Origin: Basidiobolus meristosporus CBS 931.73
Taxonomy: Eukaryota > Fungi > Basidiobolomycota
Direction: 5' to 3'
Assembly: GCA_002104905.1 (NCBI GenBank)
Contig: MCFE01000096.1
Span: 1 to 64,000 of the forward strand
Length of the DNA: 64,000 nucleotides
The notes under the pieces were generated by a model that saw only the letters and a list, made by a program, of their open reading frames with translations, was not told the DNA's origin and searched no databases. The translations under genes were made by a program, and so were the position numbers. Below, one piece after another: positions 1-64,000 of the stretch; positions within the stretch are counted from its first letter, which is position 1; each line of letters begins with the position of its first letter.

Positions 1-910
1 TTTTTGGGGATTCATCCCTTTGTATCCGTTGTCTTTTTTCCGACATATATATAGAATCTGTCATGTCTTCTACTACGTTGACCTCTGAATGGCCCCGATA
101 TTTGCCTTCCTCTTGCGAGGTATTTCCTTCTCTTTGTGTATTTGTTCCTGCAGTTGGTACTAACTTGAAATAAGGACAGTCCCTCAACATATGTCCGGGT
201 TCTCCACAACCAAAGCATCTTCGTTCCCTTCTTGGAGAGTTGTGGTTTGAACTGGGGATAGAACTAGAATTTGTCTTCTGACTGGCTAACAAATTAAGTT
301 CCATTCGATCAAATTTAGCTGCCAGTTTATCCAGTTGACTATCCCATGACGTTGTTGGCGGAGTTGATAATGTTGCATGTGTTTTCTCATTGATATTTTC
401 CTTTGTCTGGCCTCCTAGACATTGTTCCTCCTCCTCAGCAAAAGCAATTGCTTCACCCAGAGTTGTGGGTCTACGTTTTCTGACCTCCATTCGGATCTTA
501 GAGTGAAGAACATCAAGAAACACTTCGATCTTATCTTCCTCCAGGGAGTATCCCAACCTTGCAAATAATCTTAATACTTTTGCGGCAATTTCCGCTACTG
601 ATTCATCTTTCTGTCGTAAATTCTTCAGGTTTTGACGCCATGCATCCATTCTTGCCATTGTAACGTATTTTTCCTTGAATCTTTGCTTAAAGGTTTCCCA
701 ATCTGTCAAAAGCCCTTCATTTTCTTCATACCAAGTAGCTGCCAGTTCCTTCATGTAAGCACCTGCAATCGTTGGAAGATCTGCTAGATCCCATCGATTT
801 GCTTTTTGACTTACTTCACATTCCCGTAGCCAAGCAATAGGATCTTCGGTCTGATATCCCGAGAAATCGCTAATTGTGACCAGTCTTCGTTCCCGTTGTA
901 GCGTGGTCAT
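1..910 (-). CDS. gag: Ty3/gypsy Gag with CCHC zinc knuckle, open past the left edge of the window
   Basis: Manual translation from the ATG at 910 (MTTLQRERRLVTISDFSGYQTEDPIAWLRECEV...ATWYEENE...WETFKQRFKEKY...CFGCGEPGHMLRDC...) finds no stop before position 1. It shows a retrotransposon-gag-like helix pattern and a CX2CX4HX4C knuckle. It is absent from the ORF track because it has no stop within the window. Confidence 0.88.
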   Translation of the reverse strand, partial: MTTLQRERRLVTISDFSGYQTEDPIAWLRECEVSQKANRWDLADLPTIAGAYMKELAATWYEENEGLLTDWETFKQRFKEKYVTMARMDAWRQNLKNLRQKDESVAEIAAKVLRLFARLGYSLEEDKIEVFLDVLHSKIRMEVRKRRPTTLGEAIAFAEEEEQCLGGQTKENINEKTHATLSTPPTTSWDSQLDKLAAKFDRMELNLLASQKTNSSSIPSSNHNSPRRERRCFGCGEPGHMLRDCPYFKLVPTAGTNTQREGNTSQEEGKYRGHSEVNVVEDMTDSIYMSEKRQRIQRDESPK

Positions 911-956
911 CTTCCGTTCTTTTAGTAAGAGATAGATTCCTTTTGTTTAATACTAC

Positions 957-974
957 CCCCTGCTGTGAGCACCA
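957..974 (-). promoter_or_regulatory. Primer-binding site complementary to the 3' 18 nt (including CCA) of tRNA-Ile(AAT)
   Basis: The minus strand reads TGGTGCTCACAGCAGGGG. The plus strand cccctgctgtgagcacca equals the 3' end of the tRNA-Ile at 1950-2023 plus CCA. It lies 4 nt inside the LTR end at 979. Confidence 0.92.
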
Positions 975-978
975 ATTC

Positions 979-1306
979 TGTTACGTACTTAAAGAGTAAT
1001 GTCCTTTAGAGAGTACGAAAAGGGATAACCTATATGTTATCTTGTAGATTCGACGGGGTAGTGTAAGAATATCTCTTAAAAAGGTTAGGGTGGTGACTTC
1101 GTAGAAATATATTCAAACTAATATTCGTTCCTACTACGCTCTTCTGCCTATAACCAAAAACTCCCTTTTTATTTAGTTACTTGTTTGGTATTTATACCTT
1201 GTTGTGAGTCTGGTGATTTGTCTTTGATTTGTTTTTCCCTGGCTACTAAGTCGTCTTTGTATGCGTTGATGTCACTTAGCATCGAGTGACTCTTTACTCT
1301 GTAACA
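979..1306 (-). mobile_element. 5' LTR (328 bp) of the Ty3/gypsy element
   Basis: Bounded by TGTTAC...GTAACA inverted termini (TG...CA), adjacent to the PBS and gag. The right end coincides with the point where identity to the second tRNA unit begins. Confidence 0.88.
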
Positions 1307-1317
1307 CTCCCAACTGT

Positions 1318-1389
1318 GGCTCAATGGTTTAGTGGTATAATTCTCCCTTAGGGTGGGAGAGGTCCCGGGTTCAATTCCCGGTTGAGCCC
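1318..1389 (+). tRNA. trnP: tRNA-Pro(AGG)
   Basis: GGCTCAA/TTGAGCC acceptor stem, anticodon arm ctccc-TTAGGGT-gggag, GGTTCAATTCC B box, followed by TTTT. Confidence 0.96.
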
Positions 1390-1640
1390 CTCTTTTGCAT
1401 TTCCATTCAAAATTTTTGATGGCAAGTACGTGTACCAACTCTATTATGTATAGTAGTTCGAACCATATTTTTATGTGGAAGTACTTTGGATGTAAATTTG
1501 TAATGGCATATTTACATGTCATCTACTGTGAGGATTTTGGTTTGCATCAATTTCAGGCAAAGGATTCGTTTACTATCTAGAGAATCACCTTGCCATGTGG
1601 GTGTACATATTAGAAAACATTTCCTTCTATTCACATAAAT

Positions 1641-1712
1641 GGTTTCGTGGTGTAATGGTTAGCACCCAGGACTTTGAATCCTGTAATCCGAGTTCGATTC
1701 TCGGCGAGACCT
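1641..1712 (+). tRNA. trnQ: tRNA-Gln(TTG)
   Basis: Cloverleaf; anticodon arm cagga-CTTTGAA-tcctg; T4 terminator. Confidence 0.95.
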
Positions 1713-1862
1713 CTTTTATGCACATTGCATTCTCCAGATACTTTTGCATTTCAACTCTCACAAATAACAGCGCCTTCATTTTACAACGTAGACCGTGTCA
1801 GGATTATTCGAATTCTAGCTGGTTTGGACTTGTGTTGGATAGTGGCACCCACCTTCGATAAG

Positions 1863-1944
1863 GACGATATGGCCGAGTGGTTAAGGCGTATGACTAGAAA
1901 TCATATGGGCTCTGCCCGCGCAGGTTCAAATCCTGCTGTCGTCG
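1863..1944 (+). tRNA. trnS: tRNA-Ser(AGA)
   Basis: Long variable arm; anticodon arm tatga-CTAGAAA-tcata; only AATTT before the next tRNA. Confidence 0.96.
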
Positions 1945-1949
1945 AATTT

Positions 1950-2023
1950 GCTCGCATAGCTCAGTTGGTTAGAGCGTGGTGCTAATAACGCCAAGGTCGC
2001 AGGTTCGACCCCTGCTGTGAGCA
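1950..2023 (+). tRNA. trnI: tRNA-Ile(AAT)
   Basis: Anticodon arm tggtg-CTAATAA-cgcca; T6 terminator. Confidence 0.96.
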
Positions 2024-2348
2024 TTATTTTTTATCCAGGCTGGCAGTCTTCATACTCCTACAAGAAAACGGTAGCAATTACATGCATCGCAAAGGGTGCA
2101 CTGCATCCACCTTCCCCCTAATCAATGTTATAGTCAGTTCGCACACCTACCTTATTTTGATGTTCTACAGGCGCATCTGATTTCGAATTTATGCTTTGCT
2201 GGTATTGTGCACTACCCATATTTTTTAACAGAATGAGTTGGCTACCTTGAACTCACAGTGTGGAGATGGGAATGATATGTAAGTCTGAACAATAACAGAA
2301 GACTGCGTTGTATCTAAAATCAAATTCTACAACAAGTATAATGTATCA

Positions 2349-2420
2349 TCTCAGATAGTATAGTGGTAAGTATCCCCGCCTGTCACGCGGGAGACCCGGG
2401 TTCAATTCCCGGTCTGAGAG
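2349..2420 (+). tRNA. trnD: tRNA-Asp(GTC)
   Basis: Anticodon arm cccgc-CTGTCAC-gcggg; T-run downstream. Confidence 0.96.
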
Positions 2421-2656
2421 TTTTGTTTTAGCTGTCTTGGGTACATCAAAATTATACTTTGACTGTTCTTGAGTTCGTGTACTCAACGGTACGCACTAAA
2501 TATGACATGACGCTAAGATAAAAAAAACTCTTACAAAATGGGCCGTAGCTTGTATCTATACAGGTCGTTATTTTTATAGAACTACTAGTGTGGTTGATCG
2601 ATATGGATGTAAAGAGCTACTTTGATTAAACAAGTACTGGTTTTTCTAGCAACAAC

Positions 2657-2729
2657 GGGCGTATGGCCAAATGGATAAGGCGCCTGACTACGGATCAGGA
2701 GATTCCAGGTTCGATCCCTGGTATGCTCG
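2657..2729 (+). tRNA. trnR: tRNA-Arg(ACG)
   Basis: Anticodon arm cctga-CTACGGA-tcagg. Confidence 0.95.
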
Positions 2730-2943
2730 AAGTTATCTTTTGTCATCAGCGTGTACAGATAAATGCTAAGCATGTTTACCTCTTCCTAAGCGATTCAATA
2801 AATCCTATGGATTGATGATTTTTCTGCCCGAGAATAGTACGTAGTACAAACATATTCTTCCATATATTGTCCGATTCATTTTCTACAACTTTACTCGCTC
2901 AGCAATGTAATCATAATCTAAGCCTCGGTCTTACAGACGTAAA

Positions 2944-3014
2944 GCATACTTGGTTTAGTGGTATAATTACCGCCTGCCACGCGGTAGACCGGGGTTCGAT
3001 TCCCCGAGTATGCA
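2944..3014 (+). tRNA. trnG: tRNA-Gly(GCC)
   Basis: GCATACT/AGTATGC acceptor stem; anticodon arm accgc-CTGCCAC-gcggt. Confidence 0.96.
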
Positions 3015-3576
3015 TTTTATACTTTTCCACTATGGTACCTTTTTGCATAACTGTATTCCTCAAATGGTTCGTTTTCCGGAACTTAATAGCTTACCAATAT
3101 GCATGTCTACTATACATTATGTTGGGTCACTACACTATTGGAAAAATGGAAAGATGGTAAAATGGTTAGGGTTAATGAAGACATACAAATCGATATTTTC
3201 AGAGCCGCTGCAAATCCTATAGTCCATCGCTAAAACATTTTAGCATAACCGCTTTGAAACTTTGTGATCTACCGATAATCCTCCACTGATTAGCTACGAG
3301 TCGAACCTACAGCATGATTGCTTGACACAGGCGCACTTCCAGAGCTACCGTAGATGCCTGTAGTATTAATTCGTTGAAATAGAAATCAAATATTGTGCGG
3401 TTAGCAGTTAGTTGGGCCCTATGTCACCGCTCTATCATTCTTGTATAAAATATAATGTGAAAGATCCTTCCAAGCTGCCATCTCATTCACAAATTCAAGT
3501 AGTTAGCCGAATCACATATTAAATGTATAAGGTATCTTGCAATATAGCACGTGTTTTCCATTCATCAAACAGTAAT

Positions 3577-3649
3577 GCCTCCTTGGCTCAGTTGGCAGAG
3601 CGTCTGCCTAGTAAGCAGAAGGTCGCTGGTTCGATTCCGGCAGAAGGCA
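3577..3649 (+). tRNA. trnT: tRNA-Thr(AGT)
   Basis: Anticodon arm tctgc-CTAGTAA-gcaga. Confidence 0.95.
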
Positions 3650-3782
3650 TTGAAATTTTTGGTCTCTATTATTTTTTACTGAGTTTAAGTGGAATTCATG
3701 AATTGTACAATTGTGATGCATGGCGGGTTGAAAAATCATTTAGACAAGTCGCAAATTGACTGTTACAAGAAACAAAAAGCAA

Positions 3783-3865
3783 TGAAGAGAGTGGGATTCG
3801 AACCCACGCCTCCGAAGAGATCACGGCCTTAACGTGACGCCTTAGACCAACTCGGCCATCTCTCC
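3783..3865 (-). tRNA. trnL: tRNA-Leu(AAG)
   Basis: Reverse complement gives GGAGAGATGGCCGAG...; anticodon arm tcacg-TTAAGGC-cgtga; long variable arm. Confidence 0.95.
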
Positions 3866-4182
3866 ATTTACGAAGGGACCTGTGCAAGGCCTATGTAGTA
3901 TGTAATGGTCATAGTCACATTCATTTGATTTGTGCGTGCGCTAGAGTATTATCAAAATAGAGGTTGCAATTCGATAGCTGTATATGTGCTCTGAGTATTT
4001 CTTTCTTACGCCAAAGTACAACAGTTGGAGGATTTGTTTGAGTTTACGGTCAGATATTATCGCGATTCAGTCTACAAAATAAATGGGCAAACAAGGTATT
4101 TAGGAAACGAAGGTTGGTGATTCAAGGAATTCAGATAGAACATAGGATACACTAATCATAACTTTCCTATCGGTTTATCCAT

Positions 4183-4267
4183 CCGAACATAGCTCAGTTG
4201 GTAGAGCGGAAGACTGTAGTGTTACATAGCAATCTTTAGGTCCCTGGTTCAAATCCGGGTGTTCGGA
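4183..4267 (+). tRNA. trnY: tRNA-Tyr(GTA) with a 12-nt intron (4220-4231)
   Basis: Anticodon arm gaaga-CTGTAG[tgttacatagca]A-tcttt; the intron is at the canonical 37/38 position. Confidence 0.93.
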
Positions 4268-4441
4268 CTCTTTTGTATTTTATTCAAAAATTGTATACCC
4301 TTGTGGTGAAGTTATCAAATGACCAAGCACTAGTGGTATTGCCCTCATCGAGAGAGTATGCACACATCATACAGGTCGTTAAGAGTATATTTTGCTACCC
4401 TGGAGGTTTTAAAAGATTGCATACAAAAAATATCAAAAGAG

Positions 4442-4515
4442 CGCTCCTGGGTGGGCTTGAACCACCAACCTCCTGATTAACAGTCAGACGCGCTAGCCAA
4501 TTGCGCCACAAGAGC
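4442..4515 (-). tRNA. trnN: tRNA-Asn(GTT)
   Basis: Reverse complement gives GCTCTTGTGGCGCAATTGG...; anticodon arm tctga-CTGTTAA-tcagg. Confidence 0.95.
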
Positions 4516-4739
4516 AACTTGAATACAAGTGAAGGATGTATCATCTTATGGTTATAGAATACACAAGTATAGCAAGGCATATGGAATTCATTTCTTGCCG
4601 CATAATACTTGCAAGCTGTAAGTCTTGTTTCAGTTATGATTGATCGATTGATTGTTCCCCGACAACCAAGGGTACTTCCTAATTTTTTACATTGGCGGCA
4701 TCCGTTGACATATACGGCAAGCTGCCCTTGTAACAAGTA

Positions 4740-4812
4740 GCCGTCTTAGCTCAGTTGGGAGAGCGTCAGACTGAAGTTCTGAAGGTCCTGCGTTCGATCC
4801 GCAGAGACGGCA
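4740..4812 (+). tRNA. trnF: tRNA-Phe(GAA)
   Basis: GCCGTCT/AGACGGC acceptor stem; anticodon arm tcaga-CTGAAGT-tctga; no intron. Confidence 0.95.
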
Positions 4813-4996
4813 TTTTTGATTCAGTTTCAATGTTTACTTCTTTACCGTTACCTAAATGATCTACCCAATTACAGATCAAAGTGGTGTAAGCCTCGGGTCT
4901 GTTCTCATACTTTTTTTTTTGAAAACTTCTGTTACCTTGCTTTTTCTCTGACCAATTTATATTATATTGCCACAACTGGAACCTGGTGTGTAACAT

Positions 4997-5069
4997 GCCC
5001 GGCTAGCTCAATCGGTAGAGCGTGAGACTCTTAATCTCAAGGTTGTGGGTTCGACCCCCACGTTGGGTG
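4997..5069 (+). tRNA. trnK: tRNA-Lys(CTT)
   Basis: GCCCGGCTAGCTCAATCGG...; anticodon arm tgaga-CTCTTAA-tctca. Confidence 0.96.
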
Positions 5070-5232
5070 ACTCCTTTTTTCTTCAATTATTTTGAGTCCC
5101 TTTCAATAGTGTGCAAATTCGGTATAGTATTGCATTGCTTTTCCCGAAAAAATCTGCTATCACTTGAATTAGGCCAAGGTAATTGGAATCTCCTCTGCTT
5201 GGAGGGTGTTTATGTACAGCAAAATGATACCT

Positions 5233-5305
5233 TGGAGGACCTGGGTATCGATCCCAGTGCCTCTCGCATGCTAAGCGAGCGCTCTACCATCTGAGCTAGA
5301 CCCCC
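5233..5305 (-). tRNA. trnA: tRNA-Ala(AGC)
   Basis: Anticodon arm ctcgc-TTAGCAT-gcgag; G3:U70 alanine identity pair present; one U:U mismatch in the acceptor stem. Confidence 0.93.
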
Positions 5306-5632
5306 ATTTGTACTGCAAGTTAAAGAACGTATATTGAATATTGCATTAGCATTCCATCTTGCTTATGTCTTGCACTAAGCTCATATGCAGGACAAAAGTT
5401 TTGCGAATTTCTGACTGCCCCACTGTTGTTTTCTCTCAATACCAGCTTGTTAGATGTTGAGAGATATAATTTGCATATTTGGGTCACAGGCGCAGTATGA
5501 GGTCTCCACAAATAGATCAGGTAGCTGAAGGATCCAGCCGTTGCGATATAGAGATACCTTTAGGAATGGAAGAGCGTACTTGTATAAATTTACACATTTA
5601 CAGCAGTAACCTCGGTAGTAACTCCCAACTGT

Positions 5633-5704
5633 GGCTCAATGGTTTAGTGGTATAATTCTCCCTTAGGGTGGGAGAGGTCCCGGGTTCAATTCCCGGTTGA
5701 GCCC
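5633..5704 (+). tRNA. trnP: tRNA-Pro(AGG), copy 2
   Basis: Identical to 1318-1389. Confidence 0.96.
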
Positions 5705-5955
5705 CTCTTTTGCATTTCCATTCAAAATTTTTGATGGCAAGTACGTGTACCAACTCTATTATGTATAGTAGTTCGAACCATATTTTTATGTGGAAGTACT
5801 TTGGATGTAAATTTGTAATGGCATATTTACATGTCATCTACTGTGAGGATTTTGGTTTGCATCAATTTCAGGCAAAGGATTCGTTTACTATCTAGAGAAT
5901 CACCTTGCCATGTGGGTGTACATATTAGAAAACATTTCCTTCTATTCACATAAAT

Positions 5956-6027
5956 GGTTTCGTGGTGTAATGGTTAGCACCCAGGACTTTGAATCCTGTA
6001 ATCCGAGTTCGATTCTCGGCGAGACCT
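5956..6027 (+). tRNA. trnQ: tRNA-Gln(TTG), copy 2
   Basis: Identical to 1641-1712. Confidence 0.95.
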
Positions 6028-6177
6028 CTTTTATGCACATTGCATTCTCCAGATACTTTTGCATTTCAACTCTCACAAATAACAGCGCCTTCATTTTACA
6101 ACGTAGACCGTGTCAGGATTATTCGAATTCTAGCTGGTTTGGACTTGTGTTGGATAGTGGCACCCACCTTCGATAAG

Positions 6178-6259
6178 GACGATATGGCCGAGTGGTTAAG
6201 GCGTATGACTAGAAATCATATGGGCTCTGCCCGCGCAGGTTCAAATCCTGCTGTCGTCG
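6178..6259 (+). tRNA. trnS: tRNA-Ser(AGA), copy 2
   Basis: Identical to 1863-1944. Confidence 0.96.
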
Positions 6260-6264
6260 AATTT

Positions 6265-6338
6265 GCTCGCATAGCTCAGTTGGTTAGAGCGTGGTGCTAA
6301 TAACGCCAAGGTCGCAGGTTCGACCCCTGCTGTGAGCA
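6265..6338 (+). tRNA. trnI: tRNA-Ile(AAT), copy 2
   Basis: Identical to 1950-2023. Confidence 0.96.
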
Positions 6339-6650
6339 TTATTTTTTATCCAGGCTGGCAGTCTTCATACTCCTACAAGAAAACGGTAGCAATTACATGC
6401 ATCGCAAAGGGTGCACTGCATCCACCTTCCCCCTAATCAATGTTATAGTCAGTTCGCACACCTACCTTATTTTGATGTTCTACAGGCGCATCTGATTTCG
6501 AATTTATGCTTTGCTGGTATTGTGCACTACCCATATTTTTTAACAGAATGAGTTGGCTACCTTGAACTCACAGTGTGGAGATGGGAATGATATGTAAGTC
6601 TGAACAATAACAGAAGACTGCGTTGTATCTAAAATCAAATTCTACAACAA

Positions 6651-9560
6651 CTGCCAGGTCCTTCACCAATACTGTGACTGAGTGCTTCTCAGGTTGAACT
6701 GCATTTTTTCCTAGTGAATGCTACACTTGTAACTCAGTATCTGCCTGCTTGTCCCTTACCAGTACTCTGCAGGCTACCTGACATTTCTTTGTCACTTGTT
6801 TAGAGCTTTCAGCCCTGCTTGTGATGGGCCCTTGAGGATGCTGCTGGTTTTGAGCTGCAGCACCCATATGCTTCTGCCTTTGATAGTCTTTGTTAATGTT
6901 GATATACTTACCTAGAACACCTATGTAGGCCCAAAATCTGTTGCTTGTTTGAATTCAGGATAATGCATATGGAGCAGATCAAGTGCCTTCTGCCTGGCTT
7001 TGAGCTCTTGATTGACTCATGATATGCCAGCCTTGAGGAGATGGCATGCTAGATTCCCTATGAAAAAAACTTAGAAAAGGCCAGCAAAATACCATTAGGA
7101 TATCAGCTGAATTCCAAGTTCTCATAATTGACAACTCTCAATATATCTGTTGTTAGCTGATGGGCAGGCAAGCAAACTAATTCTCCAGGAGGAGGCTATG
7201 CCAACCAGCATCTGTACCAAATTTGGTAATTAGCTGCCCATTACTTCCATCAAAAATTTCATTGAAACTCTGAATCAAAAACATCAGCTGAATACCTGCA
7301 AAATACCATTGATATACCAGCAGCATATCAGCTGAAAATCAGATGAATTCCAAATTTGCAATTTTTTATAGGAGCTCTCTCACAGCCTCTTGATTATTAG
7401 CTCACTCTTCTCAATGGCTTTCCATATCTTGAATGTTAGTCTACTCTTCATTGTTGCACTGAATGGCTTCATGGATCCTCAATGTATTTTGGCTTTTAGG
7501 CTTTAGTATATATATCATAGTCTCACCCTCCCATGCAATGATAGGTTTTTCTATGGGCCTTATCTTTGAGCATTGTTGTTGTGCTTCAAAGACTTTACTG
7601 TGTTCCTCTGCTGTTACATTGGGAAATGGCTCAATTTCTGGATTGGACATTTAGCTACTAGCATGCCTTCTTTGCAGCCTAAGTACCATGTTCTCTACCT
7701 GTGATATTGATTGCTCTACACATATCATCTACTCATCCTGTTTTGGGACTACTTCCTGATTTCTCTGGGCTATTGCATCTATCCTAGTAGTCACTGCACC
7801 TTATTGGTGCATGAATACTTTGATATGAACTGCCAACATACTTGCTAATAATGGTGGTGGGGATCTTATGACAGTTATTTGCTGGTCTTCCACCTGAGAT
7901 ACCGCATTTGCTACATTCTCATCTGCCTGAGCATTATGGTCTCCTTGTATTGCCATAGAGATTCTCAATTGTCTACTTGACTGTGAGACTAAGGAGCTCT
8001 CAATATTACCCACAGTGAGCACACTGTCATTATGGCCTTTTTTGGATGCAGCCCTGCTTATTGCACTCAGTGTCAAAGCAAGCTGCTGTCCAACCATTTT
8101 TTTGCAGTTGTTTGCAGGGGGTTTAGCTGGGAACCAGATAAGCTTGCTTTATTTTTGTCAGTATGTATATGGAAGTGAGTCAAGCCAATAGGGAATCAGT
8201 ATTACATATATGTGCATATATGGTGCTATAGCTTTAGTTATGATGCTGATTATGGTGAGTCATTACTGAACCTTACATACCTGTAGGTGTACTATCATAA
8301 GTACAAGACTTTCTTATACTCAAATGAATATTTTCAAAAAGGTAATATAATAGCATTACATTGTTCAGTGTCAAGCTACTTGCCATGTGGACAAGTCTGC
8401 TAAGATTCTACATCATAAGAGAAGGGAAAAAAGTCCATGGGATTATTAAAAAAAGCCTTTCTGCCATAAAGCACATACAATGTCATAAAGCACATAAACA
8501 GTGTAGGAAGTAATACAAGGGTTGTGGCCAGTGTTTTGCCACACAAGTCACATTTGAGCATCCATTAGTCATCACTTTGACAATAATAGCTTGCCAGCCA
8601 CATGGCACTTCTATGAAGGTACCTAGCTGCACTTGTCACCTTGCTCAAACCAAGTCTAGTGAGCTTGTGGCACCTTCTGGCTCACCTCTGCCTTTGAAAT
8701 ATGGTCTGCACAGTGATAACTCTGAAATGAAGGCTCACTGATGGATTGAAAGCCTATCTCCCAGCATAACAGTGCACTGGATGGGACATGCAAATCCCAA
8801 TATGTGACAGGACTACACCTATAGAAAAAATGCCAAAGATACTTTATTGAGCCAAGTGAGCCCAGTTATCCATTTATTGGAAAGCAATGCTTCCAGTATT
8901 ATCACTTATGAGGACTTTGAGGAGTTACTGCTACTTCTTGCCAAAATCATTCCAGGATGCAACTTACTATGTACATGGTACAAATGGACAACCATCATGT
9001 AGCTGGCAACATATGACCCAGAGACTTTGCTAATACCAGTGTAATTTAAAAATTGCATGATATTTACATCAGAAAATGTCACAATTACAAGGTATCCTAC
9101 TTGTCAGGGCTCCACCACCACAGGAGGAAAACATTGTTAGGTACCATACTTTTGTTCAATGAATCTGCAAGTGAATAGAGTGTAAATTCTCTAGTTGTCT
9201 ACACCACACCTGATGCTCCTCAGACTATTGCAACAGCAGTGGGTAAGCAAACAAGTGGGGGAGAATCTATAGGGAACATATGAATGGCACAAGGGGTGGT
9301 AGAAATGGGAAAAACAGTCTAGTAAGTTTGAATAGTACCAGTATACAGGACTAACTATAGGCTGCTGTACAGCTATTATAATGCCAAGAGATGTTTGAAT
9401 TAAGGTCATCAAAAATGGTGTCAAGTTCTCTTCCATATTGGCAGTTGCATATATTGGCCAGTAGGTTCAGCTCAACTATGTGTAGACCACATAAACACTG
9501 TTGGATTGCCATACTTAAGGACTATAGAGCACTGTCAATTTATTACCCTAATGGGCAGTA
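6651..9560. mobile_element. Decayed CACTA/EnSpm-like DNA transposon, copy A (transposase remnant on +, second ORF remnant on -); ends approximate
   Basis: Reverse-complement similarity to 18800-19900 and 56700-58300 (for example caagtgacaaagaaatgtcagg). Cys-rich transposase N-terminal remnant at ~8850-9200. CpG almost absent. Confidence 0.6.
7056..7373. mobile_element. MITE-like insertion with CCCTAT.AAAAAA terminal inverted repeats
   Basis: Interrupts a segment that is contiguous in copies B and C (GAGGCTGT...TCTAGCA). Ends are ccctatgaaaaaaa and ttttttatagga. Contains repeated ATCAGCTGAA-like motifs. Confidence 0.55.
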
Positions 9561-9637
9561 AAACAGCAAAACACCATCACAATATTGTCATAAGAATGGG
9601 AACAAGGCCAATAACTATAAGCAGCCAGCATACTGAC

Positions 9638-9985
9638 TGTTGCAAGAGCCTTGGAGATATTGGAAGTGATTGGGAGAACAAGTAGATTATGTGGTTTTCA
9701 CTTAATGATTTATTGAATGTAAAAGTAGTATTTATACTTTAACATGATCTTGGCATTACAAGCATGTAGAATAGGTTAAGGAAGGTCCCAAGAACATGTG
9801 TGCAAAGTTTGAGGCTGTTGGAAAAACCTTGAGATTTTCATATTCTGGGTACCTGGTATTTTGGTGAATTTATTCTAGGTAAATCCCAACAAGGAATTTG
9901 ATTAGTATTCTCTAGGATTTGAAGGTAATGATCTAAGTGACTAAGTTAGGTGAATATTTAGGTGGAAATACAAATCTTTACAACA
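9638..9985 (-). mobile_element. Solo LTR of the copia family
   Basis: TG...CA, 348 bp, reverse-complement homologous to LTR 46603-46951; flanked by ctgac/atgac (5-bp TSD with one mismatch). Confidence 0.85.
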
Positions 9986-11400
9986 ATGACAGTCTCATTG
10001 TGAGATCTCAACAGCCAATCCAGATTAGATTCACCTGCAAGACCAAATTATTCTTTATAACAACCAGGAAAGACACTCTATTGTTATCTTCCTTATTGAC
10101 CTTAGTAAGCTGTTTCTTTGACAGTGAGTTCCCCTTATTGGCCAATTGTGTTGGTAGGCAAGCATGTGGCCTCAAGGTGACCCAGCTATTGCCTTCCTTG
10201 ATTGTAACCTTCTGTGTCTCCAATCTATTGGGAGCTTACCCAGTTTCCTAACTCTGCCTTGAGATTGTATCAAGGTTAGCCATTGGTATCACTACAGGGG
10301 TTATGGTACTGGCATATGCACCTAGCATTAGCCCAATTGGCTTAGTTCTGTGGCTTGCTTGTTCAGGATTTTGCACTGCAAAGCAGATTATGTAAGGTTG
10401 CAATGTAATTTCAGGGGCTGTTACTGTTTAACTAACACCTTGGATATGTCTATGCCAACTGCTTCACTATCCAAGAGAACATTGGCTGATGTGTTACTGA
10501 CAGTTCCTTCCAATACTAAAAGCTCTGGATGGTTCAGTGGGCTTAGAGCATCAGCCACATTCATTATTTGCATATTACAATTGCTTTTTTGGATAGATTG
10601 AGTTGTACTCCTTATTTGTAGTTGCATAGGACAGTCCTGAAGTAGCTGACCATGTTTCTAGCAATAAGATAGAGACCTTTGCTCATGCATTGTACTTCAG
10701 ATATTGTGCCCTGTTTGTGTAACACTATCATGTCTAGGACCATAGGGTTTAGGTTAGATATGCAGAGCAGTATAGCATTAGTTGGCTTCTCTGCCACCAC
10801 TCTGGAGCTTCTATGAGTGGTTTGATACAGTGGAGTGTAATGTCAATCAAAGTGAATATAGTCATATGGCTCAACCTTGGCCATGATCTTGGGCAAGATA
10901 GATAATGGTATGTGGTGTATAGGAACATGAGAATTATTGATGCAACACTTCTTAAATTCTTTGTATGAGGTGTGCTCACTGGGCACAATAACCTTTAGCA
11001 AAAGCTTGCTAGGAATACTTGGGTTTTGCCTCCACTCTACTGCCAAGGGAATTAAGTCACAAGCTTGTCAAAGAAATGCTATTGAGCCACAATCCCCAAC
11101 TTAGCTGGCATCATAGCAAAAGTATGTGCAGGACTTAGCATCTTGCAGGTTGAGAATATATTACAGCTTTCAAAGTCAAAATAGCTGTAAATTCCACCAG
11201 CACTGAGTTAATAAGAATGCTGCTTTGGTTAATAGTTATAAAGACATGAAAGTGTCTCTGTCTGTTCAGGCTCAACTATAAGTGAAATACAATATAATAA
11301 CAGATACTTATTTTGAGTGTTCCTCTTTAGTAGTGCCCCCAAGCTCAATTGGCTGTTAGAATGGCTTCCTAGGAATGAACCATGGTCTGGGACTAAAGGT
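9986..11400 (-). pseudogene. Decayed Ty3/gypsy gag-protease remnant; extent approximate
   Basis: ORF fragment LLVLEGTVSNTSANVLLDSEAVGIDISK resembles a retropepsin (LLDSGA motif), with a degenerate knuckle-like segment upstream; heavily mutated. Confidence 0.45.
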
Positions 11401-13059
11401 CAGATAGGAGCAGGTAGTAGTGACTTCACTACTCAGCTAACTGGAATATTAAAAAAAGGATGATGACTTGTAGTAAAGGAGTGTCTCCCTTAAATACTTC
11501 TTGGATTGGCTAAGTGATAACTAATTTTGGTGTTCCAGAAGGTTCTGGAAATCATGAGAAGCCTTGATGACATTATAACAAGCACAAATCTTTTTAAGCA
11601 GGTTTCAGAATGTTCTAAAAGGCACACCACATTCCACCATGCAGGGATCAGTATTCTGGAACCTGTAGAGCAAAGAGAGAATGTTTATGGAATTAAATGG
11701 TCAGGATGGTGGCATAGTATGTGTACTTGCCTGCTATAGATGGCTCCATTTGTTGTAACCATACATAAGGTGGGGGATAGCTTGAGCAATGGAATAAGCA
11801 GAAGCAAGAGTTAGCTAGCTTGTAGGCCAATGCTGATCAATTAAAGTAAATGGGATACTACTGAGCTTAAGGTAGTTGAAGAATAACAAAGTCAAATATA
11901 TGGAAATGAGCTTATTTATCAGTGGGTGGCACTATGACCCCTCTATAACAGTACTCAACTTCTGAGTGTGGCTGGTAATATAGGCCTGGATGCAATGTTC
12001 CATCTGGTTGGAGTCAGATATACTGAGGATTATGAGCATCAGTGTGTAGAATTGTTGGTTATAGTCCCAGACAGACCTTTTCTATTCCAACTATATAACT
12101 TATATCTTGCATTTCACACTATATTGACTAGGATAAACTGTGTTTGGAGTGCTGACACAAAGTTATCCCAAATTTCTATGCCTGAGAACAAGTTCCATGC
12201 TGTAACCTACATAAAAAGCTTCCATTAGGGAGTAGCTTCCTTTTGAAAAAAGGTGGCTGCAAGGCTAATCTTGACCATGTCAGGATATGCCAAGAATATA
12301 AAGTGTATTTCTTGACCCTGGTCCAGGCTTAGAATGTTCTAACAGAAATAATTTGGTCTTGCAGGTGGATCCAGTCCAGATTAGCCATCAGGATCACATT
12401 GTGAGGCCATTGCTTTCCAGCAGCTTGGAATATATGATCCTCTTCAAAATCATATGGCAGGATTATGGTAGTGACTTTCTGGTTTTACTGACAGCTACAG
12501 TAACAAACTTGGCAGTACTTTGACCATGTTTCACAGGGCTTGTCTGGCATTCATATGGTCTTAATGCGGTCTCCTTTTGCTTGAGCAGGTGTAACAAGCC
12601 TATTCATGGCTTCTCAGTGTAATATTTGCAAAGTTGCAATATGTCTTTTACTATTAATAACATCTATATCATGTAAATATATGCTTGATTGTAGTCACTT
12701 TGGCCACAAATACATCTTGAGTATCCTCAAAAGACTTTTTAGTACCTAACCAATATATTTCTTTTCCCTGCTGAGTTCAAGTGCCCCTTATAGATGCACT
12801 CAGGTACTTGCTTGTGTGAATTTTATGTTGAAAGGTGTAGAAGTTACTTGTGACCAGGAGAAACCTGTCATACCTTGGTAAAGTAGTCCTAATGGCAATC
12901 AGGTGCTTGTTTAGTCCAACCCAACCTCCCCTTACTTACCTGATTACCTATGCATTGGGGCTGCTTAGCTTCTTATGGCTAAAGGCATAGGTTTCTTAGT
13001 GTGCATACTGGTGCTTAGTATTGTCCAACTCATCTGATCTGTCTACAACATGACAAACT

Positions 13060-16000
13060 TGTTGTAAGAATCCTGGAGATATTGGAGGTGATTGGGAGAA
13101 CAAGTGGATTATGTGGTTTCACTTAATGATTTATTGAATGTAAAAGTGTATGTATACATTTACATGGTCTTGGAATAACAAACACATAAAATAGGCTAAG
13201 GAAGGGCCCAACAACATGTGTGCAAAGCTCAGAGCTGTTTGGACAGCTTTGAGAATTTTCATGTTCTGGGTACCTGGTATTCTGGTGATATTATTCTAAT
13301 TAAGTCCCAACAAGGAACTTGGTCAGTATTCTCTAGGACTTGGAGGTAATGATCTAGTGACTAAGTTAGGTGAATATTTTGGTGGAATTACAAATTTTTA
13401 CTACGCTCCTACTCAGCTAAATGCTCATACTGACTAGTCCTAATTTTGACTCAAGATATTCAAACTTGTCTCTAGCTAATGGTTTGGTAAATATGTCTGC
13501 AATCATTTCATCTGGATAACAGTAAGTCAAGCTAACTAAGTTATTCTCTATAGTTTCACATATCAAATGATGTCTAATATCTAAATGCTTAGTTCTAGCA
13601 TGAAAAGTTTGACTTCTACCTATTTGTATGCATCCTTGATTATCTTGAAATAAAGTGATAGGCATTTTTTGACTTAGGCCTAGGTCTGTAAAAAGCTTTC
13701 TTGACCAAATTGCTTCTCTTGTAGCTTCACAGGCTGCCATATACTCTGCCTCTGTGGTGGAAAGTGCTACAGTTGGTTGCTATCTTGAATTCCATGAAAT
13801 TGCCCCTTTACGGTAAAGAATGGTGTATCCTGTGGTGGATCTTCTGTCTTCCAAGTTTTGTCCCCAATCAGCATCAAAGTATCCCACAATATCCTGTTGT
13901 GAGCTCTTATGTGTCTTAAGCAGATATCAGCAGTTCCTTTCAGATATTTAAAAATCTGCTTAAGTGCTGCAATATTATCAGATCTATAGTTCTGATTATG
14001 TTGGCTGACAACTCCCACTGAATATGAGATATCTGGACATGTTCCAAGCATGATACTCATCAGACTGCCAAACATAGATTGATAAGGAAAGTCAGGGCTT
14101 TCAGATGGCACTGAGATCTCTTGATTTGGTTGAGTTTTGACTAAGTTAAGGTTTGCCTCCATTGAGGTAGCTGCTGGTTTACAGTCTTCCATTAGATACT
14201 TCTTGAGTATATCTTGAATATACTTGGATTGGCTTAGGTTGATAGTCTGGGTACTTCTGTCTATGGAGAACTTAATCTATAAGTAGTAACTGAGTTCTCC
14301 TAGATTGGACATCTTGAACTGTTTAGATAGGCTGGATTTAGTCTCTTCCAATGTTGCTAGGTTATTGGTGTCTATAATAAGATCATCCACATATAGAGCT
14401 AATAGAGCAGGATTAGCTCTATCTGGCTTATTGTATATACTATAGTAAGCATTACTCCTTTTGAAACTCAAAGATTCCAAATAAGAATCTATCTTACAAT
14501 TCCAGGCTCCTGGTGATTGCTTGAGTCTATATAGACATTTTTTAAGCTTGCATACCAAATGGGGGCTATCTTGGTCAATAAACCCATGAGGCTGGTCCAT
14601 ACATGCATCCTCATCAAGCTATCCATCCAAAAATGCAGTTTCTACATCCATTTGATGTATAAAAATCTTATATTTGTCTTCAATAGTTGATATCAATCTG
14701 ATGAAATTAAACTTGGCTACCAGAGCAAAGGTCTTTGTATGGTCAATTCCTTTTGTTTGAGAGTATCCTTTGGCCACAAGTCTTGATTTGTATCTTTCAA
14801 TTGTACCATCAGCCTTCTATTTTGTCTGAAAGACCCATTTGCATCCAATTGACTTTTGGTTGATAGGTAATATGACTAAGTCCCAAGTTTGGTTGTCCAT
14901 CAGGGCCTGATACTCCTCAGTCATTGCAGATCTCCAAAACTTTGTCAGAGAGCTATTTAGGGCCTCTTTACAACCTGTGGCTCAATGATATGGACTGAAT
15001 AGGAATAGGCTAAGTTTGTACCCTCATTGATATAGTAATTTGGGCTATTTCTTGTCAGGTTGGATCTCCAGGCATTGGGTATTGGAATGATCACTTCTGG
15101 GATATTCCTGGGCACTGATTCAGGCTGAACCACAGTTGTAGAGTCCTCTGGAGTGAAAAAGATTTCATTGTTTTGCTCTAATTCAATGCTGACCAATGGT
15201 GGACTTGAGATCAAATTTTGTCATCATCTGATATCATTTTGTGAGTTTGAATTTTGATCAAACAACACATCCCTGGACTTGATCAGCTTCTTTGCTTTGA
15301 TACTGAAGAGTCTGTATGCTTTACTCTCATTGCAGAAGCCCAAAAATATGCATTTTTCACTTTTTGGCTCAAATTTTGACTTATTTCCAGGCCACTTCTT
15401 GGCATATGCTGTACACCCAAATATTTGTAGATGTTCTGCACTTGGTCTGTATCCATACCATGCTTCATATGGAGTGGAATCACAAAGTATTCTGCTATAA
15501 CTCCTATTCTTATAGTGTACAGCTGTGACAACTGGTTCTGCCCAAAAATCATAGGCTAATTTTTGATCATTGATCATAGATCTGGCCATATCATTTATTG
15601 AGCTGTTTTCATGTTCTGCTACTTCATTTTGCTGTGGGGAGTATGGTACAGTAGTTTCTTGCTTTATCCCATGAACTTTGTAGAAGTGGATAATGAGTTT
15701 GAAGGTATATTCTCCACCATTGCCAGAGCATATTTTCTTGACTTTTTCACCTGTTTCTCTCTGCACCATGGCTTTGAGGTCCCTGAACTTAGACAGAGCT
15801 TCTTCCTTTCTCTCCATGAAGGTAGACTCACAAGTATCTTGTATAATCATCAATAAAAGTGAATAAATACTTCATCATGCTTAAGGATAAATTTAGAACA
15901 GGTCCACAGAGATCTGAGTGAACTAGATCTAATTTTTCTTAGTTTTGGTTAACCTAGTGCTCTTGAGCAGGTTTCTGGCTTGTTTCCCATATATGCAGGC

Positions 16001-17732
16001 TTTACAATGCTCCAAATCAGCTGGGGGATCAATTTTTACTCCAGGAAATTAGCTGATCTTTGATTATTTTGCACATATAATCAAAATTGATATGTTCAAA
16101 TCTCTTGTGCCAAAGCATTGGTGTTTCTTCATTTAAGTTACTTATTTAGCTTCCAAATATGATGGAATATATGTTAACTTATACAGATTCTGATCTCTGA
16201 TACCCAAAGCAATATGGGCACCATTTTGATCAGGGATCCTGCATCCAGAATTGCCAAAGCTGAAACTGAGTCCTTCTGCTGTGGCCTTGCTTACAGATAG
16301 TAGGTTTTGGCTATTTCTGGTACATAGAGCACTTCTTTAAAGTCTAGTGTATGGCGTCCTTCACTGCTTCTAAGGTTTACTTGGATAGTTCCTTCTCCCA
16401 CTGCATCAAGTGTTCTATTGTCACCCATGAAAACCTTCTCAATAGGAATTTTCTGATATTGGGTAAAAAGTTCTTTTTGGTGTGTAAAGTGTTGAGATGC
16501 TGCATAGCTAATATACCACATCTGAGAACTCTTGTTTGTGGTCATATCTGGTACAGATATGAATAGTCTATATTCAGTTGTTGCAGCATCTCCATATTCA
16601 GACTTTTTCTGCTGACTATCTCTCTTTTTCAAGCACCAGTCTGATGTATGTCCTTTCCTTTTGCAGTAGTTACAAAACAGGTAGTTGTTGCCTTTGAAAG
16701 ATCTGGGGTATTATCCTTTGTGGTTATCATTGCTTATTCAATCATTTTCTTCTTCCTTCTTATTGGCACTAGATTTTCTTAATACTTTATCCAGGAGCCT
16801 TCCATACACATAGTTTAAGGTCAAATCTTCAGTTTTGGACTCCAAAGCAGATACAAGGCCCTGAAACCTGTCTGTCAGGCTATTCAGGATGATTACTATC
16901 ACATCCTCATCAGTAGTTGGTACACCCACATATTGCATCCTATCCACCAGCAGGGTAATTCTGTTAATTAGATTTTTCATTTCTTCTCCAGACAGCAACT
17001 TTGTAGCAAAAGAGTTTGCATCAAGGATACATTTTCTTAGCAGCTGAACATGACTGGTAGGTGTCTTCTAATACCTTCCAGGCATTCTTTGCTGCTTTTG
17101 CTCTTGATGCATTGAATTAGCAATTTGTCTTTAACATTATGGCAAATGCAGTTAAAGACACTTTGTTCTTTCCTCCAGTACTTTGAGGCTTCCTCTCCCA
17201 CACTTTTACAAGGGCATTCTTCTCCCATGACAATATCCTAAAGGCCTCTTTCTTGTAGCAGCATCCTCATCATCACCTTCCACACTTGGTAGTTAGATCC
17301 ATCCAACTTTTCAGCAGAGGGAAAAATTCCAGTAATAGCAATAGTAGACATTGCAGGGAGTGACAGTTTGGGGCTCATAACCTGTTGTAAGAGTCTTGGA
17401 GGTATTGGAAGTGAATGGGAGAACAAGTAGATTATGTGGTTTTCACTTAATCATTTATTTGAATGTAAAAGTAGTATTTATACTTTTACATGGTCTTGGC
17501 ATTACAAACACATAGAATAGGCTAAGGAAGGTCTCAAGAACATGTGTGCAAAATTTGGGGCTGCTTGAACAACTTAGAATATTTTCACCAGAATACCAGG
17601 TACCTGGAACATGAAAATTCTCAAAGTAAATCCCAACAAGGAATTTGGTCAGTATTCTCTAGGATTTGAAGGTAATGATCTAAGTGACTAGGCTAGGTGA
17701 ATATTCAGGTGGAATCACAAACTTCTACAGCA
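13060..17732 (-). mobile_element. Decayed full-length Ty1/copia element (3' LTR 13060-13405, 5' LTR 17383-17732)
   Basis: Fragmented gag, PR, IN (GGEY...YSPQQNEVAE), RT (YVDDL) and RNase H (ADIFTKPL) ORFs; PBS GGTTATGAGCCC; many stops and frameshifts. Confidence 0.93.
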
Positions 17733-19900
17733 AAGTTACCATGTCAATGATGGACTTGAAGGTAGTATTGTTGATGCAACTGGGATATGGCAGTACTTGC
17801 AATTTAACTTGTCTTCCTATCTGCCTATACATCCACTCCACAGTATTCTCCCAAAAGCTGAAGCAAGGTCCAAACTTCTCCACATACTAAGCAAGATGGA
17901 GTAGAGAATACTTACAGTAGTGGCAGAGATTTACATGCTCAGCTTTGTGCTTGTAGTTGTGCTGCTCAAATCCCATCACAAGCTCCTTGTACAAAAGCTA
18001 TAGATATGCTGAGGTAGTATTGGTGATCCACTTCTGGATAAATACTCCTGCAATATCAAAATATGACCCCTGATGCTTCCAATATACTCATGACAGAAGT
18101 TGCTCTAGAAGTCCACTGGAATAAATGCAAATCCCAATGATCCATTCCTTCATTGTATTGCTGCATATGTGTATGAATAGTAATTGGAGTTTGTGGGAAG
18201 TGCATTGGGTGGTACAAGCTTAGTAACATGTTGCAAATTCTTTCAAATCTCTCTGGTATCTGAAAGGGCTCATATAGCCTGAAGTTCCTCAAGTACAACT
18301 TGGTCATCAGTACTGGGATACTGTTTCATAGCAAATGCATTGCTCCCAGTGGAAAGCTTTTGCTCCAACAGATTCCCCTATCTTAAATGTCACTGGTTTT
18401 TGATCAGATCCATATTCTAGTCAGTTGCTTATAGCATGCCAGCCTTGCTGCAATTGCATGCTAACTTCTGTAAGTTTTCACTGTAGATAGATGATGCTGT
18501 TGGTGCTGGTGTCAGGACAATAATGCATATGAGTTATAGAGTAAATCCCCTGAATCTTGCACAATCAACAGCAACACTACTCATTGTGCCCAGAAAAGCA
18601 AGCTATGTTGGTGAGAGGTGGGGTGTCTTTAATGCAGTTAATAAATATGCTTTGACAAGACTGCCAATTACTAATATACAGCTGGACAGCATATGGAACT
18701 CATCCAGCAATAGATGCAGGTTTCTATCCAGGTTGAACAGTGATTTAGGCCCCAATATGAGTGAGACAACCATCAGATTTTAGCTCTGATACCATAAGAT
18801 TGGTGAGAGATTCAGATTAGCAAATACTGAGTGCAGTTCTTTATAGCTGCAGAAAATTTGTTGGACTGCATGAGTTTCTTGAGACAGTGCATTATTGGAA
18901 TAAATCCAGAGTGTGAACAGTGTTTTCCTCCCATGGTGGTGGATTCCTGACAAGTTGAGCACCTTGCAATGGTGGCATTTTCTGATGTGAGTGCCATGCA
19001 ACTGCTAATACATGGTGGTATCAGAACAGTCTCTGAGTCACATGTTGCCAGCTGCATGACAGTTGTCCATTTGTACCAAGTACATGGTAAGTGGTATCCT
19101 GGATTAATTTTGGCAGGAACTAGCAGTGCATCCTCACAGCACCAATTGCTAATATTGGTAGAAACATGCAACTTCTCTGGCCACTGCATTACCTCATACA
19201 CCTGTATTTGGCATTTCTTTCACAGGTGTTGTCTCATTGCATTTGGAAGTCTTGCCAGTCTCATGTAAGGTACTGTTGCTGTGAGATAGGATGAGTAGAT
19301 GATGCATATAGAGCCATCAATATCCCAGGTAGAGAATGTAGTATCCTTGCTGTAACAAAGGAACTCAAGTAGCTCAATGTCACAGACCAGAATTAAGCTA
19401 TTTCCCAATGCAACAGCAGAGGAACACTGTAAAGTCTTTGAAGCACAACAGTGCTATAAAGCCCACAAAAGCCTATCATTGCATGGGAGGGAGAGACTTT
19501 GATATATATAGTAAAGCCTAAAAGCCCAAATACATTGAGGATCCATGAAGTCATTGAGTGCAACAATGACAAGTGGGCTAACAATCAAGAGGCTGTACGC
19601 AGTCTAGCATACCATCATCTGAAGGCTGGCATACCATGGGACCATCAGGAACTCAAGGCCAAGCAGAAAGCACTTGATCTGCTCCATGAGCATTATCATG
19701 GATTCAAACAAGCAAACAGATTTTGGGCCAGCATTGGTATGCTAAGAAAATACCTTAAGAATAGTAGAGCTATCAAAGGCAGAAGAACAAGGGTGCAACA
19801 GCTAAAATATTGGTACCCAGCATGTAGACCTTTGAAGTGGGCCTATAATGTAGTGTTTTCCAAGGCTAAAAGATGCTTCAGATGAATAGATAGAGTATGT
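17733..19900. mobile_element. Decayed CACTA-like transposon, copy B; ends approximate
   Basis: Minus-strand remnant ...IPPCISSCMALTSENATIARCSTC...; plus-strand ORF 19499-19885 (AVRSLAYHHLKAGIPWDHQELKAKQKALDLL...) shared with copies A and C. Confidence 0.6.
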
Positions 19901-20632
19901 GACTGCACTAGAAAGTTACCAATCACTTGGATTGTAAGAAATTCAAACAAATATTAGGCAGAATTGCCAGGATTCTAACAGGCTTATGTAGAAGCCACAC
20001 CATATAGCTAATTAGTAGAATGTAGATTGTCAACTGGATCATTATTTCATTGATGAATTTTTTGATCTAGTGAAGCCCTCATCGAACTTATCTGAGAAAT
20101 GTGATACCCAACAACAATCAGGAACGAGAATGAGGATGGTGAACAGTATGATTAGTTCACACGCTAGCAATCAGAACGTGTCTACTGCAACCTTAGAAAA
20201 AGACAAGCGATACAGTCAACCAAGCGAGGGCATAGGTGCTGACATACGCTAGACATGGCGCGTATGGAAAAGTCGGTATTCAACGGACATATCGGAAATT
20301 TAGCAGCGAGCATTCTAGGGGCATTGATGCGTCGTCTCCTTTTACTCCGGTTACTGTTGCGGGGTGACTGATAATATTGTCTGATGCGGGGTAGAGTGGC
20401 ACAAGCATATACGCCTGATTGAGAGAAATCCACGATCTTACAGTTGTCAAACAGATCTCAGGCTGGTGCTCCTCGATCTTACTCGATAAAGATAGATGGC
20501 CATGCAGCAACGCAGGAATCCCACGAGTATAAATACCGGAGAAGCGCTCCTCCCGACAACAACAATAGCTTCAGTGTGCCACCTATTCTATTCTTATTTA
20601 TATTAGAACGTTTCTTCATAGACCCCTAGATT

Positions 20633-22723
20633 ATGCGTTTCTCTGCCTCTAGATTGATATTCATCCTCTCCGCCACCCAAATTATCGCCGGGGCGAGCGT
20701 ACGAAGAAATTACTCCCAAAATGATTCCAACGGAATTGGAAATGGTGCCTACAGTGGTCATGGCACAGGTGGTGATGGTGACAAGGATGGTTCTGGTGGG
20801 AACTCTGGGGTACCCGGTGGTGCGAATGGCGCTCCTGGTGTACCTGGTGGCGCTCCTGGTGGCGTTCCCGGTGGTGCTCCTGGTGGTGCTCCTGGTGGCG
20901 TTCCCGGTGGTGCTCCTGGCGTACCTGGAGGTTCTCCGGGTGTTCCGTCAGGTGATTCTGGCTCCCCATCAGGACATACTCCAGGAAGTGGTGGATCAGA
21001 AGTACCCACCGCTGAAGAATGTCGCCTTATTCTTGCCAAGGTGAACGCAGGAATACTCAATGGAGTAGCCGCAAAACTCTGCATTGACTTGAATCCATCA
21101 TTACCGGGTGCTCCTGGTGCTCCAAGTGCTCCAAATGCCCCAGGTGCTCCTAATGCTCCGGGTGCTCCAAGTACCCCAAATGCCCCAAGTGCTCCAGGCG
21201 GTGCTCCTAATGCTCCGGGTGCTCCAAGTACTCCAAACGCCCCAAGTGCTCCAGGCGGTGCTCCTAATGCTCCGGGTGCTCCAAGTACTCCAAATGCCCC
21301 AGGTGCTCCGGGCGGTGCTCCTAGTGCTCCGGGTGTTCCTGGTGCCCCAGGTGCTCCGGGCGGTGGTCCTAATGCTCCGGGTGCTCCTGGTGCCCCAAGC
21401 GCTCCTGGTGCTCCAAGTACTCCAAATGCCCCAGGTGTTCCGGGCGGTGCTCCTAATGCTCCTAGTGCTCCTGGTACTCCAAATGCTCCTGGCGCTCCAA
21501 GTGCTCCAGGCGGTGCTCCTAATGCTCCGGGTGCTCCAAGTGCTCCTGGTACTCCAAATGCTCCGGGTGCTCCCGGCGTTCCTAATGGAACACCTGCTGA
21601 TGAAAAAACACCGTCGGCCGAGGAATGTAAGCTGATATTGGCCAAAGTGGATTCTGGTCTATTGGGTGGAATCGCCGCCAAGCTCTGCGTGGATTTGAAT
21701 CTCGGTGTCCCGTCAGCCCCAAGTGCTCCTGGTACTCCAAATGCCCCGGGCTCTCCAAGTGCTCCAGGCGGTGCTCCTAATGCCCCGGGTGCTCCAAGTG
21801 CTCCTGGTACTCCAGGTACTCCAAATGCCCCGGGTGCTCCTAATGCCCCGGGTGCTCCAAGTGCTCCAGGTGGTGCTCCTAATGCCCCGGGTGCTCCAAG
21901 TGCTCCAAGTGCTCCAGGTGCTCCTAATGCCCCGGGTGCTCCAAGTGCTCCAAGTGCTCCAGGTGCTCCTAATGCCCCGGGTGCTCCAAGTGCTCCAGGT
22001 GGTGCTCCTAATGCCCCGGGTGCTCCAAGTGCTCCAGGTGGTGCTCCTAATGCCCCGGGTGCTCCAAGTGCTCCAGGTGGTGCTCCTAATGCCCCGGGTG
22101 CTCCAAGTGCTCCAAGTGCTCCAGGTGCTCCTAATGCCCCGGGCTCTCCAAGTGCTCCAGGCGGTGCTCCTAATGCCCCGGGTGCTCCAAGTGCTCCAGG
22201 CGGTGCTCCAAATGCTCCAGGTGCTCCTAATGCCCCGGGTGCTCCAAGTGCTCCAGGTGGTGCTCCTAATGCCCCGGGTGCTCCAAGTGCTCCAGGTGGT
22301 GCTCCTAATGCCCCGGGTGCTCCAAGTGCTCCAGGTGCTCCTAATGCCCCGGGTGCTCCAAGTGCTCCTGGTACTCCAAATGCCCCGGGCGCTCCAAGTG
22401 CTCCTGGCGGTGCTCCAAAAGCTCCAGGTGCCCCTGGTGGTTCATCTGCCAGTGGAGCCAAATGTGAAAACATCCGGTTAAAAGTACAAAACCTTCTGGG
22501 AATCAATGCGGATGCAGTCGTATGTCTCGATGGCCTACTTCAAGTCATTTCCAACGGGCCAGTAGGTGGACTCCTTTCAGGTATATTAGGAGGGGGCAAG
22601 GGAAACAGCTCGGGAGCAGACACGCAGCAGGAAGCGTGTGAAACCATCAAGGCTCACGCCAACGCCTTGGGGATCGATGCCAAGCTCGTGGTGTGCCTTC
22701 CAGACATCCAAATCGCCCTGTAA
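20633..22723 (+). CDS. Secreted Gly/Pro/Ala-rich repeat protein (696 aa) with four C-x18/19-C modules
   Basis: Intronless ORF; hydrophobic N-terminus MRFSASRLIFILSATQIIAGA then SVRR; NAPGAPSAPGG-type repeats; TATAAAT at 20528-20534. Confidence 0.9.
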   Translation: MRFSASRLIFILSATQIIAGASVRRNYSQNDSNGIGNGAYSGHGTGGDGDKDGSGGNSGVPGGANGAPGVPGGAPGGVPGGAPGGAPGGVPGGAPGVPGGSPGVPSGDSGSPSGHTPGSGGSEVPTAEECRLILAKVNAGILNGVAAKLCIDLNPSLPGAPGAPSAPNAPGAPNAPGAPSTPNAPSAPGGAPNAPGAPSTPNAPSAPGGAPNAPGAPSTPNAPGAPGGAPSAPGVPGAPGAPGGGPNAPGAPGAPSAPGAPSTPNAPGVPGGAPNAPSAPGTPNAPGAPSAPGGAPNAPGAPSAPGTPNAPGAPGVPNGTPADEKTPSAEECKLILAKVDSGLLGGIAAKLCVDLNLGVPSAPSAPGTPNAPGSPSAPGGAPNAPGAPSAPGTPGTPNAPGAPNAPGAPSAPGGAPNAPGAPSAPSAPGAPNAPGAPSAPSAPGAPNAPGAPSAPGGAPNAPGAPSAPGGAPNAPGAPSAPGGAPNAPGAPSAPSAPGAPNAPGSPSAPGGAPNAPGAPSAPGGAPNAPGAPNAPGAPSAPGGAPNAPGAPSAPGGAPNAPGAPSAPGAPNAPGAPSAPGTPNAPGAPSAPGGAPKAPGAPGGSSASGAKCENIRLKVQNLLGINADAVVCLDGLLQVISNGPVGGLLSGILGGGKGNSSGADTQQEACETIKAHANALGIDAKLVVCLPDIQIAL

Positions 22724-23004
22724 ATAGTAGAATAGGAAACCTTATTTGTTGAAACGATTTTTATTAATTTACTCTCCCAGCAATGGCTGACAGCACTAAC
22801 CCACCCGGACTTTTAATCTGCTTTATAACTAACCACACTGCACCTACTATCAAGGTTTAGGAATGTACCATTCTATATTGAATAAATCGGGTTTAAATTA
22901 TCCAAACACCGGGCTGACTACACGGATAGATATATGGCTTATGATCGAATAGTACTGATATCATTGAACAACCCGAAGGTGTGAAAGGACAAGCCTCGAC
23001 CAAC

Positions 23005-25590
23005 TCACTTTTTGTACCACTGTTTCTTGAATAAAGGATGATGTTCGCCCCCTCTGGACGCTCCTCGGGAGCCGCCGCTGCCAACGGCTTTGTTGGGCTC
23101 CATGTAGGCCATATCGTCACCGCCCGCCAGCGATTTCATGGATCCTACCCCACGCCTTACCATGGACTTCTTGGACGACCGCGAGGACACGTCGTCGGCA
23201 TCCACTGGAACATCCAAATCAGCCTCGTCATCGTTGGCCATCAGCACGCTCTTCAACAGCTCCATTTGTGACTCTTTGGTTCTGTACACGAGGTTGGGCT
23301 CGGAGTCCATACCTTCAAGATGGGTGATCACTTTGAAGGCATAGCCCTGATCAATTAAGAACTGCTGGCGCTTGGTGGAGTAGTACATCTCCTGAGTGTC
23401 CTTGGAGACGAGTGAGTAGAAGAAAGCGTTGAACCCTTCGTCGTTACGACGCTTGGCACGGAGAATACGACCTAGACGCTGGGCCTCTTGACGTCTGGAG
23501 CCGTAGTGCGAGGAGATCTGAATCAAGCAAGTGGCTTCCGGAAGATCGATCGAGGTGTCACCGACTTTCGACAGGAAGATGGTGTTCAGCTGTGGGTTGT
23601 GCTGGAACTGCTGCAGAATGCGAAGACGTTCTTGCTGGCCGGTGCCACCGTAGATGTAAGGCTTCTTCAGCTTGAGAGCGTAGGCCTTCAAGGCGTAGAC
23701 GTTATCTGAGAACACAATGATCTTGTCTCCTCTTCTCTCGTGGTAGTCGATCAGATACTGCGCAGCCTGGAATTTCTGCGGGTTCATGACGTATAGCAGC
23801 ATGCGCTTTCTGGAGTTCTCGCCCAGGTATTCGCGGTAGAACTCCGGGGTCATCGGGCACCACACCTCAGCACATTGCACAGTGGCAATGTGCCCTTGCT
23901 GAGAGAGCTCCATCCAATTGGCCTCGTAGAGCTTGGGGCCAATCAAGAAATTCAGATCGTCGATCTTCTCATCCTCACGCACAAGCGTCGCAGTGAGACC
24001 GAGCTTCGCGTGGGCAGCAATGGTGCTGACCACCTTACGGAACATGTTTGCTGGAACGACGTGCACCTCGTCCAGGAGGATGAACCCCCACTCACGGCTG
24101 GTCAAGAAGTCCATCATCTTCTGGGCGTCGTGGGAACGGTTGCGCGTGTTCGCCACCATGGAATAGGTGGACACGACGATTCCGGATTCCCCGGAGAATC
24201 GCTCTTTTTGCTCGGAGGTGAACACCGCGATCTGCCGCTCACTAATGTTCGACCACTGAAGGTACTGCTGCTTCCACTGGTTGACCGACACAGAGGAGGT
24301 GCACAACACCAGAGTGCTCTTCTTGATGGTGCATGTCGCCGTGATCCCGACCAACGTCTTACCAGCTCCGCACGGAAGCACAATGATCCCTGACCGGGCA
24401 CGGCCGTTACCAAACATCTTGCTTAAACTCTTCTCCTGGTAGGGACGGATGGCGGTGATGGGCTTCAGGTCGATCTCCAGGTTGGGGTTGATGGTGTCGT
24501 TACGGAAGTCGTACTCCTCCAGCATTGGATAATCCAGCTCGGTGCATCTTTTCTTCACGATTTCCACGAAGCCTGGGTCAATCTCGAAGGAGTGCACCTG
24601 GTCCCCGTCATCCTCCTCCTGGTCTTCCTTGTCGATGTCGACCACCGCGAAGATCTCGTCCTCGGTGTTCACCTTCTCGTCCGCCACCTTCTCCTTGGCA
24701 TCCTCTTTGCTCTTGATGCCAGGGATCTTGAGGTCTTTCCCGGTGGGAGCCTTCGACGAGATCAGGTCTTTGCCTTTGTCGTCGGAAGAGGTGATCCGGG
24801 ACTGAGCGATGACCTGATCTCTCAAGAGGAGCTGCAGGATTTCCGGGTGGGACGATTCCACGAAATAGCGATTGTGGTTCAGAACCAACTTGACCTTGCC
24901 GTAGGACAAGGTGCATTGGCGGATAAACTGGATGATGGGCTCGGGGACTGGGGCCTGGAAAGTAAATGGAGAGTCTGGTAAGTGATGGCTTTGCCGCCAA
25001 GGGGCTGCATGGACGGGGTACCTTAGAGAGTCTGTTTAGCACATCGATGATGTCCTGGGTCTCTAGGCCGACAGACACCGCCGCGTACAAGGAGTAAGGC
25101 GTCAAGCGGTACTCGTGAATATACGACGGTCTAAACAAAATCGGGTTGAGTGGTCGAATTCTCGAGGCAAGGGGTGCGCACATGGTAGGCAAGCCAAATA
25201 CCTGCTCACCGGCTCACTGATGGCAATCAGGAAGTCCTGTGCTTGCTCTGCGATAGGGGAGAAGCCCTCCAAAATGATGTGACCATTCTCAGGACTGATC
25301 CAGAGTGGCCGAGATTCGTGATCTGGCTTTAAAGGCAGATAGGTGTAATCCTCTTCGCCAAAAATATGCGACACTGAATCCCGATTAATGTGGGCTTTAT
25401 GTGCGATGGAGCTTACATCGAGCGTGGCATTTTTTGGCACTATCATAGAAACAAAATTAACACCTAGAACAGGAGCTCCCAATTCTCCAAAAAACTACAT
25501 ACACAGTGCCTGCGCTTGGGCAAACAACTCCTCTTCAAAATCCTCGTCATCCAAAGAAGGGGATCCCTTACGCTTTTGACTTGTATTCAT
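23005..25590 (-). CDS. SSL2: TFIIH/NER DNA helicase XPB (Ssl2/Rad25), 4 exons
   Basis: Motifs [31 protein letters not shown] and [13 protein letters not shown]. Hand-built exons run from the ATG at 25590 through about 25459-25202 and 25130-25022 to 24954-23005, with GT-AG introns. Confidence 0.97.
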
Positions 25591-25862
25591 GCTTTACTTT
25601 GCAACCAACCCCTTCTGGAACACTTGTTTCTTATAAAGGGATTTCCCAAGGAGCAAATAAACGGTACTTGTCCGGAGGGGAATGAATTAAAGAATGGCTG
25701 GGCGGACCCATCTTTATATAAAAATCGGGATTTCCGCAGCTGCATCAAAGGATGACATTATTAATGATACATTTCTATTTGGTGATGAGCCGAGCGGATC
25801 AGCTGATGCGTGCTTGGAAATAGATTTGGTTTGGACCATTTGTGCCAGCATTGAATAGCGCT

Positions 25863-27642
25863 CTACTGCATTCTGGGCCGCTTGAGGGAGGCATGTGAGC
25901 TATCCGCCATGGGCTCACGCTTACAAACCTCCGGAGTTTCCGAAGAGAGCGTAGTGTGGACACGGCTGAACTCATGCTTCAATGTGTCAAAATAGGAGGA
26001 GATTGATGCATCCTCCTGCACCCGATCCTCAATCTAGATGAGACAAACAGTCAGTGGATACTTCGCAATGGATCACAGACCATGGCTACCTTCATCCATG
26101 GATGCTCCAGGGCCTCGTCAACTGTCAATCGCTCCTGCGGATTCACTTGCAAAAGCCTCTTCACCAGATCTATCGCTTCGCTCGACTTGAGTAAACAGAG
26201 AATCATCAAAAGAAGCCAAGGAACACCAACCTTCGGCGGACACGTTATCCCAGTAGGGCGAAGGGAAGTTGTAGATTCCCTCTTTGATCTGGGCCTGCAT
26301 ACTCGGTGGGCCAAGTTCATCTGTGATGGAAGAGTCGTTAGAAAGGGAGCACGCGGTTGGCCTGCTGCTGCCACTTACCGGCGAACGGTGGGAATCCACA
26401 CAAACAAATGTACAAGATGACACCCAAACTCCATAGGTCGACTCCCTTCGAATATTGGCGGTGTTGCGGTAGCTGCAGCACCTCGGGGGCAACATAGTTC
26501 GGCGTCCCGCACAAGGTTTGAGTAAATGAGGCCTCCCCAACAATCTTGGCCAAGCCAAAGTCCGACACCTTCACCCGAAGCGGGCTCTTCGAATCCAAGA
26601 GAATGTTCTCGGGCTTCATGTCGCGGTGGGTGATTCCGCGGTCGTGCAAGTACTTGATGGCTTGAAAGAGCTGGTAAAACACAAGCCGTGTCTCGGGCTC
26701 GGAAAAGCGCTGCTTCTGCTCTATAAGATCAAAGAGCTCCCCACCGTCGACCAACTCCAGGACTATGTAAAGAAAATCCTGCTCGTCATAGACTCCGTGG
26801 GTTGATATGATACATGGGTGCTTGATGGCCATCAATATAGCGATCTCTCGTTGTAGCGCCTCGTTGAGCTTGGACTTTTGTCTGAACCGGAGTTTGTTGA
26901 TGATTTTGACCGCGAATTTCTTTCCAGTCGACCGCTCAGTCGCCAACTTGACTTCGGCAAAATTCCCCTGCCCCAGTGTACCCCCGATAAGATACTTCTC
27001 GTGCAGCGCCGATTGATGCTCCTTGTGGAGTGCCAATTGCTTGAAGATGAACGAATGGTCCTCAATCGCTGCTCCTGACTTGGAGCTGCTGGACGTCAGC
27101 TGGACGTGGTCTCCGCTAACTATTTGTCTGCGTTGATTCCGCCCAATCTTTTTCCCATTCACTCGAGTGCCGTTGGAACTTAAATCTTCAATAAATATAC
27201 ATTCCTGTGGGCCTGCCTGTGTATCTACTTTATTCTCCTTGAAAATCAGGCAGTGCCTGTTGCTGACTTGTGGATGATCAATGGTGACATCGCACTCAGG
27301 ATGCCGTCCCAGCAAATACCCTTTACCGTCGGTCCTGCTTAGGTATATGGTCTGCTGTGTGGAGTTGAGCGACTGGAGGATGCCCCAGCAATCGTCCATC
27401 GCGGTCTCTTCGCTTGCTTCCTCCGGAACCGATGTCTTCGGTGTGGAACCCAAGGAATCAGAATCACCACCCTCCTTGGAAGCCAATACTTCGGCTTGTT
27501 GGAGGAAGGAGCCTGCACGTGACGATTTATCGGTCAAGTTACTCTCGCAGTGAGAAATACTTCTCGGGGCATCAACTAGAGCGATTTCCTCAGTGGTGGC
27601 ATTCGAAAGCAGGGTATCTGGGAGGGAAGCTTGATCAGACAT
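25863..27642 (-). CDS. CHK2: FHA-domain Ser/Thr checkpoint kinase (Chk2/Cds1/Dun1 family), 4 exons
   Basis: FHA motifs (LGRHPECD, VSNRHC, DLSSNGTRVNG) followed by a kinase domain (GQGNFAEV, HRDMKPEN, DFG, CGTPNYVAPE). Exons 27642-26379, 26320-26231, 26175-26090 and 26033-25863 join in frame. The exact ortholog within the family is uncertain. Confidence 0.9.
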
Positions 27643-28968
27643 TGCGGAGTTGCTTTACCCTTAGAACACACAAGTAGCTTGTGCAAACGTAAGAAATTTT
27701 TAGGCTTGAGCCCGAAACACTACCAAAGGTTAAGAGGTCACACGCAACGAGTCAAACAGAAACTCCGTGGTTGTTTTCCACATTGTAAGCCCAGCCTGCC
27801 GCAATGCAGTGGGATTGGATCGGCAGTCACCATCATGAAGACGTCCGGGTTGGGGTTAAGTTAAGAGCCAAATTAAGTATATTGCCTACAACCAGGTTAA
27901 GAACATTGTTTACAACCCTCGTAAGGTAAACATGTTTATAAACCACCCAACCGCCTGAATGGTACCATTCTCATTGGAAATCAACCCTTCCAGAAGCTTT
28001 CCTTATCAGGCCTCATCCAGATATCCCCCAACATCTTGTATTCCATGCGCGGCGGGAACTGTGGAAAACCGACGATTCCCATATGCGGAATTGTTCTCGA
28101 CTCTAGCGAAATTCACTCAATTCTAGAACTCCTCATGGTAACCCTCGATTCGCCGAATATTCCAGAGAATTTCCATCTTCATCGATTCGTTTGTGTTCCT
28201 GCGTGTTCTATTGACGGCGAATATCACTCAGCTGTGCAACCTTGACCAAGTTATGATTGGGTCTCGAGCTGAGGCTAATAAGGGCTGTCTGCGATGGCAG
28301 TGGAACTGGTGCATCGTCATGCGGTTCACATGATGCGCTACTTGTGCCATTCGCAGGGCTCCTGCTCAGAGATAACCTATTGCACCACCGGTAAAAGGGG
28401 CAGTTTCAGGTTGTGCAAGGAACTGCTTAGCCTGGTGCCCCTATGGTGAACAATTTGTTTCTAAGCATGAAGTGAAGCCATGATGTCAAGAGCTACAGGC
28501 AAAAATGCCGCATGGATGAATGACTCGGGTTTTGTCTAGGCTCCAATGATTGGGCCAGTCTCGAAAGATACGCATCCGGAAAGGATGAAAAAGGGAAATT
28601 GCGTAGAAGTTTTCCATTACAATCTCAATGAATGTAACATTGATTTGCTTATATAGTATGGTTCTCTGCCCGTTGATTGGCCTCAATCGACGGTACTCAT
28701 ATAATCAGGTTTCAGGGTGATTCTGTGGTTTGAGTGAGTTTGACAAGCAACTGAGGGAAATTTGCGAGGGCAGCAGTTGAGGGAATTTTGCGACAATAGA
28801 TGGGATTTTCTATTATAAGGAAGTACCATCCGACGGGGCCCTCTAGCAGCCAAAATTTTCTTCCTTCTTTCTAGAAGTCCTATATTTTCTATTCCCTCCC
28901 CGCATATTCTGTTTCTTAGTCGATAGTCATCATTCGTGTCAAGTCGCTGTGCCCACAACCCTCTGAAC

Positions 28969-30257
28969 ATGACCAAAAAGACCCCCCTGGAAAGAGGCAA
29001 TTCCCGCTCCGCCTCCAGAAGCCCTGGCAAGGAAGATCCAAACTCCACCGTCAAAACACAAACCGCTTTTGTAGGGAAACTTTATACGTAAGTGCTGAGG
29101 CTGGAGATGTTGTCAAGCGCTTATGTGCTAATGTGAAGGCATTTTTTAAAGCATGGTCGAGGATCCCACCATTCAGAACCTTATATCTTGGTCGAATTCT
29201 GGTAAAACATTTTTGGTTCATGAGCCAACCGAGTTCTCGAAAAAAGTGCTTCCCATCTACTTCAAACACAACAACTGGCAGAGCTTTGTGAGACAACTCA
29301 ACAGTAAGCATCGTTTTTTATGGTAATCTCAGCAGTTCCAGCTTTCTAACGTATGGCGGTTTTTTCCCAACGCTACCTTGCTCTTTAGTGTACGGTTTCC
29401 ACAAAGGTATGTTGTCTTCATGAACCAGCTCTTGGACATTAGGCTAACGCGGCATTGTGTTAGTCAACAACGTATTTCATAGCAATAGTCCTATTGACGG
29501 ACAGCCCTGGGAGTTTGAGCACAATGACTTCCGTAAAGGCGCTAAAGAGTTGTTGGGTAACATCAAAAGAAAGGCGCCCAAAGCTAACAACCCTGGGACG
29601 CCAAGTGCAGAGCCCACCACCCAGTCGAAGCCAATTAGATCCATAACCCCAGAGGCAGTAGTGGAATCAGATCCACGTGACGAGGTCATCGATCATTTGA
29701 CACAGAAAGTGGATCGATTGGAAAGAAACTTGGCGGAAATGCACCGTTCACATGAGAGCTTGTTGTCCGAAGTGGGATCGTACAAATCAGCACAAGAGAA
29801 GAGTTTCCAGCTTATTGCCCGCATGGCGGACATGCTCCAGTCACTGGCTAAAGATGATTACGATGACTGGCAAGCCTATCGCAAACGCAAGATTGATACC
29901 ATCAGTGACATCAAGTATGAGGTGGCGAGCCTTATGAATCCTGAGGCTACCGACTTGCCACGGAAGGAAACCACCAACCTTTCCATGAATCACCCGGGTT
30001 CCCACCAAAATATAGAACGCCGCCACTTGACCCCACCCTTCTATCCACCCAGCAGTGCTAATTACAGTCACTCAAGTTTGCCATCCATCCAAGCGACCCA
30101 TAGCTACCCACTCTCACCTAGTTCCAACCCTCGTGACGGCAAATCCACGTCCCCAGTGTTTTTGCCTTGCACCAATATCACTCTTCCACCATTGGCGGAG
30201 ATGGCATCCCATGGTAATTACGACATGAACACCTTGAAGCGACCCAGGTTTGCGTAA
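28969..30257 (+). CDS. HSF-type DNA-binding transcription factor, 4 exons
   Basis: Exons 28969-29087, 29152-29303, 29389-29406 and 29464-30257 splice to AFVGKLYTMVEDP...FKHNNWQSFVRQLNMYGFHKV...WEFEHNDFRKG (HSF DNA-binding domain), followed by a coiled-coil. Confidence 0.93.
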
Positions 30258-30653
30258 GCCACGACAGAGTCTGCGAAGAGACAAGGGAGGAGTGTATTGT
30301 ATAGTAATAATCGACCAGGTTGGCGCACTCTGTTTTGCATGTAAATAGCGTATTTAAAGAAACTTGTACATTTCCCGTGTTTTTGGTATTTTACTTATAA
30401 AATGTTCGCCATTGCGAAGTCCACCACACTATTCCTGAAAGTGCGATTTCCATTGAGGTTGTCGGTAAATTTGGTTGCAATCAGAGGGCTGCTTTGCATT
30501 GCACGAGCGCATTAAAGAATTCGCCTTCAATGGCGATGTTTGTTATAAATATTGAGAGATACTGGCCTTCTCACATCAGTTACAACTCTCTGGGTCATCA
30601 CTTTTGCATTCCACTTCATCCGCATCCGCATCCACATCCCACTTCATCAAGCC

Positions 30654-31214
30654 ATGCATTTCTCCAGCATCTCCATCGCTCTCATCCTCTCCACCGTGTC
30701 GAGTGTTCTCTCCGTCCCAGTACAGAGCTACAACCGCTACGATGTGGAGGATGGCTACAACAATGGCGAGTATGAGATGGACCACAGATACACCGACTAC
30801 CCGGAGAACTACGGCAAGGACAACGAGGTCTATCGCTGGGATGAAGCGGACTACAAGAGGAGGGAGGAGCTCGAGTACGACAACGAAGCTGAGTACGTTC
30901 CCCTACGCGAGTCCAAATATGGAGGGGAGCGTGGACGTGAGCACGAGTACGAGAGTGAGCGCGAATATGGCTACGAGCGCAACGGAAGTGATGATCCGGA
31001 ACCAAGAAGACCACTATTCGAGGAAGAGCCAGTCGACCAGGAGAACATGAAGAAGGGGCCAGTTGCCAACGAGGAGGCAAAGACAGCCTCGCCTGAGTCC
31101 CAGCAGAAGGATACCACCCCAGCCTCCACAGGAGTTACCGATGAAAAGGTGATGCCAGCATCGGGCCCTGACTGCCCAGGATTACTTGGAGTGTGTGTAA
31201 AGGTCAATCTGTGA
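30654..31214 (+). CDS. Secreted Tyr/Glu-rich protein, copy 1 (186 aa)
   Basis: Signal-peptide-like MHFSSISIALILSTVSSVLS; TATAAAT at 30544-30550; RYTDYPENY motif; ends CPGLLGVCVKVNL. Confidence 0.85.
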   Translation: MHFSSISIALILSTVSSVLSVPVQSYNRYDVEDGYNNGEYEMDHRYTDYPENYGKDNEVYRWDEADYKRREELEYDNEAEYVPLRESKYGGERGREHEYESEREYGYERNGSDDPEPRRPLFEEEPVDQENMKKGPVANEEAKTASPESQQKDTTPASTGVTDEKVMPASGPDCPGLLGVCVKVNL

Positions 31215-31568
31215 AGACTGTGGATCAGAATTATGATAATAATAGTAATAGGGATATGTATAGTAACACACAGCGGAAATAAATAAACGCCGTATGCTGC
31301 AGGGGCTTTCATCTCCATATATCCTTAAGGAGTTTAAAGCTTATTTTGTCAGATTTCCTCGGCTAAATAACGCCAACCTTGGGTGATTGGATCTGGCAAA
31401 AGATAATGGGTGCTGATTAAATGGGAATACTTGATACCAGTAGTCGCCGCTACCGAATATCCATATTACGCTTAGATTGGATTCAGATTCAATGCAAAAA
31501 GATAAGCTTTTCTTGGAATCTGGGCATTCGATTTATTTTCTATCAGATATATTCTTAATTATACGAAT

Positions 31569-32159
31569 TCACAGGTTGACATTGACACACACTCCAAGTA
31601 ATCCGGTCACGCCAGGACAGTCTGTGCCTGCATCATTGGATGTTGAGCCTGATGCTGGCGCCACTCTTTCACTGTTGACTCCTGTGGAGGCTGGGGTGGT
31701 ATCCTTCTGCTGGGACTCAGGCGAGGCTGTCTTTGCCTCCTCGTTGGCAACTGGCCCCTTCTTCATGTTCTCCTGGTCGACTGGCTCTTCCTCGAATAGT
31801 GGTCTTCTTGGTTCCGGATCATCACTTCCGTTGCGCTCGTAGCCATATTCGCGCTCACTCTCGTACTCATGCTCACGTCCACGCTCCCCTCCGTATTTGG
31901 ACTCGCGTAGGGGAACGTACTCAGCTTCGTTGTCGTACTCGAGCTCCTCCCTCCTCTTGTAGTCCGCTTCATCCCAGCGATAGACCTCGTTGTCCTTGCC
32001 GTAGTTCTCCGGGTAGTCGGTGTATCTGTGGTCCATCTCATACTCGCCATTGTTGTAGCCATCCTCCACATCGTAGCGGTTGTAGCTCTGTACTGGAGCG
32101 GAGAGAACACTCGACACGGTGGAGAGGATGAGAGCGATGGAGATGCTGGAGAAATGCAT
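31569..32159 (-). CDS. Secreted Tyr/Glu-rich protein, copy 2 (196 aa)
   Basis: Near-identical to copy 3, inverted; TATA at 32262-32268 on the minus strand. Confidence 0.85.
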   Translation of the reverse strand: MHFSSISIALILSTVSSVLSAPVQSYNRYDVEDGYNNGEYEMDHRYTDYPENYGKDNEVYRWDEADYKRREELEYDNEAEYVPLRESKYGGERGREHEYESEREYGYERNGSDDPEPRRPLFEEEPVDQENMKKGPVANEEAKTASPESQQKDTTPASTGVNSERVAPASGSTSNDAGTDCPGVTGLLGVCVNVNL

Positions 32160-32570
32160 GGCTTGATGAAGTGGGATGGGATGCGGATGCGGATGAAGTG
32201 GAATGCAAAAGTGATGACCCAGAGAGTTGTAACTGATGTGAAAAGGCTGGCGCCTCTCAATATTTATAATGAAAGGATTGAAAGTTGATATGTCACTGTA
32301 TGTATATGCTAGCATCCATGTACGAAATCTTTATTCGGATATTACGAGCCTTGGCAACTGCAGGCTATTATTACATGGTTTTTCTGAATTTATGCTGAAT
32401 CGGCGAGTTTTTGACTTGCATCACAATCTTATAGAGTACGTTTGGCTTTTGCCGCATTCATTATAAATATCGAGAGGTGCCAGCCTTTTCACATCAGTTA
32501 CAACTCTCTGGATCATCACTTTTGCATTCCACTTCATCCGCATCCGCATCCCACCCCACTTCATCAAGCC

Positions 32571-33161
32571 ATGCATTTCTCCAGCATCTCCATCGCTCTC
32601 ATCCTCTCCACCGTGTCGAGTGTTCTCTCCGTCCCAGTACAGAGCTACAACCGCTACGATGTGGAGGATAGCTACAACAATGGCGAGTATGAGATGGACC
32701 ACAGATACACCGACTACCCGGAGAACTACGGCAAGGACAACGAGGTCTATCGCTGGGATGAAGCGGACTACAAGAGGAGGGAGGAGCTCGAGTACGACAA
32801 CAAAGCTGAGTACGTTCACCTACGCGAGTCCAAATATGGAGGGGAGCGTGGACGTGAGCATGAGTACGAGAGTGAGCGCGAATATGGCTACGAGCGCAAC
32901 GGAAGTGATGATCCGGAACCAAGAAGACCACTATTCGAGGAAGAGCCAGTCGACCAGGAGAACATGAAGAAGGGGCCAGTTGCCAACGAGGAGGCAAAGA
33001 CAGCCTCGCCTGAGTCCCAGCAGAAGGATACCACCCCAGCCTCCACAGGAGTCAACAGTGAAAGAGTGGCACCAGCATCAGGCTCAACATCCAATGATGC
33101 AGGCACAGACTGTCCTGGCGTGGCCGGATTACTTGGAGTGTGTGTCAATGTCAACCTGTGA
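32571..33161 (+). CDS. Secreted Tyr/Glu-rich protein, copy 3 (196 aa)
   Basis: Near-identical to copies 1 and 2; TATAAAT at 32462-32468. Confidence 0.85.
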   Translation: MHFSSISIALILSTVSSVLSVPVQSYNRYDVEDSYNNGEYEMDHRYTDYPENYGKDNEVYRWDEADYKRREELEYDNKAEYVHLRESKYGGERGREHEYESEREYGYERNGSDDPEPRRPLFEEEPVDQENMKKGPVANEEAKTASPESQQKDTTPASTGVNSERVAPASGSTSNDAGTDCPGVAGLLGVCVNVNL

Positions 33162-34001
33162 ATTCGTACAAATAAGAATATGCACTAGAATACCAAGAAA
33201 TAAAGTTCGCGAATATGAGGATTAAGGTCACTGCTATCATTACCAAATACATATAAGATCGCAACTGCATGAAACCTTATTGCCCCGTCCATTGCGGGAG
33301 TACGCTTCCGAATCTATGGCCAATTATCTGGAATGCGATGCGGAAAAACCTATCTCCTGCTGAGAAATCATTAATATACTTCATTCAGCCATCCTATTGG
33401 CAACCGCGAACGCCTGGCTATTCCGTCATTATGTGCTGATTATCCATGCATGGCTACTCCCTTATAAGGAGAGAAGCTCAGCTTGCCGAAATCAGGCCGA
33501 ACATTAGAGCCAATGAGAGAGGCTTTTAGTGTGGATAACAAGGGCTACACATCACATCATTGGCCAGTCATAGCCCGGATGGGCACCTCGTCGATATCGG
33601 AAGGGAGTTCCTCCTTCCGTTCAAATTGGCTGTCAACGAATTTATGGTAATTGACTTTGCTTTCAAATCAAGTGGAATCTCACCAATTTCCACCGAATTT
33701 TACCGAGCAACTTGTGAATTTCATCTCGCTCTTTTTACCGACCTCTTCCCTCCTCACACCACCTGTATCGGGTTCTGTTTTCGCTAAAATCTCTGCCTTC
33801 TTTCGATATTAGCCTTGCTTTTTTTTACCCTCACCCGCACACGTCGTCCCCCCTCCTTAGTGACTGAGGTTAGGTTCACCCAAGTCATTTCTTCCCAATT
33901 ATACACCTCGAACCGTGCGTTTTTTCTGGATACGCGCGAACACCTTAGCCACCCGACTGCTCGAGATCCACATTTTTGATCCCCTTATTAACCCCAACTG
34001 A

Positions 34002-36292
34002 ATGTTCTCGGAGGAATCCCCATACCATGGGCAGGAAAGAAGTCGCCTTAACCATATCAATCCTTTCCCGAGCCCCCAAGTCGCCGACTTCTCTAAGCTG
34101 ACCAAAAGAAAGCGTCTCACCCAGGCGTGCGAGGGTTGTCGCAAGAAAAAGGTGCGTTGCGATGGCGGTAAGCCGGCGTGCGCGAACTGCGCCAGACGGA
34201 ACATCGAGTGCACGTATGTGCCCAGCACAAACAAGCGCGGCCCTCGCCAGGGATACATAGAGAAGCTGGAGAAGCGTCTGGATATGATGGAGAAGTTGCT
34301 GGAGCCCTTGAAGCCCAACGAGGGCGGAGAGGGCGAGAACGAGTCGGAGGCTAGAGCGGAGTACGACACTCAAGAGGCGGAATCCGACGACAGTGGCCGT
34401 TCGGTTACCCCGGAAGCTTCTGCCTGCGTCGTCCCGTCTATCCAAGGACTGCCACAAAGCCAGGTGCCCACTCTGTCCCAGCCATCCCCATCCACCCAGA
34501 ATCAGGCGAGCCCTGCGGTGACTACTTCGTCTTACCTCGCAACCGTGGTGAATGACCATTCACCCAGCCCGTACGCCGAGTACCCTGGGCGAGCGGAGTC
34601 GGTTCATTCTTCCAGATCAATCGCTTCCAACTCCTCGGTTGGTGGGTCTCACGGGAACTCCGGGTATTCCGGCTATCATGGCGTAGGCAGCAACGAGGCG
34701 TCCCCGCATCGCAAGAAGAGCGTGGTGGTAGGCTCCTCGTCGAGCCTCTGCGCCAACCCATATATGCAGGCCACCATCTCATCTGGAGATAATTTCGAGA
34801 CGCTCATCAATCTCATCACTCGCTCCTGGCTGAACGACAAGCGGGTGCGAGGATTTATCCACGAGGACGGGTACTCGCCGTCCGCCGGGAATCCCTACGA
34901 AGTTGGCCCCACCAGAAGCCTGAGCTTTCCTGAGATCTCCGACCGGTTGATCAACGCTTACTTCGATCTGGTTAATCCGCAATACACGGTGGTGCACCGT
35001 GCGCAGTTCATGCGCGATCTCGAGGCTGGCACCCAGTCGGAATTGCTGCTCTACTGTATCTACGCCGTAACCGCCAGGTACGTGAGCCCCGGGAATCCAG
35101 ACTCCAAGCACACCTTCGCCGCGGGAGACTATTTCGCAAGCCGGGCGAAGTCGTTGATGGGCCAGTGCTGCGACGAGCATACCGTCTCCAACGTCCAGGC
35201 CTTGTTTCTGCTAGCGCTCCACGCCTACGGGAGCGGCCACGGCTCGGGCGGCTGGCTATATTCAGGTATGTGTGGCACCAGATCCCTGCCCGACCATGTC
35301 CACTAATGCGCTTCCCTTTCCCCAATCAACAGGCATGGCCACGAGGTACTCAACCAGCATTGCATATACGTCTCACCACCACACAAGTGTTAACCATGTT
35401 TCTTAGGATGGCGCAGGAGATAGGAATGAACCGTGTTGACGAGAAGGCCACCGATATGGACCCTCCCCGGAAGCTGACCTGGATAGAGAAGGAAACGTGC
35501 CGTAGGATATGGTGGTCGCTGTATGCGCTCGAGCGGATCATCTCCATAGGCACTGGGCGCCAGACGGTCATCGACGAGAATGACTGCGAGGTTGCCCTTC
35601 CCTCAGACGACTCCTTATGGGAAACAAGCGGGGACCCAAAGTACCAGCCAGATCCTGGGTCCTCCTCTCCCGGTGGTTTGGCCTACCTAGTGACCTTGAC
35701 CACCATCATGGGTCGGGTCTACCAATTCCAGAACCGACTGAAGCTGTCCCGCGGCTCCCCGTCAAGTCTACACGCGGAATTCGCCATCCTGGACGCGGCG
35801 TTGGTCTCGTGGAACATTTCTCTGCCTAGCCGATTCCAGTACGAGCCCAGAGACCCCCTCCCACCGGGTCTCGATGGCCGATTCGCGGTGTGGATCCGTC
35901 TACACTACTATGCCGCCCTCATCACACTCCATCGATGCAATATCGGATGCACGGACGCGGGGCCAGCGTTCCCGGTGTCGCTCACATTCGCCAACTCTTC
36001 CTTCGACAGGTGTATCACCTCCGCCAGCGGGATCACCGAGGTTCTGGCCAAGATCCAGGACAGCACCGAGTACTTCGTGCACTCGAGCGTCCCTCTCATC
36101 ACATGCATCTCGGGCGGGATCCATGTGAAGAACATGTTCTCCAAGGACCAGCGGATCAGCTCGACGGCCAGGCATAGCCTCGACGTCAGCTACGGCGTTG
36201 TGAACCGGTTGAAGGCCCAGTGGGCCCAGTGTTTCCGATACCTTGGGATGCTCAAGGATATCGAGGATACCCTCCTGAGGCTTTCCTCCTGA
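34002..36292 (+). CDS. Zn(II)2Cys6 transcription factor with a fungal-specific middle domain, 3 exons
   Basis: ACEGCRKKKVRCDGGKPACANCARRNIEC; exons 34002-35265, 35333-35345 and 35407-36292 give WLYSGMATRMAQEIGMN...RRIWWSLYALER. Confidence 0.94.
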
Positions 36293-36606
36293 ACCCTACG
36301 AATCCAGTTGACCTTCATGTTCATGGCATACGTGGCGCTGGTACCATATTGTTCGCGACGTTCACATGCACAACACTGACTCCTCGCCCTAGATCATCCC
36401 GTCGTCACCCCTCTCACTCCTCCGTAGTTAGACCCGTAGCTAGACCCGTTTTGAAGCCCAAATTAATAAACCAAGTATATACCCGAGGCATCCAACAATC
36501 TCCTACAATGGAAATTCTCCTTGGGTGCAGTGACCGGCTACTGGGCCGTAGGTATAAATGCTCCGCCCCCCTGGCCCACTCGACCAAAAGACAGATTTCC
36601 CAAGCC

Positions 36607-37212
36607 ATGCGTCCCCTGCTGATCCTCTCCTTGCTGGGGGTTTCCCTGGTCGCCCGTCACGTGGTCACCTCGTCGCCGGTCCCCTTCGACCCCCTGCCGA
36701 AGAAGTATTACGGGAAGTTCAGCAGATACACCGATTACCCGGAGAACTACGCGGACTGGGTGCCAGATGACGGCGGCTGGTTGTACCATGAGGATAGGAT
36801 ACGTGAGCGCTTCAGACACCAGTTAAAGCACCGCCCCAACCAAGCGGCCACCGGTGCCACGACGCCGGAGAGTCCCACCGAGGCCGACCACGCCCCACCA
36901 AACCAGGAGGCCAAGGGCTCCGAGGGGCCCGCGAGCCCGGAGGGACAGCCGGAGAGATGCGCACGGATCACCGCCAAGCTGGTGGAGTTGGGGATCCGGG
37001 GGGATGCGATGGTCTGCCTGGATGCCACGGTGACCATCGATTTTCTGAAGAGCCCGGGGATCTCCCCCCAGGTAAGTCAGGTGAACGGGTTGATGTCCTC
37101 GGAAGAGGTCGCCGCGAAGTGCGACCTCATCAAGACCAACGTGATCCCCTTGGCAATCTCCTCGGAGGCGGTGGTGTGTCTTCCCAACATCATCCAGATC
37201 ATGCTCACCTGA
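36607..37212 (+). CDS. Secreted protein (201 aa) with RYTDYPENY motif and two C-x18-C modules
   Basis: Signal-peptide-like MRPLLILSLLGVSLVA; TATAAAT at 36553-36559; caagccATG start context shared with the triplicated genes. The longer 330-aa ORF in the track is an upstream in-frame extension. Confidence 0.82.
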   Translation: MRPLLILSLLGVSLVARHVVTSSPVPFDPLPKKYYGKFSRYTDYPENYADWVPDDGGWLYHEDRIRERFRHQLKHRPNQAATGATTPESPTEADHAPPNQEAKGSEGPASPEGQPERCARITAKLVELGIRGDAMVCLDATVTIDFLKSPGISPQVSQVNGLMSSEEVAAKCDLIKTNVIPLAISSEAVVCLPNIIQIMLT

Positions 37213-37411
37213 GGGTCATTCCCTGAGCGTGATATTTAACTGGCCTCCAGGTCGCTATTTATCCCTGCCTTACCCCTACCCTCACCCTCACCCTCACCCT
37301 CTCTTATCTTGCTGCAATACCCATTCGCAATAAACATTCTTTATTCAATCCATTTCGGCGGTATAATCTCCACTACTATGTACATCCAACTGTGGAGAAC
37401 CGGTGTCTCCT

Positions 37412-40400
37412 CTAGAGCGATACGGTGACGAGCACGTCCGGCTCGAACGTCCGTAGCAGCCGGAGCATCGCGAGGTACCGGCGCTCGAACTCGCGCACCA
37501 TGCCGTCGAGCTCCCGCCAAGGAAGATGCGGCTTCCCCTTCATCGCGCGGATCGCCTGCCACAGGGACTCCACCGCGTACTGGGTCTCGTTGAGCTCCTG
37601 GATTCTCGCCGGGCTGATCTTGTGGACTGGAACGGAGTGATAAGGAGTTGGCTCGGGTGGATTAGGTTGGGTTGAGGGGGGGGGGTGCGCACGCTTACCT
37701 GCGGGTCGTTTCTCCAGGGGGAAGGCTCGGATCCTCTCCAGCAGCGCCCCCTCCACTTCCATCCCGATCGCTCGGTCTTCCGAACGAAGGGTCAGGTTGA
37801 AGGTGCTCTCTTGGGTCCCTTCGACCAACACGTCAATCTCCATTTGGGATCTGACCTACTAACCGGTCACTTACCTCGGGTGAGCGTCAGCGTGAGCAGG
37901 TGGGGGCTATACGGAGTGTGGAATACAGCGGTGCTTGCGTCCACCAGGATCTTCTCCAGCCTAGGTCTGGGGAGCCGGTCAGTTCGTCGAAGGTGTCCGA
38001 AGAGGGAGCGGGTCGCCGTCACCCCCAACCCATCACTTACCTATCTACATGTTCGCCCAGGAGGATGGAAAGTAAGGACTTGTGGAGATCGAGGTCTTGG
38101 TGGGACTCGGCCCACTTGACCTTCAACCGGATCTCATGGCTCTTCACCCTCTCGTGGCCGCCCGAGGGCTGCCGCTGTAACGGGAGTGGTCGGTTATTCA
38201 AGGTGGGGGGGAGTTGGGGTTCACGTGATGACTCTCTTACCCATCGCTTCTCTCCGGAGCGGTCTAGCAGCTCCGCGACGTGCCTGGTGAGTCCCGAGGC
38301 TCGATCGAAGTTGTTGAAGTACGGGCTTGTTTGTGTGTATGGCGAAGGGTAGGGGATCTCCTGGGGACTCGGCGCGGCGAAATCGATCACATCAAATGTC
38401 GCCGTCTGCAACAGGATGTACACTGTTGTCATGATCGGGGGTCAGTAAGGCCTGGACGAGTGACGGGATCAACGGGAAGGGGTAGATACCTGAGTTGCGC
38501 GCATGCCTGAGCGAGTCGCTAGAGTAGCTGGACGAGCGTAACCCGACCTCCACTCGAAGGGGGAATATCTCGTATCGCATGGGAACCGGGATCCACTTTT
38601 CCCTAGGAAGGTTACGTTAATGGACTGAGGAGGAGCAGGCGCCCCGCTTCACTCGCAGCCAACCAACCTACCATGTTCCTGCGGTCAGACTCGCCTCGTG
38701 CACGATCTGGTTCGACGTCTGTGGGGGGTATTTGTGCGGGTTCAGGCTGAACTGGACGTTCACTGGGGTGGGTTAAGGATCACTCTCAATCAGCCAACGC
38801 ATCGACGTCTGGGTTACATCCAAAGGATACATTTCCAACCGGAGCGTACGGTGGTCTCATTCACCGTCAAGGTGACCCGCAGGTAGGGCAAGTCACGTAG
38901 ACTGCCGGATCGATGGGTGGGGACGACGGTGGGGGTGAGTTGTAGATCCATCTCCGGCCTCTTCTGCTTGATTCTCTCCAACTCGTAGAGTAGATGGTTG
39001 TTCATCTGGATGGCGCAGGTTGTTTCCTAGGCGAGGGAGTGAGCGTGGATGCGAGGATCGATCCCCTTGGTTCGATTCATACCTTCATGCGCTTCTCTAG
39101 CTTCGTCTTCTCCGAGGAGTGGCTCGCGATCAACTGCAACGTATCCTTGATCTGCATCCGCAGTTGATCAGGGTCGTAGGTGGCCGGTTTCCCGCTGGTG
39201 AATGGTGAGAAGAGGCGGTACCCGTGGCCTAGAACCAAAAGTTCCTCACGTACCTGTCCATGTACCACCGGTATCCGAGCAGCTTGTTGCGAGATGACAC
39301 CGCCACGAGGTGGGTTTCTTCGTCGGGATGGACGAAGGCGAATGCCGAGAGGATAGGAAGACTCGGCCGAGTGACGTTCAACAAAGTCGGGAGCAACTCT
39401 ACCAGAATCCGTGAGTGACCTGACAAATCGGCTGGTTTGGCAGGGATCGAGACTCACCCTTGGGGCTCGTATTCTTCCACATGTCCACAACGAGTAGCTG
39501 TCCTTGGCCAACTGTCAGCGCGAACGTCTCCTACACCGTGACGCGAGCATTAGCTACCGTGCATCCTAACCTCCCCACCGCTTCCCCGATAGATTACCTT
39601 CAGTTCGGCCGACGAAAGTACCGGGCCTGTTACGAAATAGGTGCTGGAAAGATGTCGATTCGAGACGGACTCCATGGTGAGCACACGCAGGGCGCCGCGT
39701 TTCCTGTGGATTCGCCGTTTAGTCTCCCCAAAGTCGCTGCTCTGGTATCGCCCCGAGGTACATTACCCTACAACCACCAGACAGTCTTCAACCCCTGCCC
39801 CTCGTGGGCTACGGACCACCATAAGCCCGACGATCGGTTCCTATATATAGAAGATTCTTGGTCAGCTTCGGTTGATCCCGTGGAATTCTCTCGACGGACT
39901 CGCCTCAAGGGTGCATAGGAGCAGACGGGAGGATTCGGCGTCCCAGTCCTGGTAGTAGACTTTTCCTTCGCTGGTGCCGATTAGCAGGATCGGGCGACCA
40001 TTCAGAGCCCTGGGAGACATGGGTTAGCCATCGTCGCGAGGATCCCATTAGCACCGTTCGTCACCCACCGATCCACCCCAAACAGGCCGGAGAACGTCTT
40101 GACGCTGAGATGGTTCTGCAGGTTCGCGTCCGTGGCTGGGAGAAGTGCACCGCGCGGGGGGATGGGGGTTAAAGAAATAACGTGGTTTGCTATACATATA
40201 CACATATACACGATGGGCCGGTTCCCCGACGAAATCAAAGGATATCCACTCGACTGCACGTCACCTTCTCCCCATCCAGCGGAAGGGTGCCCAGGTGTCG
40301 CTTGAACTCCTCCGACCCCAAGCCGAGCCTGCTACCCTCTACGGTGAACCAGGTTCCCTGGGGTCCGAGGAAGCCCCACTCCGGGCCGTGTTCCCCCTCG

Positions 40401-41132
40401 ATACGTAGGATGTTGCTCACCGGGGTCTGGTCATGGGTTGTCTTGTCGTTAGGAACGGGGTGAAGTCCACAGGAGGGTAGGGGGTTCTACCTCGTTGTAA
40501 AGAAGATGCTCCTCCTCGCGTATCAGCAGAAAAGTACTGGGGAGAGCCTCCCCCGTCATGTTGGCTTTCTTTCGTTTGGTTGGAGGCGACGAGTGCTCCG
40601 AAGACGCGGTGCTCCTACATTGAGACCCGACCCGACCCGGTTAGTCCCACTTGGAGGGTACGAAGGGGAGGTATGGTTGGTGGCTGAACCCGCTTACCGT
40701 AGTTTCAAGGGGACTCGCCAGATTCTCCCATCCAAGGTGCTAACCAGACAGAATCTCCGGGTGCCCAGGGGATCCTCCGAAGGGGCGTCCGGCCTCGCGT
40801 CCTCCTCGAAGAGGAAGAGGCTTCGCACCCGACCAGGAAACCGCCAGATCTCCTAACCAACCCACCGACAAACCGAAACGGGTCTCGTGAGTCCAGGTCG
40901 TCCGAGAGAGAGAGAGAGAGAGGGGGGGAGGGCGTCGTCGACTTCACCTTACCTGAATTTGAAATCCCCCCACCACGTGGACCAGCTTGTCCAACACCCG
41001 TATACACCGAACGCTCCCCGTCCTCGAGCTCGCCAGCTCCACCCTGCCCCCCAGTTGTGGTAGACCGAGGGAGCCGTAGTTCTCTATTGGTGTGGGTTCC
41101 GACCCACCAACGTTCTTGTCGCTCCTGTTCAT
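37412..41132 (-). CDS. FAAP100: FAAP100-like Fanconi anaemia core complex subunit, about 18 exons
   Basis: The hand-spliced protein contains, in order: LSVKTFSGLFGVDRALNGRPILLIGTSEGKV; LLCTLEEPIVGL...EDCLVVVGKRG; TYFVTGPVLS; LLVVDM; THLVAVSSRNKLL; QIKDTLQLIASHSSEKTKLEKRMK; SGWKLNVQF; FPLRVEVGL; VYILLQTATFDVIDF. This order parallels vertebrate FAAP100 motifs as I recall them and has not been checked by a search. Confidence 0.72.
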
Positions 41133-41616
41133 ACTACCGGCTGTCTAGGTCGCTCTCTGTGCGCGGTGTAGGTATGTGTGCAGGTATGGAGGGAGAGGGG
41201 GGGGGTACAGCTCACCAGCTTAAGGTTTCGGTTCCCGATCAGCCAACAGCAATCCCCGCATCACATGCCAGACTCGTATCTTGTTTACCCCAACCGACCA
41301 ATCGCCTTCCTCGCCTGATCAAAATACTGACTACTTGATCCAGACCAGTAGTCCCCTTTCTCACCGCAGATGCCTAGGTGGCTAGTGAGGAGGCCCAAGT
41401 AGAAGGGGCTTCCCAGGTGGATTTGGGACCTGGCCAGAGTTGGGGTTTAATCCCCATGGCGGTTCACCTTCCCTTGCTGGCCTGTCAAACCAAAATCCAG
41501 GATGCTTTGCCCCACAGTGGAGTTGCCTGTGTTGGGTTGTGAAAGCAATATGTGGATGATGGCAGGTGAGAACACTGGTCACTTGGTTGTATCCCAGGCA
41601 GAAGTCATGCGGTAAG

Positions 41617-44600
41617 TGTTATAGGAGTTTTGGAGATATTGGAAGGGATTGGGAGAACCAGCACATAATGCGGTTTTCACTTCATGATTTACTAAATGTA
41701 AAAGTGGTACCTCTGCTTTTACATGGCCTTGGCAAGATAAACACACAGGAATATGTCTAGAAAGGTCCTAAGAGCCTGTGTGCAAAGTTTGGGGTTGTCT
41801 GGACAACTTTGAGAAATTTCATGTTCTGGGGACCTGATATTCTGGTGAAAATATTCTGGTAATTCCTAACAAGGAATTTGGTCAGTGTTCTCTAAGATTT
41901 GTATGTGGTGATCTATGTGACCAAGTAAGCTGAATATTTAGATGTAATCATAAACTTTTACCATACTTCCACTAGACTAAATATTCATATCATCTATTCC
42001 TAATTGTGAATCAAGATACTCTAATTTGTCTCTAGTTGATGGTTTGGTATATTTGTTGGCAATCATTTCATCTGTTGGACAATAAACTAAGCTGACCAAG
42101 TTGCTCCCTATAGCTTCCCAGATGAGATGATGTTCAACATCCAAGTGTTGAGTTCCAGCCCAAAAAGTTGGGTCTCTATCTAATTGTATATACCCTTGGT
42201 TATCCTGAAAAAATGTAGCAGGGGCTTTTTGACATAAACCCAAGTCATTAAAACGCTCTTTTAGCCACATTGCTTCTTTTGTAGCCTCACTGGCTGCCAT
42301 TTACTCAGCCTCTGTGATAGAAAGTGCTATGGTTGATGGCTTTCTTGAATTCTGTGTGTGTGCTCCTTTACTGTAAAGAAAGGTGTAACCTGTGGTGAAT
42401 CTTCTATCTTCTGCACTTCACCTCCAACCAGCATCCAGGTATCCTAAGATATCCTGTTCTGAATCCTTATGGGTGTACCTTAAGAAGATATTTACAGCTC
42501 ATTTTAAGTATCTAAAGATTCACTTTACTTCCACAATATGATCAGATCTATGGCTCTTACTATGCTGGCTGAGAACCTCCACCAAATATAAGATATTGGG
42601 ATATGTACCAAGCATGATACACATTGGACAGGCAGCTGTAGATTAGTAAGGGAAGTCTGGGCTTTCAGTTGCTACTGATCTCTCTTGATTTGGTTGAGCT
42701 TTGACCAAGTCAAAGTTTGTGTCCATTAGAGTAGCTGCTGGTTTACCATCTACCATATGGTACTTCTTAAGTATATGTTGAATGTATTTGGACTGGCTTA
42801 GGGTAATAGTCTGAGTGCTTCTGTCTATGGAGACTTTTTCTCTAAGTCACAACTGAGCTCTCCCAGATTGAACAATTGAAGCTCCTAGATAGGCTCCATT
42901 GAGTCTCCCCCAGTGTTTATTAATTATTAGTAGCTATAACAAGAGCATCCACATATAGAGCTACAAGAACTCAATTGGCTCTCTCAAACTTGATGTTTAT
43001 ACTATAGTTAACAATAATTCTATGGAAGCTCAAAGATTACAAATAATTGGCCAGTAAACCCATCAAGCTGGTCCATGTACATGTCCTCATCAAGTTCTTC
43101 ACTCAAAAGTGTAGTTTCCACATCTATTTGATGAATAAGAAACTTATATTTGGCTGTAATAGCCAGTATCAATCTGATGAAATAAACTTGGCTACCAGTG
43201 CAAAGGTTTCAGTGTTGTCCAGTTGTGTTGGTTGAGAGTATCCTTTGGCTACAACTCTTGTTTCATATCTTTCAACTGTACCATCAATCTTGTATTCTGT
43301 CATGAAGATCCATGTGCATCCAATGATTTTTGGTTTATTGGTAATTTGACCAAGTTGCAAGCTTGATTTGTCATCAGGGCCTGATACCTGTCACTCATTA
43401 CCATTCTCCAAGACTTTGTTGAAGGGCTATTTAGGGCATTTTATGCAGTCTAGGGATCATCAATATGGACCAAATAGGCATAGGCCAAGTTAGTTCCCTC
43501 ACTGATATAGTGCTATGGGCTATTTCTAGTCCAACTGGATCTCCTGCCCCATGATACTGCAATGATCACCTCTAGGATGTTTGTGGGCACAGATTTGCTC
43601 TTCAGTCATTGCAGATCTGCAAAACTTCCTCTGAGGGTATCTGGGGTGAAAAAACTCTCATTGCTTTGCATTAATGCAATCCTGATGATGAGTGGACTTG
43701 AGACTGAATTTTTGTTAACAATTGAGTCAGTTTTTGAGCAAATTTCAAATTTTCATTGAGCTACACATCCTTGAGCTTGAATTCTTCTTTACTCTGGTGC
43801 TTTAGAGTCTGCGCATTGTACTTGCATTACCAAAGCCTAAAAATATGCATTTTGCACTTTGATGCACAAATTTTGACCAATTTCCAGGCAGTGTCTTGGC
43901 ATATTCTAAGTAACTCAGCATTTTTAGGTGCTGGGCATTTGTTTTATATCCACATCACACCTCAAATAAACTAGAAACATCTGGTACTCTGCTTTAACTT
44001 CTATTTTCAAGATATGCAGCTGTAGTTATAGATTTTACCCATATATCAGGGTAATTCTTTGTCTGGTTCACAGATCTTGCTATTTCAGTTATTGATCTGT
44101 TTGCACATTCTGACACTTTATTTTGCTGTGGGGAGTATAATACAGTAGTCTCTAGCATAATCCCAAGAGTCTTGCACACGTGGATGAAGGGTATTGAGGT
44201 ATATTCTCCACCATGGTTGGAGAGTAATTTCCTGATTTGTTTATCAGCATCTCTCCCCACCATGGCTTTAAATTTCCAAAGCTTGAACAGAGCTTCTTCC
44301 TTTCTTCACATAAAGTAGATCCACATGTATGTTGTGTAACCATGAATCAATGAGATTAAGTACTTCATTCTGCCCTAGAATAAGCCTTGTATTGGTCCAC
44401 ACAGATCTGAGCAAATTGACCTATTCATTTCTTAGCCTTGATTCACCCAGAGCCCTCAAGTGATTGTCAGACTTGATTTCTATATATGCATGCTCTACAG
44501 AGGTCCAAATTAGCTGGCAGATTAGCTTTTTACCCTGGCAATTAGATCATTGCTCATTTTGCTCAAACTACCAACATTGATGTGTCCAAATCTTCCATCC

Positions 44601-46210
44601 CATAGCATTAGTGTTTCTTCATTTGAGTAACTTATATTGGCTTCCACAGACAATAAAATATAAGTCAGCTTGTACAGATCTGGATTTTAGATACCCAGAT
44701 CAGTAAGTGCACAATTTGGATCAGTGATCCTGCATCTGGTATTGTCACAACTGAAACTGAGTTATCTGCAGAGACCTTGCCTTCAGTTAGTAAGTTCTTG
44801 GCTATTTCTGGTACATAGAGCACTTCTTTGAAAGTAGGTATGTGGCTTCTTCCATCACTTCTGAGGCCTATAAGGATAGCTCCCTGTGCAACTGCATTGA
44901 GTGTACTAACTTTACTTATGAAGCCATGTCAATTAGAATTGCTCATTATTTGGTAATAGTTCTTCTTGCTGTGTAAAGTGCTGGGATGTCCCAGAGTCAA
45001 TACACCACATTTGAGAGTCCTTGTTTGTGGTTGTTATTAGGGCAGGTAGGAACAGTCTATCTTCAGTTAAAGTGGCATTTCCATAATCAGTCTATTTCTG
45101 TTGGTTAACACTTGTTGAGAAGCACCAGTTTGCTGTGTGTCCTTTCCTTTTGCAGTACTGGCAGGAAAAGTTGCTGCTGCCTTCAAATGGTCTTTGGTGT
45201 CTCCTCAGGTGGTTATCATTGCCTGATAAAGTATTTTTTTCTTTCCTCTCATTGGTGCTTGATTTTCTCAATCCTCCATAGAGGAGCCTTGTATATACAT
45301 AATTTAAGGTCAAATCATCAGGACTGGACTTTAAGGCTGCTACAAGGCCCTGAAACCTGTCTGTCAGGCTATTCAGGAGGGTATTTATTGCTTCTTCATC
45401 AGTACCTGTACACCCACAGATTCCATCTCATGAGCTACCTGGGTAATTCTGTTATTTAGATTTTCATTTCTTCTCTTGGCAGTGTCTTTATAGTGAAGAG
45501 TTTTTGTCTAAGATACACTTTATTTGTAACTGAACATGACTGGTACATGTCTTCTAGTTATTTTAAGGTACTTCTTGCTGTTTTTGCTCATCAGCATTGC
45601 ATTGGCAATTTGTCTTTGACATTAAGGTCAATGCAACTAAATGCATTCTGTACTTCCATCTGGTACTTTAGGGTAACTTCTCCTATGCATTAAGGAAAAA
45701 ATTTATCATCTACATAAGTGTCAAAATGCCTCTTTACTATAGCCATATCTCATCTCCTTCCAGATTTGGTAGTTAGATTTTTCCAACCTTTCAACAGAGG
45801 GAAGAATTTCAGTAAAAGCAGTAGTAGAAGTTGCAGAGAGTGACAGCTTGGAGCTCATAGCCTGCTGCAAGAGTTTTGGAGACTGTGGAAGTGATTAGAA
45901 GAATACATTGACTGTGTGGTTTTTGCTGATTGATTTGTTGAATGAGAACAAGGTACTGATACCTTGAGATGGTCTAGGCAAAACACACACAAAGATTATG
46001 TTTAGGAAGGTCCCAGTGCCACACATACAAGGCCTGAAGCTGTTTAGACAACTCAGAGTATTCTCACTAAAGCACCAGATAACAAGAGTTCAAAGTATCT
46101 CCAACAAAATCACAACAAAGAATTTGTTCAGAATTCTATAAGATATGTAAATAATGATCCACATCAATATACTTGTGGGTATTTAGGTGAAATTACAAGC
46201 CTTTTCACCA
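41617..46210 (-). mobile_element. Old, heavily decayed Ty1/copia element (LTRs 41617-41965 and 45863-46210)
   Basis: Copia pol fragments (ANKYTKP, YSPQQNKVSE), gag knuckle CQYCKRKGHTANWC, strongly diverged LTRs, TSD gtaag/ataag. Confidence 0.9.
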
Positions 46211-46951
46211 ATAAGGTCCCTTGACTCAAAACTCACAAAATGATGCCTAATATCTATATGATTAGCTCCAGCATGAGAAGCAATCTCTCTCCTGAAGCAA
46301 ATGCCTGCTTGGAATCCTTATTGTTGTTAATTTTGCAGTCACACCTGAATATTCATCCAGCTTAATTGCATAGGCTGCTACCTAAAGTTGTAGAGAGTTT
46401 GGATTGAGTTCCTTGTTGGAATCTACTTGGAATCTACTTGCCAGATTATCAGGTATCCTGAACATATTAAATCTCAAAGTGGTCTATACAGCCTCACACT
46501 CTGGACACATGCTCTTGTGACCCTCTTAGACATATTATTCATGTTTGTTCTGCTAAGCTTATGCAACAGTGTAAGTGCTCATTGTAAATCAAATGCTTTA
46601 TTTGTTGTAAAAATTTGTATTTCCACCTAAATACTCACCTAACTTAGTCACTTAGATCAATACCTCCAAATCCTAGAGAATACTGATCAAATTCCTTGTC
46701 GGGATTTACTTAGAATATTTTTACCAAAATACCAGGTACCCAGAACATGAAAATTCTCAAAGTTGTCCAAACAGCCCCAAACGTTGCACACATGTTCTTG
46801 GGACCTTCCTTAGCATATTCTACATGTTTGTAATGCCAAGACCAGGTAAAAGTATAAATACTACTTTTACATTCAATAAATCATTAAGTGAAAACCACAT
46901 AATCTACTTGTTCTCCAAATCACTTCCAATATCTCCAAGACTCTTACAACA

Positions 46952-46963
46952 GGTTATGAGCCC
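46952..46963 (+). promoter_or_regulatory. PBS GGTTATGAGCCC, complementary to the anticodon stem-loop of initiator tRNA-Met (also at 51286-51297)
   Basis: Directly abuts the LTR's terminal CA and lacks the TGG start of a standard PBS; same type as Ty5 and Drosophila copia. Confidence 0.8.
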
Positions 46964-46982
46964 CAAGCTGTCACTCTCTGCA

Positions 46983-47783
46983 ATGTCTACTACTGCTATT
47001 ACTGGAATTTTTCCCTATGCTGAAAAGTTGGATGGATCTAACTACCAAGTGTGGAAGGTGAAGATGCAGATGCTGCTACAAGAAAGAGGCCTTTGGGATA
47101 TTGTCATGGGAGAAGAATGCCCTCCTAAAAATGTGGGAGAGGAAGCCTTAAAGTACCAGAAGAAAGAACAAAGTGCCTATAACTGCATTTGCCTTAATGT
47201 CAAGGACAAATTGCTAATTCAATGCTCAAGAGCAAAAACAGCAAAGAATGCCTGGAAGGCATTAGAAGACACCTACCAGTCATGTTCAGCTGCCAAGAAA
47301 ATGTATCTGAGAAGAAATTTCTTTACTACAAAGATGCTGGCAGGAGAAGAAATGAAAAATCTAATCAACAGAATTACCCTGCTGGTAGATGAGATGGAAT
47401 CTGTGGGCATACCAACTACTGATGAGGATGTGATAGTTACCATCCTGAATAGCCTGACAGACATGTTTCAGGGCCTTGTATCAGCCCTAGAGTCCAGAAC
47501 TGAAGATTTGACCTTAAATTATGTATATGGAAGGCTCCTGGATGAAGAATTAAGAAAATCAAGCGCCAATAAGAAGGAAGAAGAAAATGCTTTAATAAGC
47601 AATGATACCAACAAAGGAGGTACCCAAGGCCCTACAAAGGCAACAGCAACCTATTTTGCAACTACTGCAAAAGGAAAGGACACACATCAGACCGGTGTTT
47701 CAAAAAGAGAGATTATTGGCAAAAGAAGCCTGAATATGGAAATGCTGCAACAACTGAAGATAGACTATTCATATCTGCACTAA
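46983..47783 (+). CDS. gag: Copia Gag, element 1 (frame ends out of register with the zinc knuckle)
   Basis: EKLDGSNYQVWKVKM...AKNAWKAL...ILNSL copia gag motifs; the knuckle CNYCKRKGHTSDRC is in the -1 frame. Confidence 0.85.
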   Translation: MSTTAITGIFPYAEKLDGSNYQVWKVKMQMLLQERGLWDIVMGEECPPKNVGEEALKYQKKEQSAYNCICLNVKDKLLIQCSRAKTAKNAWKALEDTYQSCSAAKKMYLRRNFFTTKMLAGEEMKNLINRITLLVDEMESVGIPTTDEDVIVTILNSLTDMFQGLVSALESRTEDLTLNYVYGRLLDEELRKSSANKKEEENALISNDTNKGGTQGPTKATATYFATTAKGKDTHQTGVSKREIIGKRSLNMEMLQQLKIDYSYLH

Positions 47784-47785
47784 AT

Positions 47786-50700
47786 ATGACCACAAACAAG
47801 GATTCTCAGATGTGGTATATTGACTCTGGAGCTTCTCAACACTTTACACACCAAAAAGAACTTTTTACCCAATATCAAGAAATTCCAATTAAGAAGGTTT
47901 TCATGGGTGATGATAGAACACTTGATGCAGTGGGAGAAGGAACTATCCAAGTAAACCTAAGAAGCAGTGAAGGAAGCCATACACTGACCTTTAAAGAAGT
48001 ACTCTATGTACCAGAAATAGCCAAGAACCTACTCTCTGTAAGCAAGGCCACAGCAGAAGGACTCAGTTTGAGTTTTGACAATTCTGGATGCAGGATCACT
48101 GATCAAAATGGTGCCCATATTGCTTCAGGCATCAGAGATCAGAATCTATACAAGTTGACTTATATTCCATCAGATCTGGAAGCCAATATAAGTAACCTAA
48201 ATGAAGAAACACCAATGCTTTGGCACAGGAGATTTGGGCACATCAATTTTGATTATTTGCGCAAAATGATCAAAGATCAGCTAATTTCTGGAGTGAAAAT
48301 TGATCCCCCAGCTAATTTGGAGCACTGTGAAACCTGCATATATGGGAAACAAGCCAGACAACCGTTCAAGAGCTCTGGGTTAATCAAATCTAAGAAAAAA
48401 TTAGATCTAATTCACTCAGATCTGTGTGGACCTATGCAAAATTTATCCTTAGGTGGGACAAAGTATTTAATCACTTTTATTGATGATTATACAAGATACA
48501 CATGGGTCTACTTCATGGAGATAAAGGAAGAAGCTCTGTCTAAGTTCAGGGAGTTGAAAGCCATGGTGGAGAGAGAAACTGGTAAAAAAATCAAGAAAAT
48601 ATGCTCTGACAATAGTGGAGAATATACCTCAAAACTCTTCATCTACTTCTGCAAAATTCATGGGATAAAGCAAAAGACTACTACACCATACTCCCCACAG
48701 CAAAATGGAGTAGCAGAACAAGATAACAGATCAATAATTGATATGGCAAGATCTATGATCCATGATCAAAAATTATCCTATGATTTTTGGGCGGAATCAG
48801 TTGCCACTGCTGTATACCTTAAAAATAGGAGTTATAACAGAATACTTTGTGATTCTACTCCATTTGAAGCATGGTATGGATACAGACCAAGTGCAGAACA
48901 TCTAAGAATATTTGGGTGTATGGCATATGCCAAAAAACTGGCCGGAAATCAGTCAAAATTTCAGCCAAAAAGTGTAAAATGCATACTTTTGTGCTACTGC
49001 AATGAGAGTAAGGCATACAGACTCTACAATACCAAAGCAAAGAAGCTTATCAAGTCCAGGGATGTGTTGTTTGATGAAAATTCAAAATTTTTGCAAAAAA
49101 TGACATCAGATGATGACGAAAATTTGATCTCAAGTCCACCAATTGTCAGGATTGAATCAGAGCAAAACAATGAAAATTCTTTCACTCCAGAGGACTCTAC
49201 AACCGTGGTTCAGCCAGAATCAGTGCCCAGGAATATCCCAGAAGTGATCATTCCAGTATCAAATGCCCGGAGATCCAATTGGACAAGAAATAGCCCAAAT
49301 TACTATATCAATGAGGGTACAAACTTAGCCTATGCCTATTCAGTCCATATTGATGAACCCCAGACTGTAAAAGAGGCCCTAAATGGCCCTCAGACAAAGT
49401 TTTGGAGATCTGCAATGACTGAGGAATATCAGGCCCTGATGGAAAATCAATCTTGGGACTTAGTCAGATTACCAATCAACCAAAAATCAATTGGATGCAG
49501 ATGGGTCTTCATGACAAAATACAAGGCTGATGGTACAATTGAAAGATACAAAGCAAGACTTGTAGCCAGAGGATACTCTCAAACAAAAGGACTTGACTAT
49601 ACTGAGACCTTTGCACCGGTAGCCAAGTTTAATTCCATCAGATTAATATTGGCTATTGCAGCCAAATATAAGTTTTTTATTCATCAAATGGATGTAAAAA
49701 CTGCATTTTTGAATGGAGAACTTGATGAGGACGTGTATATGGACCAGTCTGATGGGTTTGTTGACCAAAATAACCCCCATTTGGTCTGCAAGCTTAAAAA
49801 GTCACTATATGGTCTCAAACAATCACCAAGAGCCTGGAATTGCAAGATAGATTCTTATTTGGAATCTTTGAGTTTCAAAAGAAGTAATGCTGACTATAGT
49901 ATATACTATAAGCCAGATAGAGCAAATCCAGTTCTATTAGCTCTATATGTGAATGATCTTACTATAGCTGCCAATAACCTAGAAACATTGGAAGAAACTA
50001 AATCCAGCCTATCTAAGGAGTTCAAGATGTCTGATTTAGGAGAACTTAGTTACTACTTAGGGATTAAGTTCTCCATAGACAGAAGTACCCAGACTATCAC
50101 CCTTAGTCAATCCAAGTATATTCAAGATATACTAAAGAAGTACAAAATGGAAGACTGTAAACCGGCAGCTACCCAAATGGAGACAAACCTTAACTTGGTC
50201 AAAACTCAACCAAATCAAGAGAGCTTGGTGCCATCTGAAAGCCCTAACTTTCCTTATCAGTCTATGGTCGGCAGTCTGATGTATATCATGCTTGGAACAC
50301 GTCCAGATATCTCATATTCAGTGGGAGTTGTCAGCCAACATAATCAGAATTATGGATCTGATCATATTGCAGCAGTTAACCGGATTTTTAGATACCTAAA
50401 AGGAGCTGCTGATATCTGCTTAAGATACACTTATAAGGATTCAGAACAGGATCTTGTGGGATACTCTGATGCAGATTGGGGATGAAATTTAGAAGACAGA
50501 AGATCCACCACAGGATACACCTTTCTTTACTGTAAAGGAGCAATTTCATGGAATTCAAGAAAGCAGCCAACCGTAGCACTTTCCACCACAGAGGCAGAGT
50601 ATATGGCAGCCTGTGAAGCTACAAAAGAAGCAATGTGGTTAAGAAAGCTGTTTACAGATTTAGGCCTATGTCAAAAAACGCCTATTACTTTATTTCAAGA

Positions 50701-50926
50701 TAATCAAGGATGTATACAATTAGGTAGAAATCCAACTTTTCATGCTAGAACCAAGCACATAGATATTAGACATCATTTCATACGTGGAGCTATAGAGAAT
50801 AACTTAGTTAGCTTAGTTTACTATCCTACAGATGAAATGATTGCAGACATATTTACCAAACCATTAGCTAGAGACAAGTTTGAATATCTTAGGTCAAAAT
50901 TAGGACTAGTCAGTATGAACATTTAG
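47786..50926 (+). pseudogene. pol: Copia pol, element 1, disrupted
   Basis: Premature TGA at 50483-50485 (CGA in element 2); RT YVNDL instead of YVDDL; integrase AEQDN instead of AERAN. Confidence 0.9.
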
Positions 50927-51316
50927 CTGAGTGGGAGTGTTGTAAAAATTTGTATTTCCACCTAAATATTCACCTAACTTAGTCAGTTAGATCATTACCT
51001 TCAAATCCTAGAGAATACTGACCAAATTCTTGTTGGGATTTACTTAGAATATTTTCACCAAAATACCAGGTACCCAGAACATGAAAATTCTCAAAGTTGT
51101 CCAAACAGCCCCAAACTTTGCACACATGTTCTTGGGACCTTCCTTAGCATATTCTACATGTTTGTAATGCCAAGACCAGGTAAAAGTATAAATACTACTT
51201 TTACATTCAATAAATCATTAAGTGAAAACCACATAAACTACTTGTTCTCCCAATCACTTCCAATATCTCCAAGACTCTTACAACAGGTTATGAGCCCCAA
51301 GCTGTCACTCTCTGCA

Positions 51317-52116
51317 ATGTCTACTACTGCTATTACTGGAATTTTTCCCTCTGCTGAAAAGTTGGATGGATCTAACTACCAAGTGTGGAAGGTGAAGATG
51401 AAGATGCTGCTGCAAGAAAGAGGCCTTTGGATATTGTCATGGGAGAAGAATGCCCTCCTAAAAATGTGGGAGAGGAAGCCTTGAAGTACCAGAAGAAAGA
51501 ACAAAGTGCCTATAACTGCATTTGCCTTAATGTCAAGGACAAATTGCTAATTCAATGCTCAAGAGCAAAAACGGCAAAGAATGCCTGGAAAGCATTAGAA
51601 GACACCTACCAGTCATGTTCAGCTGCCAAGAAAATGTATCTGAGAAGAAAATTCTTTACTACAAAGATGCTGCTAGGAGAAGAAATGAAAAATCTAATCA
51701 ACAGAATTACCCTGCTGGTAGATGAGATGGAATCTGTGGGCATACCAACTACTGATGAGGATGTGATAGTTACCATCCTGAATAGCCTGACAGACGAGTT
51801 TCAGGGCCTTGTATCAGCCCTAGAGTCCAGAACTGAAGATTTGACCTTAAATTACGTATATGGAAGGCTCCTGGATGAAGAATTAAGAAAATCAAGCGCC
51901 AATAAGAAGGAAGAAGAAAATGCTTTAATAAGCAATGATACCAACAAAGGAGGTACCCAAGACCCTACAAAGGCAACAGCAACCTATTTTGCAACTACTG
52001 CAAAAGGAAAGGACACACATCAGACCGGTGTTTCAAAAAGAGAGATTATCAGCAAAAGAAGCCTGAATATGGAAATGATGAAACAACTGAAGATAGACTA
52101 TTCATATCTGCACTAA
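51317..52116 (+). pseudogene. gag: Copia Gag, element 2 (extra 1-nt deletion near 51428)
   Basis: ggcctttggatattg here versus ggcctttgggatattg in element 1 splits gag into two ORFs. Confidence 0.82.
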
Positions 52117-52118
52117 AT

Positions 52119-55100
52119 ATGACCACAAACAAGGATTCTCAGACGTGGTATATTGACTCTGGAGCTTCTCAGCACTTTACACACCAAAAAGAACTTTTTA
52201 CCCAATATCAAGAAATTCCAATTAAGAAGGTTTTCATGGGTGATGATAGAACACTTGATGCAGTGGGAGAAGGAACTATCCAAGTAAACCTAAGAAGCAG
52301 TGAAGGAAGCCATACACTGACCTTTAAAGAAGTACTCTATGTACCAGAAATAGCCAAGAACCTACTCTCTGTAAGCAAGGCCACAGCAGAAGGACTCAGT
52401 TTCAGTTTTGACAATTCTGGATGCAGAATCACTGATCAAAATGGTGCTCATATTGCTTTGGGCATCAGAGATCAGAATCTATACAAGTTGACTTATATTC
52501 CATCATATCTGGAAGCCAATATAAGTAACTTAAATGAAGAAACACCAATGCTTTGGCACAGGAGATTTGGACACATCAATTTTGATTATTTGCGTAAAAT
52601 GATCAAAGATCAGCTAATTTCTGGAGTGAAAATTGATCCCCCAGCTAATTTGGAGCACTGTGAAGCCTGCATATATGGGAAACAAGCCAGACAACCGTTC
52701 AAGAGCTCTGGGTTAATCAAAACTAAGAAAAAATTAGATCTAATTCACTCAGATCTGTGTGGACCTATGCAAAATTTATCCTTAGGCGGGATGAAGTATT
52801 TAATCACTTTTATTGATGATTATACAAGATACACATGGGTCTACTTCATGGAGAGAAAGGAAGAAGCTCTGTCTAAGTTCAGGGAGTTTAAAGCCATGGT
52901 GGAGAGAGAAACTGGTGAAAAAATCAAGAAAATACGCTCTGACAATGGTGGAGAATATACCTCAAAACTCTTCATCCACTTCTGCAAAATTCATGGGATA
53001 AAGCAAGAGACTACTGTACCATACTCCCCACAGCAAAATGGAGTAGCAGAACGAGCTAACAGATCAATAATTGATATGGCAAGATCTATGATCCATGATC
53101 AAAAATTATCCTATGATTTTTGGGCGGAATCAGTTGCCACTGCTGTATACCTTAAAAATAGGAGTTATAACAGAATACTTCGTGATTCTACTCCATTTGA
53201 AGCATGGTATGGATACAGACCAAGTGCAGAACATCTAAGAATATTTGGGTGTACAGCATATGCCAAAAAACTGGCCGGAAATCAGTCAAAATTTGAGCCA
53301 AAAAGTGTAAAATGCATATTTTTGGGCTACTGCAATGAGAGTAAGGCATACAGACTCTACAATACCAAAGCAAAGAAGCTGATCAAGTCCAGGGATGTGT
53401 TGTTTGATGAAAATTCAAAATTTTCACAAAAAATGACATCAGATGATGACGAAAATTTGATCTCAAGTCCACCAATTGTCAGGATTGAATCAGAGCAAAA
53501 CAATGAAAATTTTTTCACTCCAGAGGACTCTACAACCGTGGTTCAGCCAGAATCAGTGCCCAGGAATATCCCAGAAGTGATCATTCCAGTATCAAATGCC
53601 CGGAGATCCAATCGGACAAGAAATAGCCCAAATTACTATATCAATGAGGGTACAAACTTAGCCTATGCCTATTCAGTCCATATTGATGAACCCCAGACTG
53701 TAAAAGAGGCCCTAAATAGCCCTCAGACAAAGTTTTGGAGATCTGCAATGACTGAGGAATATCAGGCCCTGATGGAAAATCAAACTTGGGACTTAGTCAA
53801 ATTACCAATCAACCAAAAATCAATTGGATGCAGATGGGTCTTCAAGACAAAATACAAGGCTGATGGTACAATTGAAAGATACAAAGCAAGACTTGTAGCC
53901 AGAGGATACTCTCAAACAAAAGGACTTGACTATACTGAGACCTTTGCACCGGTAGCCAAGTTTAATTCCATCAGATTAATATTGGCTATTGCAGCCAAAT
54001 ATAAGTTTTTTATTCATCAAATGGATGTAAAAACTGCATTTTTGAATGGAGAACTTGATGAGGACGTGTATATGGACCAGCCTGATGGGTTTGTTGACCA
54101 AGATAACCCCCATTTGGTCTGCAAGCTTAAAAAGTCACTATATGGTCTCAAACAATCACCAAGAGCCTGGAATTGCAAGATAGATTCTTATTTGGAATCT
54201 TTGAGTTTCAAAAGGAGTAATGCTGACTATAGTATATACTATAAGCCAGATAGAGCAAATCCAGTTCTATTAGCTCTATATGTGGATGATCTTATTATAG
54301 CCACCAATAACCTAGAAACATTGGAAGAGACTAAATCCAGCCTAACTAAGGAGTTCAAGATGTCTGATCTAGGAGAACTCAGTTGCTACTTAGGGATTAA
54401 GTTCTCCATAGACAGAAGTACCCAGACTATTACCCTAAGCCAATCCAAGTATATTCAAGATATACTAAAGAAGTACAAAATGGAAGACTGTAAACCGGCA
54501 GCTACCCCAATGGAGACAAACCTTAACTTGGTCAAAACTCAACCAAATCAAGAGAGCTTGGTGCCATCTGAAAGCCCTGACTTTCCTTATCAGTCTATGG
54601 TCGGCAGTCTGATGTATATCATGCTTGGAACATGTCCAGATATCTCATATTCAGTGGGAGTTGTCAGCCAACATAATCAGAATTATGGATCTGATCATAT
54701 TGCAGCAGTTAAGCGGATTTTTAGATACCTAAAAGGAACGGCTGATATCTGCTTAAGATACACTTATAAGGATTCAGAACAGGATCTTGTGGGATACTCT
54801 GATGCTGAGTGGGGACGAAATTTAGAAGACAGAAGATCCACCACAGGATACACCTTTCTTTACTGTAAAGGAGCAATTTCATGGAATTCAAGAAAGCAGC
54901 CAACCATAGCACTTTCTACTACAGAGGCAGAGTATATGGCAGCCTGTGAAGCTACAAAAGAAGCAATGTGGTTAAGAAAGCTCTTTACAGATTTAGGCCT
55001 ATGTCAAAAAATGCCTATTACTTTATTTCAAGATAATCAAGGATGTATACAATTAGGTAGAAATCCAACTTTTCATGCTAGAACCAAGCACATAGATATT

Positions 55101-55259
55101 AGACATCATTTCATACGTGAAGCTATACAGAATAACATAGTTAGCTTAGTTTACTGTCCTACAGATGAAATCATTGCAGACATATTTACCAAACCATTAG
55201 CTAGAGACAAGTTTGAATATCTTAGGTCAAAATTAGGACTAGTCAGTATGAACATTTAG
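52119..55259 (+). CDS. pol: Copia Pol (PR-IN-RT-RNase H), element 2, open 1046 aa
   Basis: WYIDSGAS protease, HSDLCGP/SDNGGEY/PQQNGVAERAN integrase, YVDDL RT and ADIFTKPL RNase H, in copia domain order. Confidence 0.96.
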   Translation: MTTNKDSQTWYIDSGASQHFTHQKELFTQYQEIPIKKVFMGDDRTLDAVGEGTIQVNLRSSEGSHTLTFKEVLYVPEIAKNLLSVSKATAEGLSFSFDNSGCRITDQNGAHIALGIRDQNLYKLTYIPSYLEANISNLNEETPMLWHRRFGHINFDYLRKMIKDQLISGVKIDPPANLEHCEACIYGKQARQPFKSSGLIKTKKKLDLIHSDLCGPMQNLSLGGMKYLITFIDDYTRYTWVYFMERKEEALSKFREFKAMVERETGEKIKKIRSDNGGEYTSKLFIHFCKIHGIKQETTVPYSPQQNGVAERANRSIIDMARSMIHDQKLSYDFWAESVATAVYLKNRSYNRILRDSTPFEAWYGYRPSAEHLRIFGCTAYAKKLAGNQSKFEPKSVKCIFLGYCNESKAYRLYNTKAKKLIKSRDVLFDENSKFSQKMTSDDDENLISSPPIVRIESEQNNENFFTPEDSTTVVQPESVPRNIPEVIIPVSNARRSNRTRNSPNYYINEGTNLAYAYSVHIDEPQTVKEALNSPQTKFWRSAMTEEYQALMENQTWDLVKLPINQKSIGCRWVFKTKYKADGTIERYKARLVARGYSQTKGLDYTETFAPVAKFNSIRLILAIAAKYKFFIHQMDVKTAFLNGELDEDVYMDQPDGFVDQDNPHLVCKLKKSLYGLKQSPRAWNCKIDSYLESLSFKRSNADYSIYYKPDRANPVLLALYVDDLIIATNNLETLEETKSSLTKEFKMSDLGELSCYLGIKFSIDRSTQTITLSQSKYIQDILKKYKMEDCKPAATPMETNLNLVKTQPNQESLVPSESPDFPYQSMVGSLMYIMLGTCPDISYSVGVVSQHNQNYGSDHIAAVKRIFRYLKGTADICLRYTYKDSEQDLVGYSDAEWGRNLEDRRSTTGYTFLYCKGAISWNSRKQPTIALSTTEAEYMAACEATKEAMWLRKLFTDLGLCQKMPITLFQDNQGCIQLGRNPTFHARTKHIDIRHHFIREAIQNNIVSLVYCPTDEIIADIFTKPLARDKFEYLRSKLGLVSMNI

Positions 55260-55619
55260 CTGAGTGGGAGTGTTGTAAAAATTTGTATTTCCACCTAAAT
55301 ATTCACCTAACTTAGTCACTTAGATCATTACCTTCAAATCCTAGAAAATACTGACCAAATTCCTTGTTGGGATTTACTTAGAATATTTTCACCAAAATAC
55401 CAGGTACCCAGAACATGAAAATTCTCAAAGTTGTCCATACAGCCCCAAACTTTGCACACATGTTCTTGGGACCTTCCTTAACCTATTCTACGTGTTTGTA
55501 ATGCCAAGACCAGGTAAAAGTATAAGTACTACTTTTACATTCAATAAATCATTAAGTGAAAACCACCTAATCTACTTGTTCTCCCAATCACTTCCAATAT
55601 CTCCAAGACTCTTACAACA

Positions 55620-58450
55620 AAATATACCTACAGTGTCAACATATGACTTCCAATACTTCCAATATACTCCTGGCTAAAGTGGCTCCAGAAGACCACTTGA
55701 GTAAATACATATCCAGCTCATCCAGTCGTTGCATTTGTATTGTTGCAAATGGATATGGATGTTAATTAGAGCTGGTGAGAAGTACTTTGGGTAGCAATAC
55801 TCTGTATTATTTTGCCAATTCTTTCAAATTTCTCCGGAATCTCAAAGGGCTTATTTAGCTTGAAAGGCCCTATGTACCACTTGGTCTATAGTATAGGGAT
55901 ATTCTTAAAAAGCAAATGCATTGCTCCCAGTAGAAAGCTTTTGCCACAACATATACCCTCTATCTTTAGAATCTCCAGTTTCCATTCATCCCATATTCTG
56001 GCCTATAGCTTATAGCTTGCCAACTTTGCTGCAATTGCATGCTGACTTCTGTACATTCACTGTGTGGGAAAAGGATGCTTCTAGTTTAGGTGTGTGGACA
56101 AAAATGAGTGTGAGTTATGGGGTGAATCCCCTGGATCTCACATATTTGACAACAATACCCTCCATCGTGCCCAGAAAAGCTTGCTATATTGCTGATGGCT
56201 GGGGTATCTCCAATGCGGATAATAATATACACTTAGATATAATGGCCATTTACTAGTATGCTGATAGAAAGCATGCCAAACTTATCCAGCAATCAATACA
56301 GGTAACTATCCAGGGTAGATGATGATTTAGGCCCAGATACCAGTGAGACTAACAACATATACCTGCCCTGATACTATAAGATAGGTGCAAGATTATAGTT
56401 GATAAGAATCAGTGGCCAGCAGGATTTGCTGGCAGAGTACTTATTTAATAAGAATTCATCAAGTGCCAAGGCAAAGGCATAGACATATATACCTTCAGAG
56501 TTGCACTTACTTCTTAGCTGTTTGTAATGTTTGCCATCAAGCATATAAGAGATATTGTCTCTTGACTGATACTTAGTGCAATACTTTATAGCTTCTTTAG
56601 ACAGGGTATTACTAGAATACTTCTGGAGTGTGTACAATGTTTCCCTCTAATGGTGGTAGATTTCTGCAAGGTTAGACACCTTGCAATGGTGACATTGTCC
56701 AATGTGTATGCCATGCAACTGCTAACACATGCTGGTATCAGAATGGTCTCTGGGCTGTATGTAGCCAGTCACATGATGGTAGTACACTTGCACCATGTAC
56801 ATGGTAAGTTGCATCCTGGAATGATTCTGGCAAGAAGTAGTAGTAAATGACAGCCTTGTACTTGAAACATTGCACCCACACAAATGCATGATTCAGTGAT
56901 GCCCTGCCATGGCAAGAAATATCAATAAAGCTGTAGCACCCTATACACACATGTATATAGCACTATTTCTCCTATTGTTTGACTCACTTCTATATATACA
57001 CCATCAGAAAATAAAGCAAAGTTGTCTGATTCATAACCAAGCCCCCCTGTTGACAGCAGCAGAGAATGGTTGGACAACAGCTTGCTTTGATACTCAGGGC
57101 AACAAGCAGAGCTACATCCAAAAAAGGCCATGTTGACAGTGTGCCCACTGAAGGTAATAATGAGGACTCCTCAGGCTCTCAGTCAAGTAGGCAATCAAGA
57201 ATCTCTGAGGAGCTGCAGGCTGACCTTGATACTCAGGCAGATGAGAATATAGCCAATGCAGTACCTTTGCTTGAAGATCAGCAAGTGGCTGTCATAATAT
57301 AACCACCACTGTTATTAGCAAGTATGTTAGATCTCATACCAAAGCATTATTGAAGCAATTAGGTGCAGTCACTGAGAGGATACAATGGCCCAGAGAAGTC
57401 AGGAAATAGTCCAGGAGCAATATGATCTGCCAATACACAAAGAGCAATGAATATCCCAGGTAGAGAACATGGTATCCTTGCTACAAAGGAGGAACTCAAG
57501 TAGCGCAATATCACAGTAAGTAATTGAAGTATTTTCCAATGTAACAACAGAGTAGCACCTTACAGTCTTTGAAGTAAAACAACAGTGCCCAAAGATAAAG
57601 CCCACCAAAAAACCCATCACAGCATGGTAAGGAGAGACTGTAGTGCTTATAATAAAGCATGAAAATCAGTATACACTAAAGATTGATGAAGCAGTGGAGT
57701 GCAATGATGAAGAGTACGTTAATTTACAAGAGGCTGTAAGAAGTCTAGCACGCCATCACCTTAAGGTTGGCATGCAATGGGACTAACAGGAAATCAAGGC
57801 CAAGCAGAATATGCTTGACTTGTTGCATCAGCATTATCCTGGATTCAACTGAGCAAATGAATATTGGACCAGCATTGGTATGCTGAGAAAGTATCTCAAG
57901 AATAGCCATACTAATAAAGGCAAAAGTGCAAGGGTTCCATGGCTAAAAACCAGTGGCCTCCTCAAGAGCCTGCTACAAGCAGAACCAAAAGCTGTAAAAA
58001 GGTGTCAAAGAGATATTGGGAAGCTGGAAGAGTGCCAATAAGGGACATACAGCCAGACACAAATGCATTAGCACAGCATTACTGAAGGAAAAAGCCTAGT
58101 TTCATTCAAGAAGCACTCAGTCAAGTTAGCAGTGAAGGACCTTGCAGTGATAAAACCAATGGCTTCCTCACAAGCTCATCACAACTATGGCCAAAAGTGC
58201 CAGGCAAGTGGCAAAGAAATGTCAGGTTACCAGTAGAGTGCTAGCAAGGGACAAGCAGGCCAAGATAGCTGTATCAGAGCAGCATTTATAGAGGAGAAAA
58301 CATAGTTCCATACAAGAAGCATTTAGACTAAGTAGCAGTGCAAGAACTGGCAGTATTCAAAAAGAAGGTAAAGGGAAAAAAGTCTATCCAAGCCAGAGTT
58401 GGGGAGGTGTAAGAAAAAAGCTGTAGTTCTTGCCAAGTGATACCATAGTC
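55620..58450. mobile_element. Decayed CACTA/EnSpm-like transposon, copy C; ends approximate
   Basis: Minus-strand fragment YAFALALDEFLLNKYSASKSCWPLILINYNLAP resembles the Transposase_21 motif (xxDGF...SCWPVxLxxYNLPP). The divergent second ORF remnant matches copies A and B. Confidence 0.65.
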
Positions 58451-60229
58451 CTGGAACCAGCTGAATCCCATCATTGCCAAGAAGAATTACCACCTAGATA
58501 AAGGCTGTTTTCTCAAGAGTTGGAAGCACAGCCAGTTGTGCCACACTCCAGTGAGGTAGATGAGTTTGCAGGGAAAGGCAACTTGTCTACCACAGCTTCC
58601 ACATTCTATGCTGTAGACAGAGTGGAGATCCAACTGACAGACCAAGCAACAACATCAAGAACTCAAACAACCATCACAATGCCTACAATGGAGTCTTGTA
58701 ATACTAATTGACACACCAAGAGGTTGGTGCACTTCTTCAGCAGCAGAGCTCAAGAAATGCACTTAAATATTGCAAGGATTCATTGCCCAGACTGACAAAT
58801 GAGATGCTAGATCTTGCAATGCCAGCTGAAGACCAGAACATATGGGAACTTGCAAATGAACAGTGGCAAGAAGCTGTATGATTCCCACCAAAGTCATTGA
58901 AAAAGAGTGTCACAGCCAAAACACCTACTGAATGGTTGATTTTATGGGGTTGCTTGTTGGTTGCAGGGTTGATACTAATGTGAGTGCTGGGTATAGGGAA
59001 TTGTATAGGGCAGTACAATTAGCAACTAAGGTACTACTGCAGTTTCAACAAAAATATATCAATTTGTACGCATGAAAAGTAAGTGAAATGGTTGAGTCAG
59101 GAAGTAAGCATAAAAAGTAAGAGATTTGGTTAAGTCAGTAAGTAAGGAGTGTGAAAACAAGGCAATAGCCAAGCAATATACATTAACATAGGAGATGACT
59201 GAGTGTCTGGGATCAGAAAGTGCAAGTATTGGCTGAGGACTAATCAAAAGCCACCTATATATTGTTGTGATGAAAATGTTGGCTACGTATTTTGAGAAAT
59301 CTGGGTGCAGTTACTTTTCAACACTCCTTGCATGGTGTCCTGACAGGATCAATACCTCTTGTGAAGCTTTAATTCTGTGTCAGCCTTTTGATGTAATCAT
59401 GACAGTTATTTTTCATTGGGTATCTGCACTCTGATTAACCACAAACATGGATTCTCAGAAGAGGTATACTGACTGTGGATTATCTCAGTAACTCACACAC
59501 CTGGAAAACTTTTAAAAAATGTCAAGATATTAGACTTATTCTATTGGATTGTGCCATACTGAGCCATGGGTATCAACCTGTACTTGGCAACAGATTGTGA
59601 GGCATTGATCATCATCTTCATGCAAAGCAGCCCCTGTGTGTCACCTACTGTGCTGGAGAAGATCCATTTGTTGACCTTTTTTTGGATCAATGCCAAGGAC
59701 TATGTGTAAATGCACAGAAGGAACAATAACATGTATTTGGTACTCAGTACCCATGTTACTCTGCATCTAGCTGCAGAGGTCCATAACATGTCACAGAAAT
59801 GCAGGGCACTATCTTGGTCCACTGGTACCATCTGGTACTATACTTTAACATTGGCCCTTAAGTAAAGCTGGTACAAAGCACTCACAGTGCCATATAGTAC
59901 CAGTGGAGCAATATAGTGCCTTGCATTTTTGCAACAAGTTACAAACTACTGCAGCTGGATTCAGTGGGCAACAGGTATTGAGTACCAAATGCATGTCACT
60001 TCTCTTTCTGTGCACTTACATATGGTCTGCAATACTGATCCCAAGAGAGGGTGAAAAACCTGGATTCTGTCCCACATAATGGGTGAAGCATAGGGGCTAC
60101 TATGCATGAGAATGTAGATATATGTTACATACTGTAAGGCAAAATATTGGGCAGCTATGCCTCTCTGGCACACTATGGAGCTGTGTGGTGCTATTCAATG
60201 AAACAAGTATATTGCAATTGGAGAGATTC

Positions 60230-60450
60230 TACTGGGGACAACAGAACACTTGATGCAGCTGGACAAGGAACTAGCCAAGTAAGCCTGTAGGTAATAAAGG
60301 AAGCCATACTCTTACCTTCAAGAAAATACTCTATGTACTTGAAATAGCCAAGAACCTACTGTCTGTAAGTGAGGCCACAGCAGAAGGACTTGGTTTCAGT
60401 TTTGACAGTTCTGGTTGCAGGATCACTGATCAAAATGGTGCACATATTAC
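60230..60450 (+). pseudogene. Isolated fragment of copia pol (protease to GAG-pre-integrase region)
   Basis: gaaatagccaagaacctactgtctgtaag...ggatcactgatcaaaatggtgc matches 48016-48120. Confidence 0.8.
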
Positions 60451-63380
60451 TATGGGTGTCAGTGATCAGAATCCACACAAGCTGGGCTAAAGCAAGCTGT
60501 GGTTTAGCCATTCTTCTGCTGCTGTTTGTGGTGGGGTCTGGTGGGAAACCATACATCTTGACTTTATTTGTTGGAAGATGTATATATGGAAGTGAGTCAA
60601 ACAAAGCAGAGATGTTGTTACATATATATGTGTATGTGGCACCACGGCTTTTTTTATAATGCTTAATATGACAGGTCATCTCTGAATCTGCATTCATGTA
60701 GGTGCAATGCCTCAATAATCTATGCTCTATCACAGTATATACAACCTTGTCTTAAAAAAGGTCAGAAAATGGATTTTCTCCTGCACAGTGGGTGAAATAT
60801 AGGGGTTATTTTGCATGAAATTTTGGAGCTATGTTTCATGTCAAGTGGCCAAGTATAAGGCTACTTTGTCTCTCTAGCTCAACATGGCATGATTTGGCAC
60901 TCATGGCTAAATGTGGCACTATCCAATGGAACAAGTCTATTTTACAAGCCTTGCAGCCATGAAGCACACAGACAGCATAGCAGGTGCTACAAGAAGCATG
61001 GCCAATGTTTTGCCACACAAGTCATACCTGAGCATTCATCAATCACTGTTATTCCAACAAAGTTTTGCTAGCCACTTAATAGACTTGTTCCATTGTACCA
61101 TGCCAGGGTGCGCGGCCCAATCTGCGGTTGTAAAGAACAATTGGGTGCAATATTAAAGCTACCAGAAGGCAGGATTGTTCTTGGACAATTTTGCACTATG
61201 TGGGACAATCTTGTACACTATGGCACAATCTGACACAATGAGGTTGGCACGGATGATCGCACCAACTTGTAATGTTTGCATCACGTGCGCAATTGGATAC
61301 CGCTATTATGGCAGGTAAAATCCGGTATTTAGATATGTTTCTTTAATGTAAATGGAAATAAATGTGTATCACACTATAAACTACACTGATACTTACCATT
61401 TTGGTCACCATTGTTCCAATTGGATGGTATCTCAGTGGTTAATTGGTCCAAAAGTATCCTGAAGCTGGCAGCCCCTAATTGGCTCATTGCCTACCAAGCA
61501 AGCTACCTGATTTGCCATCAAATATTCCATTTTGCCCATTGAGTAAGTAAATCCCTGAACCTAGTGATTGGACAAGGTGTCATAGCTAGCATGCAAGCAA
61601 TTGGGTGGGTGCAAAACAGATCCAATAGCTGCACTGGTATTACAGATGATGTGTATATATGCAGGGTGTTTATTTACAGGGGTTCTGTATCAAATATGAG
61701 ACTACTTTGATATTACTTATATCAAAAATTTGATGATCACTGATTTGTGATTGCTCAATTAAGATTGCAAAAAAAATGGGTAGTTGGGATCATTACAAAT
61801 AATAGCAACTCAAAGCAATTGCATCAACTTCTCCTGGGTTTTTTTCTCACAGGGATTACTACTGAAGCATTTGGTAGTGACTCACTTTGCACACCTATAC
61901 TACTTCCTGGCCGACTATCATCTTGGCTACTTGTGTATTTGTAGTCAGTATTTTGCCTCCTAGCTGATGAGTGCAATGCTGCAGCTTAGCTGCGCTGAAT
62001 TGCTCCAACTGAACTAACTGAACCGGCCTGGAGTGCCATGTGCTGACGCGTTCTTTTACTTACCAAGGGCTCTGGTGGTTGAGGCACTTCATGTTGGTCA
62101 TCATCAGTCAGTTCACCAGAAGTAACTTGCTGATGGTCAGGCAAAATGGCATGCGCATGCGTGCCTTGATGCATTGATATGGCCCTTGGCTGAGTTCATT
62201 GTGATGCTGCATGTTGATGCAACTTGGTTTGCTCCAATGGACTTGTGTCTAAATGAGCAGTTTGGCAAGTTCTGGTAGTTTTGCTCTGGTAAAGGGTGTT
62301 GGCGTAATCTGGACTGATGTGCGCCAGTGCGCTGTGGTAGCAAGAGATGGTAAGGAATCCAGCAAGGTGTGCTGGTGCAATCTGGATGATGTTGCTTGCA
62401 GTCTGTATTCTTCCTCCTGAAGCTCACTATCTGATTCCTCAAGGTATTCACTTACCCTCTTTCTGATACTTTGGAGCTGTTGCCTGGATGAGTCCTGTGT
62501 ATATTGCTCTTGGAAGCCACTTAGCTCTACTAATATATCATGCAGTACATTAGTCATTTGAGGCAAAACTCATTCAAAACCTCTGTGGTTCCCAAAGTTG
62601 AGGCACAAACAGATGCATCCAGCCCATACTGTGCAAATTATGTGCAAAATTGTTCCTGCACGGCTTCTTCATCAAATCCCCTCACTCTCAGCTCATTCTT
62701 GATTTCAGTACTTGTCTTGTTATATATCTTCTTACATACATTGGCTGGCATCTTGATGTAGAACTCATGCCACAGCTTTCTACTCAAATTCTGTCATCTT
62801 TGTTGACTCTTCAAGGTATCTAGTTCTGCTAGATTAATCAGTAGTGCCCAAATATCTGTATGAGGGCTCATCATAGACACTTGGGCCATACTAAAATCAT
62901 TTGGCAAGAACTCAAACGGATCCAACATCAACTTTTCCAGTCTGGACCACACTTGTGAGCTGGGGGATAGGTTTTGTCTGGGTTGTACTAAAGATGAGTT
63001 GAGACATGGTATGGGGACCATGGCAACAGATTTGGATACTTATATAGCAGTATATTGGCATCAACCTGGTCTTATATGAAATATATATGAAAACTAATGA
63101 GATTGTTGAATTTTCCATATATTATGCATGATGCATCTTGGATTGCATTGAAATGGAAAAGATCACATCAATCACAGATTTCCTATTTGATTATAGACCT
63201 ATGAGTAAAGCATCAATAAAAGTACCAAGGCATTGTTTGCGGATGATTTTTGCAACATAATGATGGGATACATGGTGATTGATGGAGATTTAATCATAAT
63301 GCATTAAAAATCTGATAAATAACGTGTATTGCACCAAATTGATTCAAACCACCTCCATACAATCATCCACCAATTTTAAT

Positions 63381-64000
63381 ATGAATTACTCATCTGAATG
63401 GTCTTTTCTCATCAATCCCATCACTACCACTGGATTTCCTTTTGATACAATAGAGGAGATCTATTCCAAGTACTGTGGACCATCAACCCAATCTACTCAA
63501 GCAGATCGCTTGTTAAGCTTCTCTGCTATTACAAGAACTATTGCCCCACAAGGTTTCATCCCACCATCCATGGCAACAAGAGTCCTAGAAGCTTTCATTC
63601 CCAACTGACAGCAATGGAGAACCACCTTGCAGAGTGTATGAATGACTTGGAGCAAGCTTGGAATACTAGGTTCAGAAGCTCCAATAGACTTCCATATCCC
63701 AGAGTGTTCAGCAACAGGTTCCATATAAGGAGTATTTTGGATACCTGCCCAGTGAGGATTAACAGACCTTCTAGAGGGCAGAGGCACTTTTATTCTGGCA
63801 AGTACAAGGCACACTGTGTGAAGTTTCAAGCACTGTCTGACATTGAGGGTAACATCATCTGGCTTATTGGGCCATTTGCTGGAAGTAGGCATGACAAAGC
63901 ACTCTGGGTAGAGAATCATCCAGAATTCAGTAGAGGGGAGAAATGTATGGCAGACTTAGCCTATATAGGAGAGGATTGTCACAGATTACGATGTATTACA
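63381..64000 (+). pseudogene. DDE_Tnp_4 (IS5/PIF-Harbinger-like) transposase with one frameshift, open past the right edge
   Basis: Manual translation gives ILDTCPVRINRPSRGQRHFYSGKYKAHCVKFQALSDIEGNIIWLIGPFAGSRHD...ADLAYIG; frameshift near 63490. Confidence 0.8.

Follow-up and report, generated by a model that had tools for sequence, protein, structure and literature searches.

The cassette of 14 different nuclear tRNA genes at the beginning of Basidiobolus meristosporus CBS 931.73 contig MCFE01000096.1 is confirmed as real, and its first kilobase is repeated directly behind it without a single difference. The most probable reading of this locus (roughly 0.6) is that it is the surviving piece of a longer head-to-tail array, which was cut by insertions at the start sites of RNA polymerase III (Pol III) transcription and whose copies were recently homogenised. 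The window analysed here consists of positions 1-64,000 at the start of this contig, and no N runs are present across the whole 64 kb.

The tRNA genes of the unit

ARAGORN and the Rfam tRNA model RF00005 agreed on 18 tRNA genes at positions 1318-6339 and none elsewhere in the 64-kb window, and the Rfam scores of the genes, 53-66 bits, lie above the gathering score of 29. The features of the unit and of its second copy are as follows.

1307-5620, plus strand: complete array unit, period 4315 bp, 14 tRNA genes (ARAGORN, Rfam)
1863-2024, plus strand: putative dicistronic tRNA-Ser(AGA)-tRNA-Ile(AAT), spacer of 4-5 nt, no T-run between the genes
4183-4268, plus strand: tRNA-Tyr(GTA), 86 nt with a 12-nt intron (Rfam 59.9 bits; ARAGORN)
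5621-6650, plus strand: partial second unit with Pro, Gln, Ser-Ile and spacer, 1030 of 1030 positions identical to 1306-2335
6178-6339, plus strand: second Ser-Ile pair in the same arrangement (copy in unit 2)

The order of the genes is Pro-AGG, Gln-TTG, Ser-AGA, Ile-AAT, Asp-GTC, Arg-ACG and Gly-GCC in the first half and Thr-AGT, Leu-AAG, Tyr-GTA, Asn-GTT, Phe-GAA, Lys-CTT and Ala-AGC in the second half, after which Pro, Gln, Ser and Ile come again. Eleven genes of the unit lie on the plus strand and three (Leu, Asn and Ala) on the minus strand, with spacers of 4-561 bp. The spacers contain neither 5S nor any other Rfam family, and no microsatellite-like sequence. The original prediction had listed this gene content with these anticodons and no repeated amino acid, and both programs agree with it; its count of seven A34 and five G34 tRNAs among the 14 was likewise borne out. 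By our own arithmetic, 14 draws from 20 equally likely amino acids would all differ with a probability of about 0.002, so that the non-redundancy of the genes is unlikely by chance. Because each of 14 amino acids is represented by one tRNA, duplication of the unit would raise all of them together.

The tRNA genes are apparently functional, as judged by their full Rfam cloverleaf scores and by a run of four to six T within 10 nt downstream of each of the 13 transcription units. They would be expressed as 13 Pol III units with their own T-run terminators, one of them dicistronic. Only tRNA-Ser has no run of at least four T in the 10 nt behind it, while tRNA-Ile is followed by a T6 run, and the Ser-Ile pair looks dicistronic, i.e., like one Pol III unit. 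Dimeric tRNA genes are known from Schizosaccharomyces pombe (Ser-Met(i)) and Saccharomyces cerevisiae (Arg-Asp). The Basidiobolus pair resembles them in the spacing of a few nucleotides and in a first gene without terminator, and differs in its composition, Ser(AGA)-Ile(AAT), and in that its co-transcription is predicted from sequence. When metagenomes were scanned for a Ser-Ile junction whose spacer measures 1-12 nt, 0 matches were obtained.

In its intron mode ARAGORN offered Asp(gtc) for the Tyr gene, using a non-canonical 35/36 intron. This assignment was rejected on account of the C1-G72 pair, which was read off the sequence together with A73, and the canonical 37/38 intron gives the anticodon GTA and hence a Tyr gene. 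The open reading frames within the unit are regarded as spurious. In a homology search, the 113-aa frame at 4398-4736 on the minus strand matched only translations of tRNA-Asn from Rhizopus and Endogone. Exact look-ups of ten open reading frames of the unit in the sequence collection returned zero matches.

The preferred codons, judged from a small codon sample, are served by 13 of the 14 anticodons. Gln-TTG is the exception, because CAG makes up 66% of the Gln codons. The proposal that the unit provides the main decoding set therefore holds for 13 anticodons in this small sample and fails for Gln-TTG. The cassette tRNAs would mostly be I34 or G34 species reading the preferred codons that end in C or U.

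The repeat and its two junctions

Positions 1306-2335 and 5621-6650 are offset by 4315 and agree in all of their 1030 bp, which upholds the exact 4315-bp period and the identical spacers that had been proposed. The assembled extent is 1.24 units, namely one full 4315-bp unit and the first 24% of the next, and the head-to-tail evidence at the locus consists of one junction, 5620/5621, without a second complete unit. The rest of unit 2, from tRNA-Asp onward, is absent from the 57 kb to the right, both as intact sequence (BLAST) and as decayed sequence (E<=5). As an observation on the identity itself, a value of 100% could also reflect a very recent duplication or consensus polishing of the PacBio assembly.

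On the left, the repeat is bordered by a Ty3-like element (TE_L), which has the following parts.

1-910, minus strand: gag open reading frame of TE_L, 303 codons without stop, running past the contig start
957-974, minus strand: primer-binding site of TE_L, 18 nt, perfect complement of the 3' end of tRNA-Ile(AAT) plus CCA
979-1306, minus strand: 5' long terminal repeat (LTR) of TE_L, 328 bp, inverted termini TGTTAC...GTAACA read from the sequence

TE_L is of the Ty3/gypsy type, as indicated by a Ty3-type gag with a CCHC knuckle, a TG...CA LTR and a tRNA-complementary primer-binding site. The gag frame matched the Pfam families Retrotrans_gag (1.1e-9), Ty3_capsid (2e-9) and zf-CCHC (2.7e-5). 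A search with this gag for further insertions gave no match in the length range allowed, and the best representative was just 37% identical. Its CpG observed/expected ratio (o/e) is 0.72, so the element looks young. TE_L is known here from its gag, its primer-binding site and one LTR; the remainder lies beyond the contig start. Since the contig begins inside this element, the left side of the array is unassembled. The LTR adjoins host DNA 11 nt upstream of tRNA-Pro, and the empty site is kept in the second copy at 5610-5632.

The Ty3 element of budding yeast is a Pol III-targeted LTR retrotransposon that uses initiator tRNA-Met as its primer. TE_L is similar to it in its Ty3-type capsid, zinc knuckle, tRNA-complementary primer-binding site and position upstream of a tRNA gene, whereas its primer would be tRNA-Ile(AAU) instead of initiator tRNA-Met. 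One retrotransposon would thus both target the array and take its primer from a tRNA that the array encodes.

On the right, the repeat ends at old, CpG-poor sequence.

6651-9138, no strand assigned: repeat X, degenerate and non-coding, CpG o/e 0.01, no Pfam domain
6651-20082, no strand assigned: block of CpG-erased transposons that separates the array from the first protein gene, 6 CpG in 13.4 kb

The block contains repeat X, a copia solo LTR (9637-9986), a degenerate copia element (13056-17734) and X', an inverted copy of X. Repeat X begins no more than 1 nt from where the array copy ends and 13-14 nt ahead of the expected tRNA-Asp, and its homology to 58354-56634 and 19807-18916 (70-83%) starts at 6650. 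As neither a coding domain nor recognisable ends of the LTR or terminal inverted repeat type are present in X, its status as a transposed element is drawn only from this shared start of homology. Two other origins of X were rejected. It is not a decayed array copy, given that it has no tRNA remnants (E<=5) and no BLAST similarity to the unit; nor does it appear to be a decayed protein gene, for its lone Amidase match of 14.7-15.4 bits (cut-off 27), with no collinear pieces, is attributed to chance. No tRNA remnants were found at E<=5 anywhere in the window to the right of the array.

The array and the block differ strongly in CpG content and in apparent age. The tRNA genes have a CpG o/e of 0.93 and the spacers one of 0.70, whereas the adjoining block reaches only 0.01-0.02. 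The partial second unit retains 33 CpG. While the array copies have 0 differences over 1030 bp, the two LTRs of the neighbouring copia element share 86.1% identity, and 16 of the differences among their 339 sites are transversions.

Origin of the locus

By our own arithmetic, the chance that a random breakpoint falls 9-17 nt upstream of any of the 14 genes is about 3%, and the chance that two of them do so is about 0.1%. That both ends of the repeat lie at the starts of tRNA genes argues that the repeat once ran past both of them, and the head-to-tail array would formerly have been longer on both sides. Insertions aimed at Pol III start sites would have cut it. The left cut would be due to TE_L, which looks young, would be primed by tRNA-Ile from the array itself and lies 11 nt before tRNA-Pro; the right cut would be due to the old, CpG-erased repeat X at 13-14 nt from the expected start of tRNA-Asp. 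Because the rest of unit 2 is absent to the right, a deletion or rearrangement must be assumed if the locus derives from such an array. Recent unequal crossing-over or gene conversion would best explain a perfect identity of the copies beside an old and heavily mutated transposon block. The rDNA-like, concertedly evolving cassette of the original prediction goes beyond what 1.24 copies at the very start of a contig show; it is supported indirectly by the insertions at tRNA gene starts with which both repeat ends coincide, and by this identity next to an old block.

The contig is of the PacBio era and the array locus occupies its first 6.6 kb. It is conceivable, and in our estimate unlikely, that the repeat is an effect of the assembly, either a long array collapsed to 1.24 units or a mis-join at the contig end, e.g., of merged haplotypes with and without the Ty3 insertion. 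The position of the locus at the edge of a contig that starts within a transposon would fit this, as would the collapse of tRNA arrays documented in older assemblies of Schizosaccharomyces japonicus (PMC7619369) and the at least diploid nuclei and very large genome that are reported for Basidiobolus (PMC3281927). However, the flanks are unique junctions with two different elements, the window is free of N runs, and the junction 5620/5621 needs one Pro copy that carries the Ty3 insertion and one that lacks it, for which a real array is a simple explanation.

Another alternative, which also appears improbable, is a one-off segmental duplication that copied the first 1 kb of a lone 14-gene cluster to its far end, with neither a longer array nor homogenisation. 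Exactly 1.24 copies at the locus and the lack of unit sequence further right in the window are what such an event would leave, and an identity of 100% fits a very recent one. But the copied segment would then need to end on the left exactly at the insertion site of TE_L and on the right at the start of repeat X, and for both to lie 11-14 nt upstream of tRNA genes is the coincidence of about 0.1% given above. A one-unit extrachromosomal circle, derived from an array elsewhere, copied by rolling circle, broken arbitrarily and integrated in this transposon-rich region, would account for a 1.24-unit fragment with intact CpGs inside an old CpG-erased block, yet it is very improbable, as its breakpoints should be arbitrary and both are Pol III start sites and element termini, and as TE_L is young and meets the junction with an ordinary LTR end.

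A perfect 1-kb repeat with its CpGs intact, lying beside 13 kb of repeats that are nearly CpG-less, presents a natural contrast of interest for genome defence. The nucleolar organiser of Neurospora escapes repeat-induced point mutation (RIP). A wider, tentative and rather doubtful idea is that Basidiobolus may hold a large part of its decoding capacity in several non-redundant multi-tRNA cassettes amplified as blocks. Though perfect repeats, these arrays may be exempt, through Pol III occupancy and in a manner comparable to the nucleolar organiser, from the repeat-directed CpG erasure that hits every neighbouring transposon, and they may serve Pol III-targeting retrotransposons as landing pads and as a source of primers.

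The related species B. ranarum was considered as well. The large exon of XPB (23005-25590 in the window), used by reference and with exons not joined, is 100% identical to B. meristosporus and 96% identical to its B. ranarum counterpart, and the 10.4-kb contig of B. ranarum stops in the Pro-rich gene, short of the array side.

Comparison with known tRNA arrays

Tandem tRNA arrays are already a known kind of structure, found in fission yeast, amoebae and frogs, and taken as a single locus the Basidiobolus cassette is ordinary. A literature search yielded no paper that describes nuclear tRNA arrays, whether from Basidiobolus or from another early-diverging fungus. The 3.18-kb tDNA repeat of Xenopus laevis contains eight genes that have individual Pol III promoters and terminators, and is block-amplified to some hundreds of copies. 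The Basidiobolus unit is like it in being a multi-gene, mostly non-redundant unit with genes on both strands, and is unlike this animal repeat in its 14 genes and its 1.24 assembled copies.

Entamoeba also carries tandem array units of different tRNA genes, and these arrays hold almost all tRNA genes of the genome (PMC2652664). The Entamoeba units have at most five tRNA genes, as compared to 14 in the Basidiobolus unit, and short tandem repeats lie between the genes, in contrast to the Basidiobolus spacers without microsatellite-like repeats (PMC2652664).

The closest counterpart in a fungus is S. japonicus, in which multi-kb units of many different tRNA genes are arranged head to tail (Etherington et al. 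2024, PMC7619369), so that the premise behind the original prediction, which named such arrays from Entamoeba and some vertebrates but not from fungi, is outdated. The S. japonicus arrays lie among LTR retrotransposons in gene-poor regions, their units include 5S genes, and copy numbers of 34-46 or more have been measured (PMC7619369). Basidiobolus, also a fungus, likewise has a multi-kb unit of many different tRNA genes among LTR retrotransposons, but the unit is without 5S and just 1.24 copies are assembled. S. japonicus is an ascomycete, whereas Basidiobolus is an early-diverging fungus, and their gene orders share at most one adjacency (Leu/Tyr), which makes an independent origin likely. 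Amplification of the unit elsewhere in the genome would make Basidiobolus a second and independent lineage of fungi in which tRNA dosage is set by copying whole multi-gene cassettes.

Gene content and codon match of the tRNA cassette

All 18 tRNA genes that ARAGORN found in the window lie at 1318-6339, the other 57 kb being free of them, and the Rfam tRNA model confirmed 18/18 with 53-66 bits (gathering score 29). The first 14 genes are, in order, Pro-AGG, Gln-TTG, Ser-AGA, Ile-AAT, Asp-GTC, Arg-ACG, Gly-GCC, Thr-AGT, Leu-AAG, Tyr-GTA, Asn-GTT, Phe-GAA, Lys-CTT and Ala-AGC, after which Pro, Gln, Ser and Ile follow again; Leu, Asn and Ala are encoded on the minus strand. If 14 amino acids were drawn at random, each of the 20 being equally likely, the probability of no repeat would be ~0.002 (arithmetic), thus the non-redundancy of the cassette is a real property. 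The spacers contained no 5S gene and no other Rfam family, even at E<=1, and the ORFs inside the unit are absent from the protein collections searched.

The genes of the cassette look functional. A T-run of four to six lies within 10 nt downstream of every transcription unit, the tRNA-Ser gene itself being without one. tRNA-Ser(AGA) is followed after a gap of 4-5 nt, free of any T-run, by tRNA-Ile(AAT) and T6, and this arrangement is found twice:

1863-2024: Ser(AGA)-Ile(AAT) pair, close spacing, no T-run between the genes
6178-6339: the same pair in the second, partial copy

Because of this spacing and the missing T-run, the pair is probably a dicistronic tRNA gene whose members would be co-transcribed, a layout like that of the dimeric tRNA genes of yeasts. 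The Ser-Ile junction was also sought in metagenomes, with 0 matches. The tRNA-Tyr gene (4183-4268) spans 86 nt; its C1-G72 pair is the eukaryotic one, and its 12-nt intron sits at the canonical position. The intron mode of ARAGORN called it Asp(gtc) with an intron at 35/36, which was rejected because this intron site is non-canonical and the C1-G72 pair is present; automated counts of anticodons in the B. meristosporus genome could be misled by this miscall.

Codon usage was sampled in the genic island from six long stretches of ORF (2,479 codons), which are not verified exon models. In this sample C-ending codons prevailed in all NNY pairs and boxes, and 74% of Lys codons were AAG, so the commonest codons are served by Lys-CTT together with the seven A34 and the five G34 genes. 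Gln-TTG is off the commonest codon, since CAG accounts for 66% of Gln codons.

Extent of the repeat and its genomic context

The base-by-base comparison at offset 4315 showed that 1306-2335 and 5621-6650 form a single identity run (1030/1030), and a BLAST search of the whole window with the unit as query gave no further match. The tandem repeat therefore totals 1.24 units. It lies within the first 6.6 kb of contig MCFE01000096.1, and the contig start falls inside a transposon, with nothing assembled to its left. A look-up of the 696-aa protein encoded nearby showed that window positions are identical to those of the NCBI record for this contig (173,074 bp, GCA_002104905.1). The original prediction described the genes and the exact repeat accurately, but it also proposed an rDNA-like array, and what the locus shows is a 1.24-unit fragment bounded by transposons, not a demonstrated array of that kind. 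The feature is real.

Further along, the large XPB/RAD25 exon at 23005-24909 (minus strand), used singly as query without joining exons, was 100% identical to the B. meristosporus CBS 931.73 protein and 96% identical to that of B. ranarum. A 10.4-kb contig of B. ranarum keeps the gene order HSF, kinase, XPB, Pro-rich and stops before the array side, its break falling within the orthologue of a 696-aa gene (20633-22723, plus strand) that lacks Pfam domains and is largely made up of degenerate 9/18/39-bp repeats rich in Pro/Ala/Gly/Ser. At 30543-33181, a segment of ~620-725 bp occurs three times in mixed orientation; its copies are 96-98% identical, overlap with ORFs of 220-248 aa and look like a small local gene family in the genic island.

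Probable insertions at both ends of the repeat

The left end is bounded by a Ty3-like LTR retrotransposon (TE_L), which runs off the contig start:

1-910, minus strand: open gag frame of 303 codons, with Ty3-type capsid, retrotransposon gag and CCHC knuckle domains
974-957, minus strand: primer-binding site, 18 nt
1306-979, minus strand: LTR of 328 bp, termini TGTTAC...GTAACA

From 1307 the sequence is host DNA again, 11 nt ahead of tRNA-Pro, and the empty insertion site is kept in copy 2. The primer-binding site (957-974, minus strand) is complementary without a mismatch to the 3' end and CCA of the array tRNA-Ile(AAT), whose gene lies 1 kb away (match at 2006-2023, plus strand). TE_L would target the array and also, judging from this complementarity, take an array product as its primer. 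No close annotated relative of its gag was found.

At the right end, copy 2 breaks off 13-14 nt short of the position where tRNA-Asp starts in copy 1. Here begins X, a degenerate non-coding repeat in which we found neither a coding domain nor termini that could be classified; its homology to two further copies starts within 1 nt of the break:

58354-56634: X copy
19807-18916: X copy (both 70-83% identical to X)

The probability that a breakpoint placed at random falls 9-17 nt upstream of one of the 14 genes is ~3%, and for two independent breakpoints it is ~0.1% (arithmetic). On the simplest reading, the repeat formerly extended beyond both ends and was then interrupted on both sides by elements that integrate at Pol III start sites. 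The rest of unit 2 is absent from the window, neither intact by BLAST nor as decayed tRNA remnants, so a later deletion or rearrangement must be assumed.

A copy of X, its inverted form X' or Y lies 0-500 bp from a copia LTR in three places (9637-9986, 17383-17733 and 55271-55619). These LTRs are up to 93% alike and the X copies just 70-80%; the proximity may reflect either a site preference of copia or some other linkage.

CpG contrast and identity of the copies

CpG content changes very sharply at 6621-6651, and CpGs resume at 20083, 550 bp ahead of the first protein gene:

6651-20082: X, copia solo LTR, degenerate copia and inverted X copy, CpG o/e 0.01-0.02, six CpG in 13.4 kb
5621-6650: array copy of 1030 bp, 33 CpG, the last at 6621
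Array spacers: CpG o/e 0.70
tRNA genes: CpG o/e 0.93
1-1305: TE_L, CpG o/e 0.72

Depletion is also seen at 42001-46600 (CpG o/e 0.02) and 55620-64000 (0.10). The array, though a perfect repeat, is spared this repeat-restricted loss. Two tandem copia elements with a common middle LTR (46603-55619), 97.5% identical over 4.7 kb, have intact gag/pol ORFs (319, 899 and 1046 aa), yet their CpG o/e is already 0.14.

Between the two LTRs of the degenerate copia, identity is 86.1%, and 16 of the 339 sites are transversions; the array copies have 0 differences in 1030 bp. If X inserted into the array while still active, all its decay took place beside copy 2, and in that case homogenisation would be needed to account for the identical copies, together with escape of the array from repeat-directed CpG loss. 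Concerted evolution, as originally proposed, may be inferred from this identity next to a decayed X. The same identity would result if the duplication were very recent, or if consensus polishing had levelled the assembly.

Comparison with known tRNA arrays

The tDNA repeat of Xenopus is one precedent for such an arrangement. The tRNA arrays of Entamoeba are a further one (PMC2652664). In the telomere-to-telomere assembly of S. japonicus, most of the 3,885 tRNA genes sit in tandem arrays among LTR elements, one example being 34 copies of a 5.6-kb unit that carries 18 tRNA genes and three 5S genes; older assemblies had these arrays collapsed (PMC7619369). The gene order of our cassette has at most one adjacency in common with the S. 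japonicus units, hence it probably arose independently of them. For Basidiobolus and other early-diverging fungi, we found no paper on tRNA arrays of the nuclear genome. The B. meristosporus cassette probably belongs with an already known kind, that of S. japonicus, Entamoeba and Xenopus.

Follow-up and report, generated by a model that had tools for sequence, protein, structure and literature searches.

FAAP100 is one of two large scaffolds in FANCB-FANCL-FAAP100, the catalytic module that belongs to the core ubiquitin ligase of the Fanconi anaemia (FA) pathway; its published architecture runs from a WD40 domain through a coiled-coil, a β-sandwich and an α/β domain to a helical bundle, and it has been described as an orphan with "recognizable homologs only in vertebrates" (PMC12126235). 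FANCB shares both its overall architecture and its complex, and the BBSome subunits BBS2, BBS7 and BBS9 (6VBU, 6VOA), which act in ciliary trafficking, follow a matching order of propeller, coiled coil, β-sandwich appendage, platform domain and helical domain. In fungi, FAAP100 has been reported absent from the entire kingdom, in a survey of the 'minimal FA complex' of early-diverging lineages that included Basidiobolus meristosporus CBS 931.73 (Barua et al. 2024, PMC11061109). The window analysed here, 64,000 nucleotides from this same strain, contains a 19-exon gene at 37412-41132 on the minus strand, and the evidence supports its product as a distant relative of FAAP100.

The gene model has 18 introns of 56-101 nt and 2,475 nt of coding sequence, which in a frame check gives 824 codons and one terminal stop. 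The start ATG lies at 41132-41130 (-) and the stop TAG at 37414-37412 (-), exactly at the two ends of the span proposed by an earlier sequence-only reading of this DNA; a further in-frame TAG stands at 41147-41145, five codons 5' of the ATG. That reading had noted only scraps in the open-reading-frame track and about 17 short introns joining into one frame, and in both it was essentially right: the longest minus-strand frames across the gene reach 131-144 aa in the ORF list, and a transcript contig from the public run X3 agrees with one continuous frame over 18 introns. The features, with the evidence for each, are as follows; L001 is the corresponding locus of B. ranarum, and P0001 the GenBank protein described below.

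37412..41132, minus strand: whole coding region (frame and stop check, X3 spliced contig, collinear in B. ranarum)
40953..41132, minus strand: exon 1, 60 codons from the ATG at 41132 (X3 covers 40959-41178; donor position conserved in B. ranarum)
40698..40852, minus strand: exon 2 (X3 contig numbering; tblastn to L001 727-831, E 7e-6)
40491..40614, minus strand: exon 3 (X3 contig numbering; weak collinear L001 match)
40246..40426, minus strand: exon 4 (X3 piece 40246-40426; L001 1112-1291, E 3e-12)
40145..40245, minus strand: intron 4, U12-type AT-AC, 101 nt (joint 40144/40246, ends GT..AT on the plus strand, overlap 0)
40069..40144, minus strand: exon 5, contains the LFG motif (X3 joints; L001 1407-1445)
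39904..40009, minus strand: exon 6 (X3 joints; L001 1516-1617, E 4e-12)
39841..39903, minus strand: intron 6, GC-AG, 63 nt (joint 39839/39903 with 3 shared letters; placement shifted by one gives GC..AG)
39767..39840, minus strand: exon 7; the HMMER alignment to human FAAP100 begins at about 39804 (X3, L001)
39598..39703, minus strand: exon 8; P0001 starts at an internal Met (X3, P0001)
39458..39530, minus strand: exon 9 (X3, P0001)
39254..39398, minus strand: exon 10 (joint 39398/39458; 100% identity to P0001)
39083..39194, minus strand: exon 11, where the long coiled-coil helix begins, with the IK..L..I motif (X3, P0001, profile alignment, model)
38831..39026, minus strand: exon 12, last part of the coiled coil and first part of the β-sandwich (X3 piece 38831-39025; L001 2520-2726, E 3e-22)
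38763..38830, minus strand: intron 12, U12-type GT-AG, 68 nt (joint 38762/38831; conserved in B. ranarum)
38672..38762, minus strand: exon 13 (X3, P0001)
38490..38602, minus strand: exon 14 (X3, P0001)
38241..38422, minus strand: exon 15 (X3 piece 38241-38422, P0001)
38041..38174, minus strand: exon 16 (X3 piece 38041-38174, P0001)
37875..37966, minus strand: exon 17 (X3, P0001)
37699..37818, minus strand: exon 18 (joint 37817/37874, P0001)
37412..37626, minus strand: exon 19, C-terminal helical end, TAG at 37414-37412 (X3 piece 37472-37626; 100% identity to the C-terminus of P0001)

The 824-codon gene is transcribed. Run X3 is labelled 'DNA?', and none of the runs is recorded as RNA; spliced contigs are nonetheless present in X3, among them one of 2,237 nt that maps to the gene in pieces and skips the introns. 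Among the 15 joints listed, 13 read CT..AC on the plus strand and are thus GT..AG introns of a minus-strand gene; the other two are one GC-AG and one AT-AC. Introns 2 and 3 must also have been removed, since exon 4 begins at contig position 282 and exons 2 and 3 together measure 279 nt. For intron 1, whose junction is not among the joints listed, the assignment is based on the reading frame, on an exon boundary conserved in B. ranarum, and on the lower depth (33.9 vs 135) of an unspliced X3 contig that spans this intron. At the 5' end the transcript contig extends to 41178, into the 5' UTR. The CTAAC/CTGAC branch points that had been claimed for the introns occur in this strict form near the 3' end of 6 of the 18; the remaining 12 show CTCAC, CTAAT or TTAAC there, or nothing recognisable.

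Two of the introns are of the U12 type, as judged by a 5' splice site that fits RTATCCTT, a branch site resembling TCCTTAAC near the 3' end, and removal in transcripts. Intron 4 has the 5' splice site ATATCCTT, a 3' end in AC, and the branch-like TTCTTTAAC 24 nt before that end; intron 12 has the 5' splice site GTATCCTT, and TCCTTAAC about 10 nt before its CAG. Both are missing from the X3 spliced contig and both are conserved in B. ranarum, where intron 4 is likewise AT-AC and in the same phase. Minor introns are known to be abundant in this species (PMC10639083). These introns have left their mark on the annotation: GenBank holds for this locus an N-truncated 'hypothetical protein' of 495 aa (K493DRAFT_299330, P0001), which matches exons 8-19 at 100% identity apart from 21 residues that are lost where the model mis-splices at intron 12. 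The gene had been called hidden, and it is so in its scattered reading frames and truncated annotation, though not in the sense of having escaped GenBank, which already models exons 8-19.

Exons 2-19 are all collinear in B. ranarum locus L001, and exon 1 is recognisable there by eye. Beyond this pair the databases searched are silent: an exhaustive HMMER search with a 143-aa C-terminal read-through query finds no further relative besides the two Basidiobolus proteins, and word-based searches with P0002, with the two-species profile and with region 20-210 return nothing besides the same two. The exhaustive search also matched P0003 and P0004, which are unrelated repeat or coiled-coil proteins. 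With only two relatives in these databases, both from Basidiobolus, there is no chain of intermediates leading to animal FAAP100.

At the level of sequence, the two-species profile (hmmsearch against 177,635 PDB sequences, reporting up to E 10) has a sole match, human FAAP100 (7kzp_P), at E 0.4 and 12 bits, a level also reached by chance in unrelated short-profile searches. The alignment is collinear over 171 query residues (26-196 against chain residues 329-512) and includes DCLV..G, GPVL, L.VVD, L.A.S....L and IK..L..I, which are five of the eight motifs in which the sequence-only reading had seen a parallel to vertebrate FAAP100. Against Pfam, neither P0001, P0002 nor the exon pieces match the FANCAA (PF15146) or FANCB models at E up to 10 (hmmscan); the missing FANCAA match lowers the claim for FAAP100, and would still leave a remote homology possible.

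Several other sequence searches returned candidates that were set aside as chance matches. The exon 6 profile against the PDB yields a nanobody and WDR63, with WD-repeat proteins at E 0.3-1, and the exon 4 profile the C-terminus of RecA; the E-values of these two profiles, 0.1-2, are those seen where there is no signal. P0002 alone (phmmer) yields BglII and a light-harvesting protein from the PDB, and ten exon or read-through pieces together with P0001 and P0002 yield RecA_C, Flagellar_rod, SIN1, Misato and LGE1 below the Pfam threshold.

Comparison by predicted structure and language-model features extends the sequence match to the C-terminus. The predicted secondary structure passes from β blades to a long coiled-coil helix, a β-sandwich, an α/β region and a helical end, an order equal to the published FAAP100 architecture and including the coiled-coil, β-sandwich and α/β C-terminus of the layout proposed from sequence. 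In the ESM Atlas, clusters bearing FANCAA come first by features, at 0.93 (219/256 features) for P0002 and 0.91 for P0001, scores to be read against the 4-10% of shuffled proteins that reach at least 0.9. The Atlas structure search, with ESM models of confidence 0.59-0.63, places FAAP100 clusters in all top three ranks (TM by query 0.56/0.50/0.49 and 0.47/0.52/0.46); behind them comes a BBS2/BBS7/Rav1-like family, at TM no higher than 0.33.

Two AlphaFold models, of 575 aa and of the C-terminal 364 aa, were compared with the PDB; built without templates from a two-sequence input, they have a low mean pLDDT (35 and 46), and the tool itself warns about models of such low confidence. The 364-aa model shares no overlap with the part of the protein aligned by HMMER. 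Foldseek matches the 575-aa model to 7kzp_P and 7kzp_Q at E 1.2e-6 and 1.8e-6 and to 9a0j_P at 2.7e-5, and for the 364-aa model it again ranks 7kzp_Q and 7kzp_P first (E 6e-5 and 7e-5). VIA-align, which is independent of Foldseek, places 7kzp_P at rank 1 of 48,161 (Z 9.8, rmsd 11.7 Å, 164 residues aligned), matching model residues 2-346 to chain residues 500-874; it is the only top match to span all C-terminal sub-domains. Since the models superpose on PDB chains with a TM of only 0.17-0.25 and an rmsd of about 12 Å, this evidence from fold rests on rank and collinearity, not on superposition. In these terms the C-terminal architecture of the low-confidence models is collinear with that of FAAP100.

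The resemblance of FAAP100 to its partner makes it necessary to ask whether the gene might encode FANCB, which is paralogue-like and has the same propeller, coiled coil and C-terminal architecture. Clusters of FANCB_N, FANCB_middle and FANCB_C do appear among the Atlas feature matches (0.84-0.90), and the top cluster is automatically named 'group B protein'; however, this cluster bears FANCAA, the Pfam family of FAAP100, and the top three in the Atlas structure search are all FAAP100. For the C-terminal model, Foldseek lists 7kzq_O, 7kzp_O and 7kzp_B close behind FAAP100, at E 3e-4 to 2e-3; judging by chain letter and architecture, these are presumably FANCB. For the 575-aa model the distance is wider, with FAAP100 at 1.2e-6 and 7kzq_O at 1.4e-2. 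The presumed FANCB chains thus fall below FAAP100 in every test, the profile matches FAAP100 only, and FANCB provides neither a Pfam match nor the best structural match, so that orthology to FANCB is improbable.

The mixture of FAAP100 and FANCB families among the Atlas feature matches could also be read as the sign of a single, undifferentiated scaffold of FAAP100/FANCB type that forms a homodimer around FANCL, whether as the ancestral state before the two proteins split or through a secondary merger. In keeping with this, no second relative is found in B. meristosporus, either by word-based searches or by the exhaustive HMMER search with the 143-aa C-terminal piece, and the published survey finds FANCB in no fungus. 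The failed search for a paralogue says little, however, because even the human FANCB and FAAP100 proteins show no sequence similarity that can be detected (PMC12126235), and this product consistently lies closer to FAAP100 than to the chains presumed to be FANCB. We regard this arrangement as unlikely; were it true, the module would have arisen no later than the divergence of animals and fungi, and not in vertebrates.

Least probable of all, and hardly to be expected, is that the protein belongs to another family with propeller, coiled coil and appendage, such as BBS2, BBS7 or BBS9, or that it is a lineage-specific protein resembling FAAP100 merely in domain order. The low confidence of all models and the lack of any match from Pfam would fit either, and BBSome chains are indeed next-best (Foldseek E 1.6e-4 to 6e-3, Atlas features 0.78-0.81, Atlas TM 0.26-0.32). 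They form only a second tier, though: in Foldseek FAAP100 leads by at least two orders of magnitude, and in TM by about 0.2; the scores of BBSome subunits are clearly lower and without sequence signal, the sole sequence-level match being FAAP100, and BBS2, BBS7 and BBS9 supply neither a Pfam match nor the best structural match. Basidiobolus is not known to have a flagellated stage, and a BBSome is thus not expected in it.

FAAP100 itself, the identity proposed from sequence, comes first in the profile, Atlas, Foldseek and VIA-align comparisons alike, and these tests are mutually consistent, although none of them is strong by itself. By profile, language-model features and predicted fold, the C-terminal 495-575 residues are closest to animal FAAP100, and the match is collinear and end-to-end (residues ~290-824 against human ~305-881). 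Human FAAP100 (7KZP chains P and Q; PF15146) is of similar length, with 881 residues against 824, and has the same domain order, collinear to the very C-terminus of the Basidiobolus protein, and in the profile alignment at E 0.4 short motifs near its last propeller blades and in its coiled coil line up with the Basidiobolus sequence; the two differ in that identity is only 8-15% in the alignments, that the Basidiobolus protein has no Pfam FANCAA match, and that its gene, in a fungal host, has 18 introns, two of them U12-type. Taken together, the comparisons support a new, divergent member of the FAAP100 family, and the gene product is probably the Basidiobolus counterpart of this scaffold in the catalytic module.

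Several other FA proteins are on record for this strain. FANCL and FANCD2, whose absence from the genome would have spoken against the sequence-only reading, are both placed in published trees for CBS 931.73 (FANCL ORY06328.1, FANCD2 ORX90317.1), together with FANCE (ORX96829.1) and FANCA (ORY08175.1) (PMC11061109 supplement). The N-terminal 300 residues would form a WD40-like propeller, and the long helix would pair with another scaffold molecule, which may be FANCB or the same protein again; the assembly may then help UBE2T-FANCL to place one ubiquitin on FANCD2-FANCI at stalled forks, as it does in animals, and so act in crosslink repair.

The survey of Barua et al. drew on annotated proteomes, in which the Basidiobolus gene model is truncated, and the protein is very divergent. 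Automatic gene prediction failed in both Basidiobolus species at two U12-type introns and one GC-AG intron, and for this reason the gene was overlooked. Calls of absence that are based on proteomes therefore deserve caution in lineages rich in minor introns. If the identification as FAAP100 is true, the 'minimal' FA complex of fungi is less minimal than described, the dimeric catalytic scaffold is at least as old as the common ancestor of animals and fungi, and Basidiobolus, which can be grown in culture, would be a fungus suited to studying why FANCL requires such large scaffolds.

The gene is on the minus strand, within an island of genes at about 20-42 kb whose G+C content is high (47-59%), and its frame is bounded as follows:

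41132, minus strand: start ATG, with an in-frame stop five codons upstream
37414-37412, minus strand: stop TAG, closing the frame

Both ends had been proposed by the sequence-only reading and are exact, by frame and in the transcript-corrected model; the ORF track indeed holds only scraps, the longest minus-strand ORF in the ORF list being 144 aa. With the splice model corrected by public reads, the gene has 19 exons separated by 18 introns, each 56-101 nt long (about 17 had been counted, correctly enough); the coding sequence measures 2,475 nt, contains 824 codons closed by one stop, and has a GC3 of 0.75. On either side of the island (20000-42000) the composition changes sharply, the flanks at 1-20000 and 42000-64000 being gene-poor with about 38-41% G+C.

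The spliced joints are seen across the gene in the public run X3, of which a 2,237-nt contig maps to the window in pieces. Fifteen joints are printed for this contig and three more are unprinted; 13 of the 15 show CT..AC on the plus strand (GT..AG in the direction of this minus-strand gene), one is compatible with GC..AG (39841-39903) and one is an unambiguous AT..AC (40145-40245). Since exon 4 begins at contig position 282 and exons 2 and 3 total 279 nt, introns 2 and 3 were spliced out in the same molecule. Intron 1 is the sole junction absent from the printed X3 joints; its exon boundary is kept in the sister species B. ranarum, and an unspliced contig spans it at about a quarter of the depth (33.9 vs 135), which suggests that it is partly retained in transcripts; retention would stop the frame after exon 1. 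Intron 1 (40853-40952, especially 40895-40936) also contains a (GA)n / C-rich low-complexity tract, at which reads are apparently cut.

X3 stems from the same study as X1 and X2 and bears a different organism label and code, yet is >99% identical. Despite its label, 'DNA?', it looks like a transcriptome or RNA library from the same strain or one very near to it, since its cover is confined to 37434-41185 and consists there only of spliced or transcript-bounded contigs. In X1 and X2 this DNA is found without splicing, on contigs about 8.5 kb long, and the two runs may represent the source assembly. Their contigs differ from the window by four single bases (37391, 37523, 37691 and 38007; on the plus strand, A>G at three of them and T>C at one), of which the one at 37523, in exon 19, is also present in X3.

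The CTAAC/CTGAC branch points ascribed to the introns from sequence occur strictly in 6 of the 18, the rest departing from them. Three introns are non-canonical:

40145-40245, minus strand: intron 4, U12-type AT-AC, starting ATATCCTT and ending AC, with a branch-like site TTCTTTAAC
39841-39903, minus strand: intron 6, GC-AG (GCGAGT...TATAG), confirmed by the X3 transcript contig
38763-38830, minus strand: intron 12, U12-type GT-AG, starting GTATCCTT, with TCCTTAAC about 10 nt before CAG

Introns 4 and 12 bear the textbook signals of U12-type (minor spliceosome) introns. Both are spliced out of the X3 contig, and their position, phase and signals are conserved at the B. ranarum locus (about 1292-1375 and 2727-2796). 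B. meristosporus reportedly exceeds all other known fungi in minor-intron density (0.554%, or 249 introns; PMC10639083), and even in this species a pair within one gene is unusual.

An exhaustive HMMER search with a 143-aa stop-free C-terminal piece (exons 18 and 19 with the in-frame intron 18 between them) retrieves two proteins: P0001, of 495 aa, and P0002, of 575 aa with 46% identity. No other credible relative is retrieved. A word-based search identifies them as hypothetical protein K493DRAFT_299330 of B. meristosporus CBS 931.73 and K7432_010901 of B. ranarum. P0001 is 100% identical to exons 8-19 of the window save for 21 residues missing at the exon 12/13 junction, which assigns the window to B. 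meristosporus; the K493DRAFT_299330 model lacks the first 309 codons, beginning in exon 8, and has one intron mis-spliced. In B. ranarum, exons 2-19 are collinear at 727-4145 of the locus, exon 1 can be made out at 525, and the gene (525-4148) is annotated as two calls, of 199 aa and 575 aa. This is a real and transcribed gene, conserved from end to end within the genus; described as hidden, it is so solely in being truncated and unnamed in the databases, for a GenBank model exists. In both species the models are broken exactly at the non-canonical introns: the B. ranarum split is at intron 4/5, the P0001 deletion at intron 12, and the P0001 start downstream of introns 4 and 6.

Sequence comparison may point to FAAP100. 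Pfam gives no match for the exon pieces, P0001 or P0002, even at E up to 10, and P0002 alone retrieves only chance matches from the PDB. A profile of P0002 and P0001, searched against 177,635 distinct PDB sequences, yields exactly one match, 7kzp_P, labelled 'Fanconi anemia core complex-associated protein 100' (query 26-196, chain positions 329-512), at E 0.4, which by itself is not significant, exon-level control searches reaching the same level with unrelated proteins; its weight lies in the sole match being the family named beforehand. The alignment holds, in order, DCL..G, GPVL, L.VVD, L.A.S....L and IK..L..I, five of the FAAP100 motifs listed in the sequence-only reading.

Structural comparison leads to the same family. 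By ESM Atlas features, clusters of FANCAA, the Pfam family of FAAP100, are top for both proteins (0.93 and 0.91), with FANCB-family clusters slightly below; when the models that the Atlas itself provides for the two (pLDDT 0.63 and 0.59) are compared by structure, FAAP100 clusters fill the first three places, with TM by query of 0.46-0.56 across 303-439 residues, and the next family reaches at most 0.33. AlphaFold models, made from two sequences and no templates, are poor (pLDDT 35 for the 575 aa, 46 for residues 212-575). Foldseek nevertheless places FAAP100 chains first for the 575-aa model (7kzp_P/Q 1.2e-6 and 1.8e-6, 9a0j_P 2.7e-5), followed by BBSome chains from 1.6e-4 and 7kzq_O at 1.4e-2, and also for the C-terminal model, which shares no residues with the HMMER-aligned part (7kzp_Q/P 6e-5 and 7e-5, then other FA-core chains). 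VIA-align, run without Foldseek, ranks 7kzp_P first of 48,161 PDB representatives, with 164 aligned residues at Z 9.8 and rmsd 11.7 A (model 2-346 against chain 500-874), and a second look gives 7kzp_Q at Z 9.9 (6-354 on 505-881); every other entry at Z of at least 8 is a single beta-sandwich domain. As TM-scores to PDB chains are low (0.17-0.25) and rmsd is high, the modelled fold speaks through rank, span and collinearity rather than a tight fit.

According to DSSP on these low-pLDDT models, P0002 opens with beta strands (1-145), followed by a helix some 50 residues long (157-209), a beta region with eight strands, an alpha/beta part and a terminal helical hairpin; this bears out the predicted coiled-coil, beta-sandwich, alpha/beta order and equals the published domain order of FAAP100 (PMC12126235), which has 881 residues against 824 here. 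The anchor points agree with one another: P0002 196 lies at chain index 512, about residue 487 on the assumption that the 906-residue chain has its 25 extra residues as an N-terminal tag, P0002 217 lies at residue 505, and the two C-termini line up.

That the protein is instead FANCB is unlikely, as FANCB falls below FAAP100 in every test. A single, undifferentiated scaffold is similarly improbable; it would accord with the sequence searches having found no second relative, but human FANCB and FAAP100 likewise lack detectable sequence similarity to each other (PMC12126235). A BBS2/7/9-like or lineage-specific protein is very unlikely, BBS2/7/9-like proteins being second-tier matches only. Taken as a whole, the evidence makes the gene probably the Basidiobolus counterpart of FAAP100, and its membership of the FAAP100/FANCB scaffold group, FANCB and single-scaffold variants included, is very likely. 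After FAAP100, the next-best structural neighbours of P0002 and P0001 are consistently BBS2, BBS7 and BBS9 of the BBSome (PDB 6VBU, 6VOA), whose propeller / coiled-coil / appendage / platform order matches that of the FA scaffolds and may reflect a deep kinship in architecture between these scaffolds and the BBSome core.

Trees in the supplement to Barua et al. 2024 include B. meristosporus sequences labelled FANCL (ORY06328.1), FANCE (ORX96829.1), FANCA (ORY08175.1) and FANCD2 (ORX90317.1), so that by those assignments FANCL and FANCD2, whose absence would have spoken against a FAAP100, are both present; FANCI and UBE2T of this strain were not found in the parts consulted (PMC11061109). By analogy with the animal complex, a partner scaffold would bind to the predicted propeller and to the coiled coil, FANCL would sit on the C-terminal domains, and the whole would bring UBE2T-FANCL to FANCD2-FANCI.

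Recognisable FAAP100 homologues are said to occur only in vertebrates (PMC12126235), FAAP100 is listed as missing from plants, yeasts, flies and worms (PMC4132730), and a survey that included the proteome of this strain reports it absent from the fungal kingdom (PMC11061109). The family is wider than these statements suggest, since Atlas clusters place FANCAA in arthropods and FANCB_N in oomycetes. A fungal FAAP100 would be a new and divergent member of an already known family, and other proteome-based calls of 'absence' in the Basidiobolus lineage may suffer from the same breakage of gene models at non-canonical introns.
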